Shown one piece after another: positions 1-64,000 of a stretch of DNA of 64,000 bases. The notes under the pieces are model-generated. The model made no database searches. It worked only from the letters and a program-made list of their open reading frames with translations, and was not told where the DNA came from. Position numbers and translations under genes: made by a program. Source of the stretch: Deltaproteobacteria bacterium. Its GTDB lineage: Bacteria; Desulfobacterota; WTBG01; CAIYCZ01; CAIRTM01. How positions within the stretch are numbered: the stretch's first letter is position 1; every line of letters starts with the position of its first letter. The stretch is from contig VGSH01000001.1 in the NCBI GenBank assembly GCA_016875025.1, positions 30,174 to 94,173 of the forward strand. The letters run 5' to 3'.

Positions 1-275
1 TCCGTGTAGAGCTCCTGCTCTGGAACCGGAAATCCGCGCGCGCGCAGAAATCGCCCTGCAAGGTATTTGTTCTGCGTCACATGGAATGTGACCGCGCCGA
101 CACGGTCGGTCAGCGAACGGTAGCAGCGCACCGAGCAAAGGCCGTGGCACAGTTCGAAGACAGGCACTGAGGCGTCGATGACGCGGACTTCAATGCCGCG
201 GCGCCGGGCTTCATCCGTTATGGTCGTGGTATACGGGCTGAGCATGGGATCGGAAATTTGAAAAGGCATGGTCAT
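1..275 (-). CDS. ATP-grasp (RimK/glutathione-synthetase-like) protein, N-terminal fragment running off the window edge
   Basis: Reverse-strand translation from the ATG at 275 gives MTMPFQISDPMLSPYTTTITDEARRRGIEVRVIDASVPVFELCHG...RFLRARGFPVPEQELY. The R-G-x-x-V-x-x-ID ... L-x-x-x-G-x-PvP pattern is typical of the RimK/ATP-grasp N-region. The gene is incomplete. Confidence 0.4.
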   Translation of the reverse strand, partial: MTMPFQISDPMLSPYTTTITDEARRRGIEVRVIDASVPVFELCHGLCSVRCYRSLTDRVGAVTFHVTQNKYLAGRFLRARGFPVPEQELYT

Positions 276-580
276 GCACCGGATGCGCAGGTTGGTGAAG
301 CCTGCGGGTGAAGGTCGTGTCCTCTGCCGTGCAGTGCCGCGCCCGGCAGCAGGCAGTTGGGTAAGGCCTCAAGGGGCTCTCCAGGCAGTGCGCCCCGCAG
401 GGCGGCTGCTGTCTGCCGGGCGATCAGCCGGTGGGTTACCTCCCTGGGCATGCCGCTTTCTCTCAAGATATGTGCATATCAGCTTGACCGGTTGCGGGTT
501 CATAGTATAGTAAAGACCTGCCGGGCAGGTCAACAGCAATAACAAACCGGCAGCGCTTTTCAGCAGGGGATGGCAGCCGT

Positions 581-1186
581 ATGGGTATTGGAATCGTTGA
601 AGGCCTCAGCCACTGGAGCGTCGCCTCTATCAGCACATTTATCCTGATTTTCATGGCGGAGATGGGCGACAAGAGCCAGCTGGTGTGCATGACGCTGGCA
701 TCGCGCTGTTCGGGCCGCGCGGTTCTGGCCGGTGCAGTGGCAGCATTTGCGCTGCTGAACGCTGTTGCAGTTACGGCCGGGGCGGCACTGTATGCCGTGC
801 TGCCGCCGCTCCTGCTGCAGAGCGTTGTTGCTCTGCTGTTTGCCTTTTTTGCCTGGCATGCCTTTCGTTCTCATCCCGAGCAGATGCAGGAGCGCATCGA
901 ATCGCGCGGCCGCAGAGGCGTGTTCGCGGCTGCGTTTATGCTGACTGTCGTATCAGAGCTGGGCGATAAAACCCAGATCGCGGTTGCCGGCCTGGGCTGC
1001 ACACTGCAGCCGGCCGGGGTCTGGCTGGGCGCGACACTGGCGCTGACAGCAACAAGCCTTGTGGGCGTCGTTGCGGGCAAATCTGTGCTGAAACGACTGC
1101 CCATCAATGTGCTGCACCGCCTGAGCGGTGCCCTGTTCGCTGTGCTTGCTCTGGTGATGTTCGTGCGGATTGTGCGTTCATGGTAG
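581..1186 (+). CDS. UPF0016/GDT1 (TMEM165) family cation (Mn2+/Ca2+) transporter
   Basis: 201-aa polytopic membrane protein with the two signature E-x-G-D-K-[ST] motifs (EMGDKSQ and ELGDKTQ) in a two-repeat topology. Confidence 0.75.
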   Translation: MGIGIVEGLSHWSVASISTFILIFMAEMGDKSQLVCMTLASRCSGRAVLAGAVAAFALLNAVAVTAGAALYAVLPPLLLQSVVALLFAFFAWHAFRSHPEQMQERIESRGRRGVFAAAFMLTVVSELGDKTQIAVAGLGCTLQPAGVWLGATLALTATSLVGVVAGKSVLKRLPINVLHRLSGALFAVLALVMFVRIVRSW

Positions 1187-1204
1187 AGTGCAGATGTATC
1201 AGAT

Positions 1205-1480
1205 TTGTCCAAAATAAATTATTGGATCGCTGCTGAAGGCCCTCTGGCCGGGGCCGTGCCGTCCCATCCGGCAAAGAAGACCTCATTTCATGTTCGGCCC
1301 GTGTGCCGGAATATTTCAAACGGGCCAGGCACGCCCCCGCGATTGTTGTATACAGCAGTGAGCCCGGGCCGTGTATACAATGAATTTTACAGGACGTGCC
1401 GTTGCATCGGCAGTGCAAAAACTGCCGGATGGGACGGCACGGCCCCGGCCAGAGGGCCTGTTCTAAATTATTTTGGACAC
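1205..1480 (+). repeat. MITE-like palindromic intergenic element, copy A
   Basis: Terminal inverted repeats GTCCAAAATAAATTAT / ATAATTTATTTTGGAC. Internal 36-bp perfect inverted arms at 1238-1273 and 1423-1458. A near-identical inverted copy lies at 49594-49877, with further copies at 33641-33925 and 61993-62035. The six-frame ORF across it is judged spurious. Confidence 0.8.
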
Positions 1481-1592
1481 TACTGCAGATGTATATACAC
1501 GTGAACGTTGATCCTTCTGTTCGGGGTCGGCAGCGAAATCGAGTGTTTTACACTACCGTTTTCGATGCATCGTATACTGTCGGAGAACGTCG

Positions 1593-2393
1593 ATGGAAAA
1601 TGTATGGGCTGCCTTTGGGCTCACTTTGCTGGCCGGTCTTGCAACCGGTATCGGCAGTGCGCTTGCCTTTTTTACCACGCGCACAAATACGAAATTTCTG
1701 GCCTCAGCTCTCGGCTTTTCAGCCGGGGTGATGCTCTATGTCGCTTTTGTCGAGATATTTCAAAAATCACGTGAATCACTTGAAGCCGCCCTGGGCGATG
1801 GTACCGGAACCGCTCTGACTGTCGGGGCATTTTTCAGCGGCATAGCTGTTGCCGCGTTGATAGACCGGCTTGTGCCCGGGTTCGAGAACCCGCATGAGAT
1901 ACGCAGCGTTGAGCAGATGCAGCCCGGCCAGATGCCTGAGGACGCGCGCCTGCTGCGCATGGGGATTTTTTCAGCGCTTGCCATTGCGGTGCACAATTTT
2001 CCCGAAGGCCTTGCAACCTTCATGGCTGCGCTCAATGACCTGAATCTGGGCGTCAGCATTGCCGTTGCCATTGCCATCCACAATATCCCCGAAGGCATCG
2101 CTGTTGCGGTGCCGGTCTACTACGCGACCGGCAGCCGCAGGAAGGCGTTTGCGCTGTCATTTTCCTCCGGGCTGGCCGAGCCCGCCGGGGCGCTGATCGG
2201 CTTTTTCTTTCTGTTGTTTTTTTTCAATGAGCTTGTGTTCGGCATAGTGTTCGCCGCCGTGGGCGGCATCATGGTCTACATCGCGCTTGATGAGCTTCTG
2301 CCGTGCGCCGAGCACTACGGTGAACATCATTTGGCAATGACCGGTCTGGTAATCGGTATGGCTGTTATGGCGGCAAGCCTGTTGCTACTGTGA
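1593..2393 (+). CDS. zupT: ZIP-family zinc transporter ZupT
   Basis: 266-aa membrane protein with the two HN[FI]PEG[LI]A motifs (HNFPEGLATFMA, HNIPEGIAVAV) and an RBS-like GGAGAA upstream. Confidence 0.85.
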   Translation: MENVWAAFGLTLLAGLATGIGSALAFFTTRTNTKFLASALGFSAGVMLYVAFVEIFQKSRESLEAALGDGTGTALTVGAFFSGIAVAALIDRLVPGFENPHEIRSVEQMQPGQMPEDARLLRMGIFSALAIAVHNFPEGLATFMAALNDLNLGVSIAVAIAIHNIPEGIAVAVPVYYATGSRRKAFALSFSSGLAEPAGALIGFFFLLFFFNELVFGIVFAAVGGIMVYIALDELLPCAEHYGEHHLAMTGLVIGMAVMAASLLLL

Positions 2394-2671
2394 TGTTGTT
2401 GGGACGGGTCTGGGCAGTGTGTCTGAAAAAAACACCGGGTCAGGCATTATGAGATCGCCTGTTGGTGCATTTTGCTTTTTACCGTTGTTTTTTTTTAAAG
2501 AAGATGCACGCTCGTTCGTGGTGAGCCTGTCGAACCATGAACGAGCGTGTCGTTCGATACGTAACCCAATCGTTCCAGCGCCAGGCTCAGGGCGAACGAA
2601 CGGTGTTTTATTGCATACGGTATCTGGAAAAATGCCTTAACAGTCTGTTGAAAAAGTATTTCAAAAGCCTG

Positions 2672-2947
2672 CTAAAAGAGTTGTTCCTCGTTTTTCTTTT
2701 CCTTCAAGTAACACATGACCGCCTCAAGGCTGTATTTGACTGATCGGTGATGCGGGGCTGTGCGGATATATTCGGGGCCGTGGCCCGCGCTGCGCCATTT
2801 TTCAAGCTCTTTTTCGGATATATTGAGAAGCTGTGAAACCTGGTGTGATGAGAGCAGATCGGATGCCTGGGCACGCATGAGCGTTGTTTCTCCGGATGTA
2901 CGTGTGATTGTCAGCGCTATGGCGCTTGCGCAGGAGCGTCGCGCCAA
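2672..2947 (-). CDS. small helix-turn-helix DNA-binding protein (excisionase/AlpA-like); true start may be the internal Met near 2878
   Basis: The segment LLSSHQVSQLLNISEKELEKWRSAGHGPEYIR resembles an HTH_17/excisionase fold. Confidence 0.35.
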   Translation of the reverse strand: MARRSCASAIALTITRTSGETTLMRAQASDLLSSHQVSQLLNISEKELEKWRSAGHGPEYIRTAPHHRSVKYSLEAVMCYLKEKKNEEQLF

Positions 2948-3053
2948 CCGTTTCTTTTTTTAAAGGCATATTCTCGACAGTTTTTTTAAAAATGCAACCG
3001 GAAAAATTCGAGGTGCAAAAGCATAAAACAGGCCATCAGGAAAAAGGAAAGGT

Positions 3054-4049
3054 TTATCCGGCGTGAAAGGCCTCACGGGCTTCACGGGCAGGCTCATCCG
3101 GCAGGCGCTCATAGCGCGGGGAAAAATGAAAAACTGTGAGTTTTTTTGCACTGCATGCGCGCGCAAGCAAACCGGCCTGCCGGGCGGTGAAATGGCCGCT
3201 TCTGCGGGCCTTAACAGCGTCGCGTTCCAGAAAAGCCGCTTCACAGAAAAAACGATCAACGCCGACGGCAAGCTCTTTGATTTTTTTAAGATTTGCCGGT
3301 GTTGCGCCGCTGTCGGAGATATAAGCGACAGTCTCACCGCGGGAAATATGCACCAGCTGTTGCTTGAGCTCACCAAGGCGCATGCTTCGCGGCCTGGGTG
3401 AGCCTGCTGCTGGGATTTCAATCAGCGTGCCATCCGGGCATTGCGCGCGGATCTTGTTTTTAAGCGTCTGCAGCCAGGGGCCTTTCGGAAGGCCGAGCCT
3501 GCCCAGCGCGTCCTTGTTGATATTGATCCGGTTGTGTTCTTCGATCCGGAATGCAAGCGAGGCGATGCCGTTGTGATTCAGGCGCCGGGTGAGAACCCGG
3601 TAGAGCGGGTGCTCGACAACCGTGCCGTTAAAGGGCCGGCGCTGTTCAGGGCCGGGTTTGAATTTTTCGCTGCAGGCAAACCGACGGACACTGATTGTGC
3701 GCGTGCCGATTTCATGCACATCGAGCTTAAAGGGATAGGTGTCGGTCAGGTTCCAGGTATAGCCCCGGAGCCGGCCGGTCATGTTGGCGATAATGCCCGG
3801 CGGGCCGTACAGACGCAGAACACGGTCGCGCGCCAGGTTGAGGCGCAGCAGATGGTCAATGCCGATGACGTGGTCGATGTGGGTGTGGGATATGAATACA
3901 TCGGAAATCTTGAGCAGCAGCCGGGCGGCTGTGCGGCTGATATCGCCTGCATCACAAAGCAGGGCTGTGCCTTCTCCCTGCAGTCCGATATACAGGGCCG
4001 GGTCGCCGAACGGAGGATTGAGCAGCCGCGGCTGAAAAAGGGGCGTCAT
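3054..4049 (-). CDS. MBL-fold metallo-hydrolase
   Basis: 331 aa with the HTHIDHVIG (HxHxDH) metallo-beta-lactamase motif. Confidence 0.7.
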   Translation of the reverse strand: MTPLFQPRLLNPPFGDPALYIGLQGEGTALLCDAGDISRTAARLLLKISDVFISHTHIDHVIGIDHLLRLNLARDRVLRLYGPPGIIANMTGRLRGYTWNLTDTYPFKLDVHEIGTRTISVRRFACSEKFKPGPEQRRPFNGTVVEHPLYRVLTRRLNHNGIASLAFRIEEHNRININKDALGRLGLPKGPWLQTLKNKIRAQCPDGTLIEIPAAGSPRPRSMRLGELKQQLVHISRGETVAYISDSGATPANLKKIKELAVGVDRFFCEAAFLERDAVKARRSGHFTARQAGLLARACSAKKLTVFHFSPRYERLPDEPAREAREAFHAG

Positions 4050-4564
4050 GCCGCACTGCCTTCTGCAGCAGGGTGTTGAGCGGTTTCAGGATGGATGATA
4101 TGCCATAGCTGCTCCTGAAGACGGTCAAGGGCTTCGTAGAGATTCGTAAATGCATCCTGTGCGCCGCAGCGCTCAAGCTCACGGCTGACGGTTTCACAGT
4201 TGACCTTGACGCAGGGAAACGGTCGGCAGTCCGGCGGCAGCACACAGCCGGCCGGGCCCAGAAACGAGCATCCATTGGGCAAGCCGTGGTCAACACGCAG
4301 ATTAAAGGGCGCTTCATTGCAGGCGCGAAAGATAAAATAGTCCCCCTCGGTAAACCAGCCGTCAACCGGCATGCACTGGCAGCAGGATGCCGCGCACGCG
4401 GGGCATACGCCTACGGTAATGCCGTCAAGCAAAGCGCGCATATTGAGCTGAATCAGGCTGTTATAACCCGAGAGGATCCTGAGCTGTTCCCGGCAGGCCG
4501 GGTTTTTTTCAATAAAGGCCTGATAGCGCTCTTCAAGCAGTTCCAGTCCCATCGACGCATACAC
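4046..4564 (-). CDS. Cys-rich protein, YkgJ-like putative Fe-S/zinc-chelating domain
   Basis: CPACAASCCQC cluster plus further Cys pairs. Overlaps the downstream gene by 4 nt, suggesting an operon. Confidence 0.4.
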   Translation of the reverse strand: MYASMGLELLEERYQAFIEKNPACREQLRILSGYNSLIQLNMRALLDGITVGVCPACAASCCQCMPVDGWFTEGDYFIFRACNEAPFNLRVDHGLPNGCSFLGPAGCVLPPDCRPFPCVKVNCETVSRELERCGAQDAFTNLYEALDRLQEQLWHIIHPETAQHPAAEGSAA

Positions 4565-4972
4565 CCTTTAATTACGCAAGCACAGTCGCTTCGTATTCGG
4601 GCGTAATGGTACCATAATTACCCGCTACGGTACAGGCCTATCATATGAGGCGCGCTGCCGGACGCTACAGGGTCTTAAGTTGAGAGCCGTTCCATGTTCC
4701 GGTCAATCGATGGGTAAGCGACAGGTGCAGTCGCATGGTGAAACTTTCCACGAACAGGAGTGCCGGGGCAGCGATTGAGCCCGGGCGGACTGCAAGGCCA
4801 TTCCGTCTGCAATAATGATGCACAGGAAAGCCAGGAGCCGCATTGCAATAAGAATGTTTGAAATTCAGGCGCAACTATATTATGCTGTTTCACTTCAAGC
4901 CAAGGTCAGCAGTATTGTTATATATGGCACCTGTCCGGCGTTGTCGTTGCACAAAGGAGTACAGACACGAGC

Positions 4973-5944
4973 ATGCGTATTGCAGTCATTGGCGCCGGCC
5001 GGCGGAATAACGGCATAGGGGCTTATATTGCCCGATTTGCGAAGGCAGACGGCGCGGACGTTGTGGCGGTTCTGGCCCAGGATATTGAGACCGCGCACCG
5101 CGATGCCGAGTCGCTGCAGCAGTGGGGCGTTGCGGCTGTTCCCTATGCGGATTTGGGGCTGCTTATCCGGAGGGAGAACCCGGACGCACTGGTCATCGCA
5201 TCGCCGGCAATAACTCACGCAGGGTATCTCGGTGCGGCCATAGATGCGGGGGTGCACGTTCTGTGCGAAAAACCCCTGATCTGGGATGACGGCTGCGATT
5301 GCAGCCGTATTGCGAAACTGCTGGCTGCCGCGCGTGAGCGCGGCCTGACAGTTGCCATGAACTCCCAGTGGCCGTTTGTTCTGCCGGCGTATGAGCGTCT
5401 GTGCGGACTGCCCCAGAGGGCGGATATACGATCATTCAGGATAGAATTGTCGCCATTGGTAAGCGGCAGGGACATGATTCCGGATTCGATGCCGCATGCC
5501 CTGAGTATGCTTTTCAGCACGCTGGGGGCAGGGTGCCTGGAGGATATACGCCTGTTTTCCGGTCATGACTGCCTGACGGCAGGTTTTGATTATGTAACGG
5601 ATGCCGGGTCGTGCCGAGTTGAGGCGCTTCTCACGAAGGCGCCGTGTCAGCCCAGGCCGTTCGCCTTCGGGTTTAACGGCAAACTGGCCCGGCGGGAAAT
5701 CGACATGGCCGTATACCGTATAGCCTTTGTCTGCGACGGGCGCCGTATCGAGGTCGATGATCCGCTTCAGCAGTCAGTGAACGATTTTTTGCATGCTTGC
5801 CGCAGCGCGCAACAGCCGCGCATCGGCTCTGAGCATATACTGGAAACCATGAGGATGCTGCAGCAGGTGTATGCATTCTGGCCGCAGCAGCGGCTGCATG
5901 AACAGGAGGCTGAGGGTGGAAAAACTTCCCAGCAGGGAACATGA
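4973..5944 (+). CDS. Gfo/Idh/MocA-family NAD(P)-dependent oxidoreductase
   Basis: N-terminal Rossmann segment MRIAVIGAGRRNNGIGAYIA with an AAAGGAG RBS. 323 aa. Confidence 0.7.
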   Translation: MRIAVIGAGRRNNGIGAYIARFAKADGADVVAVLAQDIETAHRDAESLQQWGVAAVPYADLGLLIRRENPDALVIASPAITHAGYLGAAIDAGVHVLCEKPLIWDDGCDCSRIAKLLAAARERGLTVAMNSQWPFVLPAYERLCGLPQRADIRSFRIELSPLVSGRDMIPDSMPHALSMLFSTLGAGCLEDIRLFSGHDCLTAGFDYVTDAGSCRVEALLTKAPCQPRPFAFGFNGKLARREIDMAVYRIAFVCDGRRIEVDDPLQQSVNDFLHACRSAQQPRIGSEHILETMRMLQQVYAFWPQQRLHEQEAEGGKTSQQGT

Positions 5945-7124
5945 TTTTTGTTCGAAACTACGGCAGGCTTCTGTTGTTGAGCGTTTGCGCGCCTACATAA
6001 GCTGGCAGCGCAGCGGAGCCCCTCCGGACGGCATACCGCCGTTCGGGCCGCTGTCGATCAACCTTGATCTGACCTCGGCCTGCAACTTTGCCTGTCCGCA
6101 TTGCGTGGATTCGGGCATCATCAACACCGGGGAGTCGATTCAATTAAGCGATATCCGGGGCAGCCTTGAAACGCTTAAGCAACGCGGCCTCCTTTCCGTA
6201 ATTTTGATCGGGGGAGGCGAGCCGACCCTGCATCGGGATTTCGAGGAAGTCGTCTGTTTTTCCAAAAAACTCGGTCTGCAGGTGGGCATCGTAACGAACG
6301 GAACCCGCCTTGATCGTGTCGCTTCGGTAGCTGAGCGCCTTGAGCCCAAAGACTGGCTTCGCTTGTCGGTTGACGCAGGAACACGTGAAACCTTTATTAA
6401 GGCCCACCGGCCTCGCGTCACCGCAGATCTTCATGCAATTCTCCAGAATGCCCATGATATCAAAAAGGCACATCCCGCCATTTCACTCGGCTATTCGTTC
6501 GTAATCGTCTGGGACGGAATCGAAGCGGGCGGTCATGTGCTCGATCCCAATATCGATGAAATGGTCAGTGCTGTGCATCTGGCTGTCCAGTACGGTTTTG
6601 ATTACGTGTCCTTTAAACCATGCCTTGTGCGGCTCGAAGGTTCCGGCCGCGAATCCCTGCTCAATGAGACCGCCGAGGAACGGCAGGCACGGCTGTCGGC
6701 AGCCCTGCGTAAAAATCTCGACCTGGCACAGGCTGCAGCCGGCGGCAGAATTGCGATCCTGCAGAGTGTGAACCTGCAGGCGCTGCTGGCCGGCAAGGTC
6801 GACGAACTCAAGACTCAGCCTCGCATCTGCCACATGCAGTACTTCCGCACCGTGCTTGCGCCGGCAGGGATCTATCACTGCCCGGCGTTTCGCGGCATTG
6901 AGAATGCACGCCTTGCAGGGGCTGGCGGTTATGCGGACTCCGGCTGTTTTGACGCGACTTCCGCGGAACTGGCGAGGTCAATTTTCAGCTTTGATGCTGC
7001 GCATGAGTGCCGCGAGGTTGCCTGTTTTTACAATCACGCCAACCGCGAGCTTGAGCACCTTATTGCCGGCAGCTGCGCTCCGATGGATATCGTTCCGCTT
7101 GAAGATGATAATTTTTTTCTGTGA
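5871..7124 (+). CDS. radical SAM enzyme (possible C-terminal SPASM/auxiliary Cys region); start uncertain (5871 or 5898)
   Basis: CNFACPHC (Cx3Cx2C) motif followed by GGGEPTL. Extra Cys residues in the C-terminal third. Overlaps the end of the oxidoreductase gene. Confidence 0.7.
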   Translation: MHSGRSSGCMNRRLRVEKLPSREHDFCSKLRQASVVERLRAYISWQRSGAPPDGIPPFGPLSINLDLTSACNFACPHCVDSGIINTGESIQLSDIRGSLETLKQRGLLSVILIGGGEPTLHRDFEEVVCFSKKLGLQVGIVTNGTRLDRVASVAERLEPKDWLRLSVDAGTRETFIKAHRPRVTADLHAILQNAHDIKKAHPAISLGYSFVIVWDGIEAGGHVLDPNIDEMVSAVHLAVQYGFDYVSFKPCLVRLEGSGRESLLNETAEERQARLSAALRKNLDLAQAAAGGRIAILQSVNLQALLAGKVDELKTQPRICHMQYFRTVLAPAGIYHCPAFRGIENARLAGAGGYADSGCFDATSAELARSIFSFDAAHECREVACFYNHANRELEHLIAGSCAPMDIVPLEDDNFFL

Positions 7125-8137
7125 TGCATTCCATGGATATTCGGCGCATCGGCATTATGCATTTGAACCAGATCGGCGATCTTTTATTCGCGCTGCCGAT
7201 GATAGCATCCTTGCGAAAGCATGCCCCGCAGGCTGAGATACATTCATATGTCAAGCCATACCTGCGAGAACTTCTCGAACCCTGCGCCCTTGTCGACGAG
7301 ATCAGGCTGCGTGAAGGGGGCATGCGCAATACGCTGCAGTTGATCGCCCGGGTGCGCAGGGCGCGCTATGACCTGTTTATCACCCTGTCGCGTTCGGAAG
7401 AATGCATGCTGATTGCCACCTTAAGTGGTGCTTCCCTGCGGGCGGGATTCTGCCACCCGCCGCTTGACCGCCTGCTGCATGTGCGTGAGGCCATCCGGGG
7501 CCATAACAGCTGGAGCAATAACGCCAGGCTGCTCGAACGTCTCGGTATTCCGGCATGTGATGGCGGCTATGTGGGACTGCTGCCGCGGGAGCGCTACGAT
7601 GGCCCCGGCCCGCTTCCCGCGCGCTATGCCGTGCTCTCGCCCGGAGCTTCAAGCCGTCGGCAGGCCAAGGCCTGGTACCCGGCCGGATTTGCCGCTGTTG
7701 CGGACAGTCTGCTTGAGCGCCACGGATTGGTTTCTGTGCTCGCAGGGGGGTCGGACTGCCGCAGCTTCAATGACTCGGTGCTGGCTGCCATGCAGGCTCC
7801 CGCACGTGAGGCCGTTTTGGATGTGACCGGCCGGATCGGCCTGCGCCAGCTGAGCGCGCTGCTTGCCGGTGCCGCCCTGTTCGTCGGTATCGATTCGGGT
7901 GTCATGCATATGGCTGCCGCTCATGATGTGCCGGTTGTGGCTCTCTTTGGCCCGACTGATCCTGATTTCGTGGCGCCGCATAATCGCCGCAGCCTGATCG
8001 TGCGCAATGAATCCCTTGCCTGCGTCCCCTGTTATCTCACACCATGCGAGCATCTCTCCTGCATGCAGAGCATTACGGCCGAGCAGGTGCTGGAGGCCTG
8101 CGAGCGCCTTCTGAAGGCCGCAGGGAACAATCACTGA
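7121..8137 (+). CDS. glycosyltransferase family 9 (LPS heptosyltransferase-like)
   Basis: N-terminal IGIMHLNQIGDLLFALP resembles the GT9 N-terminal motif. The G-x-D-S-G-x-x-H motif (GIDSGVMHMAA) is present. Start overlaps the radical SAM stop (TGATG). Confidence 0.75.
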   Translation: MMHSMDIRRIGIMHLNQIGDLLFALPMIASLRKHAPQAEIHSYVKPYLRELLEPCALVDEIRLREGGMRNTLQLIARVRRARYDLFITLSRSEECMLIATLSGASLRAGFCHPPLDRLLHVREAIRGHNSWSNNARLLERLGIPACDGGYVGLLPRERYDGPGPLPARYAVLSPGASSRRQAKAWYPAGFAAVADSLLERHGLVSVLAGGSDCRSFNDSVLAAMQAPAREAVLDVTGRIGLRQLSALLAGAALFVGIDSGVMHMAAAHDVPVVALFGPTDPDFVAPHNRRSLIVRNESLACVPCYLTPCEHLSCMQSITAEQVLEACERLLKAAGNNH

Positions 8138-8214
8138 GTACACGTGCATCAAATATATTTTTGTACGGGGCCGTTTGCAGTACTGCAAACACCCGATTAT
8201 AACAGGATGAAACT

Positions 8215-8940
8215 ATGGGCGGATTGAAGATTATTGGAGGACGTTCCTCGCATGATGTGTTGCGCATGGTTCTTGCTGAAAGGTCTCCTGGAAAAATTCT
8301 TGATGTTCCTGCCGGCATTGGAGTACTATCCAGCTTTCTGCGCGAGCACGGCTACGATGTTCATTGTGCTGATATTGACCCGGGCAATTTTGCAACCCAG
8401 GGCTTTCCTTTTGAAATTGTCAATCTTAACAGGGGGTTGCCGTATCCGGACGCCTCATTTCAGGCAGCCGTATGCGCTAACGGGCTGCACAGACTGTGGA
8501 ATCCGGGTCAGGCGATTCGGGAACTGTATCGGATACTCACACCCGGCGGCAGTCTTTTTATTACCGTCAATAATTACGCTTCTATACAGAAGCGGATTCG
8601 ATTTTTATTTACCGGGTCGATTACCAAAACGATAAATAGCGGTGAGTTCTGCCAGACAACAGGTGACCCTGAGGCGAATTTTCGTAACTGTTTTTTATTT
8701 CCGCAACTGGCAAATATGCTCGAGGCGGCCGGTTTCCAGATTGCCGACACCCGGGCATCGAGTATTAAAAATGTACATCGACTGCTGGCGCCTGTGGCAT
8801 GGCTTATACGCTTCGGCACGTTGTTTATCAGTAAACGCAACAAGTGCCTGAACCGTATATATGAAACCCGCTCTGCCGCTGTCTGCCCCGGGGGCAAGTA
8901 TCTGTTTATTGAGGCGGTTAAGCCTAACTCTGCATTGTAA
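8215..8940 (+). CDS. class I SAM-dependent methyltransferase
   Basis: LDVPAGIGVLSSFL motif I (DxxxGxG) and an acidic CADID segment. RBS-like AGGATG upstream. Confidence 0.7.
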   Translation: MGGLKIIGGRSSHDVLRMVLAERSPGKILDVPAGIGVLSSFLREHGYDVHCADIDPGNFATQGFPFEIVNLNRGLPYPDASFQAAVCANGLHRLWNPGQAIRELYRILTPGGSLFITVNNYASIQKRIRFLFTGSITKTINSGEFCQTTGDPEANFRNCFLFPQLANMLEAAGFQIADTRASSIKNVHRLLAPVAWLIRFGTLFISKRNKCLNRIYETRSAAVCPGGKYLFIEAVKPNSAL

Positions 8941-9015
8941 GCAGCTGCAGGCGGACAGACTGTTCGGGTGTATGTATGTGCGCAACCTGTTTAGTATTGC
9001 TAGTGTCTGAGCGGA

Positions 9016-9762
9016 GTGTCTGTGCCTGACCAGTTGCAACCTGAACCCAACTATGCGCGCATGCGGATCGGCAGGATGCTGTTGCGCGCAGCCGAAGGCG
9101 TTCCACAAGGCTGGCTGTGTGATATCGTGCGGCAGGCTGCACAGGACTCATCCCGCAGTGTGCGCCGCGCGCCTGCGCCTCCCGGCTGGCACGGCGAGGT
9201 GATGATCAAACGCTACCGGCTGAGGCAAAACCACGGTATTATCCGCCGCCTTAAGCCCGGCCGTTCGGCGCTTGAAGGCAGCGGATATTTGGCTTTCAGG
9301 CGCTGTGGCCTTGCAACCCCTGCGCTGCTTGCCTGGGGCGAATCACGCCGGTTTCTGCTGTTTGATTTCGGCATCATTGTGACGCAGTATGTTGATGCCC
9401 CCTCGGTAGCGCACGTATATGCACAGACCCACGACGACGCTCTGCTGGCTGACACAGCCCGTGAACTCGCACGGATCCACCGCGCAGGCCTTACCCATGG
9501 AGACCCTTTTGTCAGGAATTTTCTGGCTACCCGGCCCCGGCCCGTGGCCATCGACATCGCATCGTGGAGCCGATTCCGCAGGGCATCCCAGCTTAAGGAC
9601 CTGACCCGCTTTGGCGCTTCGGTCTTCAAACTCACCGCTGATCCAAAACGTGTAAAGGCAGTGCTTGTGTGCTATGCGCAGGACGCGCCCGCGCTGCCTG
9701 ACGCAATCGACAGGCTTGTTGCCCGGGCCGAAGCATACGCACAGTCGAAGAAACGAGCGTAA
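9016..9762 (+). CDS. lipopolysaccharide kinase family protein (Kdo kinase/WaaP/InaA-like)
   Basis: LTHGDPFVRNFL catalytic-loop-like motif and overall protein-kinase-like fold size. GTG start. Confidence 0.6.
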   Translation: MSVPDQLQPEPNYARMRIGRMLLRAAEGVPQGWLCDIVRQAAQDSSRSVRRAPAPPGWHGEVMIKRYRLRQNHGIIRRLKPGRSALEGSGYLAFRRCGLATPALLAWGESRRFLLFDFGIIVTQYVDAPSVAHVYAQTHDDALLADTARELARIHRAGLTHGDPFVRNFLATRPRPVAIDIASWSRFRRASQLKDLTRFGASVFKLTADPKRVKAVLVCYAQDAPALPDAIDRLVARAEAYAQSKKRA

Positions 9763-9920
9763 CGTGTATGCATTCATCAACCCGGACAGCATCAACATTC
9801 GCATGTTTCAAAAATAGTTGCTTCAGTGCCTGCAAATTTTATAATTCAACCTGTCGGAGAATCTTGAACCCGCCAATCTGTCTCATTGCAGGATGAACGC
9901 CTGATTTTTCAGGATTCTGT

Positions 9921-10771
9921 ATGCCGTTACAAATGAGCATTGCCAGCACCGCCATCATCGACCGGCCGGTTTTCATCGTCGGCCCGCATAGAAGCGGTAC
10001 AACGCTGCTCTACGGCATTCTTGACCGGCACCCTGATGTGGGCTGCATGGTGCGCTGCAATCACCGGTTTCCTGCGCATCCGCTTCTTGCATCCATTGCG
10101 CGCACGCTTCTGCGCGGCACAACAAAGCCTCACGAGGCGCAGCGCTTCTGGGACTATCTGTGGCCGGGGCCGGACGATACAATGACCGCGGATGATCTTA
10201 CCGCGGAACAGGCGACGTTCTATGCGTCGACTGTGGAGCGTGTTCTCAGGCTGCGGGGGCGTACGCGCTTTGTGGCTAAATATCCACGGCTGTCGCTGCG
10301 CATCGGCTGGCTTAACGCACTGTTCCCGGACGCGAAATTTCTGCATATGGCTCGTGACTGAGCGCAGTGGTCAACTCGACCGTGCAGCGCAAGGTCAAGC
10401 GGCACAAACGCGGCGGCGGCTGGTTCGGGGTGCGCATACCGGGCTGGCGGGATATGACGGACCTGCCGCATGAGCTTTCAGCCGGACGTCAGTTCCGTGC
10501 AGCGACACTGGCCATCGAGGAACAGGCGCGGTGTCTAACAGGACGATTCCACCGGGTAGACTATGCCCGATTGTGCACCGATCCCGAGGGGGTCATGCGC
10601 GGTGTTGCCGGCTTTTGCGAGCTGCCGTTCAGCCCGGATTTTCAGGCTTCTCTGCCCCGAGATTTAAAGAGCAGGAACGACAAGTGGCAGAAACATCTGA
10701 CGGCAGAGATGATCGAGATGATTCGTGCCGAAGACCCTGACTTTTACACGCGCTACGAAGACGCAGTGTAA
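9921..10771 (+). pseudogene. sulfotransferase-family gene disrupted by a frameshift near 10359
   Basis: The N-terminal ORF (9921-10361) has a PAPS-binding-like VGPHRSGTT loop and ends at ...KFLHMARD followed by a stop. The C-terminal remainder continues in another frame from 10367. Confidence 0.55.
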
Positions 10772-10834
10772 CAGCGCTATTCCGCTTTTTTTCTTATTGC
10801 TCCTTATGATGTCTTTAGTACGGCGGGCGTCTCC

Positions 10835-12439
10835 GTGAATTCATGCGCGACCAAACCGGCCCGTTTCCTCCTGCTGCTGGCAGCCATATTCATTGTGCGG
10901 GGCATCGCGCTGCAGGGCCTGTATCCGCCGCTTGAGGGTTTTGACGAATACCAGCATATCGCCTGCATGCAGTATCTCGTCGAGAACCGCACTCTGCCGG
11001 TGTACGGCCGATCTCAGGTACCCGTTTCGCTCTACGGCGACATTGTCGCAAACCCGCATCCTGATTTCAGCCATCAGCAGACAGATCGAATCGGCGCGCT
11101 GTCCTACGCTCAGTTTTATACCGGCAGCCCTGTGCTGCCGGGGCTGGCCCCGATAGATCTGTATCAGGCACAGCATCCTCCGCTTTATTATGCCGCCATG
11201 GCTTCGCTGTACGTCTTTTCGCGTGCCGTGCTCGGCTTTCGCGCGGCGGTATATCTGCTGAGATGTGTCAACATCTGCGCTGCCGCTCTTGCCCTTGTGC
11301 TTCTGCTGTACCCCGTCAGGCGTATGTGTGCTGACAGCGCTCTCAGCAGACTGATGTGCCTTGCTGCGGCTTCATCGCCCCTGTTTATGGTGTATGTCGC
11401 GCGCGTGGCCAACGATGCGTTCGCGCTTATGTTCGCGGGATTTTCACTTGTATTGGTGCTGCGCGCTTCCGATGAAAGGCGGCCGCTCCTGTCTGCCGGA
11501 CTTGCCGGAGTGTGCGCCGGCCTGGCTGTACTGTCAAAGCTGAACGCTCTGGTGGTACTTCCCGCTGCGCTTTGCTACTGGGTTATACTTGCGGCCGTTT
11601 CAAACATTGCATGGCGTCGCTGTGTGCAGTTCTCCGTTTTTTTTACTGCCGGGTATCTGTTTATCTGCCTTCCGTTCCATGTGTGGGCGCAGGTGCAGTA
11701 TTCAACCTTTTTTCCGCAGCAGGAGACGCTCAGGTACATTGCTGCCGGACGGACCTCGATTGACTGGCTGCGCGAGTTTCGCTTCGGACATCTCTGGTCT
11801 TTCTTTGTCCGGCATGTTGTTTCACAAACGCTGTGGACAAGCGGCTGGTCGTTTCTTGCATTGCCGCGGCTGCCTGCATTGGCCTACAGGCTCTTGCTGG
11901 TTGCCGCCGCCTGCGGTGCTTTGTTCTGGTTGCGCGGCCGCAGGCGCACAGCATATGGCGAACTCATTCGTGATCTGCGCCCGCTGCTTCTCTGTCTGTT
12001 GCTGACGCTTGGTACCTTGTGCGCAGCCTACATGCATGCGCTGCACAGCCTGGCTGCATACGGTCTCATAAATACTCCGCCGCATTATGTAATGATCGCC
12101 TATCCGGCATTTCTCGGCTGCCTGTTTGCAGCTGCGCTGGGCTTCGGACGCAGGATTGCCGCAATCACTGCGATTGTAATGATAGCTCTTTTTACTTTTG
12201 CCGAACTTTATGGACTGCTGTTTGTGGCCGTTCCGTATTGGGCCCAGACCCTTGATTTTTCGTTGATGATGACGCGCCTTGCCTCTGTACACCCGGGTTT
12301 CCCCGCGCCCATTCATTTTTTTATTCTGTACCCGGCAGCTTTTGTGCTCCTGATAATTGCACTGCGCCCGTCACTGCGTATTTTTAGAACACAGGCCCGG
12401 CAGATACCTGAACAGCATGCAAGGCCGCCCGTTTGCTGA
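10835..12439 (+). CDS. GT-C fold membrane glycosyltransferase (ArnT/PMT, GT39/GT83-like)
   Basis: 534 aa, about 12 TM segments, with an N-terminal periplasmic-loop FDEYQH acidic motif as in the ArnT/PMT family. Confidence 0.6.
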   Translation: MNSCATKPARFLLLLAAIFIVRGIALQGLYPPLEGFDEYQHIACMQYLVENRTLPVYGRSQVPVSLYGDIVANPHPDFSHQQTDRIGALSYAQFYTGSPVLPGLAPIDLYQAQHPPLYYAAMASLYVFSRAVLGFRAAVYLLRCVNICAAALALVLLLYPVRRMCADSALSRLMCLAAASSPLFMVYVARVANDAFALMFAGFSLVLVLRASDERRPLLSAGLAGVCAGLAVLSKLNALVVLPAALCYWVILAAVSNIAWRRCVQFSVFFTAGYLFICLPFHVWAQVQYSTFFPQQETLRYIAAGRTSIDWLREFRFGHLWSFFVRHVVSQTLWTSGWSFLALPRLPALAYRLLLVAAACGALFWLRGRRRTAYGELIRDLRPLLLCLLLTLGTLCAAYMHALHSLAAYGLINTPPHYVMIAYPAFLGCLFAAALGFGRRIAAITAIVMIALFTFAELYGLLFVAVPYWAQTLDFSLMMTRLASVHPGFPAPIHFFILYPAAFVLLIIALRPSLRIFRTQARQIPEQHARPPVC

Positions 12440-12502
12440 TTTTTTGCATGCCGCAGAACCGGATGCTCATATAGCGTCGGCCTGCGGATGAGGAGACCTG
12501 AC

Positions 12503-13297
12503 ATGATTATCGATGTCCATAATCATTTAAGTCCGCCGGCGTCTGCGTACCGCATGGAGGCTGACAGCTATCTCGAAACCATGGATGCCTGCGGTGTTGA
12601 CAGGCTTGTCATTCTTGGCAAGGATTACGGCCCGGCCGGTGACCGGCGCAATGACAACCTTGCTGACGAAGATACGGTCGCTTTTGTAAAAGCCCATCCG
12701 GACCGTTTTATCGGCTTTACCGCGGTTCATCCCGACCGGGGAATAGCGGCCAATCTTGACCGCATCGACCGTGCCGTGCATGAATTCGGCCTGCGAGGCG
12801 TCAAGCTCAATCCTGCGTCGGGGTTCTATCCCAATGACGAGCGCCTATACCCTGTCTATGAAATGATCTCACAGCTCGGCATACCGGTGGTGATACATAT
12901 GGGTATTAAACCGCCATCAGAGGAAAGCAGGCTAAAGTATTGTCATCCCATCTATATTGATGACATAGCAGTTGATTTCCCGGGCCTGCGTCTCGTGATT
13001 GCGCATGCGGCCTATCCCTGGGTTGAGGACCTGATCATGGCTGCACTGTATGCGCCGAATGTGTCGGTTGACATCTCGACTCTGAACCAGATCGAGGATG
13101 CTCTGGGCTATCCCGTGATACTGCCGACCCTTGAAAAACTGGTGCGCGCGCTGGGCGCGGGCCGCGTACTGTTCGGCTCCGACGGCATATTCAATCTGGA
13201 GCCCCTGATCAGCGCTGTGCGCAGCGCTGCATTTCTCACCGACAGCGACCGGGAGTTGATTTTTTATAAGAATGCGCTCAAGTTACTCAGCCTGTAG
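12503..13297 (+). CDS. amidohydrolase-2 family metal-dependent hydrolase (TIM barrel)
   Basis: MIIDVHNHL start motif preceded by a GAGGAG RBS. Matches the amidohydro_2 family. Confidence 0.8.
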   Translation: MIIDVHNHLSPPASAYRMEADSYLETMDACGVDRLVILGKDYGPAGDRRNDNLADEDTVAFVKAHPDRFIGFTAVHPDRGIAANLDRIDRAVHEFGLRGVKLNPASGFYPNDERLYPVYEMISQLGIPVVIHMGIKPPSEESRLKYCHPIYIDDIAVDFPGLRLVIAHAAYPWVEDLIMAALYAPNVSVDISTLNQIEDALGYPVILPTLEKLVRALGAGRVLFGSDGIFNLEPLISAVRSAAFLTDSDRELIFYKNALKLLSL

Positions 13298-13319
13298 CGT
13301 AACACTGGTCAGGGGCAAT

Positions 13320-13352
13320 CTTGACATGCCCTGTATTTCACATTAGTATATA
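13320..13352 (+). promoter_or_regulatory. candidate sigma70-type promoter for the downstream plus-strand cluster
   Basis: TTGACA, then a 17-nt spacer, then TAGTAT/TATAAT in an AT-rich island just upstream of the 13385 ORF. Confidence 0.35.
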
Positions 13353-13384
13353 ATAAACAAAAATGCTTCAGCAGGAATGCAGTC

Positions 13385-13852
13385 GTGCGTGACATAGCGA
13401 AAAAAAAATATGTTTTCAGTACAGCACTGATACTGACTTTGCTGTACGTAGTGACGCTGCTGCCGCTCAGCGGCTTTTCCTGCGCCTGCGATGCGGCTGA
13501 AACACAACAGAACGCTGAAGAGTTTTCGCTTGCGCAGTGCTGCTGTTCGGCCGGTGCCTGCACTGAAAAGGCGCCTGCCAAGCCTGTGCGCCCGGTTCGT
13601 GCCGGCGATCCGTTATGCGCTACCCACGAGATGTGCTGCTGTTCTTCCGCGAACGCTGATGAAATGGATGTTCAGGCCGCGGTTGTTAAAGACGAACGCC
13701 GCAGCCCTTTGAAAGACGGGCGCTGTGTGATTCTGTTGCCCACGGCTTTCATGCCTCAGTTGGAAGACGTCCCGTCCTCACCAGCAGTGAGGAACAGTGA
13801 ATGCCGATCCCCGCTTTCCCCCCATATTGCAACTACCATCCTTTTGCTGTGA
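13385..13852 (+). CDS. Cys-rich small exported/membrane-anchored protein (CxC, CCC, CCC clusters), unknown function
   Basis: GTG start with an AGGAA RBS. N-terminal K-rich plus hydrophobic signal/anchor. Motifs SCACD, CCCSAGAC and CATHEMCCCSS. Confidence 0.4.
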   Translation: MRDIAKKKYVFSTALILTLLYVVTLLPLSGFSCACDAAETQQNAEEFSLAQCCCSAGACTEKAPAKPVRPVRAGDPLCATHEMCCCSSANADEMDVQAAVVKDERRSPLKDGRCVILLPTAFMPQLEDVPSSPAVRNSECRSPLSPHIATTILLL

Positions 13853-14025
13853 GATTTTTGCAGCACCTGCACTGCCCCTGATTGTTGAGCCCAATTACCC
13901 TGCACCAGTTTGTTTGTGTGCGGTTGTAATGTAACGGGGCCTGGGCTGTTAAGGTTCTCCGGTGTTTGTTGTTACTCTGTCATGACCATCATGATCCTAT
14001 AGTTTTGGTATGAAAGGAATTATAT

Positions 14026-14406
14026 ATGCTGAAAAATACTCTTCGTACTGTATGTGTGATGTGTGCTGTGGCGCTGTTTATCGGATGTTCATCGCCTGAG
14101 GCGCAGAGCGGTCTGCGCCTGGGCGAGGATATCCCTGGGGGTGCTCCGGTTGTTAAACTGGCGGAGGTTCTCGCAAATCCGTCCGCGTTTAATGATGCAC
14201 GGGTTGTTTTAAAAGGTGTGGTGGCCAGCCAGTGCTCATCGCTGTGCCATTTCAACTTTCAGGACGGGGTCAACAGCGTAACCGTGTATCCGCAGGGTTT
14301 CAAGCTCCCGCGGCTGGGCCGCGGCAAAAATGTAACCCTGTATGCGCAGATATTCAGCGGTGAGGGTGGGGTTGCCTTTTCGGTGCTCGGCCTGAGCATG
14401 GAATAG
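14026..14406 (+). CDS. small lipoprotein, unknown function
   Basis: Lipobox LFIGCSS with a GAAAGGAA RBS. 126 aa. Immediately upstream of the ABC permease. Confidence 0.6.
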   Translation: MLKNTLRTVCVMCAVALFIGCSSPEAQSGLRLGEDIPGGAPVVKLAEVLANPSAFNDARVVLKGVVASQCSSLCHFNFQDGVNSVTVYPQGFKLPRLGRGKNVTLYAQIFSGEGGVAFSVLGLSME

Positions 14407-14415
14407 GGGGCTGAC

Positions 14416-15591
14416 ATGACATTTTTCAAAGTAGCGCTCAGTAATTTGAAACGCAACCGTGTCAGAACCCTGTTGACCGGCCTCAGCCTTGCGGTATCGG
14501 CAGCCACCCTGACCGTGGTGCTTGCGCTTGACCGCGGGTATTCATCAGCCGTAACCGATGATCTGGTTAATAAAACAGGCATACATCTGTATATCACCAA
14601 GGAAGGCTGCCCGATCGAGGCCGCCTCTGTTATCGCGCAGGGAGGCCTGAGCCCCCTGTATGTTGAAGAGGATATTCTCGCCCGGCTTGCGACTGTTGCC
14701 GATTTGGAGGCGATTCTGCCGTTCAAGCTGTTCGCCGTCACTACTGATGACGGCTCGCGAACCGATATTTTTATGGGTGTCACGGATGCGATTCTGTCCA
14801 TGAAGCCTGACTGGCGTTTTGCGGCCGGAGGCTGGCTCAAAGAGGATGACAGTGTTGTTATCGGAGCCGATATGGCCCAGATTGAATTCCTGCAGGTTGG
14901 CCAGCGCATGTATAATGAAAATTTTGACCGCGAGTTCACGGTAACCGGTATTCTGGAGCGCACCTACAGTCAGGATGACGGCACCTTTTTCGTGCCGCTG
15001 GCAACCGCGCAGGCCATGGTGCAGCGCGAGGGCAAGCTGTCGGCTGTCGGTTTGAAGCTGGCTGATATCAGCCGCATGGACCTGGTGCAGAATCAGCTGC
15101 GTGCTTTGATGCCGGCCGATTATTTTGTGCTGGGGTCAAAGGAACTCAGCGAGGGCATCCTGCAGTTTTTCGGAGCGACCCGGGCCATCATGATCGTGAT
15201 GGTGTTCGTGGCCTTCATCATCTCGGTGTTCGGCATTATCAATACCATGCTCATGGCCGTGCTGGAGCGCCGCCGCGAAATCGCCTATCTTAAATGCGTC
15301 GGCGCGGGCCGCCTTGACCTTGTGCGCCTAATCACGCTGGAGACGACTTCGATCGCTCTTGCCGGAAGCGCAGCCGGTGCGCTGCTGGGCATGGTGCTCA
15401 GTCCGGTTGCAGGCAATCTGCTGCGTACCTTTCTGGTTGCCTATGTGCCTTCGGGCCCCATCGCGCGTCCTGAACCGATGATTGCGCTGATGGCATTTAT
15501 ACTGTGCTCGATCGTCGGGCTTGCCTGTTCCCTGTATCCGGCACTGCGCGCGGCCCGGATTGTTCCCATGGAGGTGCTGAGAAATGACTGA
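14416..15591 (+). CDS. ABC transporter permease, FtsX/MacB/LolC family
   Basis: 391 aa with an N-terminal TM, a large periplasmic domain and three C-terminal TMs. Typical of FtsX-domain permeases. Confidence 0.85.
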   Translation: MTFFKVALSNLKRNRVRTLLTGLSLAVSAATLTVVLALDRGYSSAVTDDLVNKTGIHLYITKEGCPIEAASVIAQGGLSPLYVEEDILARLATVADLEAILPFKLFAVTTDDGSRTDIFMGVTDAILSMKPDWRFAAGGWLKEDDSVVIGADMAQIEFLQVGQRMYNENFDREFTVTGILERTYSQDDGTFFVPLATAQAMVQREGKLSAVGLKLADISRMDLVQNQLRALMPADYFVLGSKELSEGILQFFGATRAIMIVMVFVAFIISVFGIINTMLMAVLERRREIAYLKCVGAGRLDLVRLITLETTSIALAGSAAGALLGMVLSPVAGNLLRTFLVAYVPSGPIARPEPMIALMAFILCSIVGLACSLYPALRAARIVPMEVLRND

Positions 15592-16249
15592 GCATATTAT
15601 AGAACTTCACGATGTATCCAAAAACTACACCCGCGGTGTTGAAACCGTGCATGCCCTGCAGGAAGTGACCCTGAACGTTTCCAAAGGTGATTTTATCGCT
15701 GTGGTCGGCCATTCGGGCTCCGGTAAAACGACGATGATGAATATCATGGGCTGCCTCGACCACCCGAGCAGCGGCAGTGTTATTCTGCAGGGCCGTCCGA
15801 TTGAGCAGGCGAGCGAGTCCGCACTGACCCGTATGCGCCGCAGTGCGATCGGGTTTGTGTTCCAGCAGTTTTTTCTGGTGCCGACGCTGACGGTTCTTGA
15901 AAACGTAACGCTTCCGGCACTGTTCAGCGGCAATCATACCAACGGCCGCTCCCGGGATTTACTGGAAATGGTCGGACTGGGAAAGCGGCTCAACCATCTG
16001 CCGGGCCAGCTCTCAGGCGGTGAAATGCAGCGCGCGGCCATTGCGCGCGCGCTGGTCAATTCACCGCCGCTGGTGCTCGCCGATGAACCGACCGGCAATC
16101 TTGATTCCCGCAACGCCGACATGATCATGGAGCTGTTTGAGCAGCTCAACCGCGACGGTGTCACCATCGTTCTGGTTACGCATAACGCTGATATCGTCAA
16201 ACACTGTGAAAGGACGGTGCACATTGAAGACGGCCGCATATCGCAGTAA
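15584..16249 (+). CDS. ABC transporter ATP-binding protein (MacB/LolD-like)
   Basis: Walker A GHSGSGKTT, signature LSGGEMQR and Walker B LVLADEPT. 8-nt overlap with the permease gene. Confidence 0.9.
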   Translation: MTEHIIELHDVSKNYTRGVETVHALQEVTLNVSKGDFIAVVGHSGSGKTTMMNIMGCLDHPSSGSVILQGRPIEQASESALTRMRRSAIGFVFQQFFLVPTLTVLENVTLPALFSGNHTNGRSRDLLEMVGLGKRLNHLPGQLSGGEMQRAAIARALVNSPPLVLADEPTGNLDSRNADMIMELFEQLNRDGVTIVLVTHNADIVKHCERTVHIEDGRISQ

Positions 16250-16298
16250 CAGGCGCGCGGAGGAATCGTCGATATGCCGTCTGCCGGATCAGGGAACA

Positions 16299-17327
16299 GT
16301 GCTGCGACCGGGCAGGAAGCGGGGGCGCCTTCTGTATGCGATCGTAGTTGCGATCGCGCTGATGTGCGCAACCGGCCCGGCCGCTGAGTGCCGGGCTTCA
16401 TGGAACCTGTCGCTTGATGCAGACGCGCGCGGCAGGGTTGCCTCCGGCAGCGAGCCTGACGCAACCCTGAACCTGTTCGGTGCGTCATTGCGCAAGACAT
16501 TTGCCGATGCCAAAGGCGACCGGCTTGTTCTTTTCGCGCTGTTTGAAAGCGAAGAGGGGTTTGATGAGTCCCGCGATGAGAGCCTGCATGAAATCTACGC
16601 CCAGTACAAGGGTCCGATGGGAGCATGGAATATCACCCTTGGCCGTTTCGGATTGCCGTGGGGCCTGCTGCCGAATTTTTCCGCGAGCAGGCTGCTCTAT
16701 GACATGCCGCATGACCGGGTGCTGGGCATGGATGTTGACAGCGGTATCAAGCTGTCCGGCGTGCAGGGCATATTTGATTACGGTCTGTCCTATACCCGCG
16801 GCTACGGCCCGCGCAACACGGTCGATGCGGGCTCGCACGGTATTGCCACGGGCCGCATCGGGATTACCCCGGGCGAAACCGAGGAATTATCTTTGGGTCT
16901 CTCGGGAGCCTTGGGCCGCTCAATCAACGCGCACGGCGCAGATCACGATGAGCCGGACCACGGCGACCCGGACCACCGCAGGCGCGATGATGACCGGGCC
17001 CTGCAGCGCGCAGTTGTCGGGCTTGACAGCACGCTCTATCTCGGCCGCTGGCTGATACGCAGCGAGGTATCAGGCGGGCAGGTTGATAAACGCGGTATGC
17101 GTGCATTTTTTGCCGGGGCTGATTATGCCCTGCGCTCAAACCTTGACCTGAATCTTGCGGTAAATCTCAGCCGTGTTGATTCGGAAACTATGAATGAGTG
17201 GTTTGCAGGACTTACCTGCAGGCTGCCCTGGTTTATCCTGAGAGGAGAATATCGGTATGTCGGATACGGTGATGCGCGCAATCAGATTACCATTCAGCTC
17301 TATCGTTTTTTTTCTTATACTTGGTAG
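16299..17327 (+). CDS. putative outer-membrane beta-barrel protein with a His/Asp-rich segment
   Basis: GTG start giving a signal peptide MLRPGRKRGRLLYAIVVAIALMCATGPAAEC. C-terminal aromatic terminus ...YRFFSYTW. HGADHDEPDHGDPDHRRRDDD stretch. Confidence 0.45.
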   Translation: MLRPGRKRGRLLYAIVVAIALMCATGPAAECRASWNLSLDADARGRVASGSEPDATLNLFGASLRKTFADAKGDRLVLFALFESEEGFDESRDESLHEIYAQYKGPMGAWNITLGRFGLPWGLLPNFSASRLLYDMPHDRVLGMDVDSGIKLSGVQGIFDYGLSYTRGYGPRNTVDAGSHGIATGRIGITPGETEELSLGLSGALGRSINAHGADHDEPDHGDPDHRRRDDDRALQRAVVGLDSTLYLGRWLIRSEVSGGQVDKRGMRAFFAGADYALRSNLDLNLAVNLSRVDSETMNEWFAGLTCRLPWFILRGEYRYVGYGDARNQITIQLYRFFSYTW

Positions 17328-17847
17328 CGCTCTGCCGGCTGCGGCACAGGAGGCGTATTTGTGCGTGTGGCGCAACCCTGAGCGGACCATGACACGGATT
17401 TTTCCGGATGCCCGTGACTATAAATCCGTTACAGCGCGGATATCGGCCGAGCAGCGGGCCGTGATCGAAAAAACGCTCGGCTACGAGCTGCTGCCCGGCC
17501 AGCAGGACCAGTTTCAGTATTATCATATGCTGGATGCCGGCGGCAGCGCTATCGGCACGATTATTCCGTCGACTCAGAAAGGCGAGTTCGGCGCCGTGGA
17601 ATTCGTGTTCGGGCTCGGACCTGATACGACGATCAAAGGCCTTTATATTCAGCGAGCGCGCGAGCGCGACCAGGCCTTTAAAGACAGGGCGTTTCTGGAA
17701 CAGTTCATCGGCCGTTCAGCCGCTGACCGGCAGGCCATTCAACAGGTTGACGGCGGCGGCACAACGCCCGGCAAGCAGGCTGTGATCCGCGGGCTGGTCA
17801 AGGAGCTGACTACCATGGACACGGTTGCCGCCGCTGTTGGTCAGTAG
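17257..17847 (+). CDS. exported FMN_bind-domain protein
   Basis: GAGAGGAGAA RBS and a signal peptide. GAVEFVFGLGPDTTIKGLYI and F-LEQFIGRS...VDGGGTTPGKQAV resemble the RnfG/NosR-type FMN-binding domain. Confidence 0.55.
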   Translation: MSDTVMRAIRLPFSSIVFFLILGSALPAAAQEAYLCVWRNPERTMTRIFPDARDYKSVTARISAEQRAVIEKTLGYELLPGQQDQFQYYHMLDAGGSAIGTIIPSTQKGEFGAVEFVFGLGPDTTIKGLYIQRARERDQAFKDRAFLEQFIGRSAADRQAIQQVDGGGTTPGKQAVIRGLVKELTTMDTVAAAVGQ

Positions 17848-17929
17848 GTTTGTAAAGTGACAATCATCATCCGTCGGATCAGTTCTATCGGACCGATCCG
17901 ACGGATCGTACACCACGAAAGGACACAGC

Positions 17930-19330
17930 ATGAATTTTGCAAAAACAGTGCTTTGTGCTGCGGCGCTTGTTGCTCTGGGACTGGCTCTCGGCGCCTGTTC
18001 GCCTCCGCAGGACCGGACCAACTATTACGCCTATCTTGAACAGGATACGGCTGTTAAGGGCAGAACCGGTGTTTTGCTGACTGCGCTGGGCCAGCCGGAA
18101 GAGTATGAATTTTCTTTTTATAACAAATATCTGAATCATATTTTCGAGGCGGCCTTTCCACCGCTGCTGAAGTTGATTGTCATGCGGGATCGCGGCACCG
18201 TGCTGCTTGACCCGGCAAACCCCACGGCCGTCGAGCAGTTTACGCCCTCAGAACTGATGGACTGCTTCGGCAGTACGGTTAATGAGCAGGGTATACCGTA
18301 CACACAGCTTCCGGTGCAATGGGTAAAGCCGCGCACTAGTGACAGCCATGCCTACGGGCATTTTCTGCTCAAGGGGAAAAACGGTTTCGTTGATATCGCG
18401 GAGCGCTCTTCCGTCAAGATTGCGGCATCCTACTACGGTCGCATGCCCGGCAATATAATCCCCTTCAAGCAGCAGCATCGCGCACTTTTCAGTGATATTG
18501 AAAGCCTGCTGGCTGAGCAGTTTCCCGGTACGCCGATGAAAACAGCCTGGTCGATGTACCCTGATACCATTGCGCAGGCCATTGAAGAGCTGCTCAGCGA
18601 AAAGGTCGAAACCATCGTTGTGTGCAATCTGTTCCCGGTGTATTCAAACCTTGAGGAGTTCAACTCTCTGTTCGTTGAAATCGGGCAGATGGTTGCCGGC
18701 AGGGCCAAAATTGTGTTTAGTCCTTTTGCAGGGGTGTATGAATCGTATCGCGCGCCTTTTGTCGCCATGGCCCGGGCTGAAATCGAGCAGCTGCCGGCTG
18801 CATCAAAAAAGCTGCTGGTGCTCACCCGTCACGGTTTTCCGGAGATGAAGGGCGAGCCCTGGCATGATCTCGCGCCGGTTTTCTACGACAACCTGCTGCG
18901 GGAAGTCGAGCAGGCTCTCTCAGGCTCCAATACCCAGGTGGTTATCGCGGATACGGAATTCGCCTGCTCCGAGCATGATCCCAAAAACCTGCGCCTGTCG
19001 GCTGCCGAAGCCCTGGCGCAGGGCCTCGATCAGGGCAGCGATGCCGTCGTGTTCGTGCTTGTCGATTTTATGAGCGAAAATACGGACACGATTTTCTGCG
19101 CGCGCGAAGAGGCCCTTGAGACGATCGGCTTTACCTATGCCGGTACGGTTCCCTACAGCGATTTTTCCGTTCCCTTCAGAACGGATATGCGCTACGGCGC
19201 TACCCGGATTATCTTATCCGGCGCGCCCGTGGGCGATATGTATCGGCCTATGCTTGCCCGGGGGATTTTTGATGCGCTTTCAACCGTGCTGCGCGCTGAG
19301 GCATGGCCCGCTTTAACAGTTGGGAGTTAG
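17930..19330 (+). CDS. ferrochelatase-fold (class II chelatase-like) lipoprotein
   Basis: Lipobox LALGAC with an AAAGGA RBS. Motifs GVLLTALGQPE, IVVCNLFPVYSN and LVLTRHGFPE parallel the ferrochelatase GILLANLGTPD, VVLPLYPQFS and LLLSYHGIP. Confidence 0.55.
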   Translation: MNFAKTVLCAAALVALGLALGACSPPQDRTNYYAYLEQDTAVKGRTGVLLTALGQPEEYEFSFYNKYLNHIFEAAFPPLLKLIVMRDRGTVLLDPANPTAVEQFTPSELMDCFGSTVNEQGIPYTQLPVQWVKPRTSDSHAYGHFLLKGKNGFVDIAERSSVKIAASYYGRMPGNIIPFKQQHRALFSDIESLLAEQFPGTPMKTAWSMYPDTIAQAIEELLSEKVETIVVCNLFPVYSNLEEFNSLFVEIGQMVAGRAKIVFSPFAGVYESYRAPFVAMARAEIEQLPAASKKLLVLTRHGFPEMKGEPWHDLAPVFYDNLLREVEQALSGSNTQVVIADTEFACSEHDPKNLRLSAAEALAQGLDQGSDAVVFVLVDFMSENTDTIFCAREEALETIGFTYAGTVPYSDFSVPFRTDMRYGATRIILSGAPVGDMYRPMLARGIFDALSTVLRAEAWPALTVGS

Positions 19331-19651
19331 GAGTTGGGAGAAGACAGGTTCATGGTTCAAGAATTTGCGTGGGCAGATCCCTGCGCCTGCCCCCGCAGGG
19401 GCGACCGGCCGGTCGCCCTTACACAGAGGGTCGATTCAGGGCCGTCATCTTTTTGCTCCTGCGATTTCGCCTGGAAAGTATATCCGTCTGATCGGTCGGA
19501 TTTGCCCGAACAGACCGCTTGTTTTCTTTTGCCTTGACAAGCACCTGTCCAGTAAGAATAATCATAGGTAACCGCGCAGCCGAGTTGATGTGTTGATTAA
19601 ATCACCCGTTTACAGCTGTGCTTTTCATTGTCCGGACTTGGATGGTATCCT

Positions 19652-19858
19652 ATGGCGTGCGTTAAAAAAAATCCCTGTCCTGACTGCACATTTTGCCAAT
19701 GGTGTTCCGACACCCGGTGTGCGGTGTGTATGGGTACATGTGAACGATGTCCGAAAAAAACACTGCAGGAGCAGATCGATGAATATGAACGCAACAACCC
19801 CGGCAGGCCGCAGGCGGATCAGCCGATCTTGTACAAAAAAACTCCAGTCGGCAGTTAA
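19652..19858 (+). CDS. possible Cys-rich small peptide (8 Cys in 25 aa); overlaps the next gene in another frame
   Basis: MACVKKNPCPDCTFCQWCSDTRCAVCMGTCERCP... Mixed GC3 composition. Overlaps the 19779 start region of the next gene, so either call may be wrong. Confidence 0.2.
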   Translation: MACVKKNPCPDCTFCQWCSDTRCAVCMGTCERCPKKTLQEQIDEYERNNPGRPQADQPILYKKTPVGS

Positions 19859-20984
19859 AACGGCGGCGTGTGCTCTGGTCGTGCTGCTGCTTGTGCGCGC
19901 ATCCGTGTGCCGGGCAGCCGCTGATGCCGATCTTTCCAAACTGCAGCCTGGCATGGCACTGCCGGCAATCCGCATTGTGCAGGACCTGACTCCTGAACAG
20001 CGCAGCTATCTTGGCCTGCCCGGCCGTCTGATCGGAATGTTCACGGGTAAGGGTTTCAAGCCTTCCGACGTTGCGGCCGATGTGCTGGTGATTGAATTTT
20101 TCAATGTGTACTGCACCTCCTGCCAGAGTCAGGCATCGATTCTGAACGAAGTGTTTCAGCGGGTCAACTCCCGTGACGACATGCGCGACCGGGTTAAATT
20201 TTTCGGCATCGGCGCGGGTAACAATCAGCAGGAAGCCGCCATGTTCATGCGGCGCTATTCGGTCGGTTTTCCGATGTTTCCTGATCCCGACTTTGTGAAC
20301 TACGAGGCTGTCGGCGAGCCGGGCGCAACTCCCCTTACAATTATTGCCCGGAAACACGGCAAAGAGCTTCTGGTTGTCAGCGCCCATGCCGGCCTTGTTA
20401 AAAATGCGGATGTTTTTATGACGGCCATACGCACTGCGCTGGCCAGCTCTCCTGATGGGCTTGCCGCTGAATCTGCGCAGAAGGAGCCGGCACAGGCCGT
20501 GAAACGGCCGCGCATTGAGCTGAATATGAGCGATGACCAGATTGAACAGGCTGTTCTCACCAGCATGCGCCGTGCTGCGGGCGGAGATGACTCCATTACA
20601 TCCGTGCGAACGGTGAGTTATCCGCGCAGCGGTGATATTTTTGTCGCCACGCCCGCAGGTGCTGTTTCAAATCTGTACGCGCAGGTTGTCAGCCGACCGC
20701 CCACATGTGATGTATGCCACGGTGTGCATTTTATTCTGGTGTTCGACGGAGCCGGCATTCTGCGCTATTTCGAGCCTCTGCACCTGACCAAGTACGGCAA
20801 TGTCGTGTGGACTCAATACGATGCCGATTTCATGCGGCGGCATTTGATCGGTCTTGATGTGCGGCAGCCCTTTGAATATAATCCGTCGGTTGATTCAGTG
20901 ACCACTGCCACCATGACATCCGTGATTATTTATAACAGCGCGCAGCGCCTGCGTGATGTACTCAAGGAAATTAAGTCGCAATAG
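19779..20984 (+). CDS. exported thioredoxin-like (CxxC) plus C-terminal FMN_bind domain fusion protein
   Basis: Signal peptide with a long basic n-region. VLVIEFFNVYCTSCQ redoxin motif. C-terminal VDSVTTATMTSVII matches the FMN_bind flavinylation motif (VDxxSGATxTS). CxxCH present (CDVCHG). Confidence 0.55.
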   Translation: MNMNATTPAGRRRISRSCTKKLQSAVKTAACALVVLLLVRASVCRAAADADLSKLQPGMALPAIRIVQDLTPEQRSYLGLPGRLIGMFTGKGFKPSDVAADVLVIEFFNVYCTSCQSQASILNEVFQRVNSRDDMRDRVKFFGIGAGNNQQEAAMFMRRYSVGFPMFPDPDFVNYEAVGEPGATPLTIIARKHGKELLVVSAHAGLVKNADVFMTAIRTALASSPDGLAAESAQKEPAQAVKRPRIELNMSDDQIEQAVLTSMRRAAGGDDSITSVRTVSYPRSGDIFVATPAGAVSNLYAQVVSRPPTCDVCHGVHFILVFDGAGILRYFEPLHLTKYGNVVWTQYDADFMRRHLIGLDVRQPFEYNPSVDSVTTATMTSVIIYNSAQRLRDVLKEIKSQ

Positions 20985-21042
20985 ACTGCCCGGAGAACCG
21001 TGTGTCCTGATACAGGAATGGCAGCGAAAAAGGAGATTGACC

Positions 21043-21324
21043 ATGTCTGATGAAAACAATTCGTATGTTCCGTTACCGAAAAATACCCCGGCATTCATCT
21101 GCGCCGGCTGCGGAGCCGTTGCCCTTGACCGTGAAAGCATCTGTACACCGCAGGGCCGGGGCACCAGGGCTGACTGGTGCTGTTCTGAGTCCGGTGCCGC
21201 TCCTTCATATTGTCGTAATGCGGTACACACCGAGCGCTATCAGTGCAAAAACTGCGGTCAGGTGGCGGTTAATTCCGGCCTGCTGTGCGACCCGCAAAAA
21301 ATGCTCCGGCCTGAAGAAAAGTAG
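21043..21324 (+). CDS. small zinc-ribbon / rubredoxin-like protein
   Basis: Strong AAGGAG RBS. Two CxxC pairs (CAGCG...CTPQ and CKNCG...CDPQ). Confidence 0.55.
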   Translation: MSDENNSYVPLPKNTPAFICAGCGAVALDRESICTPQGRGTRADWCCSESGAAPSYCRNAVHTERYQCKNCGQVAVNSGLLCDPQKMLRPEEK

Positions 21325-21375
21325 CTGCCGCATTTTCCGGATTATGCAGCACGAAATCGATCATGTGTCGATTGA

Positions 21376-22215
21376 TTACCTGCGAAGGGCTTTCACACTG
21401 AAACCGGCAAGATAGATACAGCCCGTCACCATGACAATGGTAGCGCCCCCGGGCAGGTCGAGGCTGTAGCTCAGGCACAGGCCCGCAGCGATACACAGCA
21501 TGCTTATGACTGCGGCAGCGATCATCATCTGCCACAGCCTGCCGCAGAACTGACCGGCTATCGCAGCCGGCAGGCTCAGCAGGGCGACCACCATGATAAT
21601 TCCTACAATCCGTATCAGCAGCACGATCGTCAGCGCGGTCAGGCCCAGCAGCAGCAGGTACAGCATGCGGGTGTTGAGACCGCGCAGCCGCGCAAATTCC
21701 TCATCAAAGCACACCGCCTGCAGACGGTTATAGAAAAGCATGCTGATGACGATGATGACCGTGTCAAGGATGAGAATAATCCATACATCAGCCGATGAAA
21801 TCATCAGGATATTGCCGAACAGGTAGCTCATGGGATCTGTGTACCCCGGTGTTTTGGCGATCAGCAGGATGCCGGCTGCCATGCCCAGCACCCACAGTGC
21901 GCTGATAACCGTATCTTCGCGCTCACGGGCATACATGCTTACCACGCCGATTATCAGCGCCGCAGACAGGGCCGCGAACAGCGCTCCCAGAATCGGATCG
22001 GCCCAGGTCAGGCCGTACACCTGCTGGAGGTACAGTGCCGCGCCGATACCGCCCAGCACGCAGTGGGCGATAGAGCCGGCCAGATAGCTGATGCGCTTGA
22101 CCACCACGAACGAGCCGATGATGCCGAAGGCAATGCCGGCCAGCAGCCCGGCAGCCATGGCGTACCGCAGAAAAGCGATATCAGGATCGCGCAGGGCCTG
22201 GATAAATTCAATCAT
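21376..22215 (-). CDS. znuB: ABC-3 family metal (zinc/manganese) transporter permease
   Basis: 279-aa polytopic protein typical of ZnuB/MntB/TroCD. Overlaps the ATPase gene. Confidence 0.8.
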   Translation of the reverse strand: MIEFIQALRDPDIAFLRYAMAAGLLAGIAFGIIGSFVVVKRISYLAGSIAHCVLGGIGAALYLQQVYGLTWADPILGALFAALSAALIIGVVSMYAREREDTVISALWVLGMAAGILLIAKTPGYTDPMSYLFGNILMISSADVWIILILDTVIIVISMLFYNRLQAVCFDEEFARLRGLNTRMLYLLLLGLTALTIVLLIRIVGIIMVVALLSLPAAIAGQFCGRLWQMMIAAAVISMLCIAAGLCLSYSLDLPGGATIVMVTGCIYLAGFSVKALRR

Positions 22216-22966
22216 GGGTATGCCCCTGTTGTGAACACTGATGATCGTGCCGTACCATTTTCAGGTCCGAGCCGTAGATTTCCTGAATGATTTCGCCGGT
22301 GATTTCGCTGGTCGGGTGAAGCTTGACGGTGCGGTTCACGCACAGCACGCGATCCACCATGCGGGAGACAAAGCCGAGCTCATGGGTTACCGTGATAACG
22401 GTCAGGCGGTGTGCAAGGCGCGCAAGGGTGTCATTGACCTGCTGCTCCATGGCGGGATCGACATGCGCGGTCGGCTCATCCAGCAGCAGCAGTTCGGGTT
22501 CGCAGGCCAGGGCGCGGGCGATCAGCACACGCTGGCGCTGCCCGCCGGAAAGCGACGCAAACGGGCGCGCAGCCAGATCGACAAGGCCGGTTTGAGCAAG
22601 TGCCTGAAGGGCGGCTGCTTTGTCGGACCGTGAATAAAAAGAGCCCGGCCGTCTTCCCAGGCGGCCCATGAGCACAATATTGAGAACGCTGATGGGAAAA
22701 CTCGGATCAAAGTGCGTACTCTGGGGCATATAGCCGATACGGCGGCTGTTTGCATGCGGCATCCCGCCAAGAACCCTGATGCTGCCTGAGGCGGGGTGAT
22801 GAAGACCCAGTATGAGCTTGATGAGGGTTGTCTTGCCGCCGCCGTTGGGCCCTACAATGCAGACCGATTCGTGCTCGAAAAGGTTAAAGCTCACATTGTG
22901 GAGAATTTCCGTCTGGTCGTAGGCAAAGCAGACATTGTTGAAGCTGATTACGGGTTGCGGCATCAT
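22208..22966 (-). CDS. znuC: metal ABC transporter ATP-binding protein
   Basis: GPNGGGKTT Walker A, LSGGQRQR signature and LLLLDEPT Walker B. Confidence 0.85.
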   Translation of the reverse strand: MMPQPVISFNNVCFAYDQTEILHNVSFNLFEHESVCIVGPNGGGKTTLIKLILGLHHPASGSIRVLGGMPHANSRRIGYMPQSTHFDPSFPISVLNIVLMGRLGRRPGSFYSRSDKAAALQALAQTGLVDLAARPFASLSGGQRQRVLIARALACEPELLLLDEPTAHVDPAMEQQVNDTLARLAHRLTVITVTHELGFVSRMVDRVLCVNRTVKLHPTSEITGEIIQEIYGSDLKMVRHDHQCSQQGHTHD

Positions 22967-23967
22967 GGTGTATGCCCGTGGCCGGCTTTGGTATGCGCCG
23001 GGTCGTTTGGAATTGTTTGATCGAAGGCGCCCGCGATTGCATTGGCCATGGTCTGCAGGTTCCGAATAACATCTTTGGCAAGCGGATCAAGCGGCACTAC
23101 AGTCCCATTTATCTGGGCGGCAATGGTCTGCGCGGTTTTGGTATCAAATTGCGGCTGCACAAAGATGGTGCGCACGCCCGATGAGCGGGCCTGTTTGATC
23201 AGTGCGGAAATGTGCCGGGCAGTCGGCTGGCGACCGTTGATTTCAACCGTCTGCTGGTTCAAAGTGTAGGTGTGGGCAAAATAGCCGAATGCAGGATGAT
23301 ACACAAAAAAAGTCCTGTTCCGATGCGGTTGCAGAAGTCTGAGATTTCCAGCATGTGCGGCCTCAAGTGCGGCCAGCAGCCGGGTGGTGTTTTGGGCATA
23401 GGCCGCTGCATTGTCGGGATCAGCTTCAGTGATGACACGCTGCGCGAGTTCGATGAACTGGCGCAGTTGACGGGTTCCGAGCCAGAAGTGCGGGTCATGT
23501 CCGGTGTGGTCATGATCAGCGCCGTGATCACCGGAACAGACCTGTTCGTGGTCGGCACTCAGGAGGTCAATGTGCTTTCCCGTGTCAATGATGCGGATTT
23601 TTGTATGCTGAGCCCTGATCTTGTCCACCAGAATACGTTCAAAGGGCAGTCCGGCCATCAGGTACAGCTGAGCATTGGACAGCCTGTGCAGCAGGCGCGG
23701 TCCCGGTTCAAACATGTGCGGGTCCTGACCCTCCGGAAGGAGTGTGTCGACCGTAACCAGCGTGCCGCCGATCTGTTCAATGCAGTAAGCCAGCGGCGCG
23801 ATAGCGGTACAGATGCGCAGGGGGGTAGCTTCAGGCCGGGCAGGGTTGCCGGCGGTCGGGTACAGCAGCGCAATCAGGCACAGGTGTAAAATCAGTGCCG
23901 TGCTCTGACACCGGCTCCGCATCCGTAAACAGGCGCGTGATGCCATTCTGGAAAATTCCGCGTGCAT
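22963..23967 (-). CDS. znuA: metal ABC transporter periplasmic substrate-binding protein (ZnuA/TroA family) with a His-rich loop
   Basis: Cluster-9 SBP fold signatures plus a His-rich loop DHGADHDHTGHDPH characteristic of zinc-specific ZnuA. Confidence 0.75.
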   Translation of the reverse strand: MHAEFSRMASRACLRMRSRCQSTALILHLCLIALLYPTAGNPARPEATPLRICTAIAPLAYCIEQIGGTLVTVDTLLPEGQDPHMFEPGPRLLHRLSNAQLYLMAGLPFERILVDKIRAQHTKIRIIDTGKHIDLLSADHEQVCSGDHGADHDHTGHDPHFWLGTRQLRQFIELAQRVITEADPDNAAAYAQNTTRLLAALEAAHAGNLRLLQPHRNRTFFVYHPAFGYFAHTYTLNQQTVEINGRQPTARHISALIKQARSSGVRTIFVQPQFDTKTAQTIAAQINGTVVPLDPLAKDVIRNLQTMANAIAGAFDQTIPNDPAHTKAGHGHTP

Positions 23968-24301
23968 GCTCTCTCAGTGTGCTGGTGCCATGGTGAAAAA
24001 GTGAACGATAACCCTGACATGCCTGTCTGGTGTGGCTGCAAAATTTCAGCCGCTTACCAGAGCACGTTATAACAATTCATGGGTGTAATCGCAAGACTGA
24101 AAAAAGCCATGTTCTGGTTTGGAAGGTCTGGCTTTTTAAATGTATTCTGAGGGCGGATAATATCTTTTGTTTTCCGCCGCGCAAAGGAGTAGTATGGTGA
24201 CACATGCAGACGTCCTTCCGCATGACCCGCGCCGGGATTTTTCCGCTGTGTTCTCTCATACACAGGCTTTTTTAACAATGCCCATTTCAGCAGGAGCTTT
24301 T

Positions 24302-25528
24302 ATGGAAAACAAAAGAATATTCATAGGGAATTTAGAATTCTCTGTGACAGAGGATGATGTGAAAAGCCTTGTGGCGCACTACGGTGCTGTTGTGTCGGTT
24401 AAAATGAATCGTAAAAAAGGCTTTGCGTTTATCGAGATGGATACCGCTGAAGCTGCCGCACGAGCGGTGCAGCAGCTTGACGGCATAAAGCACAGGGATC
24501 GTGAAATCCGCCTGAGCTTTGAAATGAAAGCCGCCAAGGCGAGGTTCGTATCGGCAAAACGATACAAAGAGCGCGGTGATGCTTTTGCCCGGCACAGAGC
24601 CGAAGCTCTGCCTGACCCGGAAAGACTGTTGTCAGATGAGCGGCAGCCGTATCCGCGTCGTGCTGAACGGGGCGGCGGCCGGCCGGTTTATAAACGCACA
24701 TCGGGGCCGGATGCGGGCGTTGGGTCGCGCGGCCGCTCAGGCGCTGCAGATGCGCGCCCGGCGCGATCATATCAACGCGATGCCGGAGCAGCGTCGCGGC
24801 CTGCTAAGCGTCCATGGTCCGAAGAGAAACCGTCCTATCCGCGCCGGCCAGACCGTGATGGTGAGCGGCCGGTTTATAAACGCGCGCCGAAGCCTGATGC
24901 GGGCGTTGCTCCGCGCCGGAGACCAGGCGATGCAGACAGGCGTCCGGCGCGATCATATCAACGCGATGCCGGAGCAGCGTCGCGGCCTGCTAAGCGTCCA
25001 TGGTCGGAAGAGAAACCCTTGTATCCGCGCCGGTCGGCAGGCGCGGGCGAACAGACTGCATACAGGCGCACACCGAAGCCGGATGCGGGTTTTACACCGC
25101 GCGGGGGCATGCGCGCTGCAGACGCACGGCCGCCGCGAACCTGTCGGCGCGATACAGGCGCACCCGGACGGCCTGTCAGACGTCCATGGTCGGAAGAGAA
25201 ACCCTTGTATCCGCGCCCGGCTGAACGGGATGGCGGACGTGACGGATATGCACGGGCTCCGAAAAAAGAATGGCCTTCAGCGCGACCGTCGCGACCCGCA
25301 GTGAAAACAGGCGAGCCCCGGGGAGAGCATTCTCAGAGAAAAAAAATATCTGGCGGCAAGCCGCATGATGTTTTAAAACAGAGGCCTGCAGGCGGTACGC
25401 ATGGCAAATACAGGAAACCGTCGCGTCCGGGCGCGCGTCGTGCAGCAGGTACTTCAGCCCCATCCCGACACAAAGTCCGCGGCAATTCACAGGATCGCGG
25501 CACCCCCCGCAAAGAGACTGAGCAGTAA
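24302..25528 (+). CDS. RRM-domain RNA-binding protein with a long basic/Pro-rich C-terminal tandem-repeat tail
   Basis: N-terminal RNP motifs IFIGNLEFS and KGFAFIEM. The C-terminus contains about 3.5 copies of a 57-60-aa repeat (PxYPRR...RPVYKR...PKPDAG...RPWSEEK). Confidence 0.6.
   Translation: MENKRIFIGNLEFSVTEDDVKSLVAHYGAVVSVKMNRKKGFAFIEMDTAEAAARAVQQLDGIKHRDREIRLSFEMKAAKARFVSAKRYKERGDAFARHRAEALPDPERLLSDERQPYPRRAERGGGRPVYKRTSGPDAGVGSRGRSGAADARPARSYQRDAGAASRPAKRPWSEEKPSYPRRPDRDGERPVYKRAPKPDAGVAPRRRPGDADRRPARSYQRDAGAASRPAKRPWSEEKPLYPRRSAGAGEQTAYRRTPKPDAGFTPRGGMRAADARPPRTCRRDTGAPGRPVRRPWSEEKPLYPRPAERDGGRDGYARAPKKEWPSARPSRPAVKTGEPRGEHSQRKKISGGKPHDVLKQRPAGGTHGKYRKPSRPGARRAAGTSAPSRHKVRGNSQDRGTPRKETEQ
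24646..25290 (+). repeat. in-frame tandem repeat array (about 171-180 bp unit, about 3.5 copies) inside the RRM protein gene
   Basis: Near-identical DNA blocks, e.g. gcgatcatatcaacgcgatgccggagcagcgtcgcggcctgctaagcgtccatggtc recurs. Coding, not CRISPR. Confidence 0.8.
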
Positions 25529-25624
25529 TCGCATATGAAAACCGGCGAGACCATGCCCGGGCCGCCGCAATTTCCCTGGAGAGTGTTTATGCTTGTGGGT
25601 TGAACATGCCCTGAGCTGCTGCGC

Positions 25625-26263
25625 TCAGATGCACAAATCCAGCATCGAATAGATAATATGGGTCGGCTTGCGGGGCATATGTTCGGGATTATTATGGCTC
25701 CAGGCCACAAAGGCAGTGTCGGTATGCGCGCGCTGGCCGCACTCAATGTCAAAAGGGGCATCGCCGACGAACAGGGCTGCTTCCGGGGCGGCGTTCAGCA
25801 GCTCCAGCGCTTTGAGGGCCGGCTCGGGGTGGGGTTTGTGATGTTCGGTTTCATCCGGGGTCACCATGACGCTGAAGCAGTCATAGATACCGGTCTCGCG
25901 CAGGAAGCAGGAAAGGGATGCTATCTTGCGCGAGGTAACGATGGCGAGCGTTTTGCCTGCGGCGCGCAGCTTTTCAATCGCCTCGGGTACCCCGGGGCAG
26001 GGTGCGAGATAGTCCCGGTAGATGCTCATCTGGTAGTTCATGTGGTCGGCTTGAATCCGGTCAAACTGCGCATCGCTTAAGGGGCCGATGTGGTGTTCGA
26101 ACTGTTTGCGAAGGGTCAGGCCGATACTGGCGATGATTTCTTCCCGGGGGATTTCACGGTTGGCATGTTTGCGCAGGCTGTATACAAAACAGCGGTAAAT
26201 CAGTTCGGTTGTTTCAAACAGGGTGCCGTCAGCATCAAAGAGGTAATAATCATAGGATTTCAT
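25625..26263 (-). CDS. HAD-superfamily hydrolase (phosphoglycolate phosphatase-like)
   Basis: N-terminal YLFDADGTLF motif I. LAIVTSR motif II. GDAPFDIECG motif IV. Confidence 0.75.
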   Translation of the reverse strand: MKSYDYYLFDADGTLFETTELIYRCFVYSLRKHANREIPREEIIASIGLTLRKQFEHHIGPLSDAQFDRIQADHMNYQMSIYRDYLAPCPGVPEAIEKLRAAGKTLAIVTSRKIASLSCFLRETGIYDCFSVMVTPDETEHHKPHPEPALKALELLNAAPEAALFVGDAPFDIECGQRAHTDTAFVAWSHNNPEHMPRKPTHIIYSMLDLCI

Positions 26264-26353
26264 TGCGGGAAGGCCTGTGTCGCAGCTGCAGCGGCGTGTG
26301 CTTTTGCGTGATGATGATGTGTGTTATGCTGAAGCCTGAAGCCCGGATAGCGA

Positions 26354-26905
26354 TTATTTCTCCGTGCTTTCGGTCCGGGCTGTGTTGATGGTTACGAGGT
26401 CAGCTTCGGTTGTAATGCTGACGTTCAGGTTTGCCGTGCCCTTTTTACCGTTCAGCATGACAATATTGTCAAGATCATAGCGGGATCCCGGTTCCCAGCC
26501 CTTGAGCTGTATCTGTTCTTCATAAAACAGGATGACGCTTTCAGCCGGCTGCTGTGTCGTAATTGTCGCTATTGCATTGCGGCCGCCCTGAAACACCTGG
26601 CTCATGACAACTGTGCTCTCAGGCAGCACCGGTATGTCGGCGGGGAATTTCGGCGCAAGTTTTCCGGTGTTGATGTCGACAGTGTCTGCTTCACCTTCAC
26701 CATCATCAGGTTTCAGCAGTATTGAGGCGCTTTCATGGTTGCCTTTGATCAGAACTGTGCCGTCGGGGCCGCGTACTTCAATACCGTCTTCGCTTTCCTG
26801 CACCTGAAGTCTGCCGCCCGGCCTTCCGGATTGGCCGCTATTATCGCAGGCGGTCAGAATGCTGAATATCGCGCACATGAGCAGGCAGGAATATGTTGTT
26901 TTCAT
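26354..26905 (-). CDS. lipoprotein, unknown function
   Basis: Signal/lipobox MKTTYSCLLMCAIFSILTAC. Confidence 0.45.
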   Translation of the reverse strand: MKTTYSCLLMCAIFSILTACDNSGQSGRPGGRLQVQESEDGIEVRGPDGTVLIKGNHESASILLKPDDGEGEADTVDINTGKLAPKFPADIPVLPESTVVMSQVFQGGRNAIATITTQQPAESVILFYEEQIQLKGWEPGSRYDLDNIVMLNGKKGTANLNVSITTEADLVTINTARTESTEK

Positions 26906-27259
26906 GACGTTTTTTTTCCTATAAAGCATACCGCGGGTTTGTTCGGGTCCTGCTGCCATTCGTGTGGGGCCGGTTCCGGCATACGTTTCATGGAGCATCA
27001 GGCGCGGGTCCTGTTTTTTTGTAAACATACATAACCCGGGTAAGGTTTGTCAATCGGAAATACACAGCAGGAACTGTTTGCAAACTTAATTTTTAGTGTT
27101 AAAATCCAATCCGTTTCTCTGATAAGCAGTCTTGTTGAATCAGCAGTGTCCAAGACAATGTAAACAGGCCCGGCCGGCAGGGCTCACCACGCTGCTCCGG
27201 TAATCTATATTAGTCAGATCTGCTATTGAATAATTATTTTTAGAAAGGTCGATGCTCTC

Positions 27260-28378
27260 ATGCGAAGCGTAATTAACATGAAAAACCTGATCGCGTACGC
27301 TGCGGCAATTGTTGTTTGGGGATGCATGTCAACCGGCACACGCGTTGATCATGCGGGGGATCCAGGAACAATCTCGAGCGATCCCAGGATAGTATTTAAA
27401 ACCCAGTCGCATGATTTCGGCACCGTCCAGTACAGCACGGCCGGGCTCACCCACGCGTTTGTATTTGAAAACAGGGGCAGTGCACCCCTGATGATAAAAA
27501 ACATCAAGTCCGGCTGAGGCTGCGCGGCAGCGCTGGCCTCGGCCGGCGAGATTCCCCCGGGCGGGGAAGGGAAAATAAATGTAACCTTCAGGCCGGGCAG
27601 CCGTGAGGGTGTCCAGAAGAAGAGCATTCATGTCGAGACCAATGATCCATCCGCTCAGCAGCTGCGGCTTGAAGTGCGTGCAACCGTTGAGATGGTGCTG
27701 GCGATAAGTCCGGCAACGATTATGTTTCCTGCCTTTACTGGCGCGTCCGGCAGCGCGCAGCCGCTGTATGCCCGGATTTCGGGCAGCCAGAGCGCAGAGG
27801 TGAGCATCACCGCGGTTGAGTGTGCCAATAAGCTTCTCAGTGTTGAGGTTAACCGCAGCGGGTTTGATAATGATCCCGGCCGGCAGATCAAATTCAGCGT
27901 TCTGCCGGGCATGCCAATCGGCCGGTTCCGCGAACGGGTTGTGCTCGCAACCGATAGCGACAAGGTGCCTTCGCTGAGCCTGTTCGTGATGGGCGAGGTG
28001 CTGGGGCCGATCAGCGTTACCCCGCGGCATCTGCCGCTTGGCACGATTCAGGCTGGGACACCAGTGCGCAAAATCATCCGGCTGCAGTCCGAGCAGCCTG
28101 AGTCCGGGTTCAGGATCGTCGATGTCAAAAGCACGGTCGAGGGCATGACCACGGAGCTTATAACGGTTAAGCCGGGCAGCCAGTACCAGATCGCGGTCGG
28201 GCTTGCCGAAGGATTTTTCCAGCCGGTTATTCGCGGTGAGATCATTATTACAACCGACAACAAAGATCAGGCCACCATCGCCGTACGGGTGTTCGGCCGC
28301 ATCAGCACGGCGGACATGCGAAACATGCCGGCACAGCCATTGAAGCCTGCAGGAGCCGCGCCCGGTATCGTTAAGTAA
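27260..28378 (+). CDS. DUF1573-family exported protein with in-frame UGA (27515-27517) at the conserved Cys position; candidate selenoprotein
   Basis: The ORFs 27260-27517 and 27674-28378 are in the same frame, with a single TGA between them. The read-through gives HDFGTVQYS...FVFENRGSAPLMIKNIKSG-U-GCAAALASAGEIPPGGEGKINVTFRPG...IHVETNDP. This matches the DUF1573 core (F-F-N-G-PL-I-V-SCGCT...PG-G-I-V-F...TND), with U replacing the first Cys of CGC. There is a hairpin 13 nt downstream. Confidence 0.5.
27531..27548 (+). promoter_or_regulatory. GC-rich hairpin 13 nt downstream of the in-frame UGA; possible bacterial SECIS-like element
   Basis: CGCUGGC-CUCG-GCCGGCG forms a 7-bp stem with a 4-nt loop immediately 3' of the UGA. 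The position fits bacterial SECIS placement. Confidence 0.3.
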
Positions 28379-28476
28379 TCACTATGCCCTGAAATCAGGG
28401 CGCAGCGCCCGGTGCAGCCGCCTGAGCGCCCGTGCACTGCGCTCAGCAATGCCGTATCTACAGGGGGGAACAATCC

Positions 28477-30969
<2,493 letters not shown>

Positions 30970-31032
30970 CCCGGTCCGTATCCTGCCGTTTTTGCTGCTG
31001 TTCAGGTGTGCGGGAACCGGAATGCTCGGCCC

Positions 31033-33615
31033 TTATGCCTGTATAATCGTCAACTCTTCGGCGCCGTTTCGGTGATCGACCCGCACCCGGTCGTTTTCTT
31101 TAAAGGTTCCCTCAAGAATTTTAAGCGCCAGCGGATCCTGAATGTAGCGCTGGATGGCGCGCTTCATGGGCCGGGCTCCGTAGACGGGGTCGAAGCCGTG
31201 GCTGACGATAAAGTCAAGCGCGGCCGCGCTTACCTCCAGATCAAGCCGCCTGTCGGCCAGACGCTTCGTGAGCAGTTCAAGTTGCAGCTCAACGATCCGC
31301 CGGAGCTCTCCGATCTCGAGACTGTTGAACAGCACAACTTCGTCAATACGGTTTAAAAATTCAGGCTTCAGCGTGGCGCGCAGTATTTCCATGACGCGCT
31401 GTTCGCGCTCAGCTCCGCGGCAATCAAGCATTGCCTGGCTGCCGAGGTTGGACGTCATGATGATGATCGCGTTTTTAAAGTCAACGGTGCGGCCCTGGCC
31501 GTCGGTCAGGCGGCCGTCATCGAGAATCTGCAGCAGGATATTGAAAACATCCGGGTGTGCTTTTTCAAATTCGTCGAACAGGATGACGGCATAGGGCCTG
31601 CGCCGGATCTGTTCGGTCAGATACCCGCCCTCGTCATAGCCGACATAGCCCGGGGGCGCGCCGATCAGGCGTGCGACTGAATGTTTTTCCATGTACTCGG
31701 ACATGTCGATCCGGATCATCGAGTGTTCGTCGTCGAAGAGAAACTGGGCCAGCGCACGCGCAAGTTCGGTTTTGCCGACACCGGTGGGGCCCATAAAAAT
31801 AAACGATCCAAGCGGGCGGTTGGGGTCCTGCAGGCCGGAGCGCGCCCGGCGAACGGAATTTGCCACGAGTTTGATGGCGCCATCCTGACCGACGACGCGC
31901 CTGCCGATGCGCTCCTCCATGTGAACCAGCTTTTCAAGCTCGCCTTCAAGCATGCGCGCAACCGGTATACCGGTCCATTTGGAAACTATTTCGGCGATGT
32001 CCTCCTCGTCGACTTCTTCTTTCAGCATGCGTGTTTCAGCACCCGCCTCACTGTAGCGCTGGTTGGCCTGTGCAAGCCGGCGCTCGAGCTCGCTCAGGGT
32101 GCCGTAGCGGAGCTGGGCCACTTTTTCAAAGTTACCGGCACGCTCGGCGCGCAGTTCCTCCTGCCGGGCTTCTTCGATCTGCTCCTTGATATGCTGGATG
32201 GACTGGATGGTGTCCTTTTCAGCCTGCCACTGACCGGTGCTGTCTGCGCACTGTTTTTTGAGTGTGTCGATTTCAGCGCTGATACGTTCGAGCCGGTCAC
32301 GTGAAGCCGGGTCTTTTTCTTTTTTGAGAGCTTCCCGCTCGATTTCAGCCTGCATGAGCCGGCGCTGAAGTTCATCGATTTCCGCGGGCAGGCTGTCGAT
32401 CTCCATGCGCAGCGCGGAGGCAGCCTCGTCGATCAGGTCAACCGCCTTGTCGGGCAGGAAGCGGTCGGTTATGTAGCGGTGCGACAGCATAGCCGCAGCT
32501 ACAATGGCAGCATCCTGGATGCGCACCCCGTGATGCAGCTCATAGCGCTCTTTCAGGCCGCGTAGAATAGAAATCGTGTCCTCGACAGTCGGTTCCTTGA
32601 CCAGTACCGGCTGAAAGCGCCGTTCGAGCGCCGCGTCTTTTTCGATATATTTGCGGTATTCATTCAGTGTGGTTGCGCCAATGCAGCGCAGCTCACCGCG
32701 AGCCAGAGCGGGCTTGAGCATATTGGATGCGTCAACTGCGCCTTCGGCCGAGCCGGCGCCGACAACCGTGTGCAGCTCATCTATGAACATGATGATCCGG
32801 CCGTCAGAGGCCTGAACTTCCTTGAGTACCGCTTTAAGGCGGTCTTCAAATTCACCACGGTATTTTGCGCCGGCCAGCAGCGAACCCATATCGAGCGAAA
32901 CAAGGCGTTTATTACGCAGACCCTCAGGGACATCACCATTGATGATACGCCGGGCGAGCCCTTCAACAATCGCTGTTTTGCCGACGCCCGGTTCACCGAT
33001 CAGGACCGGGTTGTTCTTGGTTCGGCGCGACAGAACCTGAATGACGCGCCTGATTTCGCTGTCGCGTCCGATCACCGGGTCAAGCTTGTCGGCGAGCGCC
33101 TGTTCGGTCAGGTCGCGCGCGTACTGCTGCAGGGCCTGATATTTGTTTTCGGGATTCTGGTCGGTAACGCGCTGCGTGCCGCGCAGCGTGCTCATTGCTT
33201 TTAAAATATCGTCCCGGCTGACACCTGCCTGTTTGAGCAGGCGCACGGCCTGTGAGTCGGCGCAGTCGAATATGGCCAGCAGCAGATGCTCAACGCTGAT
33301 GAATTCATCGCTGAGGCGGCGGGCCTCCTGCCAGGCGGCTTCAAGCATTTTCTTCGTGCGTGCCGATATATATACGTCCATGCCGCTGCCGCTGACAGCG
33401 GGCAGGGCCGACAGGGCAGCATCAAGGGCCGACTGGAGGTCTGGCAGATTAACGCCGGCTTTCTGGAGCACTGTTCTGCCGATCGATCCGTCCTGTGAAA
33501 GCACGGCCTGCAGCACGTGCTCGGGTTCAATCTGCTGATGACCCAAACGCGCTGCTGCCTGTTCGGCGGCCGTCAGAACTTCCTGGGTTTTTATGGTACA
33601 TTTATCGGTGCGCAT
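31033..33615 (-). CDS. clpB: ATP-dependent chaperone ClpB
   Basis: Two AAA+ modules ([15 protein letters not shown] and [15 protein letters not shown]), a middle coiled-coil and a Clp N-domain. Start chosen at [11 protein letters not shown] with an AGGAT RBS. Confidence 0.95.
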
Positions 33616-33640
33616 AGTTTTATATCCTGCATTATTTCTT

Positions 33641-33925
33641 TCCAATATACATTACTGGAGCAGCCTGAAAAGCCCTGCCGGCCGGGACGCCTCCGGCGCA
33701 TCCGGCACACAAGAACTCATTGTATAATCGGCCCGTGTGCCGGTATATTTCAAACGGGCCAGGCACGCTGTGCTATTTTTGTCTGCAGCAGCGCGCCCGG
33801 GCCGTGTACCAACTGAAATTTACATGGCGTGCCGTTGCATCGGCAGTGCAACAACTGCCGGATGCGCCGGAGGCGTCCCGGCCGGCAGGGCTTATGCAAA
33901 TTATTTTGGTTAGTACTGATCCTTT
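33641..33925 (+). repeat. MITE-like palindromic element, diverged copy C, in the clpB upstream/leader region
   Basis: The shared core ggcccgtgtgccgg.atatttcaaacgggccaggcacgc is in the same orientation as copy A. The 36-bp arms (33667-33702 and 33851-33886) differ from copy A but remain exactly complementary to each other. The left TIR is degenerate and the right TIR is aaattattttgg. Confidence 0.7.
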
Positions 33926-34131
33926 CTGCTTTCGTGTTTACTTTGCTGGTGCGTGTTTGATATCATGGCGGCTGACCTGATATACAGACCGCCTTTTGTA
34001 TGCATTAAAAACAATAAGTACGCAGCGAAAAAAGTCAACGCTGGAAGTCGGGCACACTGCTTCTGCCGTTTTGCGGCCGGTATCGTGTGCCGGAGCCGTT
34101 GACCGTTGCGGCTTCCCTTGCAGGTGCGACA

Positions 34132-35685
34132 ATGCGTTTAACAATTGTATGTGTGATCCTGTTTGTGATGTGTCCGGCGCCGCACTATGCGAGCGCTTCC
34201 ATAAGTGTAGCGGCCCTGTTACAGCGGGCTGACGCATATTATGCCGGAGGACGCTATCTTGAAGCGCTCAGCCTGTATCGCGATTGCCTGGAGAACGACG
34301 GAACCGCCCGGGAAAAAGCCTCTGCATATTTCGGCCTCGGACTGCTTGTTGAGCGCTATCTTGACGATAGCGAACAGGCACTTGCCAATTATCGACGCCA
34401 CATTGAGCTGGGCGGGGTGCATAGCGATCGGGCTTTGCACTCAAGCGCCCTGATTCTGGCACGCCTGCTGCGGTGCAACGACTCCGCCGCCTGTTACCGG
34501 GAACTGCTGCAGCGCCATCCAGCCTATGTTTTCGAAAACGCTCTCTGGAAAGAGATGGATGCCGGGCCGTACGTCCTTTCTCCTGCAGTCGGGTTGTTTG
34601 ACCCTGCACAGCTGGGAGATCTGCCCGGCATGGTGCGGGTATTGATCGAGGACAGTACCGGCACGGTCGAGGTAAAGGGCGAGGACCTGCTTGTTGTCGG
34701 CTGCGGCGGTGATGACGCATGGTCTTTGCCGCACGGCACGCTGGCGCTGCGGGCCGACAACGACAGCCTGTACCTGAACGATAACCCCTGCGCAACCGGC
34801 GGGGTGACCGTGCAGGGAGCGCGCGATGGCAGCCTGCAGGTGAACGGGAGACCGTACCGCTCATGGCTGAGCGTGCGGGCGGAGAAGGGCAGGGTGCTTG
34901 TCGTCAACCATGTCTGTCTGGAACAGTATCTGTACGGCGTGCTGCCCCGGGAGGTGTATGTGTCGTGGCCTCCGGCGGCCCTGCGGGCACAGGCGGTTGC
35001 CGCCCGCACCTATGCGCTCTATCATATGATACTGCGTCGCGATGACAGCTATGATGTCCTGTCGACCACCTCATCGCAGGCCTATGGGGGGCTGGACCGG
35101 GAGCATGCGGCAACGAATGCGGCAGTTGACGCCACCCGCGGTCTGGTTTTGTTGAACGGGTCGCAGCTCGCATTGACGCTCTATCATGCCAACAGCGGCG
35201 GCGTGGTTGAAGCTGTTGAGGATGTCTGGGGCGCACGGCTGCCGTACCTGCGCCGCGTGCTGGATACGTTCAGCCTTGCGGGCCGCGGGGTTGAGTGGTC
35301 GTGCAGCCTGAGTGAAGATGAGGTGATTGAACGGCTCGAAAGGTTTGGCATTGTATTTCAGTCTCTGGAAAGCATGCAGGTGCTGAAGCGATCCGGCTCC
35401 GGCCGTGTTGAGCAGATCGAGCTGCGGGGCGGCGGCGCAGCGGTGCGGCTCAGCGGGAACAGCCTGCGGCTGATGCTGGGGCCGGGTGTTGTGAAAAGTA
35501 CACGCTTTATTGTTGGCCGTGACGGCGCTGATTTCAGCTTCACCGGAACCGGTTACGGCCATGGGGTCGGTATGAGCCAGTGGGGCGCGCGTGCCATGGC
35601 TGGGTCCGGTTTCGATTATCAGGCCATACTGGCGCATTACTATCCGGGGACGCATCTTGCACCGTGGCGGGTGTCAGGTCGGTGA
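34132..35685 (+). CDS. SpoIID/LytB-domain protein with an N-terminal TPR-like region
   Basis: C-terminal GTGYGHGVGMSQWGARAMA SpoIID signature. Signal peptide MRLTIVCVILFVMCPAPHYASA. Confidence 0.65.
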   Translation: MRLTIVCVILFVMCPAPHYASASISVAALLQRADAYYAGGRYLEALSLYRDCLENDGTAREKASAYFGLGLLVERYLDDSEQALANYRRHIELGGVHSDRALHSSALILARLLRCNDSAACYRELLQRHPAYVFENALWKEMDAGPYVLSPAVGLFDPAQLGDLPGMVRVLIEDSTGTVEVKGEDLLVVGCGGDDAWSLPHGTLALRADNDSLYLNDNPCATGGVTVQGARDGSLQVNGRPYRSWLSVRAEKGRVLVVNHVCLEQYLYGVLPREVYVSWPPAALRAQAVAARTYALYHMILRRDDSYDVLSTTSSQAYGGLDREHAATNAAVDATRGLVLLNGSQLALTLYHANSGGVVEAVEDVWGARLPYLRRVLDTFSLAGRGVEWSCSLSEDEVIERLERFGIVFQSLESMQVLKRSGSGRVEQIELRGGGAAVRLSGNSLRLMLGPGVVKSTRFIVGRDGADFSFTGTGYGHGVGMSQWGARAMAGSGFDYQAILAHYYPGTHLAPWRVSGR

Positions 35686-35837
35686 TCCGTTTCTGCATGT
35701 CAGTCGTGCCGCGCTTCCCGGATGGCACATGCGCTGCCCAATCCTTATCAGCGCTTGCCATTTTCTCGGCCGTACACTATCATGACAGTGAATCGACACA
35801 ATGCTAGCGGGCTTGATTTCTTTGATCACCGGAGAGT

Positions 35838-36641
35838 ATGCTAATGACCGGCATATGCGCTGCAGAAGATTTTTTTGAACCTGTTCATCCCCGGTGGACA
35901 CTGCAGCGTCTTGCCGCTCATCAACAGCTGCACCTGATTGTTGCGCCGCATCCCGATGATGATGTGATTGGTGCCGGCGGAATGATGGCACTGCTCGCCA
36001 GATTACGCCGGCCGGTTGCTGTCGTGTATGTCACCACCGGCGCTCCGGCCGGCCGGCGCAGCGCCGGCATGGCCAGTGCCCGCAGAGCGGAAGCCCTTGA
36101 TGCGCTGCGGGTTGTGCAGGCCCGCGCGGCATTTTTCCTGCCTTTTACCTCAAAAGATGTTCGGGATGAACCGGCACGCGTGAGCTCGGTGCTCCTGCGT
36201 ATTATGAACCGCGTGCAGCCGATGGCCCTTTACCTGCCGTGTCCGTTTGAACAGCACGCGACCCATCAGGCGGTGACGCGCATGACCGTGGAAGCCCTGC
36301 GCCGATGCCGCACAGGCGCGTGCGAGCTGTGGGGCTACAGTGTGTGGAGCGCGCTGCCGTCGTCGCCGTTTGTGCGCAGCGTTGATATTACACGGGTGGC
36401 CCAGCTGAAGCGCGCAGCCATCGAACAGCACAAAAGTCAGGTTTTTTTCAAGGATTATGCAGGCGGCATACTCGGGCTCAACCGCCATGCAGCCGTGTTC
36501 AGCACGATGCAGCCCGACAGAAAAGAAATTCGTTATGCCGAGCAGTTTCTGGATATGCGCATGCTTGTGCTGAACCGCAGGCTGTCGCTGGAGCGGTTTG
36601 CAGCACAGGTGTTTGTGGGCGCCTCCGGGTCTGCAGAATAG
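35838..36641 (+). CDS. PIG-L/LmbE-family deacetylase
   Basis: AHPDDDVIGAGG motif (HPDDE-type zinc site). Confidence 0.7.
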   Translation: MLMTGICAAEDFFEPVHPRWTLQRLAAHQQLHLIVAPHPDDDVIGAGGMMALLARLRRPVAVVYVTTGAPAGRRSAGMASARRAEALDALRVVQARAAFFLPFTSKDVRDEPARVSSVLLRIMNRVQPMALYLPCPFEQHATHQAVTRMTVEALRRCRTGACELWGYSVWSALPSSPFVRSVDITRVAQLKRAAIEQHKSQVFFKDYAGGILGLNRHAAVFSTMQPDRKEIRYAEQFLDMRMLVLNRRLSLERFAAQVFVGASGSAE

Positions 36642-36691
36642 AAACACTGTCCCTGATATGGATGCATTCGGTTGTAGGCTGGAGGAATATC

Positions 36692-38011
36692 ATGGTTGCC
36701 CGTATCGTTCGTTTTCTGAAATATGACATCTGGAACATGCAGCTTGAGCAGATATCAAGAACCAGGGCGTTTTTTCTGAAGTTTGCCCGTGTCGTTGTTC
36801 TCTCGGTGCACGGCTTTGATGAGGATAAGTGCGTGCTGCGGGCATCCGCGCTTACCTTTTACACCACGCTTTCCATTGTGCCGGTTCTGGCCATGGCTTT
36901 CGGTGTGGCCAAGGGGTTCGGGGTTGAGACCCTGCTGGAGCGCCAGCTGCTTGAGCGCATGCAGGGGCATGATGAAATCGCGCAGTATATCATCGGGTTT
37001 TCTTCATCCATGCTGGAGAACACTCGCGGCGGCATGGTTGCAGGAGGAGGTATCGTGCTTTTGTTCTGGGCTGTCATCAAGCTGCTTGGCAACATCGAGT
37101 CCTCGTTCAACGCCATCTGGGGGGTAAAAAAAGGGCGCAGTCTGAGCCGCAAGTGCTGTGATTACCTCTCAGCCATGCTGCTGTGCCCGCTGCTGTTGAT
37201 TATGGCCAGCGGCCTTAATGTGCTGATTTCAAGCCAGGTGCGTGTCATTATTGAGAATCTGCCGCTGCTTGAGATAGTCGGCCCAATGGTTTTCACACTG
37301 CTGCAGTTGCTGCCATACTGTGTGATGTGGGGTCTGTTGACATTTGTGTACATGTTCATGCCCAATACCGGTGTGCGCTTCAGCGCTGCGCTGGCAGGCG
37401 GCATCGTAGCAGGAACCCTGTACCAGGTTGTGCAGCTGGTTTACATCAGTTTCCAAATCGGGGTCGCGCAGTATAATGCGATTTGCGGCGGTTTTGCCGT
37501 GCTGCCGCTTTTTTTGATATGGCTGAACCTGAGCTGGCTGATTGTGCTGCTGGGCGCTGAGATATCATTTGCATTTCAGCATGCCGACACCTATGAATTC
37601 GAGCCCGAGTGCCGCAGCCTGAGTCCGGGGTACCGGCGGCTGATGACGCTCTGGGTCATGCACGCTCTGGTGAAACGCTTTGAGCAGGGTCAACCCGCGA
37701 CCGGGGTGGACGAGATCAGCCGCATGCTGCGCATGCCGGCGCGCCTGGTACAGCAGATTATGTCTGACCTGACTCAGTGTGGCATGGTGGCTGAGGTCAG
37801 TGCCGCTGGAGTGGTCCGTGTCGGCTATCAGCCGGCGCGCGATATTGCCGGTATAACCATTGCTTCAGTTCTTGAAGCGCTTGATGCGTGCGGTGGTTCT
37901 GCTCTGCCGGTTCTCAAAAACGATCAGCTTGTATGCCTTGAGCAGTCGCTCGACCGCTTTATGGCGCTGGTTGCGGGGTCCCCTGATAACAGGGCGCTGG
38001 CCGCCCTGTAG
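36692..38011 (+). CDS. YihY/BrkB-family inner membrane protein with a C-terminal extension
   Basis: Hydrophobic core of about 6 TM segments with YihY-like motifs (FYTTLSIVP...FGVAKGF). About 440 aa. Confidence 0.65.
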   Translation: MVARIVRFLKYDIWNMQLEQISRTRAFFLKFARVVVLSVHGFDEDKCVLRASALTFYTTLSIVPVLAMAFGVAKGFGVETLLERQLLERMQGHDEIAQYIIGFSSSMLENTRGGMVAGGGIVLLFWAVIKLLGNIESSFNAIWGVKKGRSLSRKCCDYLSAMLLCPLLLIMASGLNVLISSQVRVIIENLPLLEIVGPMVFTLLQLLPYCVMWGLLTFVYMFMPNTGVRFSAALAGGIVAGTLYQVVQLVYISFQIGVAQYNAICGGFAVLPLFLIWLNLSWLIVLLGAEISFAFQHADTYEFEPECRSLSPGYRRLMTLWVMHALVKRFEQGQPATGVDEISRMLRMPARLVQQIMSDLTQCGMVAEVSAAGVVRVGYQPARDIAGITIASVLEALDACGGSALPVLKNDQLVCLEQSLDRFMALVAGSPDNRALAAL

Positions 38012-38037
38012 CCGTCGGGCTGTGTGCGCTCTGTGTG

Positions 38038-39678
38038 TTAGCGGCGCATGATGTCGGTCAGGATTTCGACCGCGTGGTCAACAGCATTGTGGATCGGATA
38101 CAGCACGGTGGGGGCGCCGGCCTGCTTGAGCGTCAGGATATCCTCTTCGACCCGGACAACAAATGCGACTTCTGCGCTGCATGAGCGGTTCTGCAGCGCA
38201 TTGAGCAGTCCGAGGTTCGAGGAGATGTCCGGAAACGTGCTTATGATCCAGGAGGTTGATCCCAGGGGCAGCTGGTCGAGAAAGTCGCCGTCGGTGCCGT
38301 CGCCGTAGCGGGCCGAGTGCAGCCCGGCGCCGGTCATGTGCCGGACGGTTTCAGGATCAAAATCAACCCCCAGGGTTGTCAGTCCCGCCTGCTGCAGGCC
38401 CAGAGCCAGACGGCCTCCGTAGCGCCCCAGGCCGAAGACGATGACATCCAGCTGTCCGGCTATTTGTTCCTGCTGATCAATATCGGTTTCGCGGTGCGGC
38501 CTGCGGCGTTCAAATATGCCGAGCCAGGGCGACAGCAGCGCGTAGAGTCTGTGGGAATAGAGAATCATGTAGGTCGACAGGGCAATGGTAACAAGCCCGA
38601 CCAGGGTGGTGAGACTGAGTGTGTCATCGCCGATATGCCCAAGACTGATACCCATGGCGACAAAAATAATTGAAAATTCGCTGATCTGAGCGACAGTCAG
38701 CCCGGCCAGAAATCCGGTGCGTTTGCGGTAGCCCATCCATCCCATAATAGCCATGACGATCAAAGGGTTGCCGATCAGTACAAACAGCGACAGCACCGTG
38801 GCAGGCCACAGCGCGCTGCCAAGTCCGGACAGGTCAAGTTTTGATCCCAGATCGATAAAGAAAAAAAGCAGCAGAAAGTCGCGTATGCCTGAGAGACGGG
38901 CTGAGATTGCATCACGGTAGGCAGTCGAGGCCAGTGAAAATCCGGCCAGAAAGGCCCCGGCTTCCTTTGAGAATCCGCCCCATTCACCAAGCGCTGCCAG
39001 GCTTGTACCCCATGCTATGGCAAAAATCAGCAGCAGTTCCTGGGAGCGCGCGATATGGGCCACCAGTCTCGGCAGCACATAGCGCATCAGGCCGTACAGA
39101 AGCACGGCAGCCGCCGCGACCCGCCCTGCGATGGACAGGATTATGGTAATCGCGCCGGCTTCACCGGTCTGGCCGAATGCGCTCATGGTCATCATGGCCA
39201 GTACAACGGCCAGATCCTGCACGATGAGAAAGCCTACTGCGATACGGCCGTGCAGCGAGTCTATTTCGTATTTGTCCGAGAGCAGCTTGATGATGATAAT
39301 GGTGCTGGAAAAGGTAAGCGCGACAGCAACATACAGGGCTTCGACCGGTCCCCAGCCCAGCAGCATGGTCAGGATGAACCCGAACACGATAGTGAAACCG
39401 AGCTGTCCCAGACCGGTTGCAAGTGCCACCGGTCCGATGTTGCGGATATGGCGCAGATCAAGCTTGAGACCCACGACAAACAGCAGCACGGCAACACCGA
39501 TCTGGGCCAGAAGATTGATCTGGTCGTGCGCCTTGACAAGACCAAGAACGGCCGGCCCGGCAACAAGGCCGACAGCGATATAGGCAATCAGCATCGGCTG
39601 CCGCAGCAGCATGGCCAGGGCACCGGCTGCAGCGCTGACGAGCAGAAGGAACGCAAATTCGCTGAATACTTCATACAT
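38038..39678 (-). CDS. CPA2-family K+/H+ antiporter with a C-terminal RCK/TrkA-N domain (KefB/KefC-like)
   Basis: About 12 TM segments with a Na_H_exchanger signature, followed by the Rossmann motif VIVFGLGRYGGRLA. Confidence 0.8.
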   Translation of the reverse strand: MYEVFSEFAFLLLVSAAAGALAMLLRQPMLIAYIAVGLVAGPAVLGLVKAHDQINLLAQIGVAVLLFVVGLKLDLRHIRNIGPVALATGLGQLGFTIVFGFILTMLLGWGPVEALYVAVALTFSSTIIIIKLLSDKYEIDSLHGRIAVGFLIVQDLAVVLAMMTMSAFGQTGEAGAITIILSIAGRVAAAAVLLYGLMRYVLPRLVAHIARSQELLLIFAIAWGTSLAALGEWGGFSKEAGAFLAGFSLASTAYRDAISARLSGIRDFLLLFFFIDLGSKLDLSGLGSALWPATVLSLFVLIGNPLIVMAIMGWMGYRKRTGFLAGLTVAQISEFSIIFVAMGISLGHIGDDTLSLTTLVGLVTIALSTYMILYSHRLYALLSPWLGIFERRRPHRETDIDQQEQIAGQLDVIVFGLGRYGGRLALGLQQAGLTTLGVDFDPETVRHMTGAGLHSARYGDGTDGDFLDQLPLGSTSWIISTFPDISSNLGLLNALQNRSCSAEVAFVVRVEEDILTLKQAGAPTVLYPIHNAVDHAVEILTDIMRR

Positions 39679-40022
39679 GGGTAATAAGCCTCTTACGGGT
39701 GCCCGGGCTTGCGCAGCTGGCGGAGATGCGAGTATATCCGACGTTATCGGATAGTGCCCCCAGTATAGTTTTTCAGGTAAACAGTGTCAATAAAAACACT
39801 TGAAAAACATTTGAAAAAAGGGTGTAAACAGCAATGCGCCGCAGCTGATCGCGGACGGCGGCCGGCGAATCAGCTTGACAAAAATCCAATGCCCATAGTA
39901 TTTTTAATTATTTTTTATGACTGCTATTCGGACGCAGGGTATGACCGTTCACTGCGGGAACTCGACCGGCATGAACGCTCTGTTTGGGCGATGCTCATCT
40001 TTTTAGACACAGGAGGAACAGA

Positions 40023-41204
40023 ATGAAGAAAGCTGTTATTGTAAGTGCCACCAGAACTGCCGTGGGTAAATTTGGCGGAAGCCTGAAGGATGTCCCCGCC
40101 TATGATCTGGGCGCAATCGTTATCAAGGAGGCTGTCGGTCGCGCAGGGATTGATCCCGCGCTTGTGGATGAAGTTATCATGGGCAATGTCCTTACAACCG
40201 CGCTGGGCCAGAACCCGGCACGTCAGGCTTCCATGAAGGCCGGTATCCCGAAGGAGGTTCCCGCATTCACCATCAACAAAGTGTGCGCCTCCGGCCTGAA
40301 AGCGGTTGCCATTGCAGCGCAGAGCATCAAGGCCGGTGACAATGAGATTGTGATTGCCGGCGGTCAGGAGAACATGACCGCAACTCCGTATGCCATTCCG
40401 AGTGCGCGCTGGGGCGCCCGCATGAACGCGACCCAGATGGTGGACTGCATGGTCTATGACGGCCTGTGGGAAAAGTTCAATGATTATCACATGGGCAACA
40501 CTGCTGAGAACATTGCGGAAAAGTACGGCATTTCCCGTGAGGAGCAGGATGTCTATACCGTCGGCTCTGAAAACAAGGCCGAACAGGCGATTAAAAACGG
40601 CATATTTAAGGATGAAATCGTACCGGTACCGGTTCCGCAGCGCAAGGGCGATCCGGTCATGTTTGACACCGATGAATTTCCCAGCCTGGGAACAACGCTT
40701 GAAAAGATTTCAAAGCTCGCGCCGGCTTTTAAAAAGGGCGGAACGGTTACGGCCGCGAATGCTTCCGGCATCAATGACGGGGCAGCCGCGTTTGTGCTGA
40801 TGTCCGATGACAAAGCCCGCGAACTGGGTAAAACCGCCCTTGGTACGGTTGTCGCATATGCTTCAGGCGGTGTTGATCCCGCGTTTATGGGCATGGGGCC
40901 GGTTCCCGCCATTCAGAAGGCTCTTGCCAAAGCCGGGCTTTCCATCAGCGATATCGACTACTGGGAGCTCAATGAGGCCTTTGCCTCACAGGCGATCGCC
41001 TGCATCCGCGAGCTCAAGATTGACCCTGCAAAGATCAATCATCACGGCGGCGCGGTCGCGCTCGGACACCCGATCGGCGCCAGCGGAGCGCGTATCCTGG
41101 TCACCATGCTGTATGAAATGAAGCGTATCGGCGCGAAACTCGGATGTGCCAGCCTGTGTATCGGCGGCGGTCAGGGCCATGCGCTGATTGTTCAACGGGA
41201 CTGA
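40023..41204 (+). CDS. acetyl-CoA C-acetyltransferase (thiolase II)
   Basis: [21 protein letters not shown]-terminus. Active-site [11 protein letters not shown]-terminal CIGGGQG. ACAGGAGG RBS. Confidence 0.9.
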
Positions 41205-41327
41205 CAGTTGTGAGTGCATGTTTGCCGGTGGCGTCCCGTATAACGGGGCGCCACTGTTTTTGCCGCTCTGAACAGCCCGGCCCTGTTCAGACGATATGCC
41301 GGATGGCGCGAACAAAGGGGGTAGGCG

Positions 41328-41951
41328 ATGCCTGCAGACAGTATGCTCGGCTATATTTTCAAGGGCGGCTTTTTCATGTATCCCATTCTTTTGTGCTCGG
41401 TTATCTCCCTTGCCATTTTTTTCGAAAAACTGCGCGTTCTGCAGCGCGGACGCGTCATTCCTCCCGGGTTTCTGATTGACTTTGAGCACATGCTCCGGGC
41501 AGAGAAAGTAGCCCCTGCACTGGATTTGTGCAAACAGACCGACGCGCCGATTTCGCGCATCCTGGCCGGAGGCATCAAGAATTACGGCAAGCGCCGTGAG
41601 GTCATCAAGGAGCTGATTCAGGAAGTCGGCCGACGCGAGGCCGCCTACCTTGAGAAATACGTTGAAGCACTGGCCACCATTGCAAACGTTGCGACGCTGC
41701 TGGGGCTGCTCGGCACGATTGCGGGCATGATTAAAATTTTCGGCGTTATTGCGCAGCAGGATCTGGTGAATCCCTCCCTGCTTGCCGGCGGTATTTCAGA
41801 GGCGCTTTATACGACCGGCGCCGGTCTGGGGGTGGCGATTCCAACGCTTATTTTTTATCGGATTATCACCGGCAAGGCTGACGCTTTGATACTTGAAATG
41901 GAAGAATACTGCCTGCGCATGGTCGAGCTGATTAAGGAACAACGCCCGTAA
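41328..41951 (+). CDS. MotA/TolQ/ExbB proton-channel family protein
   Basis: Three TM segments with the family-typical motif (MLGLLGTIAGMIKIF). Confidence 0.8.
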   Translation: MPADSMLGYIFKGGFFMYPILLCSVISLAIFFEKLRVLQRGRVIPPGFLIDFEHMLRAEKVAPALDLCKQTDAPISRILAGGIKNYGKRREVIKELIQEVGRREAAYLEKYVEALATIANVATLLGLLGTIAGMIKIFGVIAQQDLVNPSLLAGGISEALYTTGAGLGVAIPTLIFYRIITGKADALILEMEEYCLRMVELIKEQRP

Positions 41952-42117
41952 CAGCTGCGCCTTTGGCCTGCAGATACAGTGTATCGGGCCCCACTTTGAA
42001 GCACCTGATGCTTTTTACTGCAGGAAATTCTTCCGAATTCAGGTGTTGCTTGAAGATCACGACGGCTTAAAGCCCGCAGGCAACTGTTACTGCGTTACAG
42101 CACCGCCGGTTACTGCC

Positions 42118-42531
42118 ATGCTTTTTAGAGAAAAACGCCCAAGAAATATTCAGCTCGACATCACGCCGATAGTCGATATGGTTTTTAATCTGCTTATTTT
42201 TTTTGCGCTTTCCATCAATTTCAGTTCTGCGGCCTCCATTGACCTTGTGCTGCCGCAGACTTCAATACCGGCACCGGCTCCGCGCGCACCGGTAATTCAA
42301 ATCAGCCGGAGTCTTGAGATCGTCGTTGACCGCAGTGCTGTCGACTATGATGCTCTGCCCGGTGTTGTGGCAAAAGTGCGCCGGAGCAGCGGTGATTCCT
42401 GTATCATTATCATGGCGGATGAAACGGTCAATCACGGATTCGTCGTCGCCGTGATGGATATATGCAGGCAGGCCGGTTTCGAAAAAATATCGATATCGGC
42501 CCGTATGCACCAGGCAGCGATGCGGCAGTAA
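42118..42531 (+). CDS. ExbD/TolR-family biopolymer transport protein
   Basis: N-terminal ITPIVDMVFNLLIFF TM segment followed by a periplasmic domain. 137 aa. Confidence 0.75.
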   Translation: MLFREKRPRNIQLDITPIVDMVFNLLIFFALSINFSSAASIDLVLPQTSIPAPAPRAPVIQISRSLEIVVDRSAVDYDALPGVVAKVRRSSGDSCIIIMADETVNHGFVVAVMDICRQAGFEKISISARMHQAAMRQ

Positions 42532-42669
42532 TGCCGTTATATTGTTGTACAGGCAGTTGGCAATAGCTATATATTGACGCCGGCTATGTCTGCATGGATG
42601 ATGTGCGTCCGGCCCCCCGGTGTAAGCGGCTGAATAAAAAAAAAACTTAATATCAACGGGCTTTTGCCG

Positions 42670-42987
42670 ATGAAAATGAGTGTAAAAATAGCATTCTCAG
42701 TTTTGTTCTTTGGTATAGTGCTGACGCTGGCAGCATTTTTGTTTTTCGGTCAGCGGGGATTAGCACATTTAGTGACCTTGCAGGAGCAGTTTGCAAACCT
42801 TGAAGCTGAAAACCAGCGCATCGTGCTTGAGAACGAGCGGTTGAGGCAGGAAGTTGAGCTTCTAAATGACAATCTGGCGTACATTGAGGATATTGCCCGC
42901 AAGCAGCTCGGTCTTGTAAAGAATGATGAGCTGGTATACCAGCTGCAGCCGGACGATACCGCTCAACCTGGTTCCGACAGTCGCTAA
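42670..42987 (+). CDS. ftsB: septum formation initiator (FtsB/DivIC-like) coiled-coil protein
   Basis: Single TM segment followed by a leucine-zipper coiled coil LQEQFANLEAENQRIVLENERLRQEVELL. Confidence 0.65.
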   Translation: MKMSVKIAFSVLFFGIVLTLAAFLFFGQRGLAHLVTLQEQFANLEAENQRIVLENERLRQEVELLNDNLAYIEDIARKQLGLVKNDELVYQLQPDDTAQPGSDSR

Positions 42988-43008
42988 AAGGATATGTGAG
43001 GTTTGCAG

Positions 43009-44064
43009 ATGCTGTCATTTGGGTCTTCCAAAAAATTGATTGGTGTCGATGTCGGAACCAGTTCTGTTAAGCTGGTTGAGCTGGAGGAGGCCAAGGGCGG
43101 CTACCGGCTTAAAAATTTCGGCCTCGCCAGACTTCCCCGTGAAACCATTGTCAATGGTGTTGTTATCAATGCCGAGCCGCTGATTCAGGCCGTTAAGGGC
43201 CTGATCAGCAGCCTCAAAATAAACTGTCGCGATGTTGCTTTTTCCGTGTCCTGCCATCCGGTGATTATCAAGAAAATTGCGCTGCCTCTCATGACCGAAG
43301 ATTCGCTTGAGCCGGTTATCGTCAGTGAGGCGGAGCAGTATATTCCTTTTGACCTTGACGAGGTTAATATCGATTTTCAGATACTCGGTGTCAATGAAGA
43401 TAATCCTGAAATGATGGATGTTATGCTCGTGGCTGCCAAGAAGGCCATGATCGAAGAATATACCGACGCCTTTCAGCACGCGGGGCTGCGCTGCCGCATT
43501 GTTGACATAGATGTTTTCGCTCTTGAGAACATGTTCAATCTCAATTATCTGCATGAAGAGAATGAAACCTTTGCGCTTGTGGATATAGGCGCAAGCGTAA
43601 CCAATATCAACATTCTCAAGAACGGAACGTCGATATTCAACCGCGATGTGTTCCTGGGCGGCAATCAGATAACGGAAGAGATCCAGAAAGAGCTTTCAGT
43701 CAGTTTCGAAGAAGCCGAAATGCTTAAGACCGGTGAGGAAATTGAGGGCATTGATCACGGGATGCTTGATCAGATCATCGCTAAAACCGCCCAGTCGATC
43801 GCTCGTGAAATTCAGAGGACACTTGAGTTCTTTACCAGCTCAACCTTCGTTGAGATCAACCATCTCTTCCTGAGCGGCGGTGCATCCAAGACCTCGGGCC
43901 TCAAGGAGATGATCGAAGAGAAGATGAACCTGGTGGTTGAATTTATCGATCCTTTTAAGGTTATTAAATACGATACAAAGTCATTTGATCCCGAATATAT
44001 GCGGGATGTTTCGGCGGTTGCGGCTGTCGGGGTCGGACTTGCCACCCGCAGGATTGGGGAGTGA
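43009..44064 (+). CDS. pilM: type IV pilus assembly protein PilM (actin-like ATPase)
   Basis: LIGVDVGTSSVKLVEL N-terminus. Conserved order with the pilNOPQ genes downstream. GTGAGG RBS. Confidence 0.9.
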   Translation: MLSFGSSKKLIGVDVGTSSVKLVELEEAKGGYRLKNFGLARLPRETIVNGVVINAEPLIQAVKGLISSLKINCRDVAFSVSCHPVIIKKIALPLMTEDSLEPVIVSEAEQYIPFDLDEVNIDFQILGVNEDNPEMMDVMLVAAKKAMIEEYTDAFQHAGLRCRIVDIDVFALENMFNLNYLHEENETFALVDIGASVTNINILKNGTSIFNRDVFLGGNQITEEIQKELSVSFEEAEMLKTGEEIEGIDHGMLDQIIAKTAQSIAREIQRTLEFFTSSTFVEINHLFLSGGASKTSGLKEMIEEKMNLVVEFIDPFKVIKYDTKSFDPEYMRDVSAVAAVGVGLATRRIGE

Positions 44065-44070
44065 CCGGCA

Positions 44071-44649
44071 ATGATTAAGATAAATCTGCTGCCATACCGG
44101 GCTGCTCGGAAAAAAGAGATCATTACGCGGCAGATAGTTATTGGAGCACTGCCGCTGCTGGTGACCTGCCTGATAATCGGCTTTTTCTGGTGGTCTATTA
44201 ACGCAAGCAATACCAAGGCCCAGAACGATATAGCGGATCTTAAGGAAAAAATCAGGCAGAGTGCGCTCAAAATGAAAGATATCGAGAATTTCAAGGCGCA
44301 AAAAGAGCTGCTTGAAAAAAAGCTTGATATTATAGCGTCGCTTCAGAAAAACAAGTCCGGACCTGTGCGCCTGCTTGATGCGCTCTCTACGTGCCTGCCG
44401 GGAAATCTGTGGTTGATTAAGCTCGAGCAGAAGGGCACGGATCTGATGCTTGATGGCCGTTCCATGGATAATCTGTCGATTTCACGGTATATGGTCAGCA
44501 TTGAGAATTCCGATTTGCTGAATACTGTAGAGCTTGGGGAGATTAAAACCGACACCAAGGCGTCCATCGCCGGAGGTGTTGTTTTGAAGGTTTTTAAAAT
44601 GAAATCCAAGGTTGCATACAGCGGAGATGCTCCCGCTCCGTCAAGCTGA
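44071..44649 (+). CDS. pilN: type IV pilus assembly protein PilN
   Basis: MIKINLLPYRAARKKE start and a single TM segment. GGGGAG RBS. Confidence 0.9.
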   Translation: MIKINLLPYRAARKKEIITRQIVIGALPLLVTCLIIGFFWWSINASNTKAQNDIADLKEKIRQSALKMKDIENFKAQKELLEKKLDIIASLQKNKSGPVRLLDALSTCLPGNLWLIKLEQKGTDLMLDGRSMDNLSISRYMVSIENSDLLNTVELGEIKTDTKASIAGGVVLKVFKMKSKVAYSGDAPAPSS

Positions 44650-44702
44650 GATTGCAGCCGCCTGCCGGGCGAAGAATTACTGAAATATTATACGGACACA
44701 TT

Positions 44703-45368
44703 ATGGCAGACGCCGGACAGATGTTTGAAAAATTTTTGAAGCTTCCCGACCATCAGAAGCTGATCGCCCTTGGCGCGCTTATAGTCCTTCTGTCGGTCGG
44801 CTATTATTACGGGATTCATGCTCCGAAAGTGCTGGAGCTGGAGTCCAGACAGAATGAATTGACAAAGCTCAATGCTCAGTACAGTGAGCAGCAGCGGGTA
44901 CTGGCAAATATTGACAACTTTCGCAACGAACTTCGCGCCATGCAGGTTCAGTTTGAGGAATCGCTGAAGCAGCTCCCGAACTCAAGTGAGATACCCGCTC
45001 TGTTGAGTAATATCTCAGCGCTTGCACAGGAAAGCGGATTGGAAATCCTGCTGTTTAAGCCTGCCCCTGAACTTGCCAAGGGGTTTTATGCTGACATACC
45101 GGTTGCCATGGAAGTAAAGGGTAATTATCATGACATCGGCTATTTTTTTGATAAGGTTGCCAGTCTCGACAGGATCGTGAATATTGAAAATATTTCCATG
45201 GCGCCGGCTAAGGCACAGGCCAAGGGGATGCAGCTTGAAAGCAGGCTGCATGCTAAATTTACAATCGTAACCTTCAAGTTTATCGATGAGGTTAAAGCCC
45301 AGGTTCCTGCCAAAGGCAAAAGAAGGCAACGGGGTAAAAAGGCCGCGGCGGGTGATGATGGGTTGTAG
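44703..45368 (+). CDS. pilO: type IV pilus assembly protein PilO (start could be the TTG at 44652)
   Basis: Single TM segment, coiled coil and a C-terminal domain. Matches the PilO position. Confidence 0.8.
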   Translation: MADAGQMFEKFLKLPDHQKLIALGALIVLLSVGYYYGIHAPKVLELESRQNELTKLNAQYSEQQRVLANIDNFRNELRAMQVQFEESLKQLPNSSEIPALLSNISALAQESGLEILLFKPAPELAKGFYADIPVAMEVKGNYHDIGYFFDKVASLDRIVNIENISMAPAKAQAKGMQLESRLHAKFTIVTFKFIDEVKAQVPAKGKRRQRGKKAAAGDDGL

Positions 45369-45390
45369 TATCGCAGAATAGGACACGACA

Positions 45391-45927
45391 ATGAGATGTT
45401 TAATTTACAGCGTGCTTATTTTCTTTTGTGTTATTGCGGTACCGGGATGCGCGCCAGACCAGCAAACCCAGCAGGAGGCTTCTGTTGAAAGGCCCGCACG
45501 TAAAAAACGGCCGCCGAAACAGCAGCCTGTTGCCGCGGCTGAACAGCCTCAGCCTGCCGGACAGCCATTCGGGTACAGCTCAGCGGGCAAGGCCGATCCG
45601 TTTCGTCCGCTGGTCGTTGATACAGCCGCTAAAAAGGCCTCGGAGGCTCGATCGCGTGACCGGGAATTTCTCACGCCCCTGCAAAAGTATGAATTGAAGG
45701 ATTTAAAGCTTGTGGCCGTTGTGGTATCGGATGATGGTCCCACCGCCATGCTTGAGGATCCCACCGGATACGGATATGTCGTTCGCACTGGGATGCTTGT
45801 CGGCCCTAACGACGGTGTTGTTGAGCGGGTCACGCGTACGGGCATTATCGTAAGAGAAAAAATCTTTAATTCGCTTGGCGAAGAAGAACCCAGAATTTCA
45901 ACAATAACGATTCAACAGCTCGAATAG
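45391..45927 (+). CDS. pilP: type IV pilus assembly lipoprotein PilP
   Basis: Lipobox AVPGCA. The C-terminal beta domain YELKDLKLVAVV...GMLVGPNDGVVERV is typical of PilP. Confidence 0.85.
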   Translation: MRCLIYSVLIFFCVIAVPGCAPDQQTQQEASVERPARKKRPPKQQPVAAAEQPQPAGQPFGYSSAGKADPFRPLVVDTAAKKASEARSRDREFLTPLQKYELKDLKLVAVVVSDDGPTAMLEDPTGYGYVVRTGMLVGPNDGVVERVTRTGIIVREKIFNSLGEEEPRISTITIQQLE

Positions 45928-45936
45928 AGGATTGTC

Positions 45937-48171
45937 ATGAAAGCATATCAAGATTCGCTGCGTTTACTGGTTGCCATGGCTGTGACTGCCGTTCTGTGCA
46001 GCTCCTGTGTATCCGGCAGCACCCTGAAAACCGATGAGGCTGCACTGCCGGCTGCTGCTGAAAGCACCGTGGACGATCAGGCAGGTGCGGTTGTCAAGTC
46101 GGTTGCCCTTGTCGATATGCAATCCGGCTGCTCTCTCAGTTTTCTAACGGGCGCTCCTCCCCAATATACGGTTTTCAAACTGACCGATCCACATCGTATT
46201 ATTGTCGATCTGCCCGAATTCGCCCTGGCTGAACATGCCGATTTGAGCATCGCCGATAATGATTTTATCGCAGGTCTTACTTCCGAAAAAATTCAGGACC
46301 GGGAACGGGATTATCTGCGGCTTACGGTTGCGCTGCGTGACGACTGGGTATACACGACTTCCAGCGATGCCACTTCCCTCACGATTGACATCAGCCGGAA
46401 AATGCCGGATGGTGGTACGCCGGCAAAGACGACCGCGGCAGTGCAGCCCGCTGCATCTGCTGCGGTACCCGCATCAGGCCGCCCCGTAATTTCCTCGATC
46501 GTTCCGCATACCGGACCCGACGGCATGAGCATTGAGCTTGTATCAGCAGCTCCCATCGGCACGTATAATGCCTATACTTTGAAAAACCCCAGCCGGTTTG
46601 TAATCGACCTTCCCGGCGCACGTGCATCGATCGGCACCTCGCGTATCGCGGTTAACAATGCATTCGTTGAGCAGATCCGCCTCGGATCGGATCCCCGCAA
46701 CCTCAGGGTAGTCGTTGATATCGCATCCCCAACCCTGCCTCAGTACCAGATCGCCAAACAGGGTGCGTCCCTGATGGTGCATCTGCAGTCTGTCGCTGTA
46801 TCGTCGCCCGCAAAGGCGGCCGAAGCGTCCGGACAACCTGTAGCGCCGGAGCCTGTACTGCCGACAGAGTCGGTTGCGTTAGAGGAGTCTGTTCCGGTCG
46901 GCGATGAGGCGGCAGCAGCGCCCCAGCAGTTCAGCGGCCCCAATATATCGTTTGATTTCAAGGATGCGGATATAAAAAATGTCTTGCGCCTTATCGCCGA
47001 TATCAGCGGCCGAAACATGATTATCAGCGAAGCCGTCACCGGACGCGTAACTCTTAAGCTTGACAATATCCCCCTTGATGAAGCGCTTGAGCTGATTCTC
47101 GAGACGAACGCGCTTGGCAGTATTGTGACAAAAAATATCACCCGGATTGAAACCCGCGAGCGCATCAAGGCCATTAATGAAGAAAAACTGCTCGCCCGTC
47201 AGTCCCATGAGGAAGTCGTTGACCTTGAAATCAGGACCTTTGACGTCAGTTATACAAAGGCCCAGGATGTTGCACAGTTTTTAAAGCAGTTGAAGGTGTT
47301 GAGCCCGCGGGGCAGCGCAACCTCTTTCCGGCTGACAAACAAGGTCGTGGTTAAGGACATACCTGAGAATATTTCCAGGATCGCCGAGCTGATCCGGGAG
47401 CAGGATGTGCCGACGCGGCAGGTCATGATTGAGGCCCGGGTTGTGCAGTCAAATCCAAGTTATACCAAACAGCTCGGTATTTCCTGGGGCGGAACCTACA
47501 CTACCACAAAAGATGGCAACCCGATTAACATCGGCGGCGGGGCCGGCGGCAATAATATCGTAAATCTTCCTGCGCCGATCGGGGACGGGTCGGGCGGCGG
47601 TATAAATCTTGGCTATATACGGGATAATCTTACGCTCAATATGCAGCTGAGCGCGCTTGAAAATGACGACAAGATAAAAATCGTTTCCAATCCGCGTGTT
47701 ATAGGACTTGATAACCAGGAAGCGCTTATCAAGCAGGGCGTTGCGCTTCCCTATGCTGTTTTGAATGAGAACGGCGTTACCTCGACAGAGTTCAAGGATG
47801 CTGTTCTTGAGCTTGAAGTTACGCCGAAAATTACCCCTCAAAATACTATAACTCTCGAACTGAAGATTACAAAAAACCAGAAGTCATCCCAGGTCGGCCA
47901 GGACAACGCGCCCGGCATCGATGTACGGGAAGTTGAAACGTTTTTGCTGGTCCAGAGCGGAGTGACTGCAGTTATCGGCGGTATTTATGAGACAACCCAG
48001 ACGCTCAATATAAAAACGGTTCCTTTTTTTGGAACCCTGCCGTATTTCGGCTATTTTTTCAGGAACGAGAAACAGGAAGAGCAGCTTACCGAGCTGCTGG
48101 TCTTTTTGACGGTAACGATTCTGGATGCACCTGGAACGATTGCACAGGGACCGGAATCGGTTTCAGGTTGA
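45937..48171 (+). CDS. pilQ: type IV pilus secretin PilQ with N-terminal AMIN domains
   Basis: Two AMIN-like repeats. N0 and secretin domains. C-terminal secretin motifs such as VPFFGTLPYFGYFFR. Confidence 0.9.
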   Translation: MKAYQDSLRLLVAMAVTAVLCSSCVSGSTLKTDEAALPAAAESTVDDQAGAVVKSVALVDMQSGCSLSFLTGAPPQYTVFKLTDPHRIIVDLPEFALAEHADLSIADNDFIAGLTSEKIQDRERDYLRLTVALRDDWVYTTSSDATSLTIDISRKMPDGGTPAKTTAAVQPAASAAVPASGRPVISSIVPHTGPDGMSIELVSAAPIGTYNAYTLKNPSRFVIDLPGARASIGTSRIAVNNAFVEQIRLGSDPRNLRVVVDIASPTLPQYQIAKQGASLMVHLQSVAVSSPAKAAEASGQPVAPEPVLPTESVALEESVPVGDEAAAAPQQFSGPNISFDFKDADIKNVLRLIADISGRNMIISEAVTGRVTLKLDNIPLDEALELILETNALGSIVTKNITRIETRERIKAINEEKLLARQSHEEVVDLEIRTFDVSYTKAQDVAQFLKQLKVLSPRGSATSFRLTNKVVVKDIPENISRIAELIREQDVPTRQVMIEARVVQSNPSYTKQLGISWGGTYTTTKDGNPINIGGGAGGNNIVNLPAPIGDGSGGGINLGYIRDNLTLNMQLSALENDDKIKIVSNPRVIGLDNQEALIKQGVALPYAVLNENGVTSTEFKDAVLELEVTPKITPQNTITLELKITKNQKSSQVGQDNAPGIDVREVETFLLVQSGVTAVIGGIYETTQTLNIKTVPFFGTLPYFGYFFRNEKQEEQLTELLVFLTVTILDAPGTIAQGPESVSG

Positions 48172-48250
48172 AAATCCGTTGAAACGAATGCTTATGGCTG
48201 CATGCACAATACCGTATGATAAACAGCGCATTATAAGGAGGTTGACGGCA

Positions 48251-49477
48251 ATGAAGCAACTACGATGGAATAGCATGATTACTGTTCTGGCTGTTCTGAC
48301 AGCCATGGGATGCGGCGGCAGCGCCACCATGACGCAGAATATTTCGCCACGACCGACACCGAATGTCAAATTCATTCCTGCTGAAAATACGGTCTATGTG
48401 AGCGGCATCAGGAAGGTTGCCATATTTCCCTTTGCCGATTACTCCCATCAGCAGCGCACAATCCGGCCGGATGCATGGGGCGGCAATATCCGCATACAGG
48501 AGGAAATAGCCGACCATCTTGTTGCTCACGGGCTCACGCTTGCTGTGCAGGAGGATGTTAATACGCTGCTTGTCGATCGTCAGATTATCCGGCCGATTGA
48601 CGATACAATGTACCTTATTCAGGGAACGGCCCCGCCGATCGACACTACGCATGAAGACCAGATTGAGCGGGTTGAGTCGCTTGAGTACGCACTCGCCAAT
48701 CATGTGCATACGGATGTGATGGCGGATGAAATTTTTTCCCTGATGGGTAAACAGAAAAAAAACGATGATAGTAAAAAGTCGGATTCACCTGTTCTGCAGG
48801 GGGCAACTGTCGGCCTGACCAAAGAGATGGTTGTCGAGCTTGCAGACGAGCTTGATGTTGATCTTATTATCCGCGGACGAATTCTGGACTACGGCATTAA
48901 GGAAACCGCCTCGTTGAATCCGTTTACCAGCGGCATCGTAACGGTGGCATTCCATGGTACGCGTGACCTGCTCCTGGGCGGCAAGGGTTCCTATGACTCC
49001 GGTGGTGAAAGAGCGCGCCGCGGAATTGTGCCGTCGGTGTTCGGCGATGCCCGGCGTTTTACGTGGGGCGGCACCGATCCCATCAACTATGAGGCCGACC
49101 TTGATGATATTACGAATATCGCCACCGGAACAGCTGTGGGTGCGGTAATCGGCTCCGGAACCGGCGCACTGATCGGAGCTGGCACGGGGTATATTGTCGG
49201 CCAGCAGCCGGCACGGAACAAGCGTTCGGCTGTTGTACAGGTACGGATGTATGCACAGAACGGTAAGACCGGTGAGGTCATGTGGTCCAACCGTGTTGAA
49301 ATTGAGTTTTCACCTGCGAATAATTTTGATAATACAAATACGCACCCCCGCGTGATGTTTGATAATGCTGTTCGTGAAGGCATCAAATCCCTGATGGATG
49401 GTTTTTTTATTGAAACCGAAGGGGTATTCTCCGCGGCAGAGCAGGAAGTGGTGCCCGTGCAGAAAGAGGGTACCTGA
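48251..49477 (+). CDS. lipoprotein with a C-terminal glycine-zipper segment, unknown function
   Basis: Lipobox LTAMGCGG. ATGTAVGAVIGSGTGALIGAGTGYIVG glycine zipper. Confidence 0.5.
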   Translation: MKQLRWNSMITVLAVLTAMGCGGSATMTQNISPRPTPNVKFIPAENTVYVSGIRKVAIFPFADYSHQQRTIRPDAWGGNIRIQEEIADHLVAHGLTLAVQEDVNTLLVDRQIIRPIDDTMYLIQGTAPPIDTTHEDQIERVESLEYALANHVHTDVMADEIFSLMGKQKKNDDSKKSDSPVLQGATVGLTKEMVVELADELDVDLIIRGRILDYGIKETASLNPFTSGIVTVAFHGTRDLLLGGKGSYDSGGERARRGIVPSVFGDARRFTWGGTDPINYEADLDDITNIATGTAVGAVIGSGTGALIGAGTGYIVGQQPARNKRSAVVQVRMYAQNGKTGEVMWSNRVEIEFSPANNFDNTNTHPRVMFDNAVREGIKSLMDGFFIETEGVFSAAEQEVVPVQKEGT

Positions 49478-49593
49478 CGTTCGGATGCAGGCATTCTTGA
49501 ACTGATCGAAAGCACAGGTGTTACAACCTGTGTTTTTTTGTTATACTTGCCATGTATATGGAGTCATGATTATACTTATTATAATGGAACAGT

Positions 49594-49877
49594 GGTGTCC
49601 AAAATAATTCAGAACAGGCCCTCCGGCCGGGGCCGTGCCGTCCCATCCGGAAGTTTGTGCACTGCCGATGCAACGGCACGTCCTGTAAAATTCATTGTAT
49701 ACACGGCCCAGGCGCACTGCCGTAGACAACAATCGCGGGGGCGTGCCTGGCCCGTTTGAAATATTGCGGCACACGGGCCGAACATGAAATGAGGTCTTCT
49801 TTGCCGGATGGGACGGCACGGCCCCGGACAGAGGGCCTTCAGCAGCGATACAATAATTTATTTTGGACAAATCTGAT
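49594..49877 (-). repeat. MITE-like palindromic element, copy B (inverted relative to copy A)
   Basis: About 95% identical to the reverse complement of 1205-1480, including both TIRs and the 36-bp arms. The ORF across it (49541-49870) mirrors the ORF across copy A, so it is spurious. Confidence 0.8.
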
Positions 49878-49893
49878 AATGGAATAAGCTGCC

Positions 49894-50979
49894 ATGCATA
49901 CAGTAGATGTAGACCTAGGGCTCAGAAGCTATGATATCCATATTGATAATGGTCTGATCGGGCGCGCAGGCACTCTTTTGAGCGCTGCCATGGGCAGAAC
50001 AGCGGCTGTTATCACGAATTCGACCATAGCTCCGCTCTATCTTACCGCCTTGAAAAATTCATTGGCCGCAGCAGGGTTTAAAGTTTTCGAGATCGTTCTT
50101 CCGGATGGCGAGCAGTTTAAAACGCTCGATACCATGCATGTAATCTATGATCAACTGCTCGGATTCGGTCTTGATCGTTCCGGTTTTCTGGTCGCCCTTG
50201 GCGGCGGTGTCGTCGGCGACATGACCGGTTTTGCCGCCGCCACGTTTTTGCGCGGCATTCCGTTTGTTCAGATACCGACCACGCTGCTGGCCCAGGTCGA
50301 CAGCAGCGTGGGTGGGAAAACCGGCGTAAATCTACCGGGCGGTAAAAATATGGTCGGGGCTTTTTATCAACCTAAGGCCGTTATCATTGATCCCCTTGTT
50401 TTACAAACGCTTCCGGAGCGGGAGTTGCGCGCCGGGCTTGCCGAAGTCATCAAATACGGTGTTATCAGCGATCCCGGTTTTTTTGCGTTTCTTGAATCAA
50501 ATCTGAGGGCGATCATGCGCCTTGATACTGCTGCACTTGCGTCCGTTATTGTACGGTGCTGCTCGATCAAGGCCGATATAACCTCCCGGGACGAGCGCGA
50601 GCAGGGCGTGCGTGCCCACCTTAATTTCGGGCATACGCTCGGACATGCAGTTGAGACCCTGACCGGATATGCTGATTTTCTCCACGGTGAGGCGGTCGCG
50701 ATCGGCATGTGCGCGGCCGCGCAGCTGGCACAATCCCTCGGACTGTGCGGATCGGCTGATGTGCATCGGATCGAAGGTTTGGTTGAACGTGCGGGTCTTC
50801 CCGTTGCGGCTCCGCAGTTTCCGGCTGTCGATTATCTGCGCGTTATGCTGAAGGACAAGAAGAAAACAGGTTCAACCGTCAACTTCGTGCTGCCGCACCG
50901 TATCGGTGAGGTTGCCCTGCATCCGGTTTCGCAGGACCGGCTACGTGCGTTTCTGACCGGAAACCTGGCGATGCCTTGA
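49894..50979 (+). CDS. aroB: 3-dehydroquinate synthase
   Basis: GGGVVGDMTGFAAA glycine-rich NAD motif. The metal-binding motifs KADI and HxxGH (HTLGHAVE) are present. Confidence 0.85.
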   Translation: MHTVDVDLGLRSYDIHIDNGLIGRAGTLLSAAMGRTAAVITNSTIAPLYLTALKNSLAAAGFKVFEIVLPDGEQFKTLDTMHVIYDQLLGFGLDRSGFLVALGGGVVGDMTGFAAATFLRGIPFVQIPTTLLAQVDSSVGGKTGVNLPGGKNMVGAFYQPKAVIIDPLVLQTLPERELRAGLAEVIKYGVISDPGFFAFLESNLRAIMRLDTAALASVIVRCCSIKADITSRDEREQGVRAHLNFGHTLGHAVETLTGYADFLHGEAVAIGMCAAAQLAQSLGLCGSADVHRIEGLVERAGLPVAAPQFPAVDYLRVMLKDKKKTGSTVNFVLPHRIGEVALHPVSQDRLRAFLTGNLAMP

Positions 50980-52314
50980 CGGTTTGCGCTCAGGGCGGTC
51001 CTGCTTTGCGCGTCCGCTGACCTGCAGGCACAACGGAATGCAGTCCAGTTTAAAACGTTCCCGCAGTGAGCGCTCAAGATATTTGATATAGGCGGTGGTG
51101 AAAACCCGTGGGTGATTGGTGAACAGCTTGAACACGGGCGGTGCTGTCGAAATCTGTGCTGCGTAGTAGATTTTCGTGCGGCTGTTGCCCAGGCCGGGCG
51201 GCGGATGATGGGCGCATACCTGTTCAATCGCGCGGTTGACTTCAGGCGTCGCGATACGCAGGCTGTAGCGCCGGCCGATGTCAAGAATCATGTCAAGAAT
51301 AGTGCGTACCCGCTGTCCGGTGAGCGCGCTCAGGGCAACGACCGGGGCAAAATCGATAAACGCCAGTTTGGCGCGCACATCCCTGACGAAGTGCTCATAG
51401 GATTTGTCCTTTTTTTCAATCAGGTCCCATTTATTGATCGCCACGATACATGCCCGGTTGCGCTCGTAGATCTGCGCTGCCAGGCGGGCGTCGTAGGTCG
51501 TTACGCCGTCGCGTGCGTCGATCATCAGTATGCACAGCGCCGACCGGCTGATCGATTTGAGCGACATGAGCTCGCAGAAGCGCTCCAGCTTGTAGCCCAG
51601 GCTGCTTTTGCGCCGGATTCCGGCTGTGTCGATAAAGCGGATGGTCTGCCCGTGATAGCGCATGATCGTGTCAACCGGATCGCGGGTGGTGCCGGCCTGT
51701 TCGCTGACCATGAAGCGTTCCTGCCCGACCAGCCTGTTTATCAGCGATGATTTGCCGACATTGGGACGCCCGATTATCGAGCACACAATTTCTTCTCCAT
51801 CCTGTGACCAGGGCGTGCCTTCGGGAATGTGCGCCAGAATTGCCTCGATCAGTTCCGGAATGCCGGTCTTGTGCTTGGCAGAAATTGCATGAATGGTGTC
51901 CACGCCGATCCGGTAAAAGTCGTTTACAGCGTCTTCAATACTGCGGCCTTCAACCTTGTTGACCACATACAGCACGGGCTTGCCGGACTGCTGCAGATGG
52001 CGGGCGATATCAAGATCACTGTGCTGCAGGCCGTCGGTGCCGTCCATGAGAAACAGGATCAGGTCGGCCTCCTCAACGGCAAATACGGCCTGCTCGCGAA
52101 CCAGGCGCGCAAAGTCATCCTCTCCGGCCGGGTCGAACCCTCCGGTGTCAATCAATGTGAAAGCGTGCGAGTCCAGCGTTACTTCCGTATAATTGCGGTC
52201 GCGCGTTACGCCGGCCAGATCGTGGATGATGGCGATATTGCGGCGGGCAATCGTATTAAACAGGGTCGATTTGCCAACATTGGGTCTTCCGATAATGGCG
52301 ACGACAGGGTTCAT
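50941..52314 (-). CDS. der: ribosome-biogenesis GTPase Der (EngA), tandem GTPase domains
   Basis: Two G-domains (GRPNVGKSTLFN and GRPNVGKSSLIN) plus a C-terminal KH-like domain. Confidence 0.9.
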   Translation of the reverse strand: MNPVVAIIGRPNVGKSTLFNTIARRNIAIIHDLAGVTRDRNYTEVTLDSHAFTLIDTGGFDPAGEDDFARLVREQAVFAVEEADLILFLMDGTDGLQHSDLDIARHLQQSGKPVLYVVNKVEGRSIEDAVNDFYRIGVDTIHAISAKHKTGIPELIEAILAHIPEGTPWSQDGEEIVCSIIGRPNVGKSSLINRLVGQERFMVSEQAGTTRDPVDTIMRYHGQTIRFIDTAGIRRKSSLGYKLERFCELMSLKSISRSALCILMIDARDGVTTYDARLAAQIYERNRACIVAINKWDLIEKKDKSYEHFVRDVRAKLAFIDFAPVVALSALTGQRVRTILDMILDIGRRYSLRIATPEVNRAIEQVCAHHPPPGLGNSRTKIYYAAQISTAPPVFKLFTNHPRVFTTAYIKYLERSLRERFKLDCIPLCLQVSGRAKQDRPERKPSRHRQVSGQKRT

Positions 52315-53036
52315 GGCTGAGTGCTCTCCAGAAGTTTCAGGGCCTCACGGGCAGCCTGCTGCTCGGCTGTTTTCTTGTTGCCGCCATGCCCCGTACCGCA
52401 GGGCTGATTATTGATCATGACCCGGACGCCAAAGGATTTATAGTGATCAGGGCCCTGCTCGGAAATAATTTCATACACCGGGGTGTCGTTGAATAATTTC
52501 TGTACCAGTTCCTGCAGGCGGCTTTTATAGTCGCGGCTGTAGCCCCGCCGGCGGGCGGCTTCATCGATCAGCGGTTTGAAATGGTCGCTGATCATGCGGA
52601 ATACGGCATCGTAGCCGCCGTCAAAATATACTGCCGCAGTCAGGGCTTCGTAGGCGTTGGCCAGTATTGACTTCTTCTCACGTCCGCGGTTTTCCTGTTC
52701 GCCGCGGCTCAGGCGCAGGCAGTCGCTCAGGGCGTAACTGCGCGATATGGCAGCCAGGGAGTCGGTGTTGACGATTGAGGCCCGCATTTTTGACAGGCGG
52801 CCCTCAGGGCTGTCCTGGGCCTGTTCCATCAGTATATGGCTGATTACGAGCTCAATGACCGCGTCACCGAGGAATTCAAGGCGCTCATTGCCGCAGTGCT
52901 CTTCGAGCTGCTGCTCATTGGCATATGATTTATGCATCAGCGCCAGCTGCAGCAGGGAAATATCGCGGAATTGATATCCAATGCGCTGCTGAAGTTCATC
53001 CAGGCTGGCGTTTTCAGCCGGAGCTGTTGTATCCAT
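52311..53036 (-). CDS. rnc: ribonuclease III
   Basis: RNase III signature ERLEFLGDAV and a C-terminal dsRBD. 4-nt overlap with der. Confidence 0.9.
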   Translation of the reverse strand: MDTTAPAENASLDELQQRIGYQFRDISLLQLALMHKSYANEQQLEEHCGNERLEFLGDAVIELVISHILMEQAQDSPEGRLSKMRASIVNTDSLAAISRSYALSDCLRLSRGEQENRGREKKSILANAYEALTAAVYFDGGYDAVFRMISDHFKPLIDEAARRRGYSRDYKSRLQELVQKLFNDTPVYEIISEQGPDHYKSFGVRVMINNQPCGTGHGGNKKTAEQQAAREALKLLESTQP

Positions 53037-53274
53037 GTCAGTGTATCCGTTACGCGGCACAGTCAGGCGCGCCGAAGCACGTGTATGAAAAAATGAAAGA
53101 ATAATAACAGATTATAATGCAAAACACAACGCGGGGCTGATATCGGCAGCATGCTGGAGCCTTTTACTTTTTCGGGTCTTCTGACTTTGTTGTACATAAG
53201 AAGTTGAGTGTATATTGATACACTATAGCTAAAAGATCTTTGCGGCGTGACATGTTTTGAGGATGTCCACCAAA

Positions 53275-53348
53275 ATCGCTATCGCTATCGGGATCGCAAT
53301 CGAAGTTTTTGGAAAATCCGATCCCGACCCCGATAGCGATAGAGCGCA
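53275..53348. repeat. approximately 25-bp-arm inverted repeat (hairpin) in the rnc upstream / 53449-gene downstream intergenic region
   Basis: cgctatcgctatcgggatcgcaatcg ... cgatcccgaccccgatagcgatagagcg, with a 16-nt loop. On the minus strand the stem is followed by TTTTGG. Confidence 0.5.
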
Positions 53349-53448
53349 GGGCAGGTGCTGCTCTCTTTGCCAAAGGGGGATTGAAAAGCATCCTGCATGC
53401 GGCACTACGACAGCTCTCCGCGGCAGATGGGCCTTTTTCAACAGCCTG

Positions 53449-54318
53449 TTAGTGGGCAGCTGAATATGCCCTGATAAAGGCATGGATTTTTTCCTGCAGC
53501 ATTTCTTCGGCCGAGAGTACCTGCTCGTATGAGCTGAATTCCGATTCGAGGCTTACCAGTATTTTGTCAAAGCGGGACTCGGGTACGCCCCAGCGGGCGC
53601 AATAGTCAATGCGGGCGATAGCGTATTCGGAAGCCGAGAAATAATATTTACCCAGCCGGTTTTCTGCAGCCTTGAACTGCCAGTGTTCTTTCAGGCTGAA
53701 AAAATCATGCAGGATATGGCGCAGCTCCGGCTGCGACAGGCGCGCGGGTTTGATGCTCTCACCCAGCGCGTTTTCAACATGTCGGAAAAATTCCTTTACC
53801 AGGTCGATGTCGGTGATGACCAGCCCGAAGAGATACCAGTCCTGCACGGCGGAAACTACGGCAAGCTGCTCCGGCGTGGTGAGGCAGCCGTATCCGGGGC
53901 AGAAATGCTCATGGCATATTTTTGCGCCGTAAAAACAGTGGTTGCGAAGTGCAGGTATGCCGGTAACCGAAGGATGCAGCAGGCATCCGACCCGGCGGCG
54001 CTCCCGGTCGACGAAACCGACAAATTCGCAGTTATAGATGGTTTCAAAGAGTTTAGTGTTATTGATGCGCTGATCGCGCCGGAGCCGGTACTCATCAAGA
54101 TTGTCGTATGAGTCAAGCGCTGAAAAGAGATCGGTCTGCATGCTGACAATGCCGGTGATGGCGGTACGCGAGTGGTCCTGCCAGTTATACAGCCCGCAGC
54201 AGGCCGCGCACGACTTCATTGTGTCCGGCTGGCACAGGTCAACCGGGTGAAAGGGCAGGGAGCCCGGACGGTCTGCGGAGCAACGGCTGGCGTCGAGTGG
54301 TTGTTTGTCAACTGGCAT
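53449..54318 (-). CDS. Cys-rich hypothetical protein
   Basis: About 290-aa ORF with CAACCG and CFYGAKICHEHFCPGYGC clusters. No family recognised. Confidence 0.35.
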   Translation of the reverse strand: MPVDKQPLDASRCSADRPGSLPFHPVDLCQPDTMKSCAACCGLYNWQDHSRTAITGIVSMQTDLFSALDSYDNLDEYRLRRDQRINNTKLFETIYNCEFVGFVDRERRRVGCLLHPSVTGIPALRNHCFYGAKICHEHFCPGYGCLTTPEQLAVVSAVQDWYLFGLVITDIDLVKEFFRHVENALGESIKPARLSQPELRHILHDFFSLKEHWQFKAAENRLGKYYFSASEYAIARIDYCARWGVPESRFDKILVSLESEFSSYEQVLSAEEMLQEKIHAFIRAYSAAH

Positions 54319-54325
54319 TACAGGT

Positions 54326-55189
54326 TCATTCAAAAAGCGCAAGCAGACTGAGCGGATCAACAGGTGTATCGTACAAGCGCATGCCCCAGTGAAGATGCGG
54401 GCCCGTGGATCGGCCGGTTGATCCTACCCGGCCGATTATCTCTCCCTGTGTCACGCTCTGACCGTTCTGTACATCGATTGTATCAAGGTGAAAATACATG
54501 CTGAACATGGCATGGCCGTGGTCGATGTAAACTGATTTGCCGGCGAAAAAATGCTCGCCGGTCAGGCACACGATTCCAGCCGATGCGGCCCTGACCGGTG
54601 TGCCGGCAGGAGCGGCTATATCGATGCCTGAATGCGGATTGCGGGGCTGTTTGTTGATAAAGCGACGCACTCCGAACGGGGTTGAAATACGACCCTGCAC
54701 GGGCTGCAGAAACGCATCAGACCACAGGCGCCGGGGCTGCGAGGCGGCAAACATGGCCTCGACCTGAGCGCGCTCGCGGTTGTGCCGTTCAAGATCGTTC
54801 GCGCTCAGGGTGACTTTGGATTCATCAAGGGTAATATGCTGCTCGGGAAATTTTTTTGCAATGATCTCAAAGGACACCTCGCGTGCGGCAGTTATGCCTT
54901 CAGCATTTTTGACGCTAACGCTCAAGCGCTGCGCACCCGGTGCATGGTCCATATCAATCGGCACAAACCCGAAGGCGCGGCCGGAAGCATCAGTGAAAAG
55001 CGGGAAAGTCCTGCTGTTCCATGAGCATGAGGTTCCTGCCGCTTCAGGGTATACGAGCGAAATCATGACAACCGAGCCCTGCTCGACTCTTTCAGGCTGT
55101 ACGCTGATGCTGATACCGTTATTTTGTTCCGGCTGCGAAGCTGCGTTAAATGGCTGAAGGAAAAACGCTGCAGCAGCACACAGCGCCAT
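54326..55189 (-). CDS. M23-family metallopeptidase (LytM-like) with a signal peptide
   Basis: HSGIDIAAPAGTPV and GSTGRSTGPHLHW zinc-ligand motifs. Confidence 0.8.
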   Translation of the reverse strand: MALCAAAAFFLQPFNAASQPEQNNGISISVQPERVEQGSVVMISLVYPEAAGTSCSWNSRTFPLFTDASGRAFGFVPIDMDHAPGAQRLSVSVKNAEGITAAREVSFEIIAKKFPEQHITLDESKVTLSANDLERHNRERAQVEAMFAASQPRRLWSDAFLQPVQGRISTPFGVRRFINKQPRNPHSGIDIAAPAGTPVRAASAGIVCLTGEHFFAGKSVYIDHGHAMFSMYFHLDTIDVQNGQSVTQGEIIGRVGSTGRSTGPHLHWGMRLYDTPVDPLSLLALFE

Positions 55190-55293
55190 AACTATATGTC
55201 CTGATCGTTGTATGCCAGCCGGTTTTTGTGATTGCATGTATGGCCCTGAATATGTAATGTTTTTTATTGGTATTAGTTTGTAAATTATTGATT

Positions 55294-56013
55294 TTACAAT
55301 TTAATTTCGATTAAATCATGTGCGGCATGTATGCATCCCCTGAACTTTTTTGCAGCTCCGGGCACAGCCTGCTGCGGATCACAGTCCGGATAGAAATGCG
55401 TCAGTACAAGCTGCCTGCAGCCGGCCTCAGCGGCGATTTTGCCTGCCCGCTCCGGAGTAAGGTGGCCTTCGTGATACTGATCGTCCGGAAATGAGCACTC
55501 CAGTATGAGCACATCGCATCCAACGGCAAGATCGATTATTTCCCGGCAGTAGTCTGTGTCGCCCGAATAGACCATGCTTTTCCCGCTGCTGTCTGCAAGC
55601 CGGAAGGCGATACTGTGCGGGGTGTGCCGAACCGGGGCTGCGGTAATGGTAAGGGAACCGAATACAGCGGGCCGGCCTGCGTCGAGCCAGACAAGCGTGC
55701 AGTTCTCAGGCACGATCCAGTCGCCATAGGCATACGTGAGCCGGTCGTAGAAATCGCGGAAACCCGGCGCTGCCATGATTGCAAGGTCGCGTGTGCGCGG
55801 GAGCGGGGCGTATTTTGAAGCAAACAGCAGCGGCACGAAATCAGCCGTATGGTCGACGTGCAGGTGCGTGTAGCACACGAGATCTATATCGTTGATCTCC
55901 GTTTCAGCACGCATCAGCTGGCGCAGGCTGCCCGGACCGCTGTCAAGCAGAACGGTTGTTGTGCCATCGGTGACTTTAATGCACGCCGAAGACCGTTCCA
56001 GGCTGGGCACGCA
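55294..56013 (-). CDS. MBL-fold metallo-hydrolase
   Basis: HLHVDH (HxHxDH) motif. MHITILGSGT start. Confidence 0.65.
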   Translation of the reverse strand, partial: CVPSLERSSACIKVTDGTTTVLLDSGPGSLRQLMRAETEINDIDLVCYTHLHVDHTADFVPLLFASKYAPLPRTRDLAIMAAPGFRDFYDRLTYAYGDWIVPENCTLVWLDAGRPAVFGSLTITAAPVRHTPHSIAFRLADSSGKSMVYSGDTDYCREIIDLAVGCDVLILECSFPDDQYHEGHLTPERAGKIAAEAGCRQLVLTHFYPDCDPQQAVPGAAKKFRGCIHAAHDLIEIKL

Positions 56014-56113
56014 GGTTCCGGAGCCGAGTATGGTAATGTGCATGGCCGATGGCAATGGGTCGTGAAATTGTTCGCATCCCGGCGCGTGCGGCGGCCCCGG
56101 TGGCAACATGGGC

Positions 56114-57319
56114 CTATATGCCGTTGATAAACCGGTCCATAAGGGTCCAGCCCTGCTCAATCAGAAGTCCGCAAGCACGGGCGTCGGCCTCGCAATAGGT
56201 CTGTTTTTGCGGGTGCTCAGGGGCACAGGCGCTGTCGTAGAGTACAAACGGCACCGGATCGCTCGAGTGTGTTTTCAGGCACAGGGGCGTCGGGTGATCA
56301 GGCAGCAGCAGAATCCTGAACGGTTCTCCCGCTGTGCGCAGGCCATCAACAACCTGTTGCACGATTTTCGTATCAAAATCCTCTATGGCCTGTATCTTCT
56401 CCGGGAAACTTCCCTTGTGCCCGGCTTCATCCGGGGCTTCGACATGCAGGTATACGAAGTCCTGCTCTTTGAGAGCTCCAAGGGCGGCTGCGACCTTGCC
56501 GGCGTAATTCGTGTCAAGATAGCCGGTCGCGCCGGGCACGTTGATTGAGTGCAGGCCCGCGCTGATGCCCAGTCCCTTGATCAGATCAACCGCCGAAATA
56601 ACGCTGCCGCTGAGGCCGTATTTTTCTCGGAATGAGGGCAGTGTGACAGCTGTTCCCTGACCCCACAGCCAGATCGAGCTGACCGGCTTTTTGCCCTGCG
56701 CTATGCGCTCCCGGTTCAGCGGATGGTTTTCAAACAGCCGCCGGCTGCGCAGCATTGCTTCACGGACGGGCTCCGCGCCCGGGCCTGCGGGCATATAGGC
56801 CTCAATCGCGCGGCCGGTAATGTCATGCGGTGCGCTGGTTTTAATCCGCGGATCGGCGCCTTTCCAGACCATAAGGTGTCTATAGCTGATGCCGGGGTGC
56901 AGTTTGCATGCATCGCTGTCCAGCTCACTTTTAAGCGCGGCAATGAAGCGGTGCGCCTCCGCGGTGGTGATATGCCCGGCGCTGTAGTCATCAATTGAAG
57001 CCTCAGGCCCGTTCCCAGCAAGGCTCACAAGATTGCAGCGGAAGGCAATGTCGCCCGCATCCAGGCTGACACCCATGCTGACAGCCTCGATCGGCGCGCG
57101 GCCCGTGTAGTGCAGCCTGGGGTCATAGCCCAGGACGCACATGTTGGCAACATCGCTTCCCGGTTCAAAGCCTTCGGGAATCGTGCAGACCATGCCCAGC
57201 GTGCCGCTTCCGGCAAGATAATCCATGCAGGGCGTCCGGCTGATCTGCAGCGGGGTTTTGCCTGCATGGTCGTCAAGCGGGCGATCGGCCATGCCGTCGC
57301 CCAGCAGCACTATGTATTT
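56114..57319 (-). CDS. apgM: 2,3-bisphosphoglycerate-independent phosphoglycerate mutase, archaeal-type (ApgM family)
   Basis: MKYIVLLGDGMADRP N-terminus. The metalloenzyme domain is family-typical. Confidence 0.75.
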   Translation of the reverse strand, partial: KYIVLLGDGMADRPLDDHAGKTPLQISRTPCMDYLAGSGTLGMVCTIPEGFEPGSDVANMCVLGYDPRLHYTGRAPIEAVSMGVSLDAGDIAFRCNLVSLAGNGPEASIDDYSAGHITTAEAHRFIAALKSELDSDACKLHPGISYRHLMVWKGADPRIKTSAPHDITGRAIEAYMPAGPGAEPVREAMLRSRRLFENHPLNRERIAQGKKPVSSIWLWGQGTAVTLPSFREKYGLSGSVISAVDLIKGLGISAGLHSINVPGATGYLDTNYAGKVAAALGALKEQDFVYLHVEAPDEAGHKGSFPEKIQAIEDFDTKIVQQVVDGLRTAGEPFRILLLPDHPTPLCLKTHSSDPVPFVLYDSACAPEHPQKQTYCEADARACGLLIEQGWTLMDRFINGI

Positions 57320-57443
57320 CATACCGGTCCCATTCTGTTTACGGACTTTTTGCGTCGTTGGCGCAGTATACCACAGTCGATGCAATGAAGACGAGGGGAA
57401 TAATATTCACGGAGGCTGCGGCAGGCAAGAGCCAGCACATTGT

Positions 57444-58667
57444 TTACGGGGCCACTATTTTTGAATATTCGGGGAACTGTTTTTCTAATACTGGTGTCAG
57501 ACCTGATGCAATTATTCTTGCGACAATATCGGATCCAATGTTTGTAAAATGGATAAAATCATAAAAGTATGCTGAACGCTTCGGCATTTCGTGTGCCAGG
57601 TCTATAAGGGCTATTTTTTCTTCTTTGGAAACTTCTCGGGTAACGTCATTAAGAATTTCAAGAATTCTCCATTGTGTCAGTCCGTTGTTTCCGTTGCAGG
57701 CAATGTTGTTCATATCGATCCCTGTGTCGGGATCAATTCCGCTGCCATAGAGAGCGGGTTGTGTAATGAGCACCGGATAAATCCCGGCATCTTTCGTTAA
57801 TTTTATCAAACGTAAAAGTCGTGAGCGAAATCCGGGGACGACCTCGTTGCTGAAAATCTTTATTTTTTTATCCGATTCAACATCCGGCTCGGTTCTATAT
57901 GCAAGGGTGGAGAAGTCAATGCATCTGTGCTGCAGGCCCTGCTGCCTGGCTTTGATGGTTCTATAAAGGTTGAGGATGCCTGCGGTCAGGTGGCTTTGTT
58001 CGGCGACATGCACGGATAGATAATACAGTGCATTCAATGCCCTGCGGAACTCTCCGCGTATGGCCCACCGTACCGTTTCGGTTGAGCATGCCGCAATGGT
58101 TTTAAAGGTGTTTTTTTTGAGCAAGGACTGATCGTGAAAGTAAGCGGAGTAAGGATCCGTATCATTTACGCCGATCATGAAAAGCACAACTTTTGGCCTG
58201 AGCCGGGCGATGTTGTTTTGCATGAGCAGGTAATGTCCATGGGTGCTGTGACCGTCGAGCCCGGCATTGTTGATCCATACGTTCCGGAACAAAGGTTTTA
58301 ATTTTTCTCCGGTCAGGTGCGGCCAGTCATGCTGGTCGGACAGCATGAGACATTCCGTGGTGCTTCCTCCGATGGCGAACAATGAAAGCAGATTATCAAA
58401 GTCAGAAGGCGTGTCAGGGCCGCGAAATCCGAGCGAATTTTTGGTGTGTATAATTTTGCTTTCAAGCTTGTTGAACGAGGTGTCGTCATTGTGAAATGTG
58501 TAGCGTTTATGTACCGGCAGTATGATTGTATTGCCTTTAACCCGGAAGCCAAACGGGTCGTACACGCGCAACAGTATCTCCAGCAGTAAAATGCAAACGA
58601 GAAAGCTGACAGCCAGAAGCAGGATGTTGCCAAATGTGTGTTTTTTTACAGCAGTGTGCGGTCGCAT
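57444..58667 (-). CDS. membrane-anchored SGNH/GDSL-like hydrolase
   Basis: N-terminal TM segment. FAIGGSTT (block I), MIGVNDTD (block III) and DFIHFT (block V D-x-x-H). GC content lower than the flanking DNA. Confidence 0.5.
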   Translation of the reverse strand: MRPHTAVKKHTFGNILLLAVSFLVCILLLEILLRVYDPFGFRVKGNTIILPVHKRYTFHNDDTSFNKLESKIIHTKNSLGFRGPDTPSDFDNLLSLFAIGGSTTECLMLSDQHDWPHLTGEKLKPLFRNVWINNAGLDGHSTHGHYLLMQNNIARLRPKVVLFMIGVNDTDPYSAYFHDQSLLKKNTFKTIAACSTETVRWAIRGEFRRALNALYYLSVHVAEQSHLTAGILNLYRTIKARQQGLQHRCIDFSTLAYRTEPDVESDKKIKIFSNEVVPGFRSRLLRLIKLTKDAGIYPVLITQPALYGSGIDPDTGIDMNNIACNGNNGLTQWRILEILNDVTREVSKEEKIALIDLAHEMPKRSAYFYDFIHFTNIGSDIVARIIASGLTPVLEKQFPEYSKIVAP

Positions 58668-58946
58668 TTTGCTTTTTTGATGGGGAAAGGTGTTTTCCAT
58701 TTTTCGTCTCGAATATAGGCCGGGGGTGTCAGGGGTGTCAAGGATATTGTGCTCCGGGCCTGTCAGGTTGAAAGCTTTTCAGTGGGCTGTTTTGCGGACA
58801 GCCGCATGAAAAAGATTTGACATCCTGATGAAGGAAAAGTAGAAGAAAGGTCTGTTGTAGGAGTTTTTAAACCGTGCTGTGTGCAGGACTCGGTTTTTTT
58901 TTCTGCAGCACAATAAAAATTTTTATATCGGAAGAGCAGGGCACCT

Positions 58947-60302
58947 ATGGGTTTGAAGCGTCAGATAGGTCTGGGAACCGCGGTGCTGGTCATTGTAGCC
59001 GATATGATCGGCACCGGCGTATTTATGACTACCGGCAACGTTCTGGGCATGACCGGCAGCGCTCCGGTTGTCATGGCGCTGTGGATTGTCGGCGGCTGCA
59101 TTGCCGTTGCCGGCGCTCTGTGCTATGCCGAGCTTGCCACCACATGGCCGGATGTGGGCGGCGAGTATGTGTACCTGAAAAAAATATTTGGCTTCCTGCC
59201 CGCATTTCTCACCGGCTGGGTTTCGCTCGTTGTGGGGTTTGCGGCTCCGGTGGCGACAGGCTCCCTACTGCTGGTGCAGTACATCAACCGTTTTTTCCAT
59301 TCTGTTTCCGGTACTTCCGGTGAAATGATGCTGCTTGATGATGTCTGGTTTCAAAAGACAGCCGCTGTTATGGTTATTGTTTTTTTCGGCAGTCTGCATA
59401 TTGTCGGTGTTAAAAAGGGCAGCTATGTTCAGAACGCCCTTACCATCGTCAAAATCATGATTGTCGCGGCAATAATCGGCCTGGGCCTGCTTGCGGCTGA
59501 TTTCGGCACTATCGGCCGCCTTGCTGCGACGTATCCCATTGCAGATACCGGAGCATCGGGTTTTGCTGTCATGGGCCTGGCCCTGCTTGTTGTTATGTTC
59601 GCCTACTCGGGGTGGAATGGTGCCAGCTACATTGCCGGTGAGATCCGTAACCCGGAGCGCAATCTTCCCCGGGCCATGCTCCGGGGCACGCTGTTGACCA
59701 TGTGCCTGTATCTGCTGCTTAATTTTGTTTTCCTGCTGGCTGCGCCCGGCGAGGCGCTTATGGGCAAAGATGAAGTCGCTGCTATTGCCGCCGGCTTTCT
59801 CTTTGCGCCGGCGGTAAGCAATTTTCTTACCCTCGGGATCGCCATTATCCTGCTGTCGGCTGTGTCGGTTCAGATGATGATCGGTCCGCGGGTCTGCTAC
59901 GCCATGGCTCAGGATCGCATGCTTTTTCACTGGCTGGCGGCCCTGCACCCGCGCTATGGCACGCCCTGGCTTGCCATCTGTGTTCAGATGGGGCTTGCGA
60001 TCGTCTATGTGCTCCTGGGATCGGCTATGACGCTGGTAATATATATGGGCTTTGCCCTGAGTGTGTTCCCGGTGGTGGCTGTCATCGGCATGATGTATAT
60101 GCGCTTCAAGCAGCCCGGCCTGCGGCGTCCGTATCGCGTTCCCCTGTACCCGTATGTGCCGCTGCTCTACATCGGCCTGTCGGTGACGATGATGACAGCC
60201 GCGCTCATGACCTGGACGAGCACGTCGCTGTTCTCTATCGGAGTGCTGCTGGCGGGCATCCCGGTGTACTATGTGTGGCGCTTATTCGTGAAGCGTGATT
60301 AG
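58947..60302 (+). CDS. APC-superfamily amino acid permease
   Basis: 12-TM permease with an APC-typical N-terminus (GLGTAVLVIVADMIGTGVF). Confidence 0.8.
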   Translation: MGLKRQIGLGTAVLVIVADMIGTGVFMTTGNVLGMTGSAPVVMALWIVGGCIAVAGALCYAELATTWPDVGGEYVYLKKIFGFLPAFLTGWVSLVVGFAAPVATGSLLLVQYINRFFHSVSGTSGEMMLLDDVWFQKTAAVMVIVFFGSLHIVGVKKGSYVQNALTIVKIMIVAAIIGLGLLAADFGTIGRLAATYPIADTGASGFAVMGLALLVVMFAYSGWNGASYIAGEIRNPERNLPRAMLRGTLLTMCLYLLLNFVFLLAAPGEALMGKDEVAAIAAGFLFAPAVSNFLTLGIAIILLSAVSVQMMIGPRVCYAMAQDRMLFHWLAALHPRYGTPWLAICVQMGLAIVYVLLGSAMTLVIYMGFALSVFPVVAVIGMMYMRFKQPGLRRPYRVPLYPYVPLLYIGLSVTMMTAALMTWTSTSLFSIGVLLAGIPVYYVWRLFVKRD

Positions 60303-60717
60303 CTTACAAGCCCGTTAATGTCAAAAGACGGCGGACATGTTCCTGCAACGTATCTATCGCAAATTATCAGGTTGTTGAAAAAGTCATTTCAAACAGGCTG
60401 TTCAAAAAGGACCGGACGCAACGCCGCAGATGGGCCTTTTTCAACAGCCGTTATAAGTTATGGGCGGTAGGGGCAGGGTATGCCGTGCCCCTGCTGTATG
60501 CCGCAGTAATGAATGACGCGCACAATGCGGCAGGCAGGCAGGCATTTTTCAAAAGCCTTTTAAATTTCATATACCTGCCGGACACATCTTTCATACTGCA
60601 TGCTTTTTTCTTTGACAGCCGCGAAACCCGGGTCTATAGTCTTCGCAAATCGGCACAACATCAATATATCGTCAAATAACGGACACAAAATATCTATTGG
60701 TAAACAACCGTATTCGT

Positions 60718-61842
60718 ATGAGCCGGCTAAAATCATTGTGCATTCTTTCAGCGGTAAATATCAGTTTTCTGATCGTACTGTATGGCGCCTACTGCACCTA
60801 CCGCTCTCTCATCCTTTACAATCATATTAAAAGCCCGGCTCGCGGCCTGATCGGCCAGGTGTACCGCGCTGATCCGGCGCTCGGCTTTGCGCCGATACCC
60901 GGTTCTCAGGGCGCACACGTCCTGCCCCCCAGGCCGGATATTCCCATCCAGTATGACAAGGCCGGATTCAGGGTTCCGCACGACTACGCAATACCTGACG
61001 CTCACAAGCGCCCCCGTCCGCTGGTTCTGGCGCTCGGATGCTCGTATACCTATGGTGATGCCTGCAAAGCCGAAGATGCTTTCGTGTGGCGCGTAGCACA
61101 ACTCCTGAACGGATCATCAATCAATGCCGGCGGATGCGGATATGCGCTTTCACATATGGTGCTGTTGGCCCGTGACCTGATACCACGCTACAGGCCCGAC
61201 TATGTGCTCATCCAGTATTCTCCCTGGTTGATTCAGCGCGGCCGTTCCTGTTTCGCCCCTTCTTTTTTCGGCAGAGTCACCAATCCATTTTTTACTGCAA
61301 CGGTTTCCGGGATGGCAGTTCACCCACCCGTATTCATGCCGGTTGTTTTTAATCTTCCGGTTGACCGGTACAAAAAATCTCCGAAAACTTTTTCCGATTT
61401 TGCATCTTTCCTTGTGAGGGTCGGTCTTCCTCTGCATGCATATGAAGATTTTATGATGCTCGCCTATCATGTTAATAAACGCATCGGACGTATTCCAATG
61501 CCTGCGCGCGATACATCGGCCATCATCAAAAACGCCTACGGCGAGATACTGCAAATTGCCCATGACGCCGGGGCGCAAGCCTTGATCGTAGTACTCGGTG
61601 ACGGAATAGCGCCGCTGCCAATACCTGAAGAAATCAAGGCTCTTGGAATTCCCGTCGTCGACGCCTATGCAGAACTTATGAGCCGATTGACCGAGCCGAC
61701 AACCGAATATTACGGCCGTGCCTACGTCCACTGGAACGACAGCGATCCGCCCGAAGTCATTGACGCACATCCAAACCCGCCTGCGCATCAAATTATTGCA
61801 GACAGCATCGTAGCAGCCATACAGTCCAGGCAAAAAAAATGA
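60718..61842 (+). CDS. membrane-anchored SGNH-like hydrolase (AlgX/AlgJ/DltD-like fold?)
   Basis: N-terminal TM segment. LGCSYTYGD (GDS-like block I) and a C-terminal DxxH-like motif (HWNDSDPPEVIDAHPN). Low GC. Confidence 0.4.
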   Translation: MSRLKSLCILSAVNISFLIVLYGAYCTYRSLILYNHIKSPARGLIGQVYRADPALGFAPIPGSQGAHVLPPRPDIPIQYDKAGFRVPHDYAIPDAHKRPRPLVLALGCSYTYGDACKAEDAFVWRVAQLLNGSSINAGGCGYALSHMVLLARDLIPRYRPDYVLIQYSPWLIQRGRSCFAPSFFGRVTNPFFTATVSGMAVHPPVFMPVVFNLPVDRYKKSPKTFSDFASFLVRVGLPLHAYEDFMMLAYHVNKRIGRIPMPARDTSAIIKNAYGEILQIAHDAGAQALIVVLGDGIAPLPIPEEIKALGIPVVDAYAELMSRLTEPTTEYYGRAYVHWNDSDPPEVIDAHPNPPAHQIIADSIVAAIQSRQKK

Positions 61843-61992
61843 GGTGCTCGTCAGATTGCTGAACCAGACAGCAGGTTGTAAAAAAAGTCAAATTATACAG
61901 GCAGTTCAAAAATGGCCAGATCTAAGACGCGCTGAACTATGTGGAATGAGGCGTACTTTTGCGTATGACGCAGTGACGAATGATGAGCGCAA

Positions 61993-62035
61993 CGCAGCAG
62001 AGGGCCTGTTCTAAATTATTTTGGACACTACTGAA
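61993..62035 (+). repeat. solo terminal fragment of the MITE-like element (copy D)
   Basis: agggcctgttctaaattattttggacactactg is identical to the right end of copy A (1450-1483). Confidence 0.6.
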
Positions 62036-62062
62036 TACGCATGAATACTCAAAGAGGCGCTG

Positions 62063-63607
62063 ATGAATAGAATTCGCAAAAACGTGCTTTCAACTATAGA
62101 GATTATCAGCGGGAAACGTTATATTCTGCTGTCCGCAACCGTACTGTGTTTGCTTTTAATCAAGGTAATAAACGGTTTTTGGGTAGGTGATTTCTGGCTG
62201 CACAGTGCTGTTGTCCGGGAATTCTCTTTAAATCCCTTTTCCCCTACAAATCCTTTCCTCCCAGTAAACACGCAACATTTTTATCACGGCCCATATCATT
62301 GGATAGTCGGCTTTTTTGCAAAGGTATTCGGATTATCATCGATCACAGCGCTTGGCTGTATGGGCCTGTTAAACTTTGCTGTTTTTTCATACAGTCTCCA
62401 TCTGTTCTGCCGCATGCTGAATACAGCAAGGCATACCGCCTTCTACGCTCTTGTGTTTTCATTAGTCTTATGGGGAGAGCATCCATGGCTGTACAGCAGT
62501 TTTTTTCACCTGCAGACAATCGGGTTCTGCTTTCCCTATCCTTCCTTTTTCTGCATCGGCCTGGCCTTATTGTCCTTTGCCCTGTTCATTGAAACATTAC
62601 AACACAATAAAAAATTTCTATTTTTATCTATTATTCCACTCTCCGCAATCGTCATGCTTTCACATACAAGTACAAGTATCGTTTTGTTCGCCGGGTTGGG
62701 GATTATTCTGATCTCCAACAGCTCACTCCTGACAGTCGTGAGAAATTCGATAAAGCTCACAGTGATAATTCTTTGCACATTGGGACTGGTATACCTGTGG
62801 CCCCACTTGTCCCTGTTTGCACTCTTGTCGCAAAAAACAAATTTTGTGTCACATTATATCCTCGATGACCTTACACTTTACAGGGATGTGCTCGCCAAAA
62901 TATGGCCGACACTATTTACAGTTCCATTCATTATTATTCGCCTGTACAAAAACCCCAAAGATACGCTGGGGTTACTGTTTCTCGGCTTTTCCGCTGTTTA
63001 TTTCTGGGGATTCTTTACAAAACAATGGAGCTATGGCCGATCCATTGCACAAACGATTCTTATAGCACACATAATATTTGCAGACTGGTTTGCTTCCTTA
63101 AAGAGCCGCAGCGACATCCCCCGGGATATCCGTTATGCGATTGCCGCTTGTATGATCATCCTTTTGCTTGTTTCCATGCGCAACCTGCCTGTGACCTTCT
63201 GGAGCCAATATCGTATTCAAAAAATTCCGGAATACAGTAATCTGAATTTTATTGCGGAACTAACGCATCGAGAAAATATTGTCTTAACAGACAGATACAG
63301 TGGAATTCTTGTGCCTTCCTTCGGGGGCAAAGTGGTCGCATATGATTTAATTTACAAGGGCCAGGAGCCTTTTGTATCTGACGGCATGGGTCGTATTAAA
63401 GACATGGAACATTTTTTTGATGAAAAAACGTCAGCATTCGATAGAAAACAAATTTTAAAAAAATATAATGTTGGCTTTGTTTTAATAAACAGGGATATCA
63501 CTCCTCTTCATTTTTCTTTGTCCAGTTTTTTAAAGGATAACGGCAGCGTTGAGTACGATAGAGAGCAATATGTTTTATTTTCCATCAACAGACCCGATAC
63601 CCAATAA
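62063..63607 (+). CDS. polytopic integral membrane protein, unknown function (possibly a glycan polymerase/GT-C-like)
   Basis: 514 aa with at least 10 predicted TM segments. About 40% GC, against a window average near 60%. Confidence 0.45.
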   Translation: MNRIRKNVLSTIEIISGKRYILLSATVLCLLLIKVINGFWVGDFWLHSAVVREFSLNPFSPTNPFLPVNTQHFYHGPYHWIVGFFAKVFGLSSITALGCMGLLNFAVFSYSLHLFCRMLNTARHTAFYALVFSLVLWGEHPWLYSSFFHLQTIGFCFPYPSFFCIGLALLSFALFIETLQHNKKFLFLSIIPLSAIVMLSHTSTSIVLFAGLGIILISNSSLLTVVRNSIKLTVIILCTLGLVYLWPHLSLFALLSQKTNFVSHYILDDLTLYRDVLAKIWPTLFTVPFIIIRLYKNPKDTLGLLFLGFSAVYFWGFFTKQWSYGRSIAQTILIAHIIFADWFASLKSRSDIPRDIRYAIAACMIILLLVSMRNLPVTFWSQYRIQKIPEYSNLNFIAELTHRENIVLTDRYSGILVPSFGGKVVAYDLIYKGQEPFVSDGMGRIKDMEHFFDEKTSAFDRKQILKKYNVGFVLINRDITPLHFSLSSFLKDNGSVEYDREQYVLFSINRPDTQ

Positions 63608-63628
63608 ATTTTAAATAAAAAGGGCACA

Positions 63629-63940
63629 TCAGTCATGCTTCGCAGGAGCATAGGCGCCTGATTTTCCAAGGCTGTCAGATGGCACTGCAAACACAACATA
63701 CGACTCCGTCTGTACAAGTGGTTCGAATCCCATGCCACGCAGGACAGGCTCCATGTCCGGGCCAATTATCCGGTAATTTAGCAGGATATGTGACGGACTG
63801 TAGCGCCTCAAAATCTCCCATTTTTCCTCAAGCGGCCTGTCGAGCATGAAAAACGCGTTTGAATCACGCACCCGTATGTAATTATCGGGAACATGCGGGG
63901 GGGTATGCAGCAGGGCGACAACCCTCGCTCCGGTATACAC
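63629..63940 (-). CDS. hypothetical protein (start uncertain, near the window end)
   Basis: ORF only. Low GC. No family recognised. Confidence 0.2.
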   Translation of the reverse strand: MYTGARVVALLHTPPHVPDNYIRVRDSNAFFMLDRPLEEKWEILRRYSPSHILLNYRIIGPDMEPVLRGMGFEPLVQTESYVVFAVPSDSLGKSGAYAPAKHD

Positions 63941-64000
63941 GGGTATCGACCAGCCGCTGAAAATATCTGTAAAAACAACATCACCCGACCCAAAAAGAGC

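Follow-up and report, generated by a model that had tools for sequence, protein, structure and literature searches.

Background

Several families of mobile or repeated bacterial DNA have been described that resemble the repeat reported here. The Chunjie element of Geobacter uraniireducens Rf4 is 178–235 bp long, possesses 21-bp terminal repeats and 9-bp direct repeats, and has very stable predicted folds (Chen et al. 2008, summarized in PMC3184786 and PMC10969869). QMITE2 of Coxiella burnetii has direct repeats of 7–9 bp, terminal inverted repeats of 23–29 bp and a core of 113–145 bp, and is accompanied by many truncated REP-like copies (PMC10969869). The bcr1 repeats, known from the Bacillus cereus group, keep a long double-stranded structure through compensatory changes of base pairs, and the ends of Correia elements can supply promoters, with transcripts that fold into hairpins altering the fate of the mRNA (PMC3184786).

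Here we report a repeat family from an uncultured, sulfate-reducer-like Desulfobacterota lineage, found in a 64-kb stretch of DNA that was analysed as a whole and is referred to as the window. Proteins of the window match exactly MBM4309351, MBM4309352 and MBM4309398, which belong to a metagenome-assembled genome labelled 'Deltaproteobacteria bacterium'. The nearest named homologues of the ClpB protein encoded in the window are from Desulfobacterota metagenome-assembled genomes (73%) and Desulfatiglans (68%). We consider the repeat, with a probability of about 90%, to be a MITE family, made up of DNA transposons of 286 bp that are non-coding and non-autonomous. A preliminary description had also taken it for a non-autonomous miniature inverted-repeat element, a reading that is now backed by 9-bp duplications at 11 sites, by two pairs of filled and empty sites and by insertion sites in metagenomes. 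These results provide a well-documented MITE family, with exact ends, 9-bp duplications and filled/empty pairs, for a lineage that is poorly known; the element itself is of an ordinary kind and reveals no new type of system.

Structure and Copies of the Element

Three copies and a solo end had been recognized in the window, and comparison of the window with itself confirmed all four. Copies A and B are 96% complementary across 289 nt, copy C is 78–81% identical to copy A in two long blocks, and fragment D matches the right end of the element at 91% over 45 nt; the relatedness of copies A to D is far above chance. A fifth member, copy E, had been missed. The true ends of the element also lie 5 bp further out on each side than the preliminary description had placed them, because the target-site duplications set them there, and each full copy is 286 bp long.

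Copy A (1200–1485, plus strand) is a full-length, A-type member of the young subfamily with the ends CAG...CTG, located between a GDT1-family gene and zupT. Its target-site duplication, CAGATGTAT, is found at 1191–1199 on the left and at 1486–1494 on the right. Copy B (49590–49875, minus strand), likewise A-type and of full length, is inverted and flanked by ATAATGGAA at 49581–49589 and 49876–49884. Copy C (33633–33918, plus strand) is a full 286-bp copy of the older C-type. Fragment D (61998–62035, plus strand) is a solo right end of 38 nt, composed of the terminus and the 10 nt of the right arm that adjoin it, and is matched by positions 251–286 of the family profile (E=4e-07); it lies 27 nt upstream of an open reading frame (ORF) at 62063–63607. 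Copy E (27141–27222, minus strand) is an internally deleted C-type copy of 82 bp that has kept both termini and lost the core: the deletion junction falls inside the GGCCGG-rich stem, and everything between the outer parts of both arms is gone. The 9-mers that flank copy E, TTGTTGAAT and CTATTGAAT, match at 7/9 positions.

The element consists of AT-rich terminal repeats, short linkers, a GC-rich internal inverted repeat of 37–38 bp and a 149-nt core with two near-invariant blocks. The terminal inverted repeats, which had been given as 16 bp, are instead an imperfect 23-mer (CAGATTTGTCCAAAATAAATTAT versus CAGTAGTGTCCAAAATAATTTAG, 18/23 matching) with CAG/CTG tips and a perfect 12-bp core, TGTCCAAAATAA, whose 12 pairs are 94.6% paired across 14 copies. 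In copy C, the terminal CAG has been lost. The internal arms had been described as exactly complementary, 36 bp long and about 150 bp apart. Exact complementarity holds for copy A, in which the GC-rich left arm of 37 bp (1237–1273, plus strand) pairs with the right arm (1423–1459, plus strand) at 100% complementarity across a distance of 149 nt, and for copy C, in which a perfect left arm of 38 bp (33670–33707, plus strand) pairs with 33856–33893 and differs from the A-type arm with all differences compensated, but not for copy B, in which 35 bp are complementary at 94%.

The element has no sign of coding capacity, as judged from indels of 1, 3 and 9 nt among the aligned copies and from a short ORF start in copy A (the ATG in CATGTT), which was seen by eye to read CATTTT or CATTAT in most other copies. 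Identity with a known named repeat or family of non-coding RNA would have refuted the preliminary description. Rfam was searched and returned no gathering-threshold match over the window; copy A gave nothing at E≤10, and copy C gave only matches of ~10–15 bits at E≥2. One metagenome copy (locus L007, 1799–2080) lacks a target duplication and has a central core segment of ~40 nt, with 3 nt deleted, that has been replaced or has diverged; the termini, the stem and core blocks 1 and 2 of this copy are all intact.

Other repeated sequences were also observed in the window. A second short intergenic repeat, unrelated to the MITE, occurs at 60364–60450, 60530–60557, 53419–53446 and 2637–2666, with the recurring motifs ...TGTTGAAAAAGT.ATTTCAAA... 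and CGC.GCAGATGGGCCTTTTTCAACAGCC. Since GTTGAAAAAG and CTTTTTCAAC are reverse complements of each other, the stretch at 60364–60450 looks like a hairpin-type repeat unit of ~90 bp. Three tandem units of 186 nt (100%, 80% and 66% identity) are found at 24631–25188, within an ORF at 24167–25528 that encodes an RRM_1 RNA-recognition motif (Pfam), which is unusual in a bacterial protein.

Insertion Sites and Recent Mobility

A 22-mer taken from the core was used to scan metagenomes and matched 14 contigs, two of which represent the B locus, one the C locus and 11 other loci. In all, full or near-full copies occupy 15 distinct sites, 3 of them in the window and 12 in metagenome contigs; two fragments come in addition, and the flanks of the 14 loci that were compared (A, B, C and 11 from metagenomes) are all different. 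The search for target-site duplications that had been proposed in the preliminary description was positive, with a length of 9 bp. The flanking 9-mers are identical (9/9) at eight independent sites (A, B, L006, L009, L010, L011, L016 and L017), for which the chance of a match is ~4e-6 per site, and agree at 8/9 positions at three more (L012, L014 and L018). At copy C they agree at 6/9 positions; comparison of the 9-mers at L007 and L015 revealed no duplication, and L019, where the element runs off the end of the contig, was left out of the scoring. The target 9-mers are AT-rich and intergenic, and often have AT or TAT at the end adjoining the left end of the element.

Direct comparison of filled and empty sites was possible with two contigs of a sister genome, L021 and L022, which come from one sequencing run (ERR14788459) and are 93–94% identical to the window. 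In L021 the site of copy B is empty: 121 bp lie upstream of aroB, versus 416 bp in the window, and a single ACAATGGAA stands in place of ATAATGGAA-element-ATAATGGAA. In L022 the site of copy A is empty, with a single CAGATGTAT and a distance from the GDT1-family gene to zupT of 111 bp, versus 406 bp in the window. At both sites, the difference between filled and empty is 295 bp (286 + 9). The site upstream of clpB is empty in four relatives (L023, L024, L025 and L027), whose ClpB proteins are 87–90% identical to that of the window. In the sister strain, the contig that approaches the clpB locus breaks off within the adjacent gene. A profile built from 14 copies found no copy in ~79 kb of DNA from relatives, compared to five members in the 64-kb window, and the element thus appears to be restricted to its lineage.

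These observations showed that the element inserts into AT-rich intergenic 9-mers, which are duplicated in the process, and that sister genomes differ in whether an orthologous site contains it. The element is recently mobile. The A-type copies are young, being ~95–97% alike, flanked by perfect duplications and polymorphic between sister genomes. Since the insertions differ between genomes that are ~93–94% identical, they can serve as a strain-level marker.

The same sister genome differs from the window at one further place. Compared to window positions 317–328, L022 (1975–2746) contains ~770 bp of extra sequence, and a Zn-dependent phospholipase C-family gene (PF00882) lies for the most part within it. 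Because these ~770 bp are present in the sister genome, the gene appears to have been deleted in the window and kept in L022.

Two Subfamilies, the Stem and the Core

Copies C and E share derived features of the left end, namely AATATA.ATTAC.GGAGCAGC and an arm beginning with AGCCCTGCCGGCC, and we regard them as an older subfamily because their duplications are degraded. The parts of the element have diverged between the two subfamilies to very different degrees. When the A-type consensus is compared with copy C, identity is 57% in the left terminus and 76% in the right terminus, 74% in the left arm and 68% in the right arm, 98% in core block 1 and 93% in core block 2, and 75% in the middle of the core. 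Such conservation of the core blocks above that of the termini would be unusual if only binding of the ends by a transposase mattered, and the core may have a further function. Inspection of the core by eye for a sigma-54 promoter, an IHF site or a conserved small ORF gave no convincing match.

In the stem, each difference between the A-type arms and those of copy C is matched in the opposite arm. The A-type and C-type stems share 30 in-register pairs, and nine double-sided changes were counted among these, eight in copy C and one in L014; such a number was not attained in any of 500 shuffles, and controls in which the arms were slid gave 0–2. In the consensus RNA structure of the core, no pair has changes on both sides, and a 9-bp helix of TTGTATACA and TGTATACAA that copy A is predicted to form in its core is interrupted in B, C, L007, L009, L015 and L016. 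Single-sided substitutions in the stem exhibit no strand bias, with ~3 events that give G-U on the plus strand and ~2 on the minus strand, and so there is no sign of selection on one RNA strand in the young copies. Folding z-scores are about -10 to -12 for both strands, whether folded as RNA or as DNA. The stem of copy C is intact at 38/38 pairs, and the stems of young A-type copies have 0–3 mismatches in 37 pairs; a flawless stem in the old copy next to mismatched stems in younger ones is not what simple neutral decay would leave of a dead transposon.

Neighbouring Genes and Promoters

All copies had been described as lying immediately upstream of genes. This is the case in the window; several metagenome copies, however, follow stop codons or lie between genes that converge, and an upstream position is therefore no property of the family. 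At three of the ~15 insertions, the element ends very close to a start codon. Copy B is 18 nt upstream of that of aroB (49894), copy C is 17 nt upstream of that of clpB (33615, minus strand), and the copy in L011 is 17 nt upstream of that of another gene. The corresponding gaps are at window positions 49876–49893 (B) and 33616–33632 (C) and at L011 9623–9639. In each case, the duplicated 9-mer overlaps the purine-rich ribosome-binding region (ATAATGGAA for B, ATGCAGGAT for C and ATACAGGAG for L011). These insertions near ribosome-binding regions could reflect a target preference or an effect of tolerance.

Copy C is located between the conserved promoter region of clpB and its ribosome-binding site. 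A promoter-like TTGACT-16-TATTGT and other upstream motifs of clpB are conserved in relatives, and all of them lie beyond copy C. On the minus strand of the window at 33925–34040, TTGACTTTT...CTTAT.GTT, CCATGATA.CA.ACA and AAGTAAACACGAA are conserved with relatives whose ClpB proteins are 87–90% identical, and these motifs probably make up the native promoter and leader of clpB. At aroB, it is copy B that has promoter-like sites and an upstream terminator on its far side. With the native promoter-like sites on the far side of the element, aroB and clpB would have to be read through a 286-nt hairpin-forming leader or be transcribed from a start inside the element.

At B, C and L011, the element would thus become a long hairpin in the mRNA leader, or its AT-rich end would supply an outward promoter. 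Candidate sites for the latter were found by scanning for the consensus, in copies B and C immediately outside the stem. The left end of copy B contains a sigma-70-like site, CGGACA-18-TACAAT (49825–49854, plus strand), directed toward aroB, and the left end of copy C contains another, TTTTCA-16-TATATT (33644–33671, minus strand), directed toward clpB; each agrees with 9/12 consensus positions. The same scan gave no comparable outward match in copy A. Two substitutions are found only in copy B, GGCCAG to GGACAG and GATCCAAT to GATACAAT, and each improves one hexamer, a pattern suggesting that, with the native promoter displaced by the insertion, a replacement was selected for. Donation of promoters to aroB and clpB by the ends of B and C is hinted at by these sites, and effects of the hairpin on the aroB and clpB leaders are something that we infer only. 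Among known elements, the hairpin transcripts of Correia repeats are subject to processing by RNase III.

The genes aroB and clpB and the gene next to the L011 copy provide natural test cases of tolerance to an insertion of 286 nt that forms a hairpin directly at a ribosome-binding site. Read-through, processing and a new outward promoter are candidate mechanisms for this tolerance.

Identity and Mode of Movement

The element possesses every structural feature of a MITE: a size below ~500 bp, no sign of coding, terminal inverted repeats, a duplication of fixed length, and dispersed copies with insertion polymorphism. The exception is a partner transposase, none of which was found in the window. 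In agreement with the preliminary description, which had reported the window to be free of transposase genes, no transposase domain was detected in the 27 window ORFs that were scanned with Pfam, and the other genes of the window are syntenic housekeeping genes. The ORF adjoining fragment D gave a weak GDSL-lipase-like match and no transposase.

Other searches for the source of the element were also negative. No stray termini outside MITE copies were present in the 27 loci that were fetched. BLAST of the whole element and of the left terminus against a plasmid collection found no relevant match and no parent insertion sequence, and neither the right terminus nor core block 2 had a match in scans of viral contigs. 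An exact 19-mer from the core had three chance matches in coding DNA among species-representative genomes, none of them in Geobacter, and the family is thus absent from species-representative genomes as far as that exact word goes.

IS4- and ISAs1-type families generate 8–10-bp duplications and have CA or CAG ends, as summarized in ISfinder. The 9-bp duplication and the CAG termini of the element suggest a DDE enzyme with 8–10-bp staggered cuts, such as one of the IS4 or ISAs1 type. The element would be moved in trans by such a DDE-type transposase, which would make 9-bp staggered cuts and be encoded elsewhere in the genome; it is from the 9-bp duplication alone that we infer both the mobilisation in trans and the transposase family. 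The complementarity of the internal stem may have been retained because foldback matters for propagation, for example by bringing both ends together.

Alternative Explanations

The flawless stem of the old copy C and the conservation of the core blocks above that of the ends fit three readings: selection on the foldback and core in the course of transposition, with intact master copies being the ones that propagate; templated correction of quasi-palindromes; or selection by the host on copy C in the clpB leader. Templated correction of quasi-palindromes is an established mutational mechanism in bacteria, studied by Ripley and by the Lovett laboratory. The perfect stems might accordingly be a by-product of replication, in which template switching perfects imperfect repeats and compensatory changes arise with no function attached. 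Such a process would produce matched changes on both arms with no strand bias and would explain the absence of an RNA-like signal in the core. However, the mismatches in the young A-type stems have gone uncorrected, and several of them are common to different copies (e.g., columns 49/252 and 74/226), so that correction cannot be fast, and the conserved core blocks are left unexplained; we consider this by-product explanation unlikely, though with a real chance of being correct. It is somewhat less probable still that the stem and the two near-invariant core blocks form a selected module, be it a transposition foldback with protein-binding sites or an RNA hairpin domesticated in the clpB leader in an immobilised copy C. 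If true, the domesticated hairpin would account for the flawless 38/38 stem of C beside the mismatched stems of younger copies.

In a broader proposal, the element would above all be a module of structured RNA, non-coding or cis-regulatory, that acts for instance as a leader hairpin or processing site; its mobility would be incidental, and copy C would be a domesticated part of the clpB leader. This proposal draws on the very strong fold z-scores, the compensation of the stem between subfamilies, the 93–98% conservation of the core blocks while the termini diverged, and the perfect stem of C in spite of its decayed termini and 6/9 flanking 9-mers. Copies B and C, moreover, lie between promoter region and ribosome-binding site and are probably transcribed. 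Yet the core has no covariation, single-sided stem substitutions have no strand bias, copies are found in either orientation and in every kind of intergenic context, positions downstream of genes among them, and Rfam contains no match; in addition, the target duplications and empty sites show spread by DNA transposition, and for MITE-like repeats, bcr1 being an example, compensatory changes have been described before (PMC3184786). We regard a primary RNA role as improbable. The GC-rich perfect palindrome, the intergenic positions and the many copies would also be expected of a REP/REPIN-type palindrome that a RAYT enzyme, an IS200/IS605-like tyrosine transposase, moves in the form of single-stranded DNA. 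Against this stand the 9-bp duplications at 11 sites and the inverted repeats at the termini, as REPs and REPINs have neither a duplication nor AT-rich terminal repeats; the element is also far larger than a REP doublet, and no Y1 transposase was present in the 27 window ORFs scanned. Such an identity is highly improbable, and the REP/BIME/ERIC alternative offered in the preliminary description is not needed, because the duplications point to cut-and-paste or copy-in transposition. As for the copies being assembly artefacts or collapsed repeats, one Logan contig (L005) does break inside copy B. The same filled B site with its unique flanks, however, is found in L004, L013 and L020, in independent NCBI, JGI and ENA assemblies, and this rules out an artefact for practical purposes; each copy also has private substitutions and a 9-bp duplication of its own, and the chance of an artefact is next to nil. 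A family of non-autonomous DNA transposons remains the reading that we favour.

Comparison with Known Elements

Of the systems described so far, Chunjie of Geobacter appears to be the closest in type, a judgement made by description only. Like the present element, Chunjie is non-autonomous, resides in a delta-proteobacterial (Desulfobacterota-related) host, and has 9-bp direct repeats and terminal inverted repeats of ~21–23 bp; it occurs in dozens of intergenic copies along with truncated ones. The predicted folds are about -98 to -130 kcal/mol for Chunjie and about -157 for the present element as RNA. The two differ in size (178–235 versus 286 bp) and in composition, as Chunjie is described as A+T-rich whereas the present element has a GC-rich core with a perfect internal stem of 37–38 bp.

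Compared to Correia elements (CREE/NEMIS) of Neisseria, which are also MITEs often found just upstream of genes, the present element is larger (Correia elements are 104–157 bp) and duplicates 9 bp rather than TA; Correia elements have 26-bp terminal repeats and no separate long GC-rich internal stem. Promoter and hairpin activity is known for Correia elements, whereas the promoter sites of the present element are consensus matches. The bcr1 repeat is similar in being MITE-like, in being flanked by direct repeats and in the compensatory changes of its long helix, but it is ~155 bp long, has 5-bp direct repeats, belongs to Firmicutes and has no sequence relation to the element. The architecture of QMITE2 is the same as that of the present element, although its host is different, its size is ~190 bp and its sequence is unrelated. 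REPINs and REP-BIME repeats resemble the element in being GC-rich, palindromic and intergenic and in having kept their hairpins complementary; in contrast to the element, REPINs are moved by RAYT, have no target-site duplication and lack AT-rich inverted repeats at their termini. Collectively, these comparisons lead to the well-supported conclusion that the element represents a new MITE family of a familiar kind, with a resemblance to Chunjie in its described features.

Follow-up and report, generated by a model that had tools for sequence, protein, structure and literature searches.

What does a small, exported, cysteine-rich protein do at the head of a gene cluster for a MacB-type ABC exporter? 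The question is raised by an open reading frame (ORF) at 13385–13852 on the forward strand of the 64,000-nucleotide stretch of DNA analysed here (the window), which is present exactly as first described, starts with GTG and encodes 155 amino acids. The peptides that the original prediction had quoted from this protein, MRDIAKKKYVFSTALILTLLYVVTLLPLSG, SCACD, CCCSAGAC and CATHEMCCCSS, are all present in it exactly. Cysteine richness by itself is not beyond chance in this window, in which at least 7.5% Cys together with a CC or CxC motif is also reached by about 40 ORFs (≥50 amino acids), most of them spurious; the ORF is taken to be real because it is conserved. Seven close homologues (57–99% identity) keep the frame, all their indels are in-frame, and they carry synonymous changes at invariant residues. 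Substitutions follow the order pos3 > pos1 > pos2 (0.304/0.235/0.192), a weak asymmetry between codon positions, and the architecture is preserved in distant relatives from other phyla. Constraint is weak overall, the dN/dS of 0.37–0.67 comparing with 0.06–0.18 for the neighbouring genes. On these sequence comparisons, the Cys-cluster ORF is a real protein-coding gene. A second ORF overlapping its 3′ end (13797–13934) was rejected, as it is not conserved and is interrupted by a 1-nt indel in relative L001.

The gene has its own predicted start signals. A σ70-like promoter, TTGACA-17-TAGTAT (13321–13349, + strand), matches the consensus at 10 of 12 positions, and its −35 region CAATCTTGACAT is kept in relatives L001 and L006. 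The Shine-Dalgarno (SD) sequence AGGA (13373–13376, +) lies 8 nt 5′ of the GTG within AGCAGGAATGCA, which is unchanged in five relatives; the start codon at the same position is ATG in L001 and L002. A scan of the promoter region for an operator revealed no palindrome, and the znu promoter region shares only −35-like similarity with it. Both CCC triplets of the protein are encoded within a 12-nt direct repeat, GTGCTGCTGTTC, with copies at 13537–13548 and 13633–13644.

About 30 relatives of the Cys-cluster protein were found in at least five phyla. They come from Desulfobacteraceae, Fibrobacterota/Chitinivibrionales, Spirochaetota and Victivallales metagenome-assembled genomes (MAGs), as well as from unclassified MAGs and metagenome contigs; all ORF-bearing hosts are anaerobes, several of them from sulfidic settings. 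A word-indexed homologue search returned close relatives only, an exhaustive profile search gave eight representatives, and a profile search of genome contigs with the close-family alignment found nothing. The distant members were reached via the permease of the downstream gene set, 20 of 26 permease-found loci carrying the Cys-cluster ORF, and a metagenome scan added only two further loci. Conversely, every locus found via the Cys-cluster protein itself has the exporter genes on each contig long enough for the linkage to be checked, the two being co-conserved. Beyond this gene set, the flanking genes are unrelated and differ from locus to locus. Searches of Pfam, NCBIfam and the sequences in the PDB with the Cys-cluster protein and an 18-member alignment gave no match, and 18 diverse members gave none in Pfam and NCBIfam even at E ≤ 1.

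The protein begins with a Sec-type signal peptide (amino acids 1 to ~34, 13385–13486, +), composed of a basic n-region, an h-region, a Pro at the h/c boundary and small residues before the CxC motif. This layout is common to all 30 family members examined, in which the first Cys follows the h-region by 3–8 residues, and the signal is probably cleaved just before the first CxC. We rejected a lipoprotein identity: the lipobox [LVI][ASTVI][GAS]C occurs in 2 of the 30 members, and the window protein does not have it. The Cys residues of the latter are found at positions 33, 35, 52–54, 59, 78, 84–86, 114 and 140. Most fall into a Cys-cluster region (amino acids 33–86, 13481–13642, +) in which CxC is followed by CCCx4C, a single C and CCC, and which contains ~18% Cys compared to 7.7% (12/155) for the whole protein. 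The suggested Cys pattern is conserved in homologues, the family order being the signal, directly followed by CxC, then CC(C)x2–4C and then CC(C)/CxC clusters. Across phyla only C35, C54, C84 and C86, together with L153, are invariant or near-invariant, and the number of Cys residues per member ranges from 6 to 13, odd and even alike. The CC and CCC motifs and the odd, variable Cys counts argue for free thiolates and not for a disulfide framework.

Downstream of the clusters, a poorly conserved linker of near-fixed length (13643–13804, +) leads to a C-terminal motif, RSPLSPHIATTILLL, which is followed by the TGA stop (13805–13852, +). The family consensus P-H-[IL]-x-[ST]-T-[IV]-L-[LRK]-[ILV] constitutes the last residues before the stop codon in all lineages, and no second copy of the motif is present elsewhere in the window. 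The distance from the last Cys cluster to the C-terminus is 63–70 residues (mostly 66–69) in all lineages, while the total length varies from 114 to 176 amino acids and the span of the clusters from 14 to 63. An AlphaFold2 (AF2) model of the Cys-cluster protein computed from a 12-sequence alignment has a pLDDT of 40.8, with values below 50 in the linker; because the alignment consists of 12 sequences, 'disordered' may here mean 'not predictable'. The invariant C-terminal motif, the fixed spacing of 63–70 residues and the nucleotide-level signals at the stop codon described below, none of which had been part of the original prediction, are the most distinctive features of the family.

Five genes follow the Cys-cluster ORF. 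The first encodes a lipoprotein with an OB fold and a CxxxC motif, the second and third a MacB/FtsX permease and an ATPase, and the last two a putative outer-membrane protein and a protein with weak similarity to RnfG. The lipoprotein and the MacB-family ABC exporter that had been noticed downstream are therefore both there. The lipoprotein (14026–14406, +; 126 amino acids; lipobox GC) is encoded after a gap of 173 nt, in which no promoter-like or terminator-like site was found, and its SD sequence is GAAAGGAA (14012–14019, +). Its AF2 model (pLDDT 87) matches OB folds in Foldseek, including YgiW (BOF) and CcmE, it has an invariant C70-x3-C74 motif, and some of its relatives are called 'YdeI (BOF family)' by JGI. 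The type VII ABC permease (14416–15591, +) scores above the Pfam cut-offs for both FtsX (PF02687, 59.5 bits) and MacB_PCD (PF12704, 56.3 bits); its nearest solved structures are LolF, YtrF, MacB and LolE, and H57 and C65 of its periplasmic domain are invariant. The ATPase (15584–16249, +) is LolD/MacB-like. The next gene (16137–17327, +; the real start is probably downstream of 16249) is part of the module in all phyla. Its product, which starts with a signal peptide and ends in an aromatic residue, gave no match in Pfam or the PDB and is presumably located in the outer membrane. The periplasmic protein encoded at 17257–17847 (+) resembles RnfG/FMN_bind proteins weakly (NCBIfam RnfG, E = 7.7e-4, below cut-off) and carries an invariant Cys (C36) in VYLCVWRNPERTM; its database copies are all named hypothetical. 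A ferrochelatase-like lipoprotein (17930–19330, +) and an exported thioredoxin-like protein with a CTSC motif (19779–20984, +) follow only in the close relatives of the window.

Invariant Cys residues are thus present in the lipoprotein (CxxxC), the permease (C65) and the RnfG-like protein (C36), that is, in every periplasmic protein of the module. MacAB-TolC, LolCDE, Aat and HrtBA, which also belong to type VII, share with it the FtsX and MacB_PCD permease and the LolD/MacB-like ATPase. In contrast to MacAB-TolC-type machines, a search of the module genes for HlyD/MFP or OEP domains found neither a membrane-fusion protein nor a TolC-like channel, and so no tripartite pump; the partners are instead the lipoprotein, the putative outer-membrane protein and the RnfG-like protein. 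Literature searches that combined MacB, metals and Cys-rich proteins gave no description of this module; the Cys-cluster protein is previously undescribed, and its gene set is uncharacterised.

Five or six homologous modules are without the Cys-cluster ORF, which suggests that the protein is an accessory and not the only substrate of the pump. At four Victivallales loci its place directly upstream of the lipoprotein gene is taken by an ECF σ factor, a transmembrane protein and a Cys-rich PF13801 protein (Metal_resist, CnrX-like). On a plasmid of the culturable Massilia putida 6NM-7 from tungsten-mine tailings, the sole match in a plasmid search with the RnfG-like protein, an ArsR/SmtB regulator heads a homologous module within a transposon-like unit. 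An adjacent regulator is present in modules without the ORF and absent from ORF-bearing ones. Thiol oxidoreductases are appended in two lineages (the Trx-like protein in the window and a DsbD-N protein in Massilia), a Znu/Azt-type metal importer adjoins the cluster in the window, and a divergent, lineage-specific rhodanese gene adjoins the ORF at two Fibrobacterota loci. The ArsR-family regulator and the Trx, DsbD and rhodanese neighbours fit sulfur or persulfide chemistry equally with metals.

Our preferred reading, to which we give somewhat less than an even chance, is that the Cys-cluster protein binds a metal(loid) by its thiolates in the periplasm, as an accessory or sensor of a mobile six-gene module, and is coupled to the translation of that module. 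The protein would be exported by Sec into the periplasm. In its mature form it would have a head rich in thiolates (CxC, CCx2–4C, CC(C)), which a largely unstructured linker of ~67 residues would join to the hydrophobic, invariant peptide at the C-terminus. Its gene is the first cistron of a conserved, mobile MacB-type (type VII, mechanotransmission) module, whose presumed role in anaerobes is to remove, or otherwise handle, a thiophilic metal or metalloid of the periplasm. Free thiolates of the head would catch the ligand, docking onto a component of the module would be the task of the C-terminal peptide, and the ligand would then move via the invariant Cys residues of the lipoprotein, the periplasmic domain of the permease and the RnfG-like protein. 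Pairing with the ribosome-binding site would couple the 3′ end of the ORF to downstream translation. Anaerobic bacteria probably use the whole pump gene set against toxic metals.

Several known systems resemble parts of this scheme. SilE and PcoE of the sil/pco silver and copper resistance determinants are small, Sec-exported, largely disordered proteins with short repeated ligand motifs and variable spacers; they are encoded alongside metal-efflux genes, whose core pump can do without them. The Cys-cluster protein is likewise small, Sec-exported, predicted to be disordered, variable in its spacers and dispensable for the core pump; its fast-evolving body modelled with low confidence is as would be expected of such metal sponges. 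It differs from SilE/PcoE in having Cys thiolates instead of Met/His ligands, a MacB-type ABC module instead of an RND/CusCFBA partner, and, in addition, an invariant C-terminal peptide, a fixed-length linker and anaerobic hosts; there is no sequence similarity or family match. In CnrYXH (ECF σ factor, anti-σ factor and the periplasmic metal sensor CnrX, PF13801), the comparison is one of position: the CnrX-like protein and the Cys-cluster protein are both exported and Cys-rich and occupy the same place in the module. However, they have no sequence relationship, and the Cys-cluster protein has almost no cytoplasmic part and no σ/anti-σ partner. CxC, CC and CCC motifs are shared with metallothioneins and ArsD, and the CCSAGAC of the window protein appears to resemble the site of the metallochaperone ArsD, Cys12-Cys13-x4-Cys18 (CCx4C); unlike these cytosolic proteins, the Cys-cluster protein is exported, and its CC-to-C spacing is 2–4 in the family. 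Metallothioneins are small, cytosolic proteins with ~15–30% Cys and no signal peptide. Of the metal-thiolate idea in the original prediction, the general chemistry is supported indirectly by the metal-type regulators, the invariant Cys residues and the thiol oxidoreductases, whereas a metallothionein identity was rejected in view of the export signal, the Cys content of 7.7% and the lack of a family match. The metal reading also has to face the lack of sequence or fold similarity to known metal-binding proteins. Docking by the C-terminal peptide leaves the conserved UGA stop and CUU Leu codon unexplained, and a floppy tether need not hold its length within 3 residues.

These last features direct attention to the nucleotide sequence around the stop codon. 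The stop is TGA in 23 of 25 loci against a background of ~30–45%, and the codon of the invariant Leu is CTT in 20 of 25 against 16–27%. In the window, the last codons form an anti-SD-like stretch, ATCCTTTTG (13838–13846, +), whose pairing with UGAAAGGAA in the following gene amounts to −7.4 kcal/mol, no better than for controls from the window; the helix also appears in the fold of 13840–14030. A second stretch within the ORF, CTTTCAT (13746–13752, +), is complementary to AUGAAAG of the downstream ribosome-binding region, and in the ensemble fold of the window sequence the 40-nt segment that contains it is the preferred predicted partner of the downstream SD (P = 0.89). CCUUUC or CUCCUU is found 3–10 nt past the stop, its type agreeing with that of the downstream SD. 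In 7–8 of 21 loci (~1 expected), the stop region ranks first among the predicted partners of the SD, and SD pairing is stronger for cognate than for non-cognate combinations (p = 0.025). The complementarity is nevertheless weak or absent in about half of the loci, the window included, and absent in several lineages. The ~50 nt after the stop (13853–13905, +), which are non-coding, are conserved at the nucleotide level in close relatives. The 191-nt fold of 13840–14030, which runs from the last codons of the ORF through the gap into the next gene, is no better than that of shuffled sequences (z = −0.19), and an Rfam search of 12400–24500 gave no match. Read-through of the TGA, as in a selenoprotein, was considered since translation past the stop in the same frame would, in the window, again give a Cys-rich stretch; it was rejected, because indels directly past the stop shift relatives into different frames. 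Taken together, the stop and codon bias and the SD complementarity suggest that translation of the ORF and of the downstream genes is coupled, possibly through a regulatory nascent chain of the SecM kind; the Cys-cluster ORF may thereby switch the pump genes on.

In the strong form of this idea, the ORF would be mainly a regulatory nascent chain, a monitoring substrate for the MacB-type machine. The ribosome would pause at HIxxTILL[IL]-UGA with the stop codon in the A site and cover the anti-SD sequence at the stop, so that the ribosome-binding site in front of the genes for the lipoprotein and the transporter would become free. At this point ~67 residues would separate the Cys cluster from the peptidyl-transferase centre, which would place the cluster just outside SecYEG, where its periplasmic fate (metal binding, or capture and pulling by MacB) would set the length of the pause. 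Like SecM, MifM, VemP, ApcA, ApdA, ApdP and uA_NSP-stop, which are also upstream ORFs, the Cys-cluster ORF has the architecture of a monitoring substrate: it encodes an export signal at the N-terminus, then a body that evolves fast and, as its last residues, an invariant motif. Its end is, in some lineages and not in others, predicted to pair with the downstream SD as in SecM-type ORFs. Stalling with a stop codon in the A site is known for some arrest peptides (PMC7897499, PMC10987492), among them ones upstream of secA and secDF (PMC10987492). The idea would explain why the distance from the Cys cluster to the end is fixed when other lengths vary, and it agrees with the excess of UGA and CUU, with a post-stop CCUUUC/CUCCUU that agrees in type with the downstream SD, with the stop region as the first-ranking SD partner in 7–8 of 21 loci, and with a regulator being adjacent only where the ORF is missing. 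On the other hand, the motif of the Cys-cluster family ends in Ile, Leu or Val, and known arrest and termination-stall motifs in Pro, Gly or Arg (in part after PMC10987492). SecM-type motifs are more generally rich in Pro, Gly, Arg or Trp, are not known to be preceded by a Cys cluster at a fixed distance, and control components of Sec or YidC in place of the OB lipoprotein and MacB-type transporter found here. Furthermore, about half of the loci are weakly complementary or not at all, ordinary translational coupling would account for the pairing, an RNA helix alone could give the codon and stop bias with no need for arrest, and the fixed length could come from a domain that folds on its partner. 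We consider regulation as the main function of the ORF rather unlikely, though less so than the alternatives that follow.

The Cys-cluster protein might alternatively be the cargo of the machine. After its export by Sec, the MacB-type pump would, together with the outer-membrane protein, carry it on to the cell surface or into the medium, and its task there would be to bind metals or affect other cells. Small, Sec-exported, Cys-rich proteins do travel in this manner, heat-stable enterotoxin II (STII) via MacAB-TolC and dispersin via Aat. The Cys-cluster protein is of the same kind, occurs in strict linkage with a pump of the MacB type and with the putative outer-membrane protein, is encoded by the first cistron with a strong predicted promoter of its own, and has a C-terminal peptide that could serve as a recognition signal. 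However, the machine must have another substrate because five or six homologous modules are devoid of the protein, there is no MFP or TolC-like partner, and invariant Cys residues in all periplasmic parts of the machine point to a small thiophilic ligand. We regard a cargo role as improbable. A similarly low probability attaches to a carrier of sulfur or redox equivalents (persulfide, polysulfide or reducing equivalents) in the periplasm, the module then handling reactive sulfur species and not metals. The anaerobic and in several cases sulfidic hosts, the rhodanese that adjoins two Fibrobacterota ORFs and the Trx-like and DsbD-N partners would suit such a carrier, and the ArsR family includes persulfide sensors. 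Against it, a CnrX-like PF13801 sensor with an ECF σ factor is a metal-sensing arrangement, the Massilia plasmid comes from mine tailings, a metal importer adjoins the cluster in the window, and the rhodanese is divergent and confined to its lineage.

Two further readings fare much worse. That the ORF has no protein function and is conserved through DNA- or RNA-level elements only could be argued from a dN/dS of up to 0.67, the weak codon-position asymmetry and the nucleotide conservation at and after the stop; it is highly improbable, since all relatives keep the frame with in-frame indels only, different codons encode the same peptide motifs across phyla, and synonymous changes occur at invariant residues. 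Finally, the RiPP-precursor, chalkophore and peptide-immunity readings of the original prediction, extended here to a bacteriocin whose core is excised, modified and exported, had as their sole support a Cys-rich sequence beside an ABC exporter whose family serves in some cases to export peptides, and they barely survive: no maturase is conserved, be it radical-SAM, YcaO, LanB/C/M, MbnB/C, a peptidase or another modifying enzyme, in flanks that vary by lineage, the N-terminus is a Sec signal and not a leader, and the conserved parts span ~120 residues with a fixed-length linker.

The Cys-cluster ORF thus defines an unannotated protein family that heads an unannotated six-gene MacB-type module, found in at least five phyla and on a mine-soil plasmid under database names that are largely 'hypothetical'. 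If the metal reading is true, the module would represent Cys-based handling of metals in the periplasm of anaerobes by a pump of new architecture, with no fusion protein and no TolC. The fixed spacing, the invariant tail, the bias in the stop and Leu codons and the anti-SD complementarity lead to the testable hypothesis of an ABC pump under the control of a secreted nascent chain. Were this to hold, the principle of SecM, MifM and VemP would extend to the sensing of envelope stress: the Cys cluster would report the periplasmic metal load, or the pulling by the pump, and set the synthesis of the pump without a transcription factor. Such a nascent chain would be the first arrest peptide to sense a signal in the periplasm outside the pathways of Sec and YidC.

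The Cys ORF lies at 13385–13852 (+), where the original prediction had placed it, and every peptide string quoted for it is exact. It opens with a GTG codon, which is ATG at the same position in two relatives, 8 nt downstream of an invariant AGGA Shine-Dalgarno (SD) sequence (+), and is preceded by a σ70-like promoter, TTGACA-17-TAGTAT (13321–13349, +), the −35 region of which is conserved. Its cysteines occupy residues 33, 35, 52–54, 59, 78, 84–86, 114 and 140, and each of its two CCC triplets is contained in a repeated 12-mer, GTGCTGCTGTTC. As about 40 mostly spurious ORFs of the G+C-rich window are equally Cys-dense, richness in cysteine is not special by itself. In seven close homologues (57–99% identity) all indels are in-frame, and C35, C53, C54, C59, C78, C84–86 and the final 15 residues are kept. 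A codon-level analysis found synonymous variation at invariant residues, and mean pairwise differences were 0.235, 0.192 and 0.304 for the first, second and third codon position, respectively. The dN/dS ratio is 0.37–0.67, compared to 0.06–0.18 for the adjacent lipoprotein (14026–14406, +) and permease (14416–15591, +) genes at similar dS. Together, these sequence comparisons indicate that the Cys ORF is coding and that strong constraint is confined to a few segments. The roughly 50 non-coding nucleotides after its stop (13853–13905), which indels separate from the stop itself, are conserved at the nucleotide level among close relatives; this stretch has no significant fold and no Rfam match, and no structured RNA or Rfam family was found in the gap after the Cys ORF.

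Neither the Cys protein nor its 18-member alignment matches Pfam, NCBIfam or PDB sequences, and the close-family alignment gave zero matches among GTDB species genomes. After this null search, the family was reached with the neighbouring permease as the query, which returned 26 loci (permeases 54–77% identical), including metagenome-assembled genomes (MAGs) of Desulfobacteraceae, Fibrobacterota/Chitinivibrionales, Victivallales/Lentisphaerae and Spirochaetota, among others; 20 of these encode a distant relative of the Cys protein directly upstream of the lipoprotein gene. With additional members from protein databases and metagenomes, about 30 were tabulated. They share (i) a Sec-type signal peptide whose h/c boundary carries a Pro, (ii) a CxC, often flanked by His, 3–8 residues past the signal peptide, (iii) one CC(C)x2-4C cluster and one CC(C) or CxC cluster, and (iv) the C-terminus P-H-[IL]-x-[ST]-T-[IV]-L-[LRK]-[ILV], which ends at the stop codon. 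The mature proteins contain 6 to 13 cysteines, odd counts being as frequent as even ones, which, along with the vicinal CC/CCC motifs, speaks against a fixed disulfide framework. Only 2 of the 30 have a lipobox, so the Cys protein is not a lipoprotein. The AF2 prediction, built on 12 sequences, contains only an N-terminal helix and a short C-terminal one (pLDDT 40.8). The Cys pattern of the original prediction is thus conserved, with the same clusters in several phyla, and the Cys ORF founds an undescribed family.

A tblastn search with the window proteins as queries revealed one gene set common to all these phyla: the Cys ORF, a lipoprotein (~126 aa), a MacB/FtsX permease, an ABC ATPase (15584–16249, +), a putative outer-membrane protein (~330–400 aa, with a signal peptide and an aromatic C-terminal residue) and a periplasmic protein (~190 aa) with a weak RnfG/FMN_bind-like match. 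The lipoprotein is modelled confidently as an OB fold (pLDDT 87), has Foldseek matches that include YgiW (BOF family) and CcmE, and carries an invariant CxxxC. His57 and Cys65 are invariant in the periplasmic domain of the permease, the nearest solved relatives of which are LolF, YtrF, MacB and LolE, and a further invariant Cys lies at the start of the mature RnfG-like protein. The module contains no membrane-fusion or TolC-like protein. The genes on either side differ between loci and are unrelated to each other, which marks it as self-contained and mobile. The MacB-type exporter genes are co-conserved with the Cys ORF in every contig of sufficient length, and all loci to which searches with the Cys protein led carry the module. 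Its proteins are named ‘hypothetical’ in databases and a literature search found no description of it; it is an undescribed type VII ABC module tied to the Cys-protein family.

The ferrochelatase-like and thioredoxin (Trx)-like genes downstream of the module are confined to the close relatives of the window. The former (17930–19330, +) encodes a 466-aa lipoprotein (PF00762, 4e-11) and its product is therefore probably periplasmic. The Trx-like ORF (19590–20984) probably starts near 19779; its 5′ extension overlaps, in another frame, a 68-aa Cys-rich ORF without a signal peptide (19652–19858, +; MACVKKNPCPDCTFCQWCSDTRCAVCMGTCERCPKK...), which is 82% identical in the compared locus L001, has no Pfam match and lies just downstream of a promoter-like site (19534–19562, 11 of 12 consensus positions). 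A 93-aa zinc-ribbon-like ORF (21043–21324, +; CAGCG...CKNCG), which is 77% identical in L001 and has only weak Zn-ribbon/DUF7479 matches, lies between the Trx-like gene and a convergent znu/azt-like operon. A 453-aa ORF (24167–25528, +) has an N-terminal RRM-type RNA-binding domain (NCBIfam Rbp_regulator, 2.7e-17). In a Fibrobacterota MAG (L021), a predicted ArsP_1 permease (PF03773; 9282–10248, −), split over two ORFs, directly follows the module.

Function is inferred here from sequence, genomic context and structure predictions for RNA and protein. Tentatively, the most likely role of the Cys protein would be that of a periplasmic metal sponge or chaperone, with its C-terminal peptide possibly serving as a docking element. 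It is exported and combines thiolate clusters, a fast-evolving and perhaps disordered body and a conserved terminal peptide, a make-up closest in kind to that of SilE and PcoE; it differs from them in that its chemistry is that of Cys and its partner is a MacB module.

A plain ‘chaperone’ does not explain the fixed spacing, the stop and codon biases or the RNA signals of this family. In every lineage, the last Cys cluster ends 63–70 (mostly 66–69) residues from the C-terminus, whereas total length (114–176 aa) and cluster span (14–63 aa) vary; the sequence of the linker is barely conserved. The stop is TGA in 23 of 25 genes (local background ~30–45%) and CTT encodes the invariant Leu at position −3 in 20 of the 25 (background 16–27%), each bias having p ~1e-3 by a hand estimate over ~12 independent lineages. 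UGA read-through or selenocysteine was rejected because relatives differ in frame after the stop, as was an overlapping ORF (13797–13934), which is not conserved.

Desulfobacteraceae, Fibrobacterota and other loci display a CCTTTC or CTCCTT motif 3–10 nt past the stop, the type of which matches the lipoprotein-gene SD (GAAAGG, GAAAGGGAT or AAGGAG) 70–350 nt downstream. The predicted duplex of stop region and SD outranks those of all other windows in three compared loci (L010, L012 and L015; −12.5 to −17 kcal/mol, z ~−3 to −4). When 150 nt of the ORF are included in ensemble folds, the SD favours the stop window as its partner (P of at least 0.5) in 7–8 of 21 loci, with ~1 expected by chance, and stop-region/SD pairs are more stable when cognate than when non-cognate (permutation p = 0.025). 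In the window itself the predicted signals are weaker: the stop-proximal ATCCTTTTG (13838–13846) forms a duplex of only −7.4 kcal/mol with the SD, no better than controls, and the predicted SD partner is CTTTCAT within the Cys ORF (13746–13752, P = 0.89). No regulator adjoins the module at the checked loci that have the Cys ORF; modules that lack it have an adjacent regulator. Taken together, the spacing, biases, SD pairing and regulator pattern are unusual signs of built-in translational control, in which the downstream ribosome-binding site probably becomes accessible as the 3′ end of the ORF is translated (translational coupling). The architecture of the Cys ORF resembles that of SecM, MifM and VemP, monitoring substrates of a class in which some members stall with the stop codon in the A site (PMC10987492; PMC7897499). 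It is nevertheless unlikely to be such a substrate itself, given that its motif ends in aliphatic residues, not Pro, Gly or Arg, and that several lineages lack the RNA signal.

A role as cargo of the pump is weakened by 5–6 otherwise complete modules that lack the Cys ORF, which make the Cys protein an accessory rather than the sole substrate. The observation of the original prediction, a secreted Cys-cluster protein beside a MacB-type exporter, is confirmed, and its interpretation is supported in part: a RiPP or chalkophore precursor is dismissed as no locus has a linked maturase, and a metallothionein by Cys density, export and the absence of any family match.

The module probably handles a thiophilic metal or metalloid in anaerobes, to which Victivallales regulators, a Massilia plasmid and a metal importer in the window all point. 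In four Victivallales/Lentisphaerae loci (L024, L026, L029 and L030), the position of the missing Cys ORF, directly upstream of the lipoprotein gene and in its operon, is taken by genes for an ECF sigma factor, a 122-aa TM protein and a Cys-rich (11–14 Cys) PF13801/LTXXQ ‘heavy-metal resistance’ (CnrX-like) protein. In the window, the cluster adjoins a Znu/Azt-type metal importer. The metal-thiolate idea gains indirect support from the metal-type regulators of modules that lack the Cys ORF, though not as metallothionein family membership. A sulfur or persulfide role, which is less likely, would agree with a divergently oriented rhodanese-domain gene (PF00581) adjoining the Cys ORF in one Fibrobacterota locus (L015, 4297–4899, −), with a counterpart judged rhodanese-like by eye in another (L020, 4321–5022, −), and with the ArsR family, some members of which sense persulfide.

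A homologous MacB-type set (permease 35.5% and RnfG-like protein 39% identical) is carried by a Massilia putida plasmid (L040, NZ_CP019036.1, 6756–11356) from tungsten-mine tailings, in the order ArsR/SmtB metalloregulator, outer-membrane protein homologue, RnfG-like protein, OB protein, permease, ATPase and DsbD-N protein. Transposase and recombinase genes flank this set, which includes no member of the Cys-ORF family. The appended DsbD-N protein here and Trx-like protein in the window suggest that periplasmic cysteines of the module must be kept reduced. The plasmid host is an aerobe, and this strain offers a culturable handle on the ligand of the module.

Follow-up and report, generated by a model that had tools for sequence, protein, structure and literature searches.

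Does this locus encode a relay that passes electrons between flavins and thiols outside the cytoplasm? The window, a 64,000-nucleotide stretch of DNA from a Deltaproteobacteria bacterium, had been predicted to encode two exported FMN_bind proteins, one of them fused to a thioredoxin-like domain, with no gene nearby for the flavin transferase ApbE. On translation, both ORFs were found where they had been placed, at 17257-17847 (ORF1) and 19779-20984 (the fusion) in the window, each with a signal-peptide-like N-terminal segment.

A conserved, exported two-domain protein

We identified the following features in and around the fusion gene.

19534-19562, plus strand: sigma-70-type promoter-like site (TTGACA, 17 nt spacer, AATAAT; 11 of 12 matches, by consensus match only)
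19652-19858, plus strand: conserved 68-aa Cys-rich ORF (CPDCTFCQWCSDTRCAVC...), overlapping the fusion start by 80 nt
19779-20984, plus strand: gene for the thioredoxin/FMN_bind-like fusion, product of 401 aa (ORF, homologues, alignment A1, AF2 model)
19779-19922, plus strand: signal-peptide-like N-terminus of the fusion (charged n-region, hydrophobic AACALVVLLLV, then AAA/DAD)
19941-20444, plus strand: TlpA/ResA/CcmG-like thioredoxin-fold domain (Foldseek, Pfam)
20112-20123, plus strand: CTSC active-site motif (C112, C115)
20529-20984, plus strand: divergent RnfG/NqrC-type FMN-binding-like domain
20706-20720, plus strand: C-D-V-C-H motif (C310, C313, H314), invariant in A1, in a loop aligned with the KGYAG loop of RnfG
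20787-20810, plus strand: T-K-Y-G-N-V-V-W motif (T337, K338, N341 and W344 invariant), aligned with ETPGLG of RnfG
20892-20912, plus strand: D-S-V-T-T-A-T, candidate ApbE flavinylation motif, with T378 the predicted FMN-linked residue
21043-21324, plus strand: 93-aa Cys-rich, Zn-ribbon-like ORF downstream of the fusion (weak Zn-ribbon matches)

The fusion ORF is real, and not an artefact of a frameshift or a missed stop, because it is uninterrupted, a deposited MAG protein matches its product at 100% identity, and it has 63 homologues, the majority full length, with identities down to 29%. The AF2 model of the protein has a pLDDT of 83.7 and a pTM of 0.79. Relatives are present in 158 species-level genomes, mainly of Desulfuromonadales, Geobacteraceae and other Thermodesulfobacteriota, and at least one carrier, Geothermobacter hydrogeniphilus HR-1 (locus L078), is in culture. 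A profile of the C-terminal domain found only 260 proteins among 1.84 billion representatives; among the matches listed, nearly all measured approximately 360-390 aa and were matched in the C-terminal half, and nine shorter matches that we inspected lacked a leader and were fragment-like. The architecture of a thioredoxin plus a flavin-type domain is real and obligate, the two halves being always fused. Short Sec-type leaders occupy the same position in the homologues, as judged from sequence features, and the protein is predicted to be Sec-exported and extracytoplasmic, with no membrane anchor besides the leader. In the literature searched, no member of the family has been characterised experimentally, and the combination of a secreted thioredoxin-like enzyme with a very divergent, putatively flavin-carrying domain in one chain is one not previously described.

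Two small Cys-rich ORFs flank the fusion gene. By tblastn, homologues of the 68-aa ORF (41-94% identity) immediately precede a fusion homologue in 11 species-level loci, and share a cluster with the fusion in rubrerythrin-type loci; the ORF belongs to no Pfam or NCBIfam family, and is probably co-transcribed with the fusion. The promoter-like site ahead of both suggests a transcription unit apart from the gene cassette upstream. The 93-aa ORF is conserved downstream of fusion homologues in L004/L009, L018, L036 and L046 (58-74% identity).

The N-terminal half is a thioredoxin-fold oxidoreductase

The N-terminal half of the fusion is a TlpA/ResA-type thiol-disulfide oxidoreductase domain, as indicated by Foldseek and by an invariant CxxC. 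Searches against the PDB placed ResA, DsbE, TlpA and CcmG on top (E 1e-7 to 1e-5, probability 1.00), with target TM-scores of 0.7-0.8. The Pfam AhpC-TSA/Thioredoxin match of the window copy is weak (17 bits, against cutoffs of 23-27); AhpC-TSA is matched by all 31 homologues (best E 1.6e-8), and the copy in L079 matches ResA at 5e-8, under the NCBIfam cutoff. The CTSC motif that had been noted in this ORF is present, with C112 and C115 invariant in the 31 homologues aligned in A1, and in the AF2 model a helix (113-130) begins immediately after C112. The residues between the two Cys vary across 89 family members (TS, PH, FS, AS, YH and others).

TlpA, ResA, CcmG and DsbE resemble this domain in fold, in the CxxC and in being exported, but they are single-domain proteins reduced by CcdA or DsbD, whereas the fusion has a flavin-type domain, has no such gene nearby, and has an unusually variable CxxC dipeptide that includes the DsbA-like CPHC. 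We found no DsbD/CcdA in Pfam scans of 58 ORFs, essentially every large ORF of the window, nor among the 25 commonest neighbour clusters in relatives (six checked with Pfam, the others read by eye). A DsbD/CcdA gene could lie elsewhere in the genome.

The C-terminal half is a divergent RnfG/NqrC-type domain

The C-terminal half of the fusion has an RnfG/NqrC-type fold. Its assignment to FMN_bind was not borne out by the Pfam scan, in which neither the fusion nor ORF1 matched PF04205 at E<=1; below threshold, PF04205 was matched by 20 of 31 fusion homologues (best E 8.5e-5). This domain had no match in the PDB, either by structure (Foldseek) or by sequence profile.

The sequence DSVTTAT precedes the C-terminal helix and lines up with TGAT/TGST of RnfG. 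The published flavinylation motif is D-x-x-[S/T]-G-A-[S/T], in which replacement of G by A keeps about 50% of flavinylation (PMC12052999). The fusion agrees with this consensus at every specified position but the Gly, a position that is variable in the family and is S or G in some members, consistent with the published motif variants (PMC12052999). D372, A377 and T378 are invariant in the 31 aligned homologues, and D-x-x-[ST]-x-A-[TS] is near-universal across 89 family members, a few of which have the canonical SGAT. The original prediction of a preserved consensus is accordingly right as to DSVTTATMTS, present from 20892, and its invariant D, A and T, but not as to the canonical Gly; as variable residues replace the latter, efficient recognition by ApbE is only putative. 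In NqrC, the Thr of the ETPGLG-equivalent loop hydrogen-bonds flavin N5, and T337 and T380 of the fusion align with the two flavin-hydrogen-bonding threonines of NqrC (PMC4348036). T378, which aligns with the flavinylated Thr, is the predicted site at which FMN would be attached.

RnfG and NqrC, the FMN_bind (PF04205) proteins that are classical ApbE substrates, share with the fusion the place of the attachment motif, with a Thr aligned to the flavinylated one, an extracytoplasmic location and, in some genomes, an adjacent apbE. Unlike them, the fusion does not belong to a membrane complex, is anchored by nothing beyond its leader, falls under the Pfam threshold, varies at the Gly of SGAT and is always joined to a thioredoxin domain; it has LTKYGN..W in place of the ETPGLG loop and CDxCH in place of the GYxG loop.

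An invariant C-D-x-C-H motif and a possible electron path

Only one of 88 full-length family ORFs that we checked lacks the C..CH, the exception being L036, in which the motif reads CDTGH and the second Cys is lost; C..CH is retained in wider-family variants in which D311 and H317 have changed. The original prediction mentioned neither this motif nor the 68-aa Cys-rich ORF, and the C-D-x-C-H is central to any mechanism. In the MAFFT alignment A4, on which the equivalence rests, the loop that carries it corresponds to an RnfG loop. Loop 6-7 of NqrC packs against the isoalloxazine (PMC4348036). The CDVCH loop probably takes the place of this flavin-packing loop, and C310 and C313 would then be adjacent to the flavin.

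From the architecture, the folds and the motif conservation established above, and from the apbE adjacency in relatives described below, the best explanation, which we put a little short of an even chance, is an exported thioredoxin joined to an ApbE-flavinylated RnfG/NqrC-like domain, in which a C310/C313 dithiol relays electrons between flavin and thioredoxin. The fusion would be a Sec-exported two-domain redox protein, with a TlpA/ResA-type oxidoreductase at its N-terminus (active site C112-T-S-C115), and an ApbE encoded elsewhere in the genome would attach FMN to T378 of D-S-V-T-T-A-T. The invariant C310-D-V-C313-H314 would replace the flavin-packing loop of NqrC, placing a redox-active dithiol beside the flavin, an arrangement known from sulfhydryl oxidases and flavoprotein disulfide reductases. 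In either direction, electrons might then pass between the flavin and putative periplasmic client proteins by way of C310/C313 and C112/C115. Periplasmic carriers, for instance the multihaem cytochromes whose genes immediately precede the fusion in some relatives, may trade electrons with the flavin, and this route would stand in for the usual supply through DsbD/CcdA.

QSOX/Erv sulfhydryl oxidases and NTRC-type fusions likewise combine a thioredoxin CxxC with a flavin module that has its own flavin-adjacent Cys pair. The logic is the same, but this is a functional analogy only, as the folds are unrelated and the compartments different, and these enzymes use non-covalent FAD whereas the fusion is predicted to carry phosphoester-linked FMN.

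The same motif can be read as a CxxCH attachment site for haem c, in which case the fusion would be a flavocytochrome carrying haem c, covalent FMN and the thioredoxin dithiol. The haem would take single electrons from the periplasmic cytochrome pool, the FMN would turn one-electron into two-electron steps, and the thioredoxin CxxC would be reduced directly at the flavin or via another partner. The C-x-x-C-H is the only never-varying part of the loop, and a His strictly kept after the second Cys, next to a variable D311 and H317, appears to be the pattern of a haem-c site, beyond the needs of a simple dithiol. The Sec-type leaders fit this reading, as a CxxCH in a Sec-exported protein is what is found in c-type cytochromes; cytochrome c maturation systems require little beyond an exposed CxxCH, and the host lineages are cytochrome-c-rich. 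In six loci the gene immediately before the fusion encodes a multihaem cytochrome c (with a 4-nt overlap at the fusion start in L041), and the fused thioredoxin is of the ResA/CcmG type, which classically keeps the CxxCH of apocytochromes reduced. However, the fold is not that of a cytochrome: even at E<=10, none of 31 family members matched a cytochrome family in Pfam, and the motif lies in an inter-strand loop of an RnfG/NqrC beta-sheet fold. Alignment A1 has no evident conserved distal ligand, and by homology the loop would pack on the flavin, leaving little space for a haem. If both Cys were engaged in thioethers there would be no flavin-adjacent dithiol, which to our knowledge is present in all well-studied flavin-dependent disulfide reductases. 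We consider a haem at this site unlikely.

ApbE and the genomic company of the fusion

As had been predicted, ApbE is missing from the window, with none found in Pfam scans of the 58 ORFs or by tblastn with a bona fide ApbE. This absence says little, because ApbE works in trans and an adjacent gene for it is the exception in the family, found in just 7 of about 80 fusion loci. At these seven species-level loci, the fusion gene is immediately preceded on the same strand by apbE (PF02424, E 4e-68 and 5e-64), and in L049 and L070 at least, the two genes overlap at the start of the fusion. In five of the seven, no ORF within 6 kb other than the fusion carries D..[ST][GS]A[ST]. Other neighbours in relatives encode rubrerythrin, a ferritin-like protein, AhpC and MsrA/B, favouring a reductive, damage-repair or stress role in the anaerobe periplasm.

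These data bear on whether the fusion binds flavin at all. Its C-terminal half could instead be a degenerate RnfG-like domain, as in Borrelia BB0365, reused for substrate binding, for metal binding (Cys2His) or as structure, and the fusion a TlpA-like reductase of the ordinary kind, supplied by a DsbD/CcdA from elsewhere in the genome. The lack of a Pfam FMN_bind match in the window copy, the missing canonical Gly and the absence of ApbE from the window would agree with this, and a metal-related role would suit the flanking Cys-rich small proteins and the ZnuABC, ZIP and GDT1 metal transporters encoded near the window fusion. We found no such transporter adjacency, however, in the relatives examined, and the apbE genes directly upstream in seven genomes argue for flavinylation. 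Moreover, members down to 29% identity invariably keep the attachment-motif D, A and T, as well as the equivalents of the two flavin-hydrogen-bonding Thr, and a cofactor-free domain is therefore hard to sustain; we regard it as improbable.

ORF1 belongs to a separate ABC-transporter cassette

ORF1 lies at the end of a gene cassette upstream of the fusion.

14026-17327, plus strand: ORF1 cassette excluding ORF1 (Pfam, NCBIfam, synteny)
14026-14406, plus strand: OB-fold-like lipoprotein (Pfam, NCBIfam)
14416-15591, plus strand: MacB/FtsX permease (Pfam, NCBIfam)
15584-16249, plus strand: ABC ATPase (Pfam, NCBIfam)
16137-17327, plus strand: ORF of a barrel-like protein (weak sub-threshold Pfam match; true start uncertain)
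17257-17847, plus strand: ORF1, exported 196-aa protein of remote RnfG-like fold (NCBIfam, family profile against PDB)
17362-17391, plus strand: CVWRNPERTM, invariant in ORF1 homologues (alignment A2)

The NCBIfam RnfG match to ORF1 is weak (E 7.7e-4, 19 bits against a cutoff of 230), and a search of PDB sequences with its family profile placed two RnfG chains on top (E 0.0047 and 0.044). The FMN_bind-type motifs that had been ascribed to it were not recovered: in addition to the lack of a Pfam match in ORF1 itself, PF04205 was matched by none of 25 homologues at E<=10, and the position equivalent to the flavinylated Thr is Gly or Ala, in a segment that is unconserved across the 25. ORF1 is accordingly predicted to be a flavin-less RnfG-like fold. 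The periplasmic lipoprotein BB0365 of Borrelia burgdorferi (PDB 6r1g) also has an NqrC/RnfG-like fold, with no detectable sequence relationship to ORF1, which differs in its invariant CVWRNPERTM and its ABC-cassette context.

The five-gene order of the cassette recurs in L005, L088 and L089; in L004/L009, Amidohydro_2 and the fusion have no cassette between them. We did not find it adjoining the fusion in 80 genome loci or the other contexts examined, nor any ORF1 homologue in 86 fusion-bearing loci; ORF1 homologues always come after a MacB/FtsX ABC cassette and have no homologue of the fusion in their vicinity. ORF1 is the terminal gene of a separate, mobile MacB-type ABC cassette, outside the fusion system, and the framing of the locus as two FMN_bind proteins falls with it. 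Apo-NqrC without the covalent bond binds free FMN very weakly (PMC4348036). That ORF1 and the fusion cooperate as two FMN_bind flavoproteins in one extracytoplasmic relay, as their spacing of 2 kb on the same strand and shared RnfG-like core might suggest, is highly improbable given the lack of a conserved Ser/Thr at the attachment position in the ORF1 family, this weak binding of free FMN, the constant and separate gene context of ORF1, the insertion of the cassette relative to L004/L009, the separate promoter-like site ahead of the fusion unit, and the lack of a significant hhalign match between the two families. The flavin-to-thiol relay originally proposed is supported for the fusion, more strongly than was apparent at first (RnfG/NqrC fold, flavinylation-type motif and apbE upstream in seven relatives), but not for ORF1.

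Implications for extracytoplasmic redox

Bacterial extracytoplasmic redox has been described via three separate carrier classes, namely thioredoxin-like proteins, cytochromes and ApbE-flavinylated proteins (PMC8238504). The fusion family joins at least two of these in one polypeptide, and possibly all three. Meheust et al. (2021) described 'hybrid thioredoxin-like/flavinylation' clusters of DsbD, DUF3570, thioredoxin-like, DUF4266 and ApbE proteins, and P19/FTR1 clusters that have an FMN-binding protein in Gram-positives and a thioredoxin-like protein in Gram-negatives (PMC8238504). As is predicted for the fusion, these unite electron transfer by thiols and by attached flavins outside the cytoplasm within a single system, but in separate proteins, with DUF3570 or a canonical FMN_bind as the flavinylated part, whereas the fusion is one polypeptide. 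The 2024 follow-up makes no mention of a thioredoxin or disulfide link (PMC11334425). HMM-based flavinylation surveys would probably have missed the family, because its flavin domain is too divergent for Pfam.

If the flavin is attached, ApbE accepts a broader range of substrate sequences than the current motif allows for, the Gly being dispensable, and the family offers a compact protein for studying flavin-to-dithiol electron transfer outside the cell. As the cultured Geothermobacter hydrogeniphilus HR-1 carries the gene, the fusion is experimentally testable. On a broader reading, possible but doubtful, the family would work in the periplasm as a flavin-dependent thiol-disulfide oxidoreductase complete in itself, tying thiols to the flavin/cytochrome network of anaerobes and bypassing DsbD/CcdA; bacteria would then have an ApbE-flavinylated counterpart of QSOX- or NTRC-type fusions. 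At its strongest, this reading would combine a thioredoxin dithiol, a covalent FMN and a haem c on the CxxCH in one 400-residue protein. An attached flavin would open a route on which, in the periplasm of strict anaerobes, thiol reduction or oxidation is fed by flavin/cytochrome pools, and not by cytoplasmic thioredoxin via DsbD.

Genes of the flagged region

The interval 17257-20984 of this Deltaproteobacteria/Thermodesulfobacteriota MAG holds three plus-strand genes:

17257-17847, plus strand: ORF1, 196 aa
17930-19330, plus strand: lipoprotein with a Ferrochelatase Pfam match (E 4e-11)
19779-20984, plus strand: fusion ORF, 401 aa, an N-terminal thioredoxin (Trx) domain joined to a divergent FMN_bind-like C-terminal domain

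The fusion corresponds to the deposited 'hypothetical protein FJ119_00265' (100% identity). The original prediction had described ORF1 and the fusion as two exported FMN_bind proteins. Export agrees with the signal-peptide-like segment seen at the start of each sequence, and translation places the motifs as claimed, with CTSC at 20112-20123 and DSVTTATMTS from 20892. HMM searches found FMN_bind in neither protein (Pfam, E<=1; NCBIfam), so that the domain assignment, taken literally, fails; after this result, the claim of a flavin domain was examined through family alignments, structure and gene context.

A family of thioredoxin fusions

We identified 63 homologues of the fusion, mostly full length and with a lowest identity of 29%, and relatives in 158 species-representative genomes. 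The hosts are mainly Thermodesulfobacteriota (Desulfuromonadales, Geobacteraceae, Syntrophaceae, Desulfobacterales), with a few Poribacteria or Zhuqueibacterota, and include the cultured carrier Geothermobacter hydrogeniphilus HR-1. Searching 1.84 billion representatives with a profile built from the last 156 residues gave only 260 proteins; of the matches listed, almost all were 360-390 aa long and aligned in their C-terminal half. Nine short matches that we read lacked leaders and resembled gene fragments, which did not establish an independent occurrence of a stand-alone CxxCH domain; the C-terminal domain was therefore never convincingly seen without a thioredoxin domain. Together, the homologue family, the alignment and the profile matches exclude a frameshift or missed stop as the source of the fusion.

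The AF2 model of the fusion had a pLDDT of 83.7 and a pTM of 0.79, and its N-terminal domain matched ResA, DsbE, TlpA, CcmG, StoA and FetE with a Foldseek probability of 1.00. C112 and C115 are invariant in the family alignment, and AhpC-TSA/Redoxin/Thioredoxin models were matched by 31/31 aligned homologues, confirming the TlpA-like thioredoxin domain of the original prediction. The window fusion itself gave only weak thioredoxin-type Pfam matches (~17 bits). The dipeptide within the CxxC is unusually variable in the family (TS, PH, FS, AS, YH and others).

Six long family variants (P0222, P0223, P0231, P0317, P0221 and P0269) contain an added second Trx-like insert lacking CxxC, and the four complete ones span 504-588 aa. 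A Cys-rich C-terminal tail (C..C...CP..G.....C..HG.N..GC) is present in P0222, P0223, P0231, truncated P0221 and P0269, and absent from P0317. Long forms (compare L010 7816-9501, L011 1103-2788 and L036 7849-9537) are often encoded divergently from a short form, with a small Cys-rich ORF in between. L036 9944-11107 is the sole member found to have lost the second Cys of CxxCH (CDTGH); the adjoining long-form paralogue keeps the motif intact.

The C-terminal domain resembles RnfG and NqrC

Matches to the C-terminal domain were headed by RnfG and NqrC structures, with the small FMN_bind domains 8p2a, 8p2b, 3o6u and 2kzx lower in the list.

Matches to the C-terminal domain of the fusion, with match scores
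RnfG 7zc6_G: 11.1
RnfG 8ahx_G: 10.7
NqrC 4xhf: 10.2
BB0365 (NqrC-like fold): 9.6
NqrC 3lwx: 9.4
NqrC 7xk3_C: 9.4
putative RnfG 3dcz: 8.9
next match: 6.7

At the sequence level, PF04205 matched sub-threshold in 20/31 alignment members scanned singly (best 8.5e-5), and the domain profile matched none of the PDB sequences, even at E 10. The invariant residues of the domain in the family alignment form three motifs. When aligned with two RnfG sequences by MAFFT, these coincide with the three motifs conserved in FMN_bind proteins.

Invariant motifs of the C-terminal domain and their RnfG equivalents
C310-D-x-C313-H314: K-G-Y-A-G
T337-K-x-x-N-x-x-W: E-T-P-G-L-G
D372-x-V-x-x-A377-T378-x-T380: x-x-I-T-G-A-T-I-T

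Crystallography of NqrC shows the isoalloxazine sandwiched by loop 6-7 (Leu149, Trp150) and the Thr177/Leu180/Gly181 loop; Thr177 and Thr231 form hydrogen bonds to the flavin, which is linked to Thr229 (PMC4348036). By the fold match and an alignment at 10% identity, T337, T378 and T380 of the fusion would correspond to NqrC Thr177, Thr229 and Thr231, with loop 6-7 corresponding to the CDxCH loop.

The ApbE motif is D-x-x-[S/T]-G-A-[S/T], in which Gly to Ala keeps ~50% flavinylation and Thr can be replaced by Ser (PMC12052999). The candidate motif in the window is D-S-V-T-T-A-T. Among 89 full-length members, D-x-x-[ST]-x-A-[TS] is near-universal; at the place of the Gly the residue is unconstrained (T, S, M, R, A, L, F, Q, G), and canonical SGAT occurs in a few. 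Around the CxxCH, the wider family is variable at D311 and H317, leaving only C, C and H truly invariant and weakening an argument for an Asp-His dyad at CDxCH.

Gene context in relatives

Across 82 loci, every ORF lying up to 6 kb from the family member was clustered. In seven species-level genomes (L049, L066, L070, L071, L079, L080, L084) the gene directly upstream, in the same orientation, is ApbE by Pfam (E 4e-68 and 4.9e-64), and in L049 and L070 at least the two genes overlap at the start of the fusion. In these apbE-linked loci a 130-aa exported protein precedes the ApbE gene, which in three is followed by an additional Trx domain encoded on its own, and in 5/7 the fusion is the sole ORF with D..[ST][GS]A[ST] within 6 kb. 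The order in L079 (7086-11818), as in L066 and L080, is the 130-aa exported protein (bearing a C-x6-C pair), ApbE (whose leader is twin-arginine-like), the stand-alone Trx of 195 aa and the full fusion; in L079 a 381-aa ORF resembling an outer-membrane barrel lies upstream of the operon genes. The stand-alone Trx may be a diffusible partner of the fusion.

We additionally identified a multihaem cytochrome c gene as the immediate upstream neighbour in six loci (overlapping the family member by 4 nt in L041), an FdhE-like protein nearby in four to six, sometimes with formate dehydrogenase genes, and recurrent sigma-54 two-component regulators. One clade has a stress island of rubrerythrin, class-I pyridine-nucleotide disulfide oxidoreductase, MJ1433-like protein, ferritin-like protein, AhpC and MsrA/MsrB. 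The MJ1433-like neighbour has two N-terminal hydrophobic segments and lacks a Cys pair, and was rejected as a DsbD analogue. DsbD/CcdA, PepSY-, NapH- or MsrQ-like and Rnf/Nqr proteins were absent from the scanned ORFs of the window, and none was evident in the 25 most frequent neighbour clusters, read by eye.

Surroundings of the fusion in the window

The predicted lack of a nearby ApbE holds across the window: Pfam found none in 58 ORFs (essentially every large ORF), and tblastn with the L084 ApbE returned nothing. The canonical D..[ST]GA[ST] is likewise absent from all window ORFs of at least 100 aa. Other features are:

581-2393 and 21376-23967: metal-transport genes around the region (GDT1-family cation/proton antiporter, ZIP transporter, ZnuABC)
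13385-13852, plus strand: 155-aa exported-looking protein with Cys runs CACD, CCCSAGAC and CCCSS, matching no Pfam/NCBIfam family
19534-19562: near-consensus sigma-70-type promoter (11/12 matches), ahead of the small Cys-rich ORF
19652-19858, plus strand: unannotated, leaderless 68-aa Cys-rich ORF (MACVKKNPCPDCTFCQWCSDTRCAVC...), overlapping the fusion start by 80 nt
21043-21324, plus strand: Zn-ribbon-like ORF (93 aa, Cys-rich), directly following the fusion
24167-25528, plus strand: RRM-domain protein with a long Arg/Pro-rich tail that holds three ~70-aa repeats (...PARSYQRDAGAASRPAKRPWSEEKP.YPRR...)

The 68-aa ORF, which matches no Pfam or NCBIfam family, lies directly upstream of a fusion homologue in 11 species-level loci and shares the cluster of the homologue in rubrerythrin-type loci; it is conserved next to fusion homologues in 14 species-level loci, in several of these between short- and long-form paralogues transcribed divergently, and it probably belongs to the fusion's unit. 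The 93-aa ORF recurs downstream of fusion homologues in five loci (L004/L009, L018, L036, L046; 58-74% identity). The ZnuABC operon is on the minus strand and its ZnuA bears a His/Asp-rich loop; metal transporters adjoined the fusion in none of the relatives examined.

The 466-aa protein at 17930-19330 has a lipoprotein-type leader (LGLALGAC) and an above-threshold Ferrochelatase match, which would make it an exported chelatase-like protein of class II. Searched as a single sequence it had no PDB relative, and the ORF1 cassette of relatives does not include the gene.

ORF1 belongs to a separate ABC cassette

ORF1 belongs to a family of >220 members with an invariant CVWRNPERTM right behind the leader and a conserved YIQRARERD block. 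Its assignment to FMN_bind was not borne out: PF04205 was untouched by 25/25 members scanned, and the segment that aligns with the flavinylation site shows no conservation, Gly or Ala standing where the Thr would be. The NCBIfam RnfG model gave 19 bits against a cutoff of 230. Two RnfG chains nevertheless top the family profile search of PDB sequences (E 0.0047 and 0.044), making a remote RnfG-like core plausible from sequence. As free FMN has very low affinity for apo-NqrC when the covalent bond is missing (PMC4348036), a flavin-free role for ORF1 is the sensible default; BB0365, which carries no flavin-binding annotation, is a possible precedent for such a fold.

ORF1 ends a conserved five-gene cassette (14026-17847, plus strand), in the order small exported OB-fold-like lipoprotein, MacB/FtsX permease, ABC ATPase, barrel-like protein of ~330-400 aa (with only a weak sub-threshold Pfam match) and ORF1. 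The same order, with the stop/start overlap of the window, occurs in three unrelated contigs (L005, L088, L089), none of which contains a fusion homologue, the ferrochelatase-like gene or ApbE; by name, the sources of ORF1 homologues include Chitinispirillales, Endomicrobia and Coatesbacteria. Reciprocally, an ORF1 homologue is absent from all 86 fusion-bearing loci examined. In L004/L009 the fusion unit directly follows an Amidohydro_2 gene, so that, compared with that genome, the window carries the block 13385-19330 as an insertion. Synteny thus rules out that ORF1 and the fusion work as a pair; the two are neighbours by accident. An hhalign comparison of the C-terminal domain family with the ORF1 family was not significant, though in the expected register, and we therefore claim no direct sequence-level link between them.

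Proposed function of the fusion

Our data support a chain in which the fusion would be exported, T378 would be flavinylated by an ApbE encoded in trans, and the three conserved motifs would build a flavin site on the same polypeptide as the thioredoxin CxxC. We prefer to read the CxxCH as a redox-active dithiol lying on the flavin, in a relay that would join the flavin, this dithiol, the Trx dithiol and a client, by analogy with the logic of thioredoxin reductase-thioredoxin fusions or QSOX. This would account both for a C-terminal domain never found without Trx and for the lack of DsbD/CcdA beside it.

A haem-c site at CxxCH is less favoured. The invariance of C, C and H alone, when D311 and H317 vary, would suit haem attachment, as would Sec export in cytochrome-rich lineages, which the hosts are, and the multihaem cytochrome gene often found directly upstream. 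However, we detected no cytochrome fold or HMM and no conserved distal ligand in the family alignment, and by homology the CxxCH loop occupies the position that packs against the flavin. Both the invariant attachment motif and the adjacency of apbE in relatives speak against a flavin-free C-terminal domain, in which the site would hold a metal or be structural.

Taken singly, the parts of the fusion would be familiar: the Trx domain is TlpA-like, and the C-terminal domain would be an ApbE substrate of the RnfG/NqrC type. The closest described systems are multi-protein DsbD-DUF3570-Trx-like-ApbE clusters and the P19 clusters, in which FMN-binding and Trx-like proteins seem interchangeable (PMC8238504). 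Full-text literature searches found no description of a covalent Trx-FMN_bind fusion or of an FMN_bind domain with CxxCH, and neither appears in a 2024 follow-up (PMC11334425) or a 2025 review (PMC12052999).

The stress-island context in one clade suggests that the fusion may act in reductive repair.

Follow-up and report, generated by a model that had tools for sequence, protein, structure and literature searches.

Selenoproteins built on the DUF1573 domain have been described since 2007, when OS_HP2 was first reported as a new selenoprotein family in the delta-1 and delta-4 symbionts of Olavius algarvensis (Zhang & Gladyshev, PMC1976440). The 2008 GOS paper equated OS_HP2 with pfam07610, gave its motif as UxC and counted 2 selenocysteine (Sec) forms and 354 Cys homologues; its table does not flag the family as homologous to known thiol oxidoreductases (PMC2398784). 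Reviews from 2022 and 2026 list a 'DUF1573 domain-containing protein, UGC' among selenoproteins, and NCBIfam holds a model for the family, NF041425 ('OS_HP2 family (seleno)protein'). On the function of DUF1573, the literature yielded nothing beyond such selenoprotein lists. The bacterial SECIS consensus used in the bSECISearch model comprises a stem of 4–16 bp, a loop of 3–9 nt with a G among its first two positions, a UGA-to-loop distance of 16–37 nt and a minimum free energy of −7.5 kcal/mol or lower (PMC13188914).

Here we analysed a gene from a 64,000-nucleotide stretch of deltaproteobacterial DNA (hereafter, the window; all features below lie on its + strand), in which an in-frame TGA is very probably a genuine Sec codon within an exported protein of three Ig-like domains. 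The gene shares with OS_HP2 the pfam07610 domain, Sec as the first residue of U-x-C (here U-G-C), Cys homologues with C-G-C, deltaproteobacterial hosts and a stem-loop after the UGA. This comparison with the founding Olavius proteins rests on their published descriptions, and the three-domain architecture of ~370 aa and the two-hairpin RNA are known from the clade studied here. An earlier note on this DNA had presented the gene as a candidate new selenoprotein. Because OS_HP2/pfam07610 has been in print since 2007 (PMC1976440, PMC2398784), appears in both reviews and has an NCBIfam model, that part of its proposal amounts to a rediscovery, and the locus reveals neither a new selenoprotein family nor a new principle.

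Reading frame and family membership

The coding sequence (27260..28378) runs in a single frame from ATG 27260 to a TAA at 28376–28378 and comprises 372 sense positions, with Sec at position 86 and the TGA at 27515–27517 as its sole internal stop. A purine-rich AGAAAGG (27242..27248), 11 nt 5′ of the ATG, is the likely ribosome-binding site, judging from the sequence. As the earlier note had stated, two ORFs flank one TGA in a frame that is otherwise uninterrupted, and the read-through peptide quoted there is exact. Public gene calls contain the same two ORFs, an 85-aa N-terminal product (P0036) and a 100%-identical 234-aa C-terminal product (P0001) that begins at GTG 27674, the next in-frame start after the TGA (156 nt downstream) and the one picked by gene callers. 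The closest database relatives are nearly all C-terminal fragments of 225–265 aa with assorted internal start codons, the signature of an in-frame stop that is common to them. Among same-frame ORF pairs split by a TGA in the 64-kb window, there was no other credible selenoprotein candidate.

When U was read as C, the read-through protein matched Pfam DUF1573 (PF07610), an Ig-like domain, along the entire profile (1–98 of 98; score 88.7 bits, cutoff 26.1 bits, E = 2.7e-25) at residues 44–143 (27389..27688). The match crosses the TGA, placing the stop within a domain and not between genes, and the continuous DUF1573 domain that had been predicted to result from read-through is indeed there from end to end. 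The best NCBIfam match was NF041425 (87.7 bits, E = 5e-25), which was covered over its full length (profile 2–98 of 98) although the score missed the curated cutoff of 100 bits. For four Sec relatives and two Cys homologues with this architecture, scores lay between 84.3 and 98.1 bits, and among the proteins scored only a two-domain protein, P0019, reached the cutoff. The window protein and its whole clade thus fall just under the threshold and are not named automatically, which probably contributes to the split annotations that remain. The features by which OS_HP2 is recognized are present: the UGA occupies the first position of U-x-C (G-U-G-C at residues 85–88), Sec and Cys forms pair with conserved flanks, and homologues with TGA occur in other organisms. 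The window gene is a member of the OS_HP2/DUF1573 family that previously had no annotation as such and was split by gene callers.

The TGA codon in Sec and Cys homologues

The corresponding codon is TGA in 20 related genes at 19 loci, which fall into three gene-context groups and share about 40–75% protein identity. In 16 of these relatives (L001–L003 and L006–L018; 51–74% identity), whose DNA was retrieved in single scans of a genome collection and of metagenomes, the codon lies in the context K-A-G-TGA-G-C-T-A-A-L and there is no second in-frame stop. The remaining four genes belong to a more distant clade and have TGA at the same codon (two tandem copies in L023, and one each in L024 and L025). 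In four independent Cys homologues (P0007/L020, P0018/L021, L004 and L005), a TGC is aligned to the TGA, giving C-G-C (motif regions: SDCGCTAALASADEIPPGG in P0007 and ASCGCTVALASAKEIPPGG in P0018). Alignment with Cys-containing DUF1573 homologues, which the earlier note had recommended as a check, therefore pairs the UGA (27515..27517, residue 86) with Cys and agrees with its claim that UGA replaces the first Cys of a conserved C-G-C. Cys88 (TGC, 27521..27523), the likely resolving partner in U-G-C, is encoded by TGC in 17/17 aligned sequences.

At the Cys locus L020 (P0007), the gene neighbours (PP-loop-like, FMN reductase and SnoaL) are those also seen at Sec loci L003 and L016, which makes this an orthologous exchange of Sec and Cys. 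Cys-form DUF1573 proteins (P0007, P0018 and the two-domain SCGCT proteins of Bacteroidota) share the fold and the position of the motif with the Sec form, but have TGC in place of TGA and lack the exact sequence of the distal hairpin described below. The Bacteroidota forms also differ in architecture, having two DUF1573 domains and no IPPGGEG stretch.

Amino-acid identity to the window protein is 45–60% upstream of the TGA and rises to 64–83% in the 53-codon stretch from the TGA to GTG 27674, which means that selection acts on translated sequence on both sides. When the 85-aa fragment was used to search 1.84 billion cluster representatives, 17 short proteins were retrieved, including the window's own, all of which end in ...KAG, the residue just before the TGA. 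These proteins represent at least 17 clusters at 50% identity, with the match reaching the last residue of each, which shows that the Sec form is widespread.

A lone in-frame stop inside a domain resembles a fresh nonsense mutation, and TGC becomes TGA by a one-base change, as a pseudogene derived from a former Cys gene, or a sequencing or assembly error, would predict. Yet the TGA recurs in 20 related genes from independent assemblies, at about 40–75% identity and with no other stops or frameshifts, a divergence that excludes one contaminating source for all of the assemblies; the protein is conserved on both sides of the TGA, and the RNA downstream is constrained. We regard a lesion or error as vanishingly improbable, and with 20 independent TGA-bearing relatives a TGC or TGT in the raw reads at 27515–27517 is unlikely. 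Two separate genes, one for a secreted 85-residue peptide ending at the TGA and another for a 234-residue protein starting at GTG 27674, are extremely improbable even though databases hold exactly those products (P0036 and P0001). The DUF1573 domain spans the TGA, the protein is best conserved across the 156 nt from TGA to GTG 27674 (64–83% identity), the internal starts chosen by gene callers differ among relatives as they would for an artefact, and the Cys homologues are single proteins of 363–370 aa.

The UGA could also be recoded to something other than Sec, through near-cognate read-through or lineage reassignment to Trp, Gly or Cys. Such a reading draws on the window itself, where Sec machinery was not found: Pfam and NCBIfam scans of ~53 of its long ORFs detected no selA, selB or selD, and no tRNA-Sec gene (selC) lies within the 64 kb. 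However, TGA terminates 23/56 long ORFs of the window at normal protein lengths, and as an ordinary stop there it excludes a genome-wide reassignment; homologues have Cys at the aligned position, as is characteristic of Sec/Cys pairs; conserved hairpins directly downstream fit the bacterial Sec mechanism; and the family has been published as a selenoprotein (PMC2398784). Non-Sec recoding is consequently very improbable. The assignment of the UGA to Sec, as the earlier note had it, is upheld by the same TGA in 20 relatives and by the conserved downstream hairpins with compensatory changes, and we infer Sec decoding in the source organism.

Two conserved hairpins downstream of the UGA

The RNA immediately 3′ of the UGA contains two hairpins. 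The proximal one (27531..27548) has a stem of 7–8 bp and a variable loop of 4–6 nt; its stem begins 13 nt after the TGA and its loop 20 nt after it. Folded alone, it has a predicted energy of −14.8 kcal/mol in the window and of −5.2 to −14.8 kcal/mol across relatives, being weak in L008 and L018 (−5.2 kcal/mol). Pairing is kept in 90.5% of the cells of this helix and in 94.9% of those of the two-hairpin structure over 21 sequences, compared with 46–67% when the partner columns were slid. Two pairs of the proximal stem show compensatory changes (GC/GU/CG/UA and CG/UA/UG), with a covariation score of 0.140 versus 0.088 in shuffles and 1/500 shuffles as high (21 sequences); none was present in the first 17 sequences, and the changes were seen only once the distant clade was added. 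The loop sequence varies freely (CUCG, UUCG, UUCU, AUCC, UACC, UUCA, UACG and others).

The distal hairpin (27552..27568; UUCCCC-CGGGC-GGGGAA) has a 6-bp stem and a 5-nt loop containing GGG that begins 40 nt after the UGA, with an energy of −8.9 kcal/mol. Its 17-mer (UUCCCC-CGGGY-GGGGAA, with C or U at one loop position) is present in 21/21 Sec genes, including that of the window, but at no Cys locus, and it occurs a single time in the window. All six stem pairs are invariant. The hairpin overlaps the codons for I-P-P-G-G-E-G, in which six synonymous sites are conserved; every synonymous site of the stem is frozen, and the sole variable site (GGC/GGT, codon +15) lies in the loop. In two Cys homologues with these same residues, GGA codons disrupt the stem; these two are the only codon controls, since the other full-length Cys homologues retrieved were Bacteroidota two-domain proteins lacking IPPGGEG. 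In a sliding window, synonymous divergence fell to its gene-wide minimum, 0.17, at codons +4 to +21 (gene mean 0.41). Among degenerate codon columns with an invariant amino acid, a single codon was used in 17/17 sequences in 8/12 columns within codons +1..+18 but in 7/74 columns outside them (Fisher p = 4e-5).

From these comparisons, a predicted SECIS-type element is present downstream of the UGA. The minimal SECIS hairpin of E. coli fdhF starts about 11 nt after its UGA. As in that element and in the bacterial consensus, the stem-loops here follow the UGA directly and form part of the coding sequence; the distal one has a small G-G loop on a 6-bp stem, and the loop of the proximal one is at 20 nt. 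Unlike the consensus, this RNA has not one but two distinct conserved hairpins: the proximal hairpin, at canonical distance, has no G among its first two loop nucleotides, whereas the G-G-loop hairpin fits every feature of the consensus except spacing, its loop lying at 40 nt against a range of 16–37 nt. Rfam gave no match anywhere in the window at gathering thresholds, and a permissive scan of 27480–27620 gave only chance matches (CRISPR repeats and snoRNAs) and no SECIS family. A long hairpin of −42 kcal/mol that includes the UGA, obtained by folding 27510–27580 of the window, was rejected because its pairing is not conserved in relatives.

By the standard bacterial route, SelB–GTP–Sec-tRNA(Sec) would be recruited by RNA structure in the coding sequence just 3′ of the UGA, and the recruiting structure would here be the conserved pair formed by the proximal hairpin (27531–27548) and the sequence-invariant distal hairpin (27552–27568). 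The earlier note had proposed the hairpin at 27531–27548, starting 13 nt downstream, as the SECIS. That hairpin is present and conserved, carries compensatory changes and stands at a SECIS-like distance, but the note missed the invariant hairpin at 27552–27568, an equally good or better candidate for SelB binding. We lean slightly towards the distal hairpin as the SelB determinant, with the proximal hairpin as a structured spacer, because the G-rich loop of the former is invariant. A minority but substantial prospect is that the proximal hairpin alone is the SECIS and that the distal one reflects ribosome pausing, mRNA stability or codon or amino-acid constraint on I-P-P-G-G-E-G. The position of the proximal loop inside 16–37 nt, the compensatory changes in its stem and a stem start close to that of the fdhF hairpin would all fit this arrangement, against which stand its unconserved loop sequence and its weakness in L008 and L018, together with the G-G loop signature of the distal hairpin, its absolute conservation including six synonymous sites and its disruption in Cys homologues with the same residues (only two controls).

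The preference for the distal hairpin as the SelB site can be extended to a non-canonical bipartite SECIS, in which the distal hairpin (loop at 40 nt) would bind SelB and the covarying proximal spacer would bring it to the ribosome. We consider this specific model unlikely, though worth stating. If true, it would establish a separate SECIS class in bacteria, beyond the 16–37 nt consensus, and would supply a ready search pattern for mis-annotated genes, TGAGGNTGC-N28-TTCCCCCGGGYGGGGAA. The comparative RNA data comprise a hairpin that covaries and another that is invariant and breaks the usual spacing rule.

Architecture, gene context and possible function

The protein begins with a probable export signal, MRSVINMKNLIAYAAAIVVWGC (27260..27325), judged by eye and possibly a lipoprotein signal ending at Cys22. 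All relatives likewise have, by eye, a hydrophobic N-terminal signal ending in either a lipobox-like G-C or AxA-Q; the window protein has VVWGC. The DUF1573 domain is followed by two further predicted beta-sandwich (Ig-like) domains (27695..28303, residues ~146–348), with approximate boundaries transferred by alignment. Structure was assessed on an AF2 model of P0007, a Cys homologue with 54% identity, in place of the window protein; this model (mean pLDDT 88.8) has three beta-sandwich domains and places C-G-C in a four-residue turn between beta-strands 78–85 and 90–94. Foldseek against the PDB returned only generic tandem Ig/ASH domains, with ciliary central-apparatus ASH-domain proteins as top matches, and Pfam PF22544 matched with E = 3.7e-15. 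The beta-sandwich fold is thus common to this protein and to tandem Ig-like/ASH proteins of the HYDIN/CFAP65/VesB-like type (PF22544), but the similarity is one of fold only (9–15% identity), those proteins carry neither Sec nor a CxC site, and no function is transferable from them. A PDB sequence search found only 2qsv, at E = 0.19.

The Sec genes occur next to HAD, a hypothetical lipoprotein, GlgP and ClpB (the window, L002, L007, L008, L009 and L018), next to DHH, a PP-loop-like gene, FMN reductase and SnoaL, or next to Amidohydro_3, MraZ and FtsZ. No neighbour is common to all three gene contexts, and no redox partner gene is conserved across them. In the first context, the neighbours are mostly 80–92% identical (the adjacent hypothetical lipoprotein less so), compared with only 53–61% for the selenoprotein, indicating a fast-evolving protein. 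Taken with its sequence features, it is apparently a surface or periplasmic protein of this kind in which the UGA and the RNA element have been kept nonetheless.

Sec generally replaces a catalytic redox Cys. By analogy with other Sec/Cys pairs, U-G-C may, at low confidence, be a redox or chalcogen/metal-handling site; with similarly low confidence, it would probably alternate in the periplasm between a selenolate/thiol state and an intramolecular selenenylsulfide. The P0007 model and Foldseek indicate an Ig-like beta-sandwich, not a thioredoxin-like fold. This fold, the absence of a redox partner gene conserved across the three contexts and the unmarked status of OS_HP2 in the GOS table lower the probability that the protein belongs to a known oxidoreductase family, but not that it has a redox-active site.

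With the UGA read as Sec, this locus encodes a complete exported protein of ~370 residues, and dozens of relatives are also filed as two truncated ORFs, an N-terminal piece ending in ...KAG and a C-terminal piece. The OS_HP2 family gains three gene-context groups, paralogues and tandem duplicates, and its exported Ig-like scaffold with U-G-C could host uncharacterised selenol chemistry in the periplasm.

Gene neighbourhood of the selenoprotein

The selenoprotein gene (27260-28378, +) lies in a conserved neighbourhood. Comparison of window positions 25625-33645 with five related loci (L002, L007, L008, L009 and L018) revealed a maintained gene order of HAD hydrolase, hypothetical lipoprotein, selenoprotein, glycogen phosphorylase and ClpB. 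Identity was mostly 80-92% for the neighbouring genes, whereas the selenoprotein shared 53-61%, indicating a far higher rate of evolution in the selenoprotein than in the genes around it. The hypothetical protein (26354-27028, -; 224 aa) carries a lipoprotein-like signal (LTAC) and had no match in a Pfam scan. Its gene is divergent from that of the selenoprotein, and the two also lie side by side in L002, L008 and L018. The putative lipoprotein may be functionally linked to the selenoprotein.

The UGA (27515-27517) is enclosed by a long and highly stable hairpin at 27510-27549, and the 27510-27580 segment folds at -42 kcal/mol (z=-3.5). This structure, which competes with the conserved proximal hairpin (27531-27548), is confined to the window apart from partial presence in the relatives' loci L001, L006 and L007, and most relatives do not conserve it.

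Other ORF pairs and genes in the window

A Sulfotransfer_3 domain is spread over two neighbouring ORFs, 9921-10361 and 10367-10771 (both +), which cover profile positions 1-133 and 165-216, respectively, with the interruption at ...LFPDAKFLHMARD-TGA. The halves are in different frames; the split looks like a one-base frameshift, that is, a pseudogene or a sequencing error, rather than a recoding site. The PMT_2 glycosyltransferase-like ORF (10835-12439, +) terminates in TGA and is followed, 49 nt away in the same frame, by an Amidohydro_2 ORF (12488-13297, +). Since the domains are separate and the second ORF has its own start, these are most likely two ordinary genes rather than a case of read-through.

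Scanning for sel genes also brought up a type IV pilus cluster (pilM-N-O-P-Q; 43003-48171, +) and a ZnuABC-type zinc ABC transporter (21376-23967, -), both of which are ordinary. ZIP and GDT1 transporters are encoded at 581-2393. The 453-aa product of 24167-25528 (+), unusually long among bacterial RRM proteins, has a single RRM_1 motif near its N terminus (residues 51-115), and its long remaining part had no match. Seven long ORFs (196-514 aa) lacked a Pfam match at E<=1e-5: 16137-17327, 17257-17847, 19590-20984, 48125-49477, 53449-54360, 60697-61842 and 62063-63607.

Paralogues and divided gene calls

In relatives, the Sec-containing gene occurs as two paralogues per genome. Those of L002 (3001-4116) and L003 (3001-3975) share a 461-kb contig, CAVRPV010000010.1, and L023 holds tandem copies (2501-3814 and 3821-4882), each with the UGA and both hairpins, proximal and distal. 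Only a single copy was found within the window.

Public gene calls divide the window gene into 27260-27517 and 27674-28378 (database fragments P0036 and P0001). The same division recurs in the relatives' loci (L001-L018 and L023-L025) and in many other database entries, with N-terminal pieces terminating in ...KAG and C-terminal pieces beginning at an arbitrary internal start. The selenoprotein clade is systematically mis-annotated by public gene callers.
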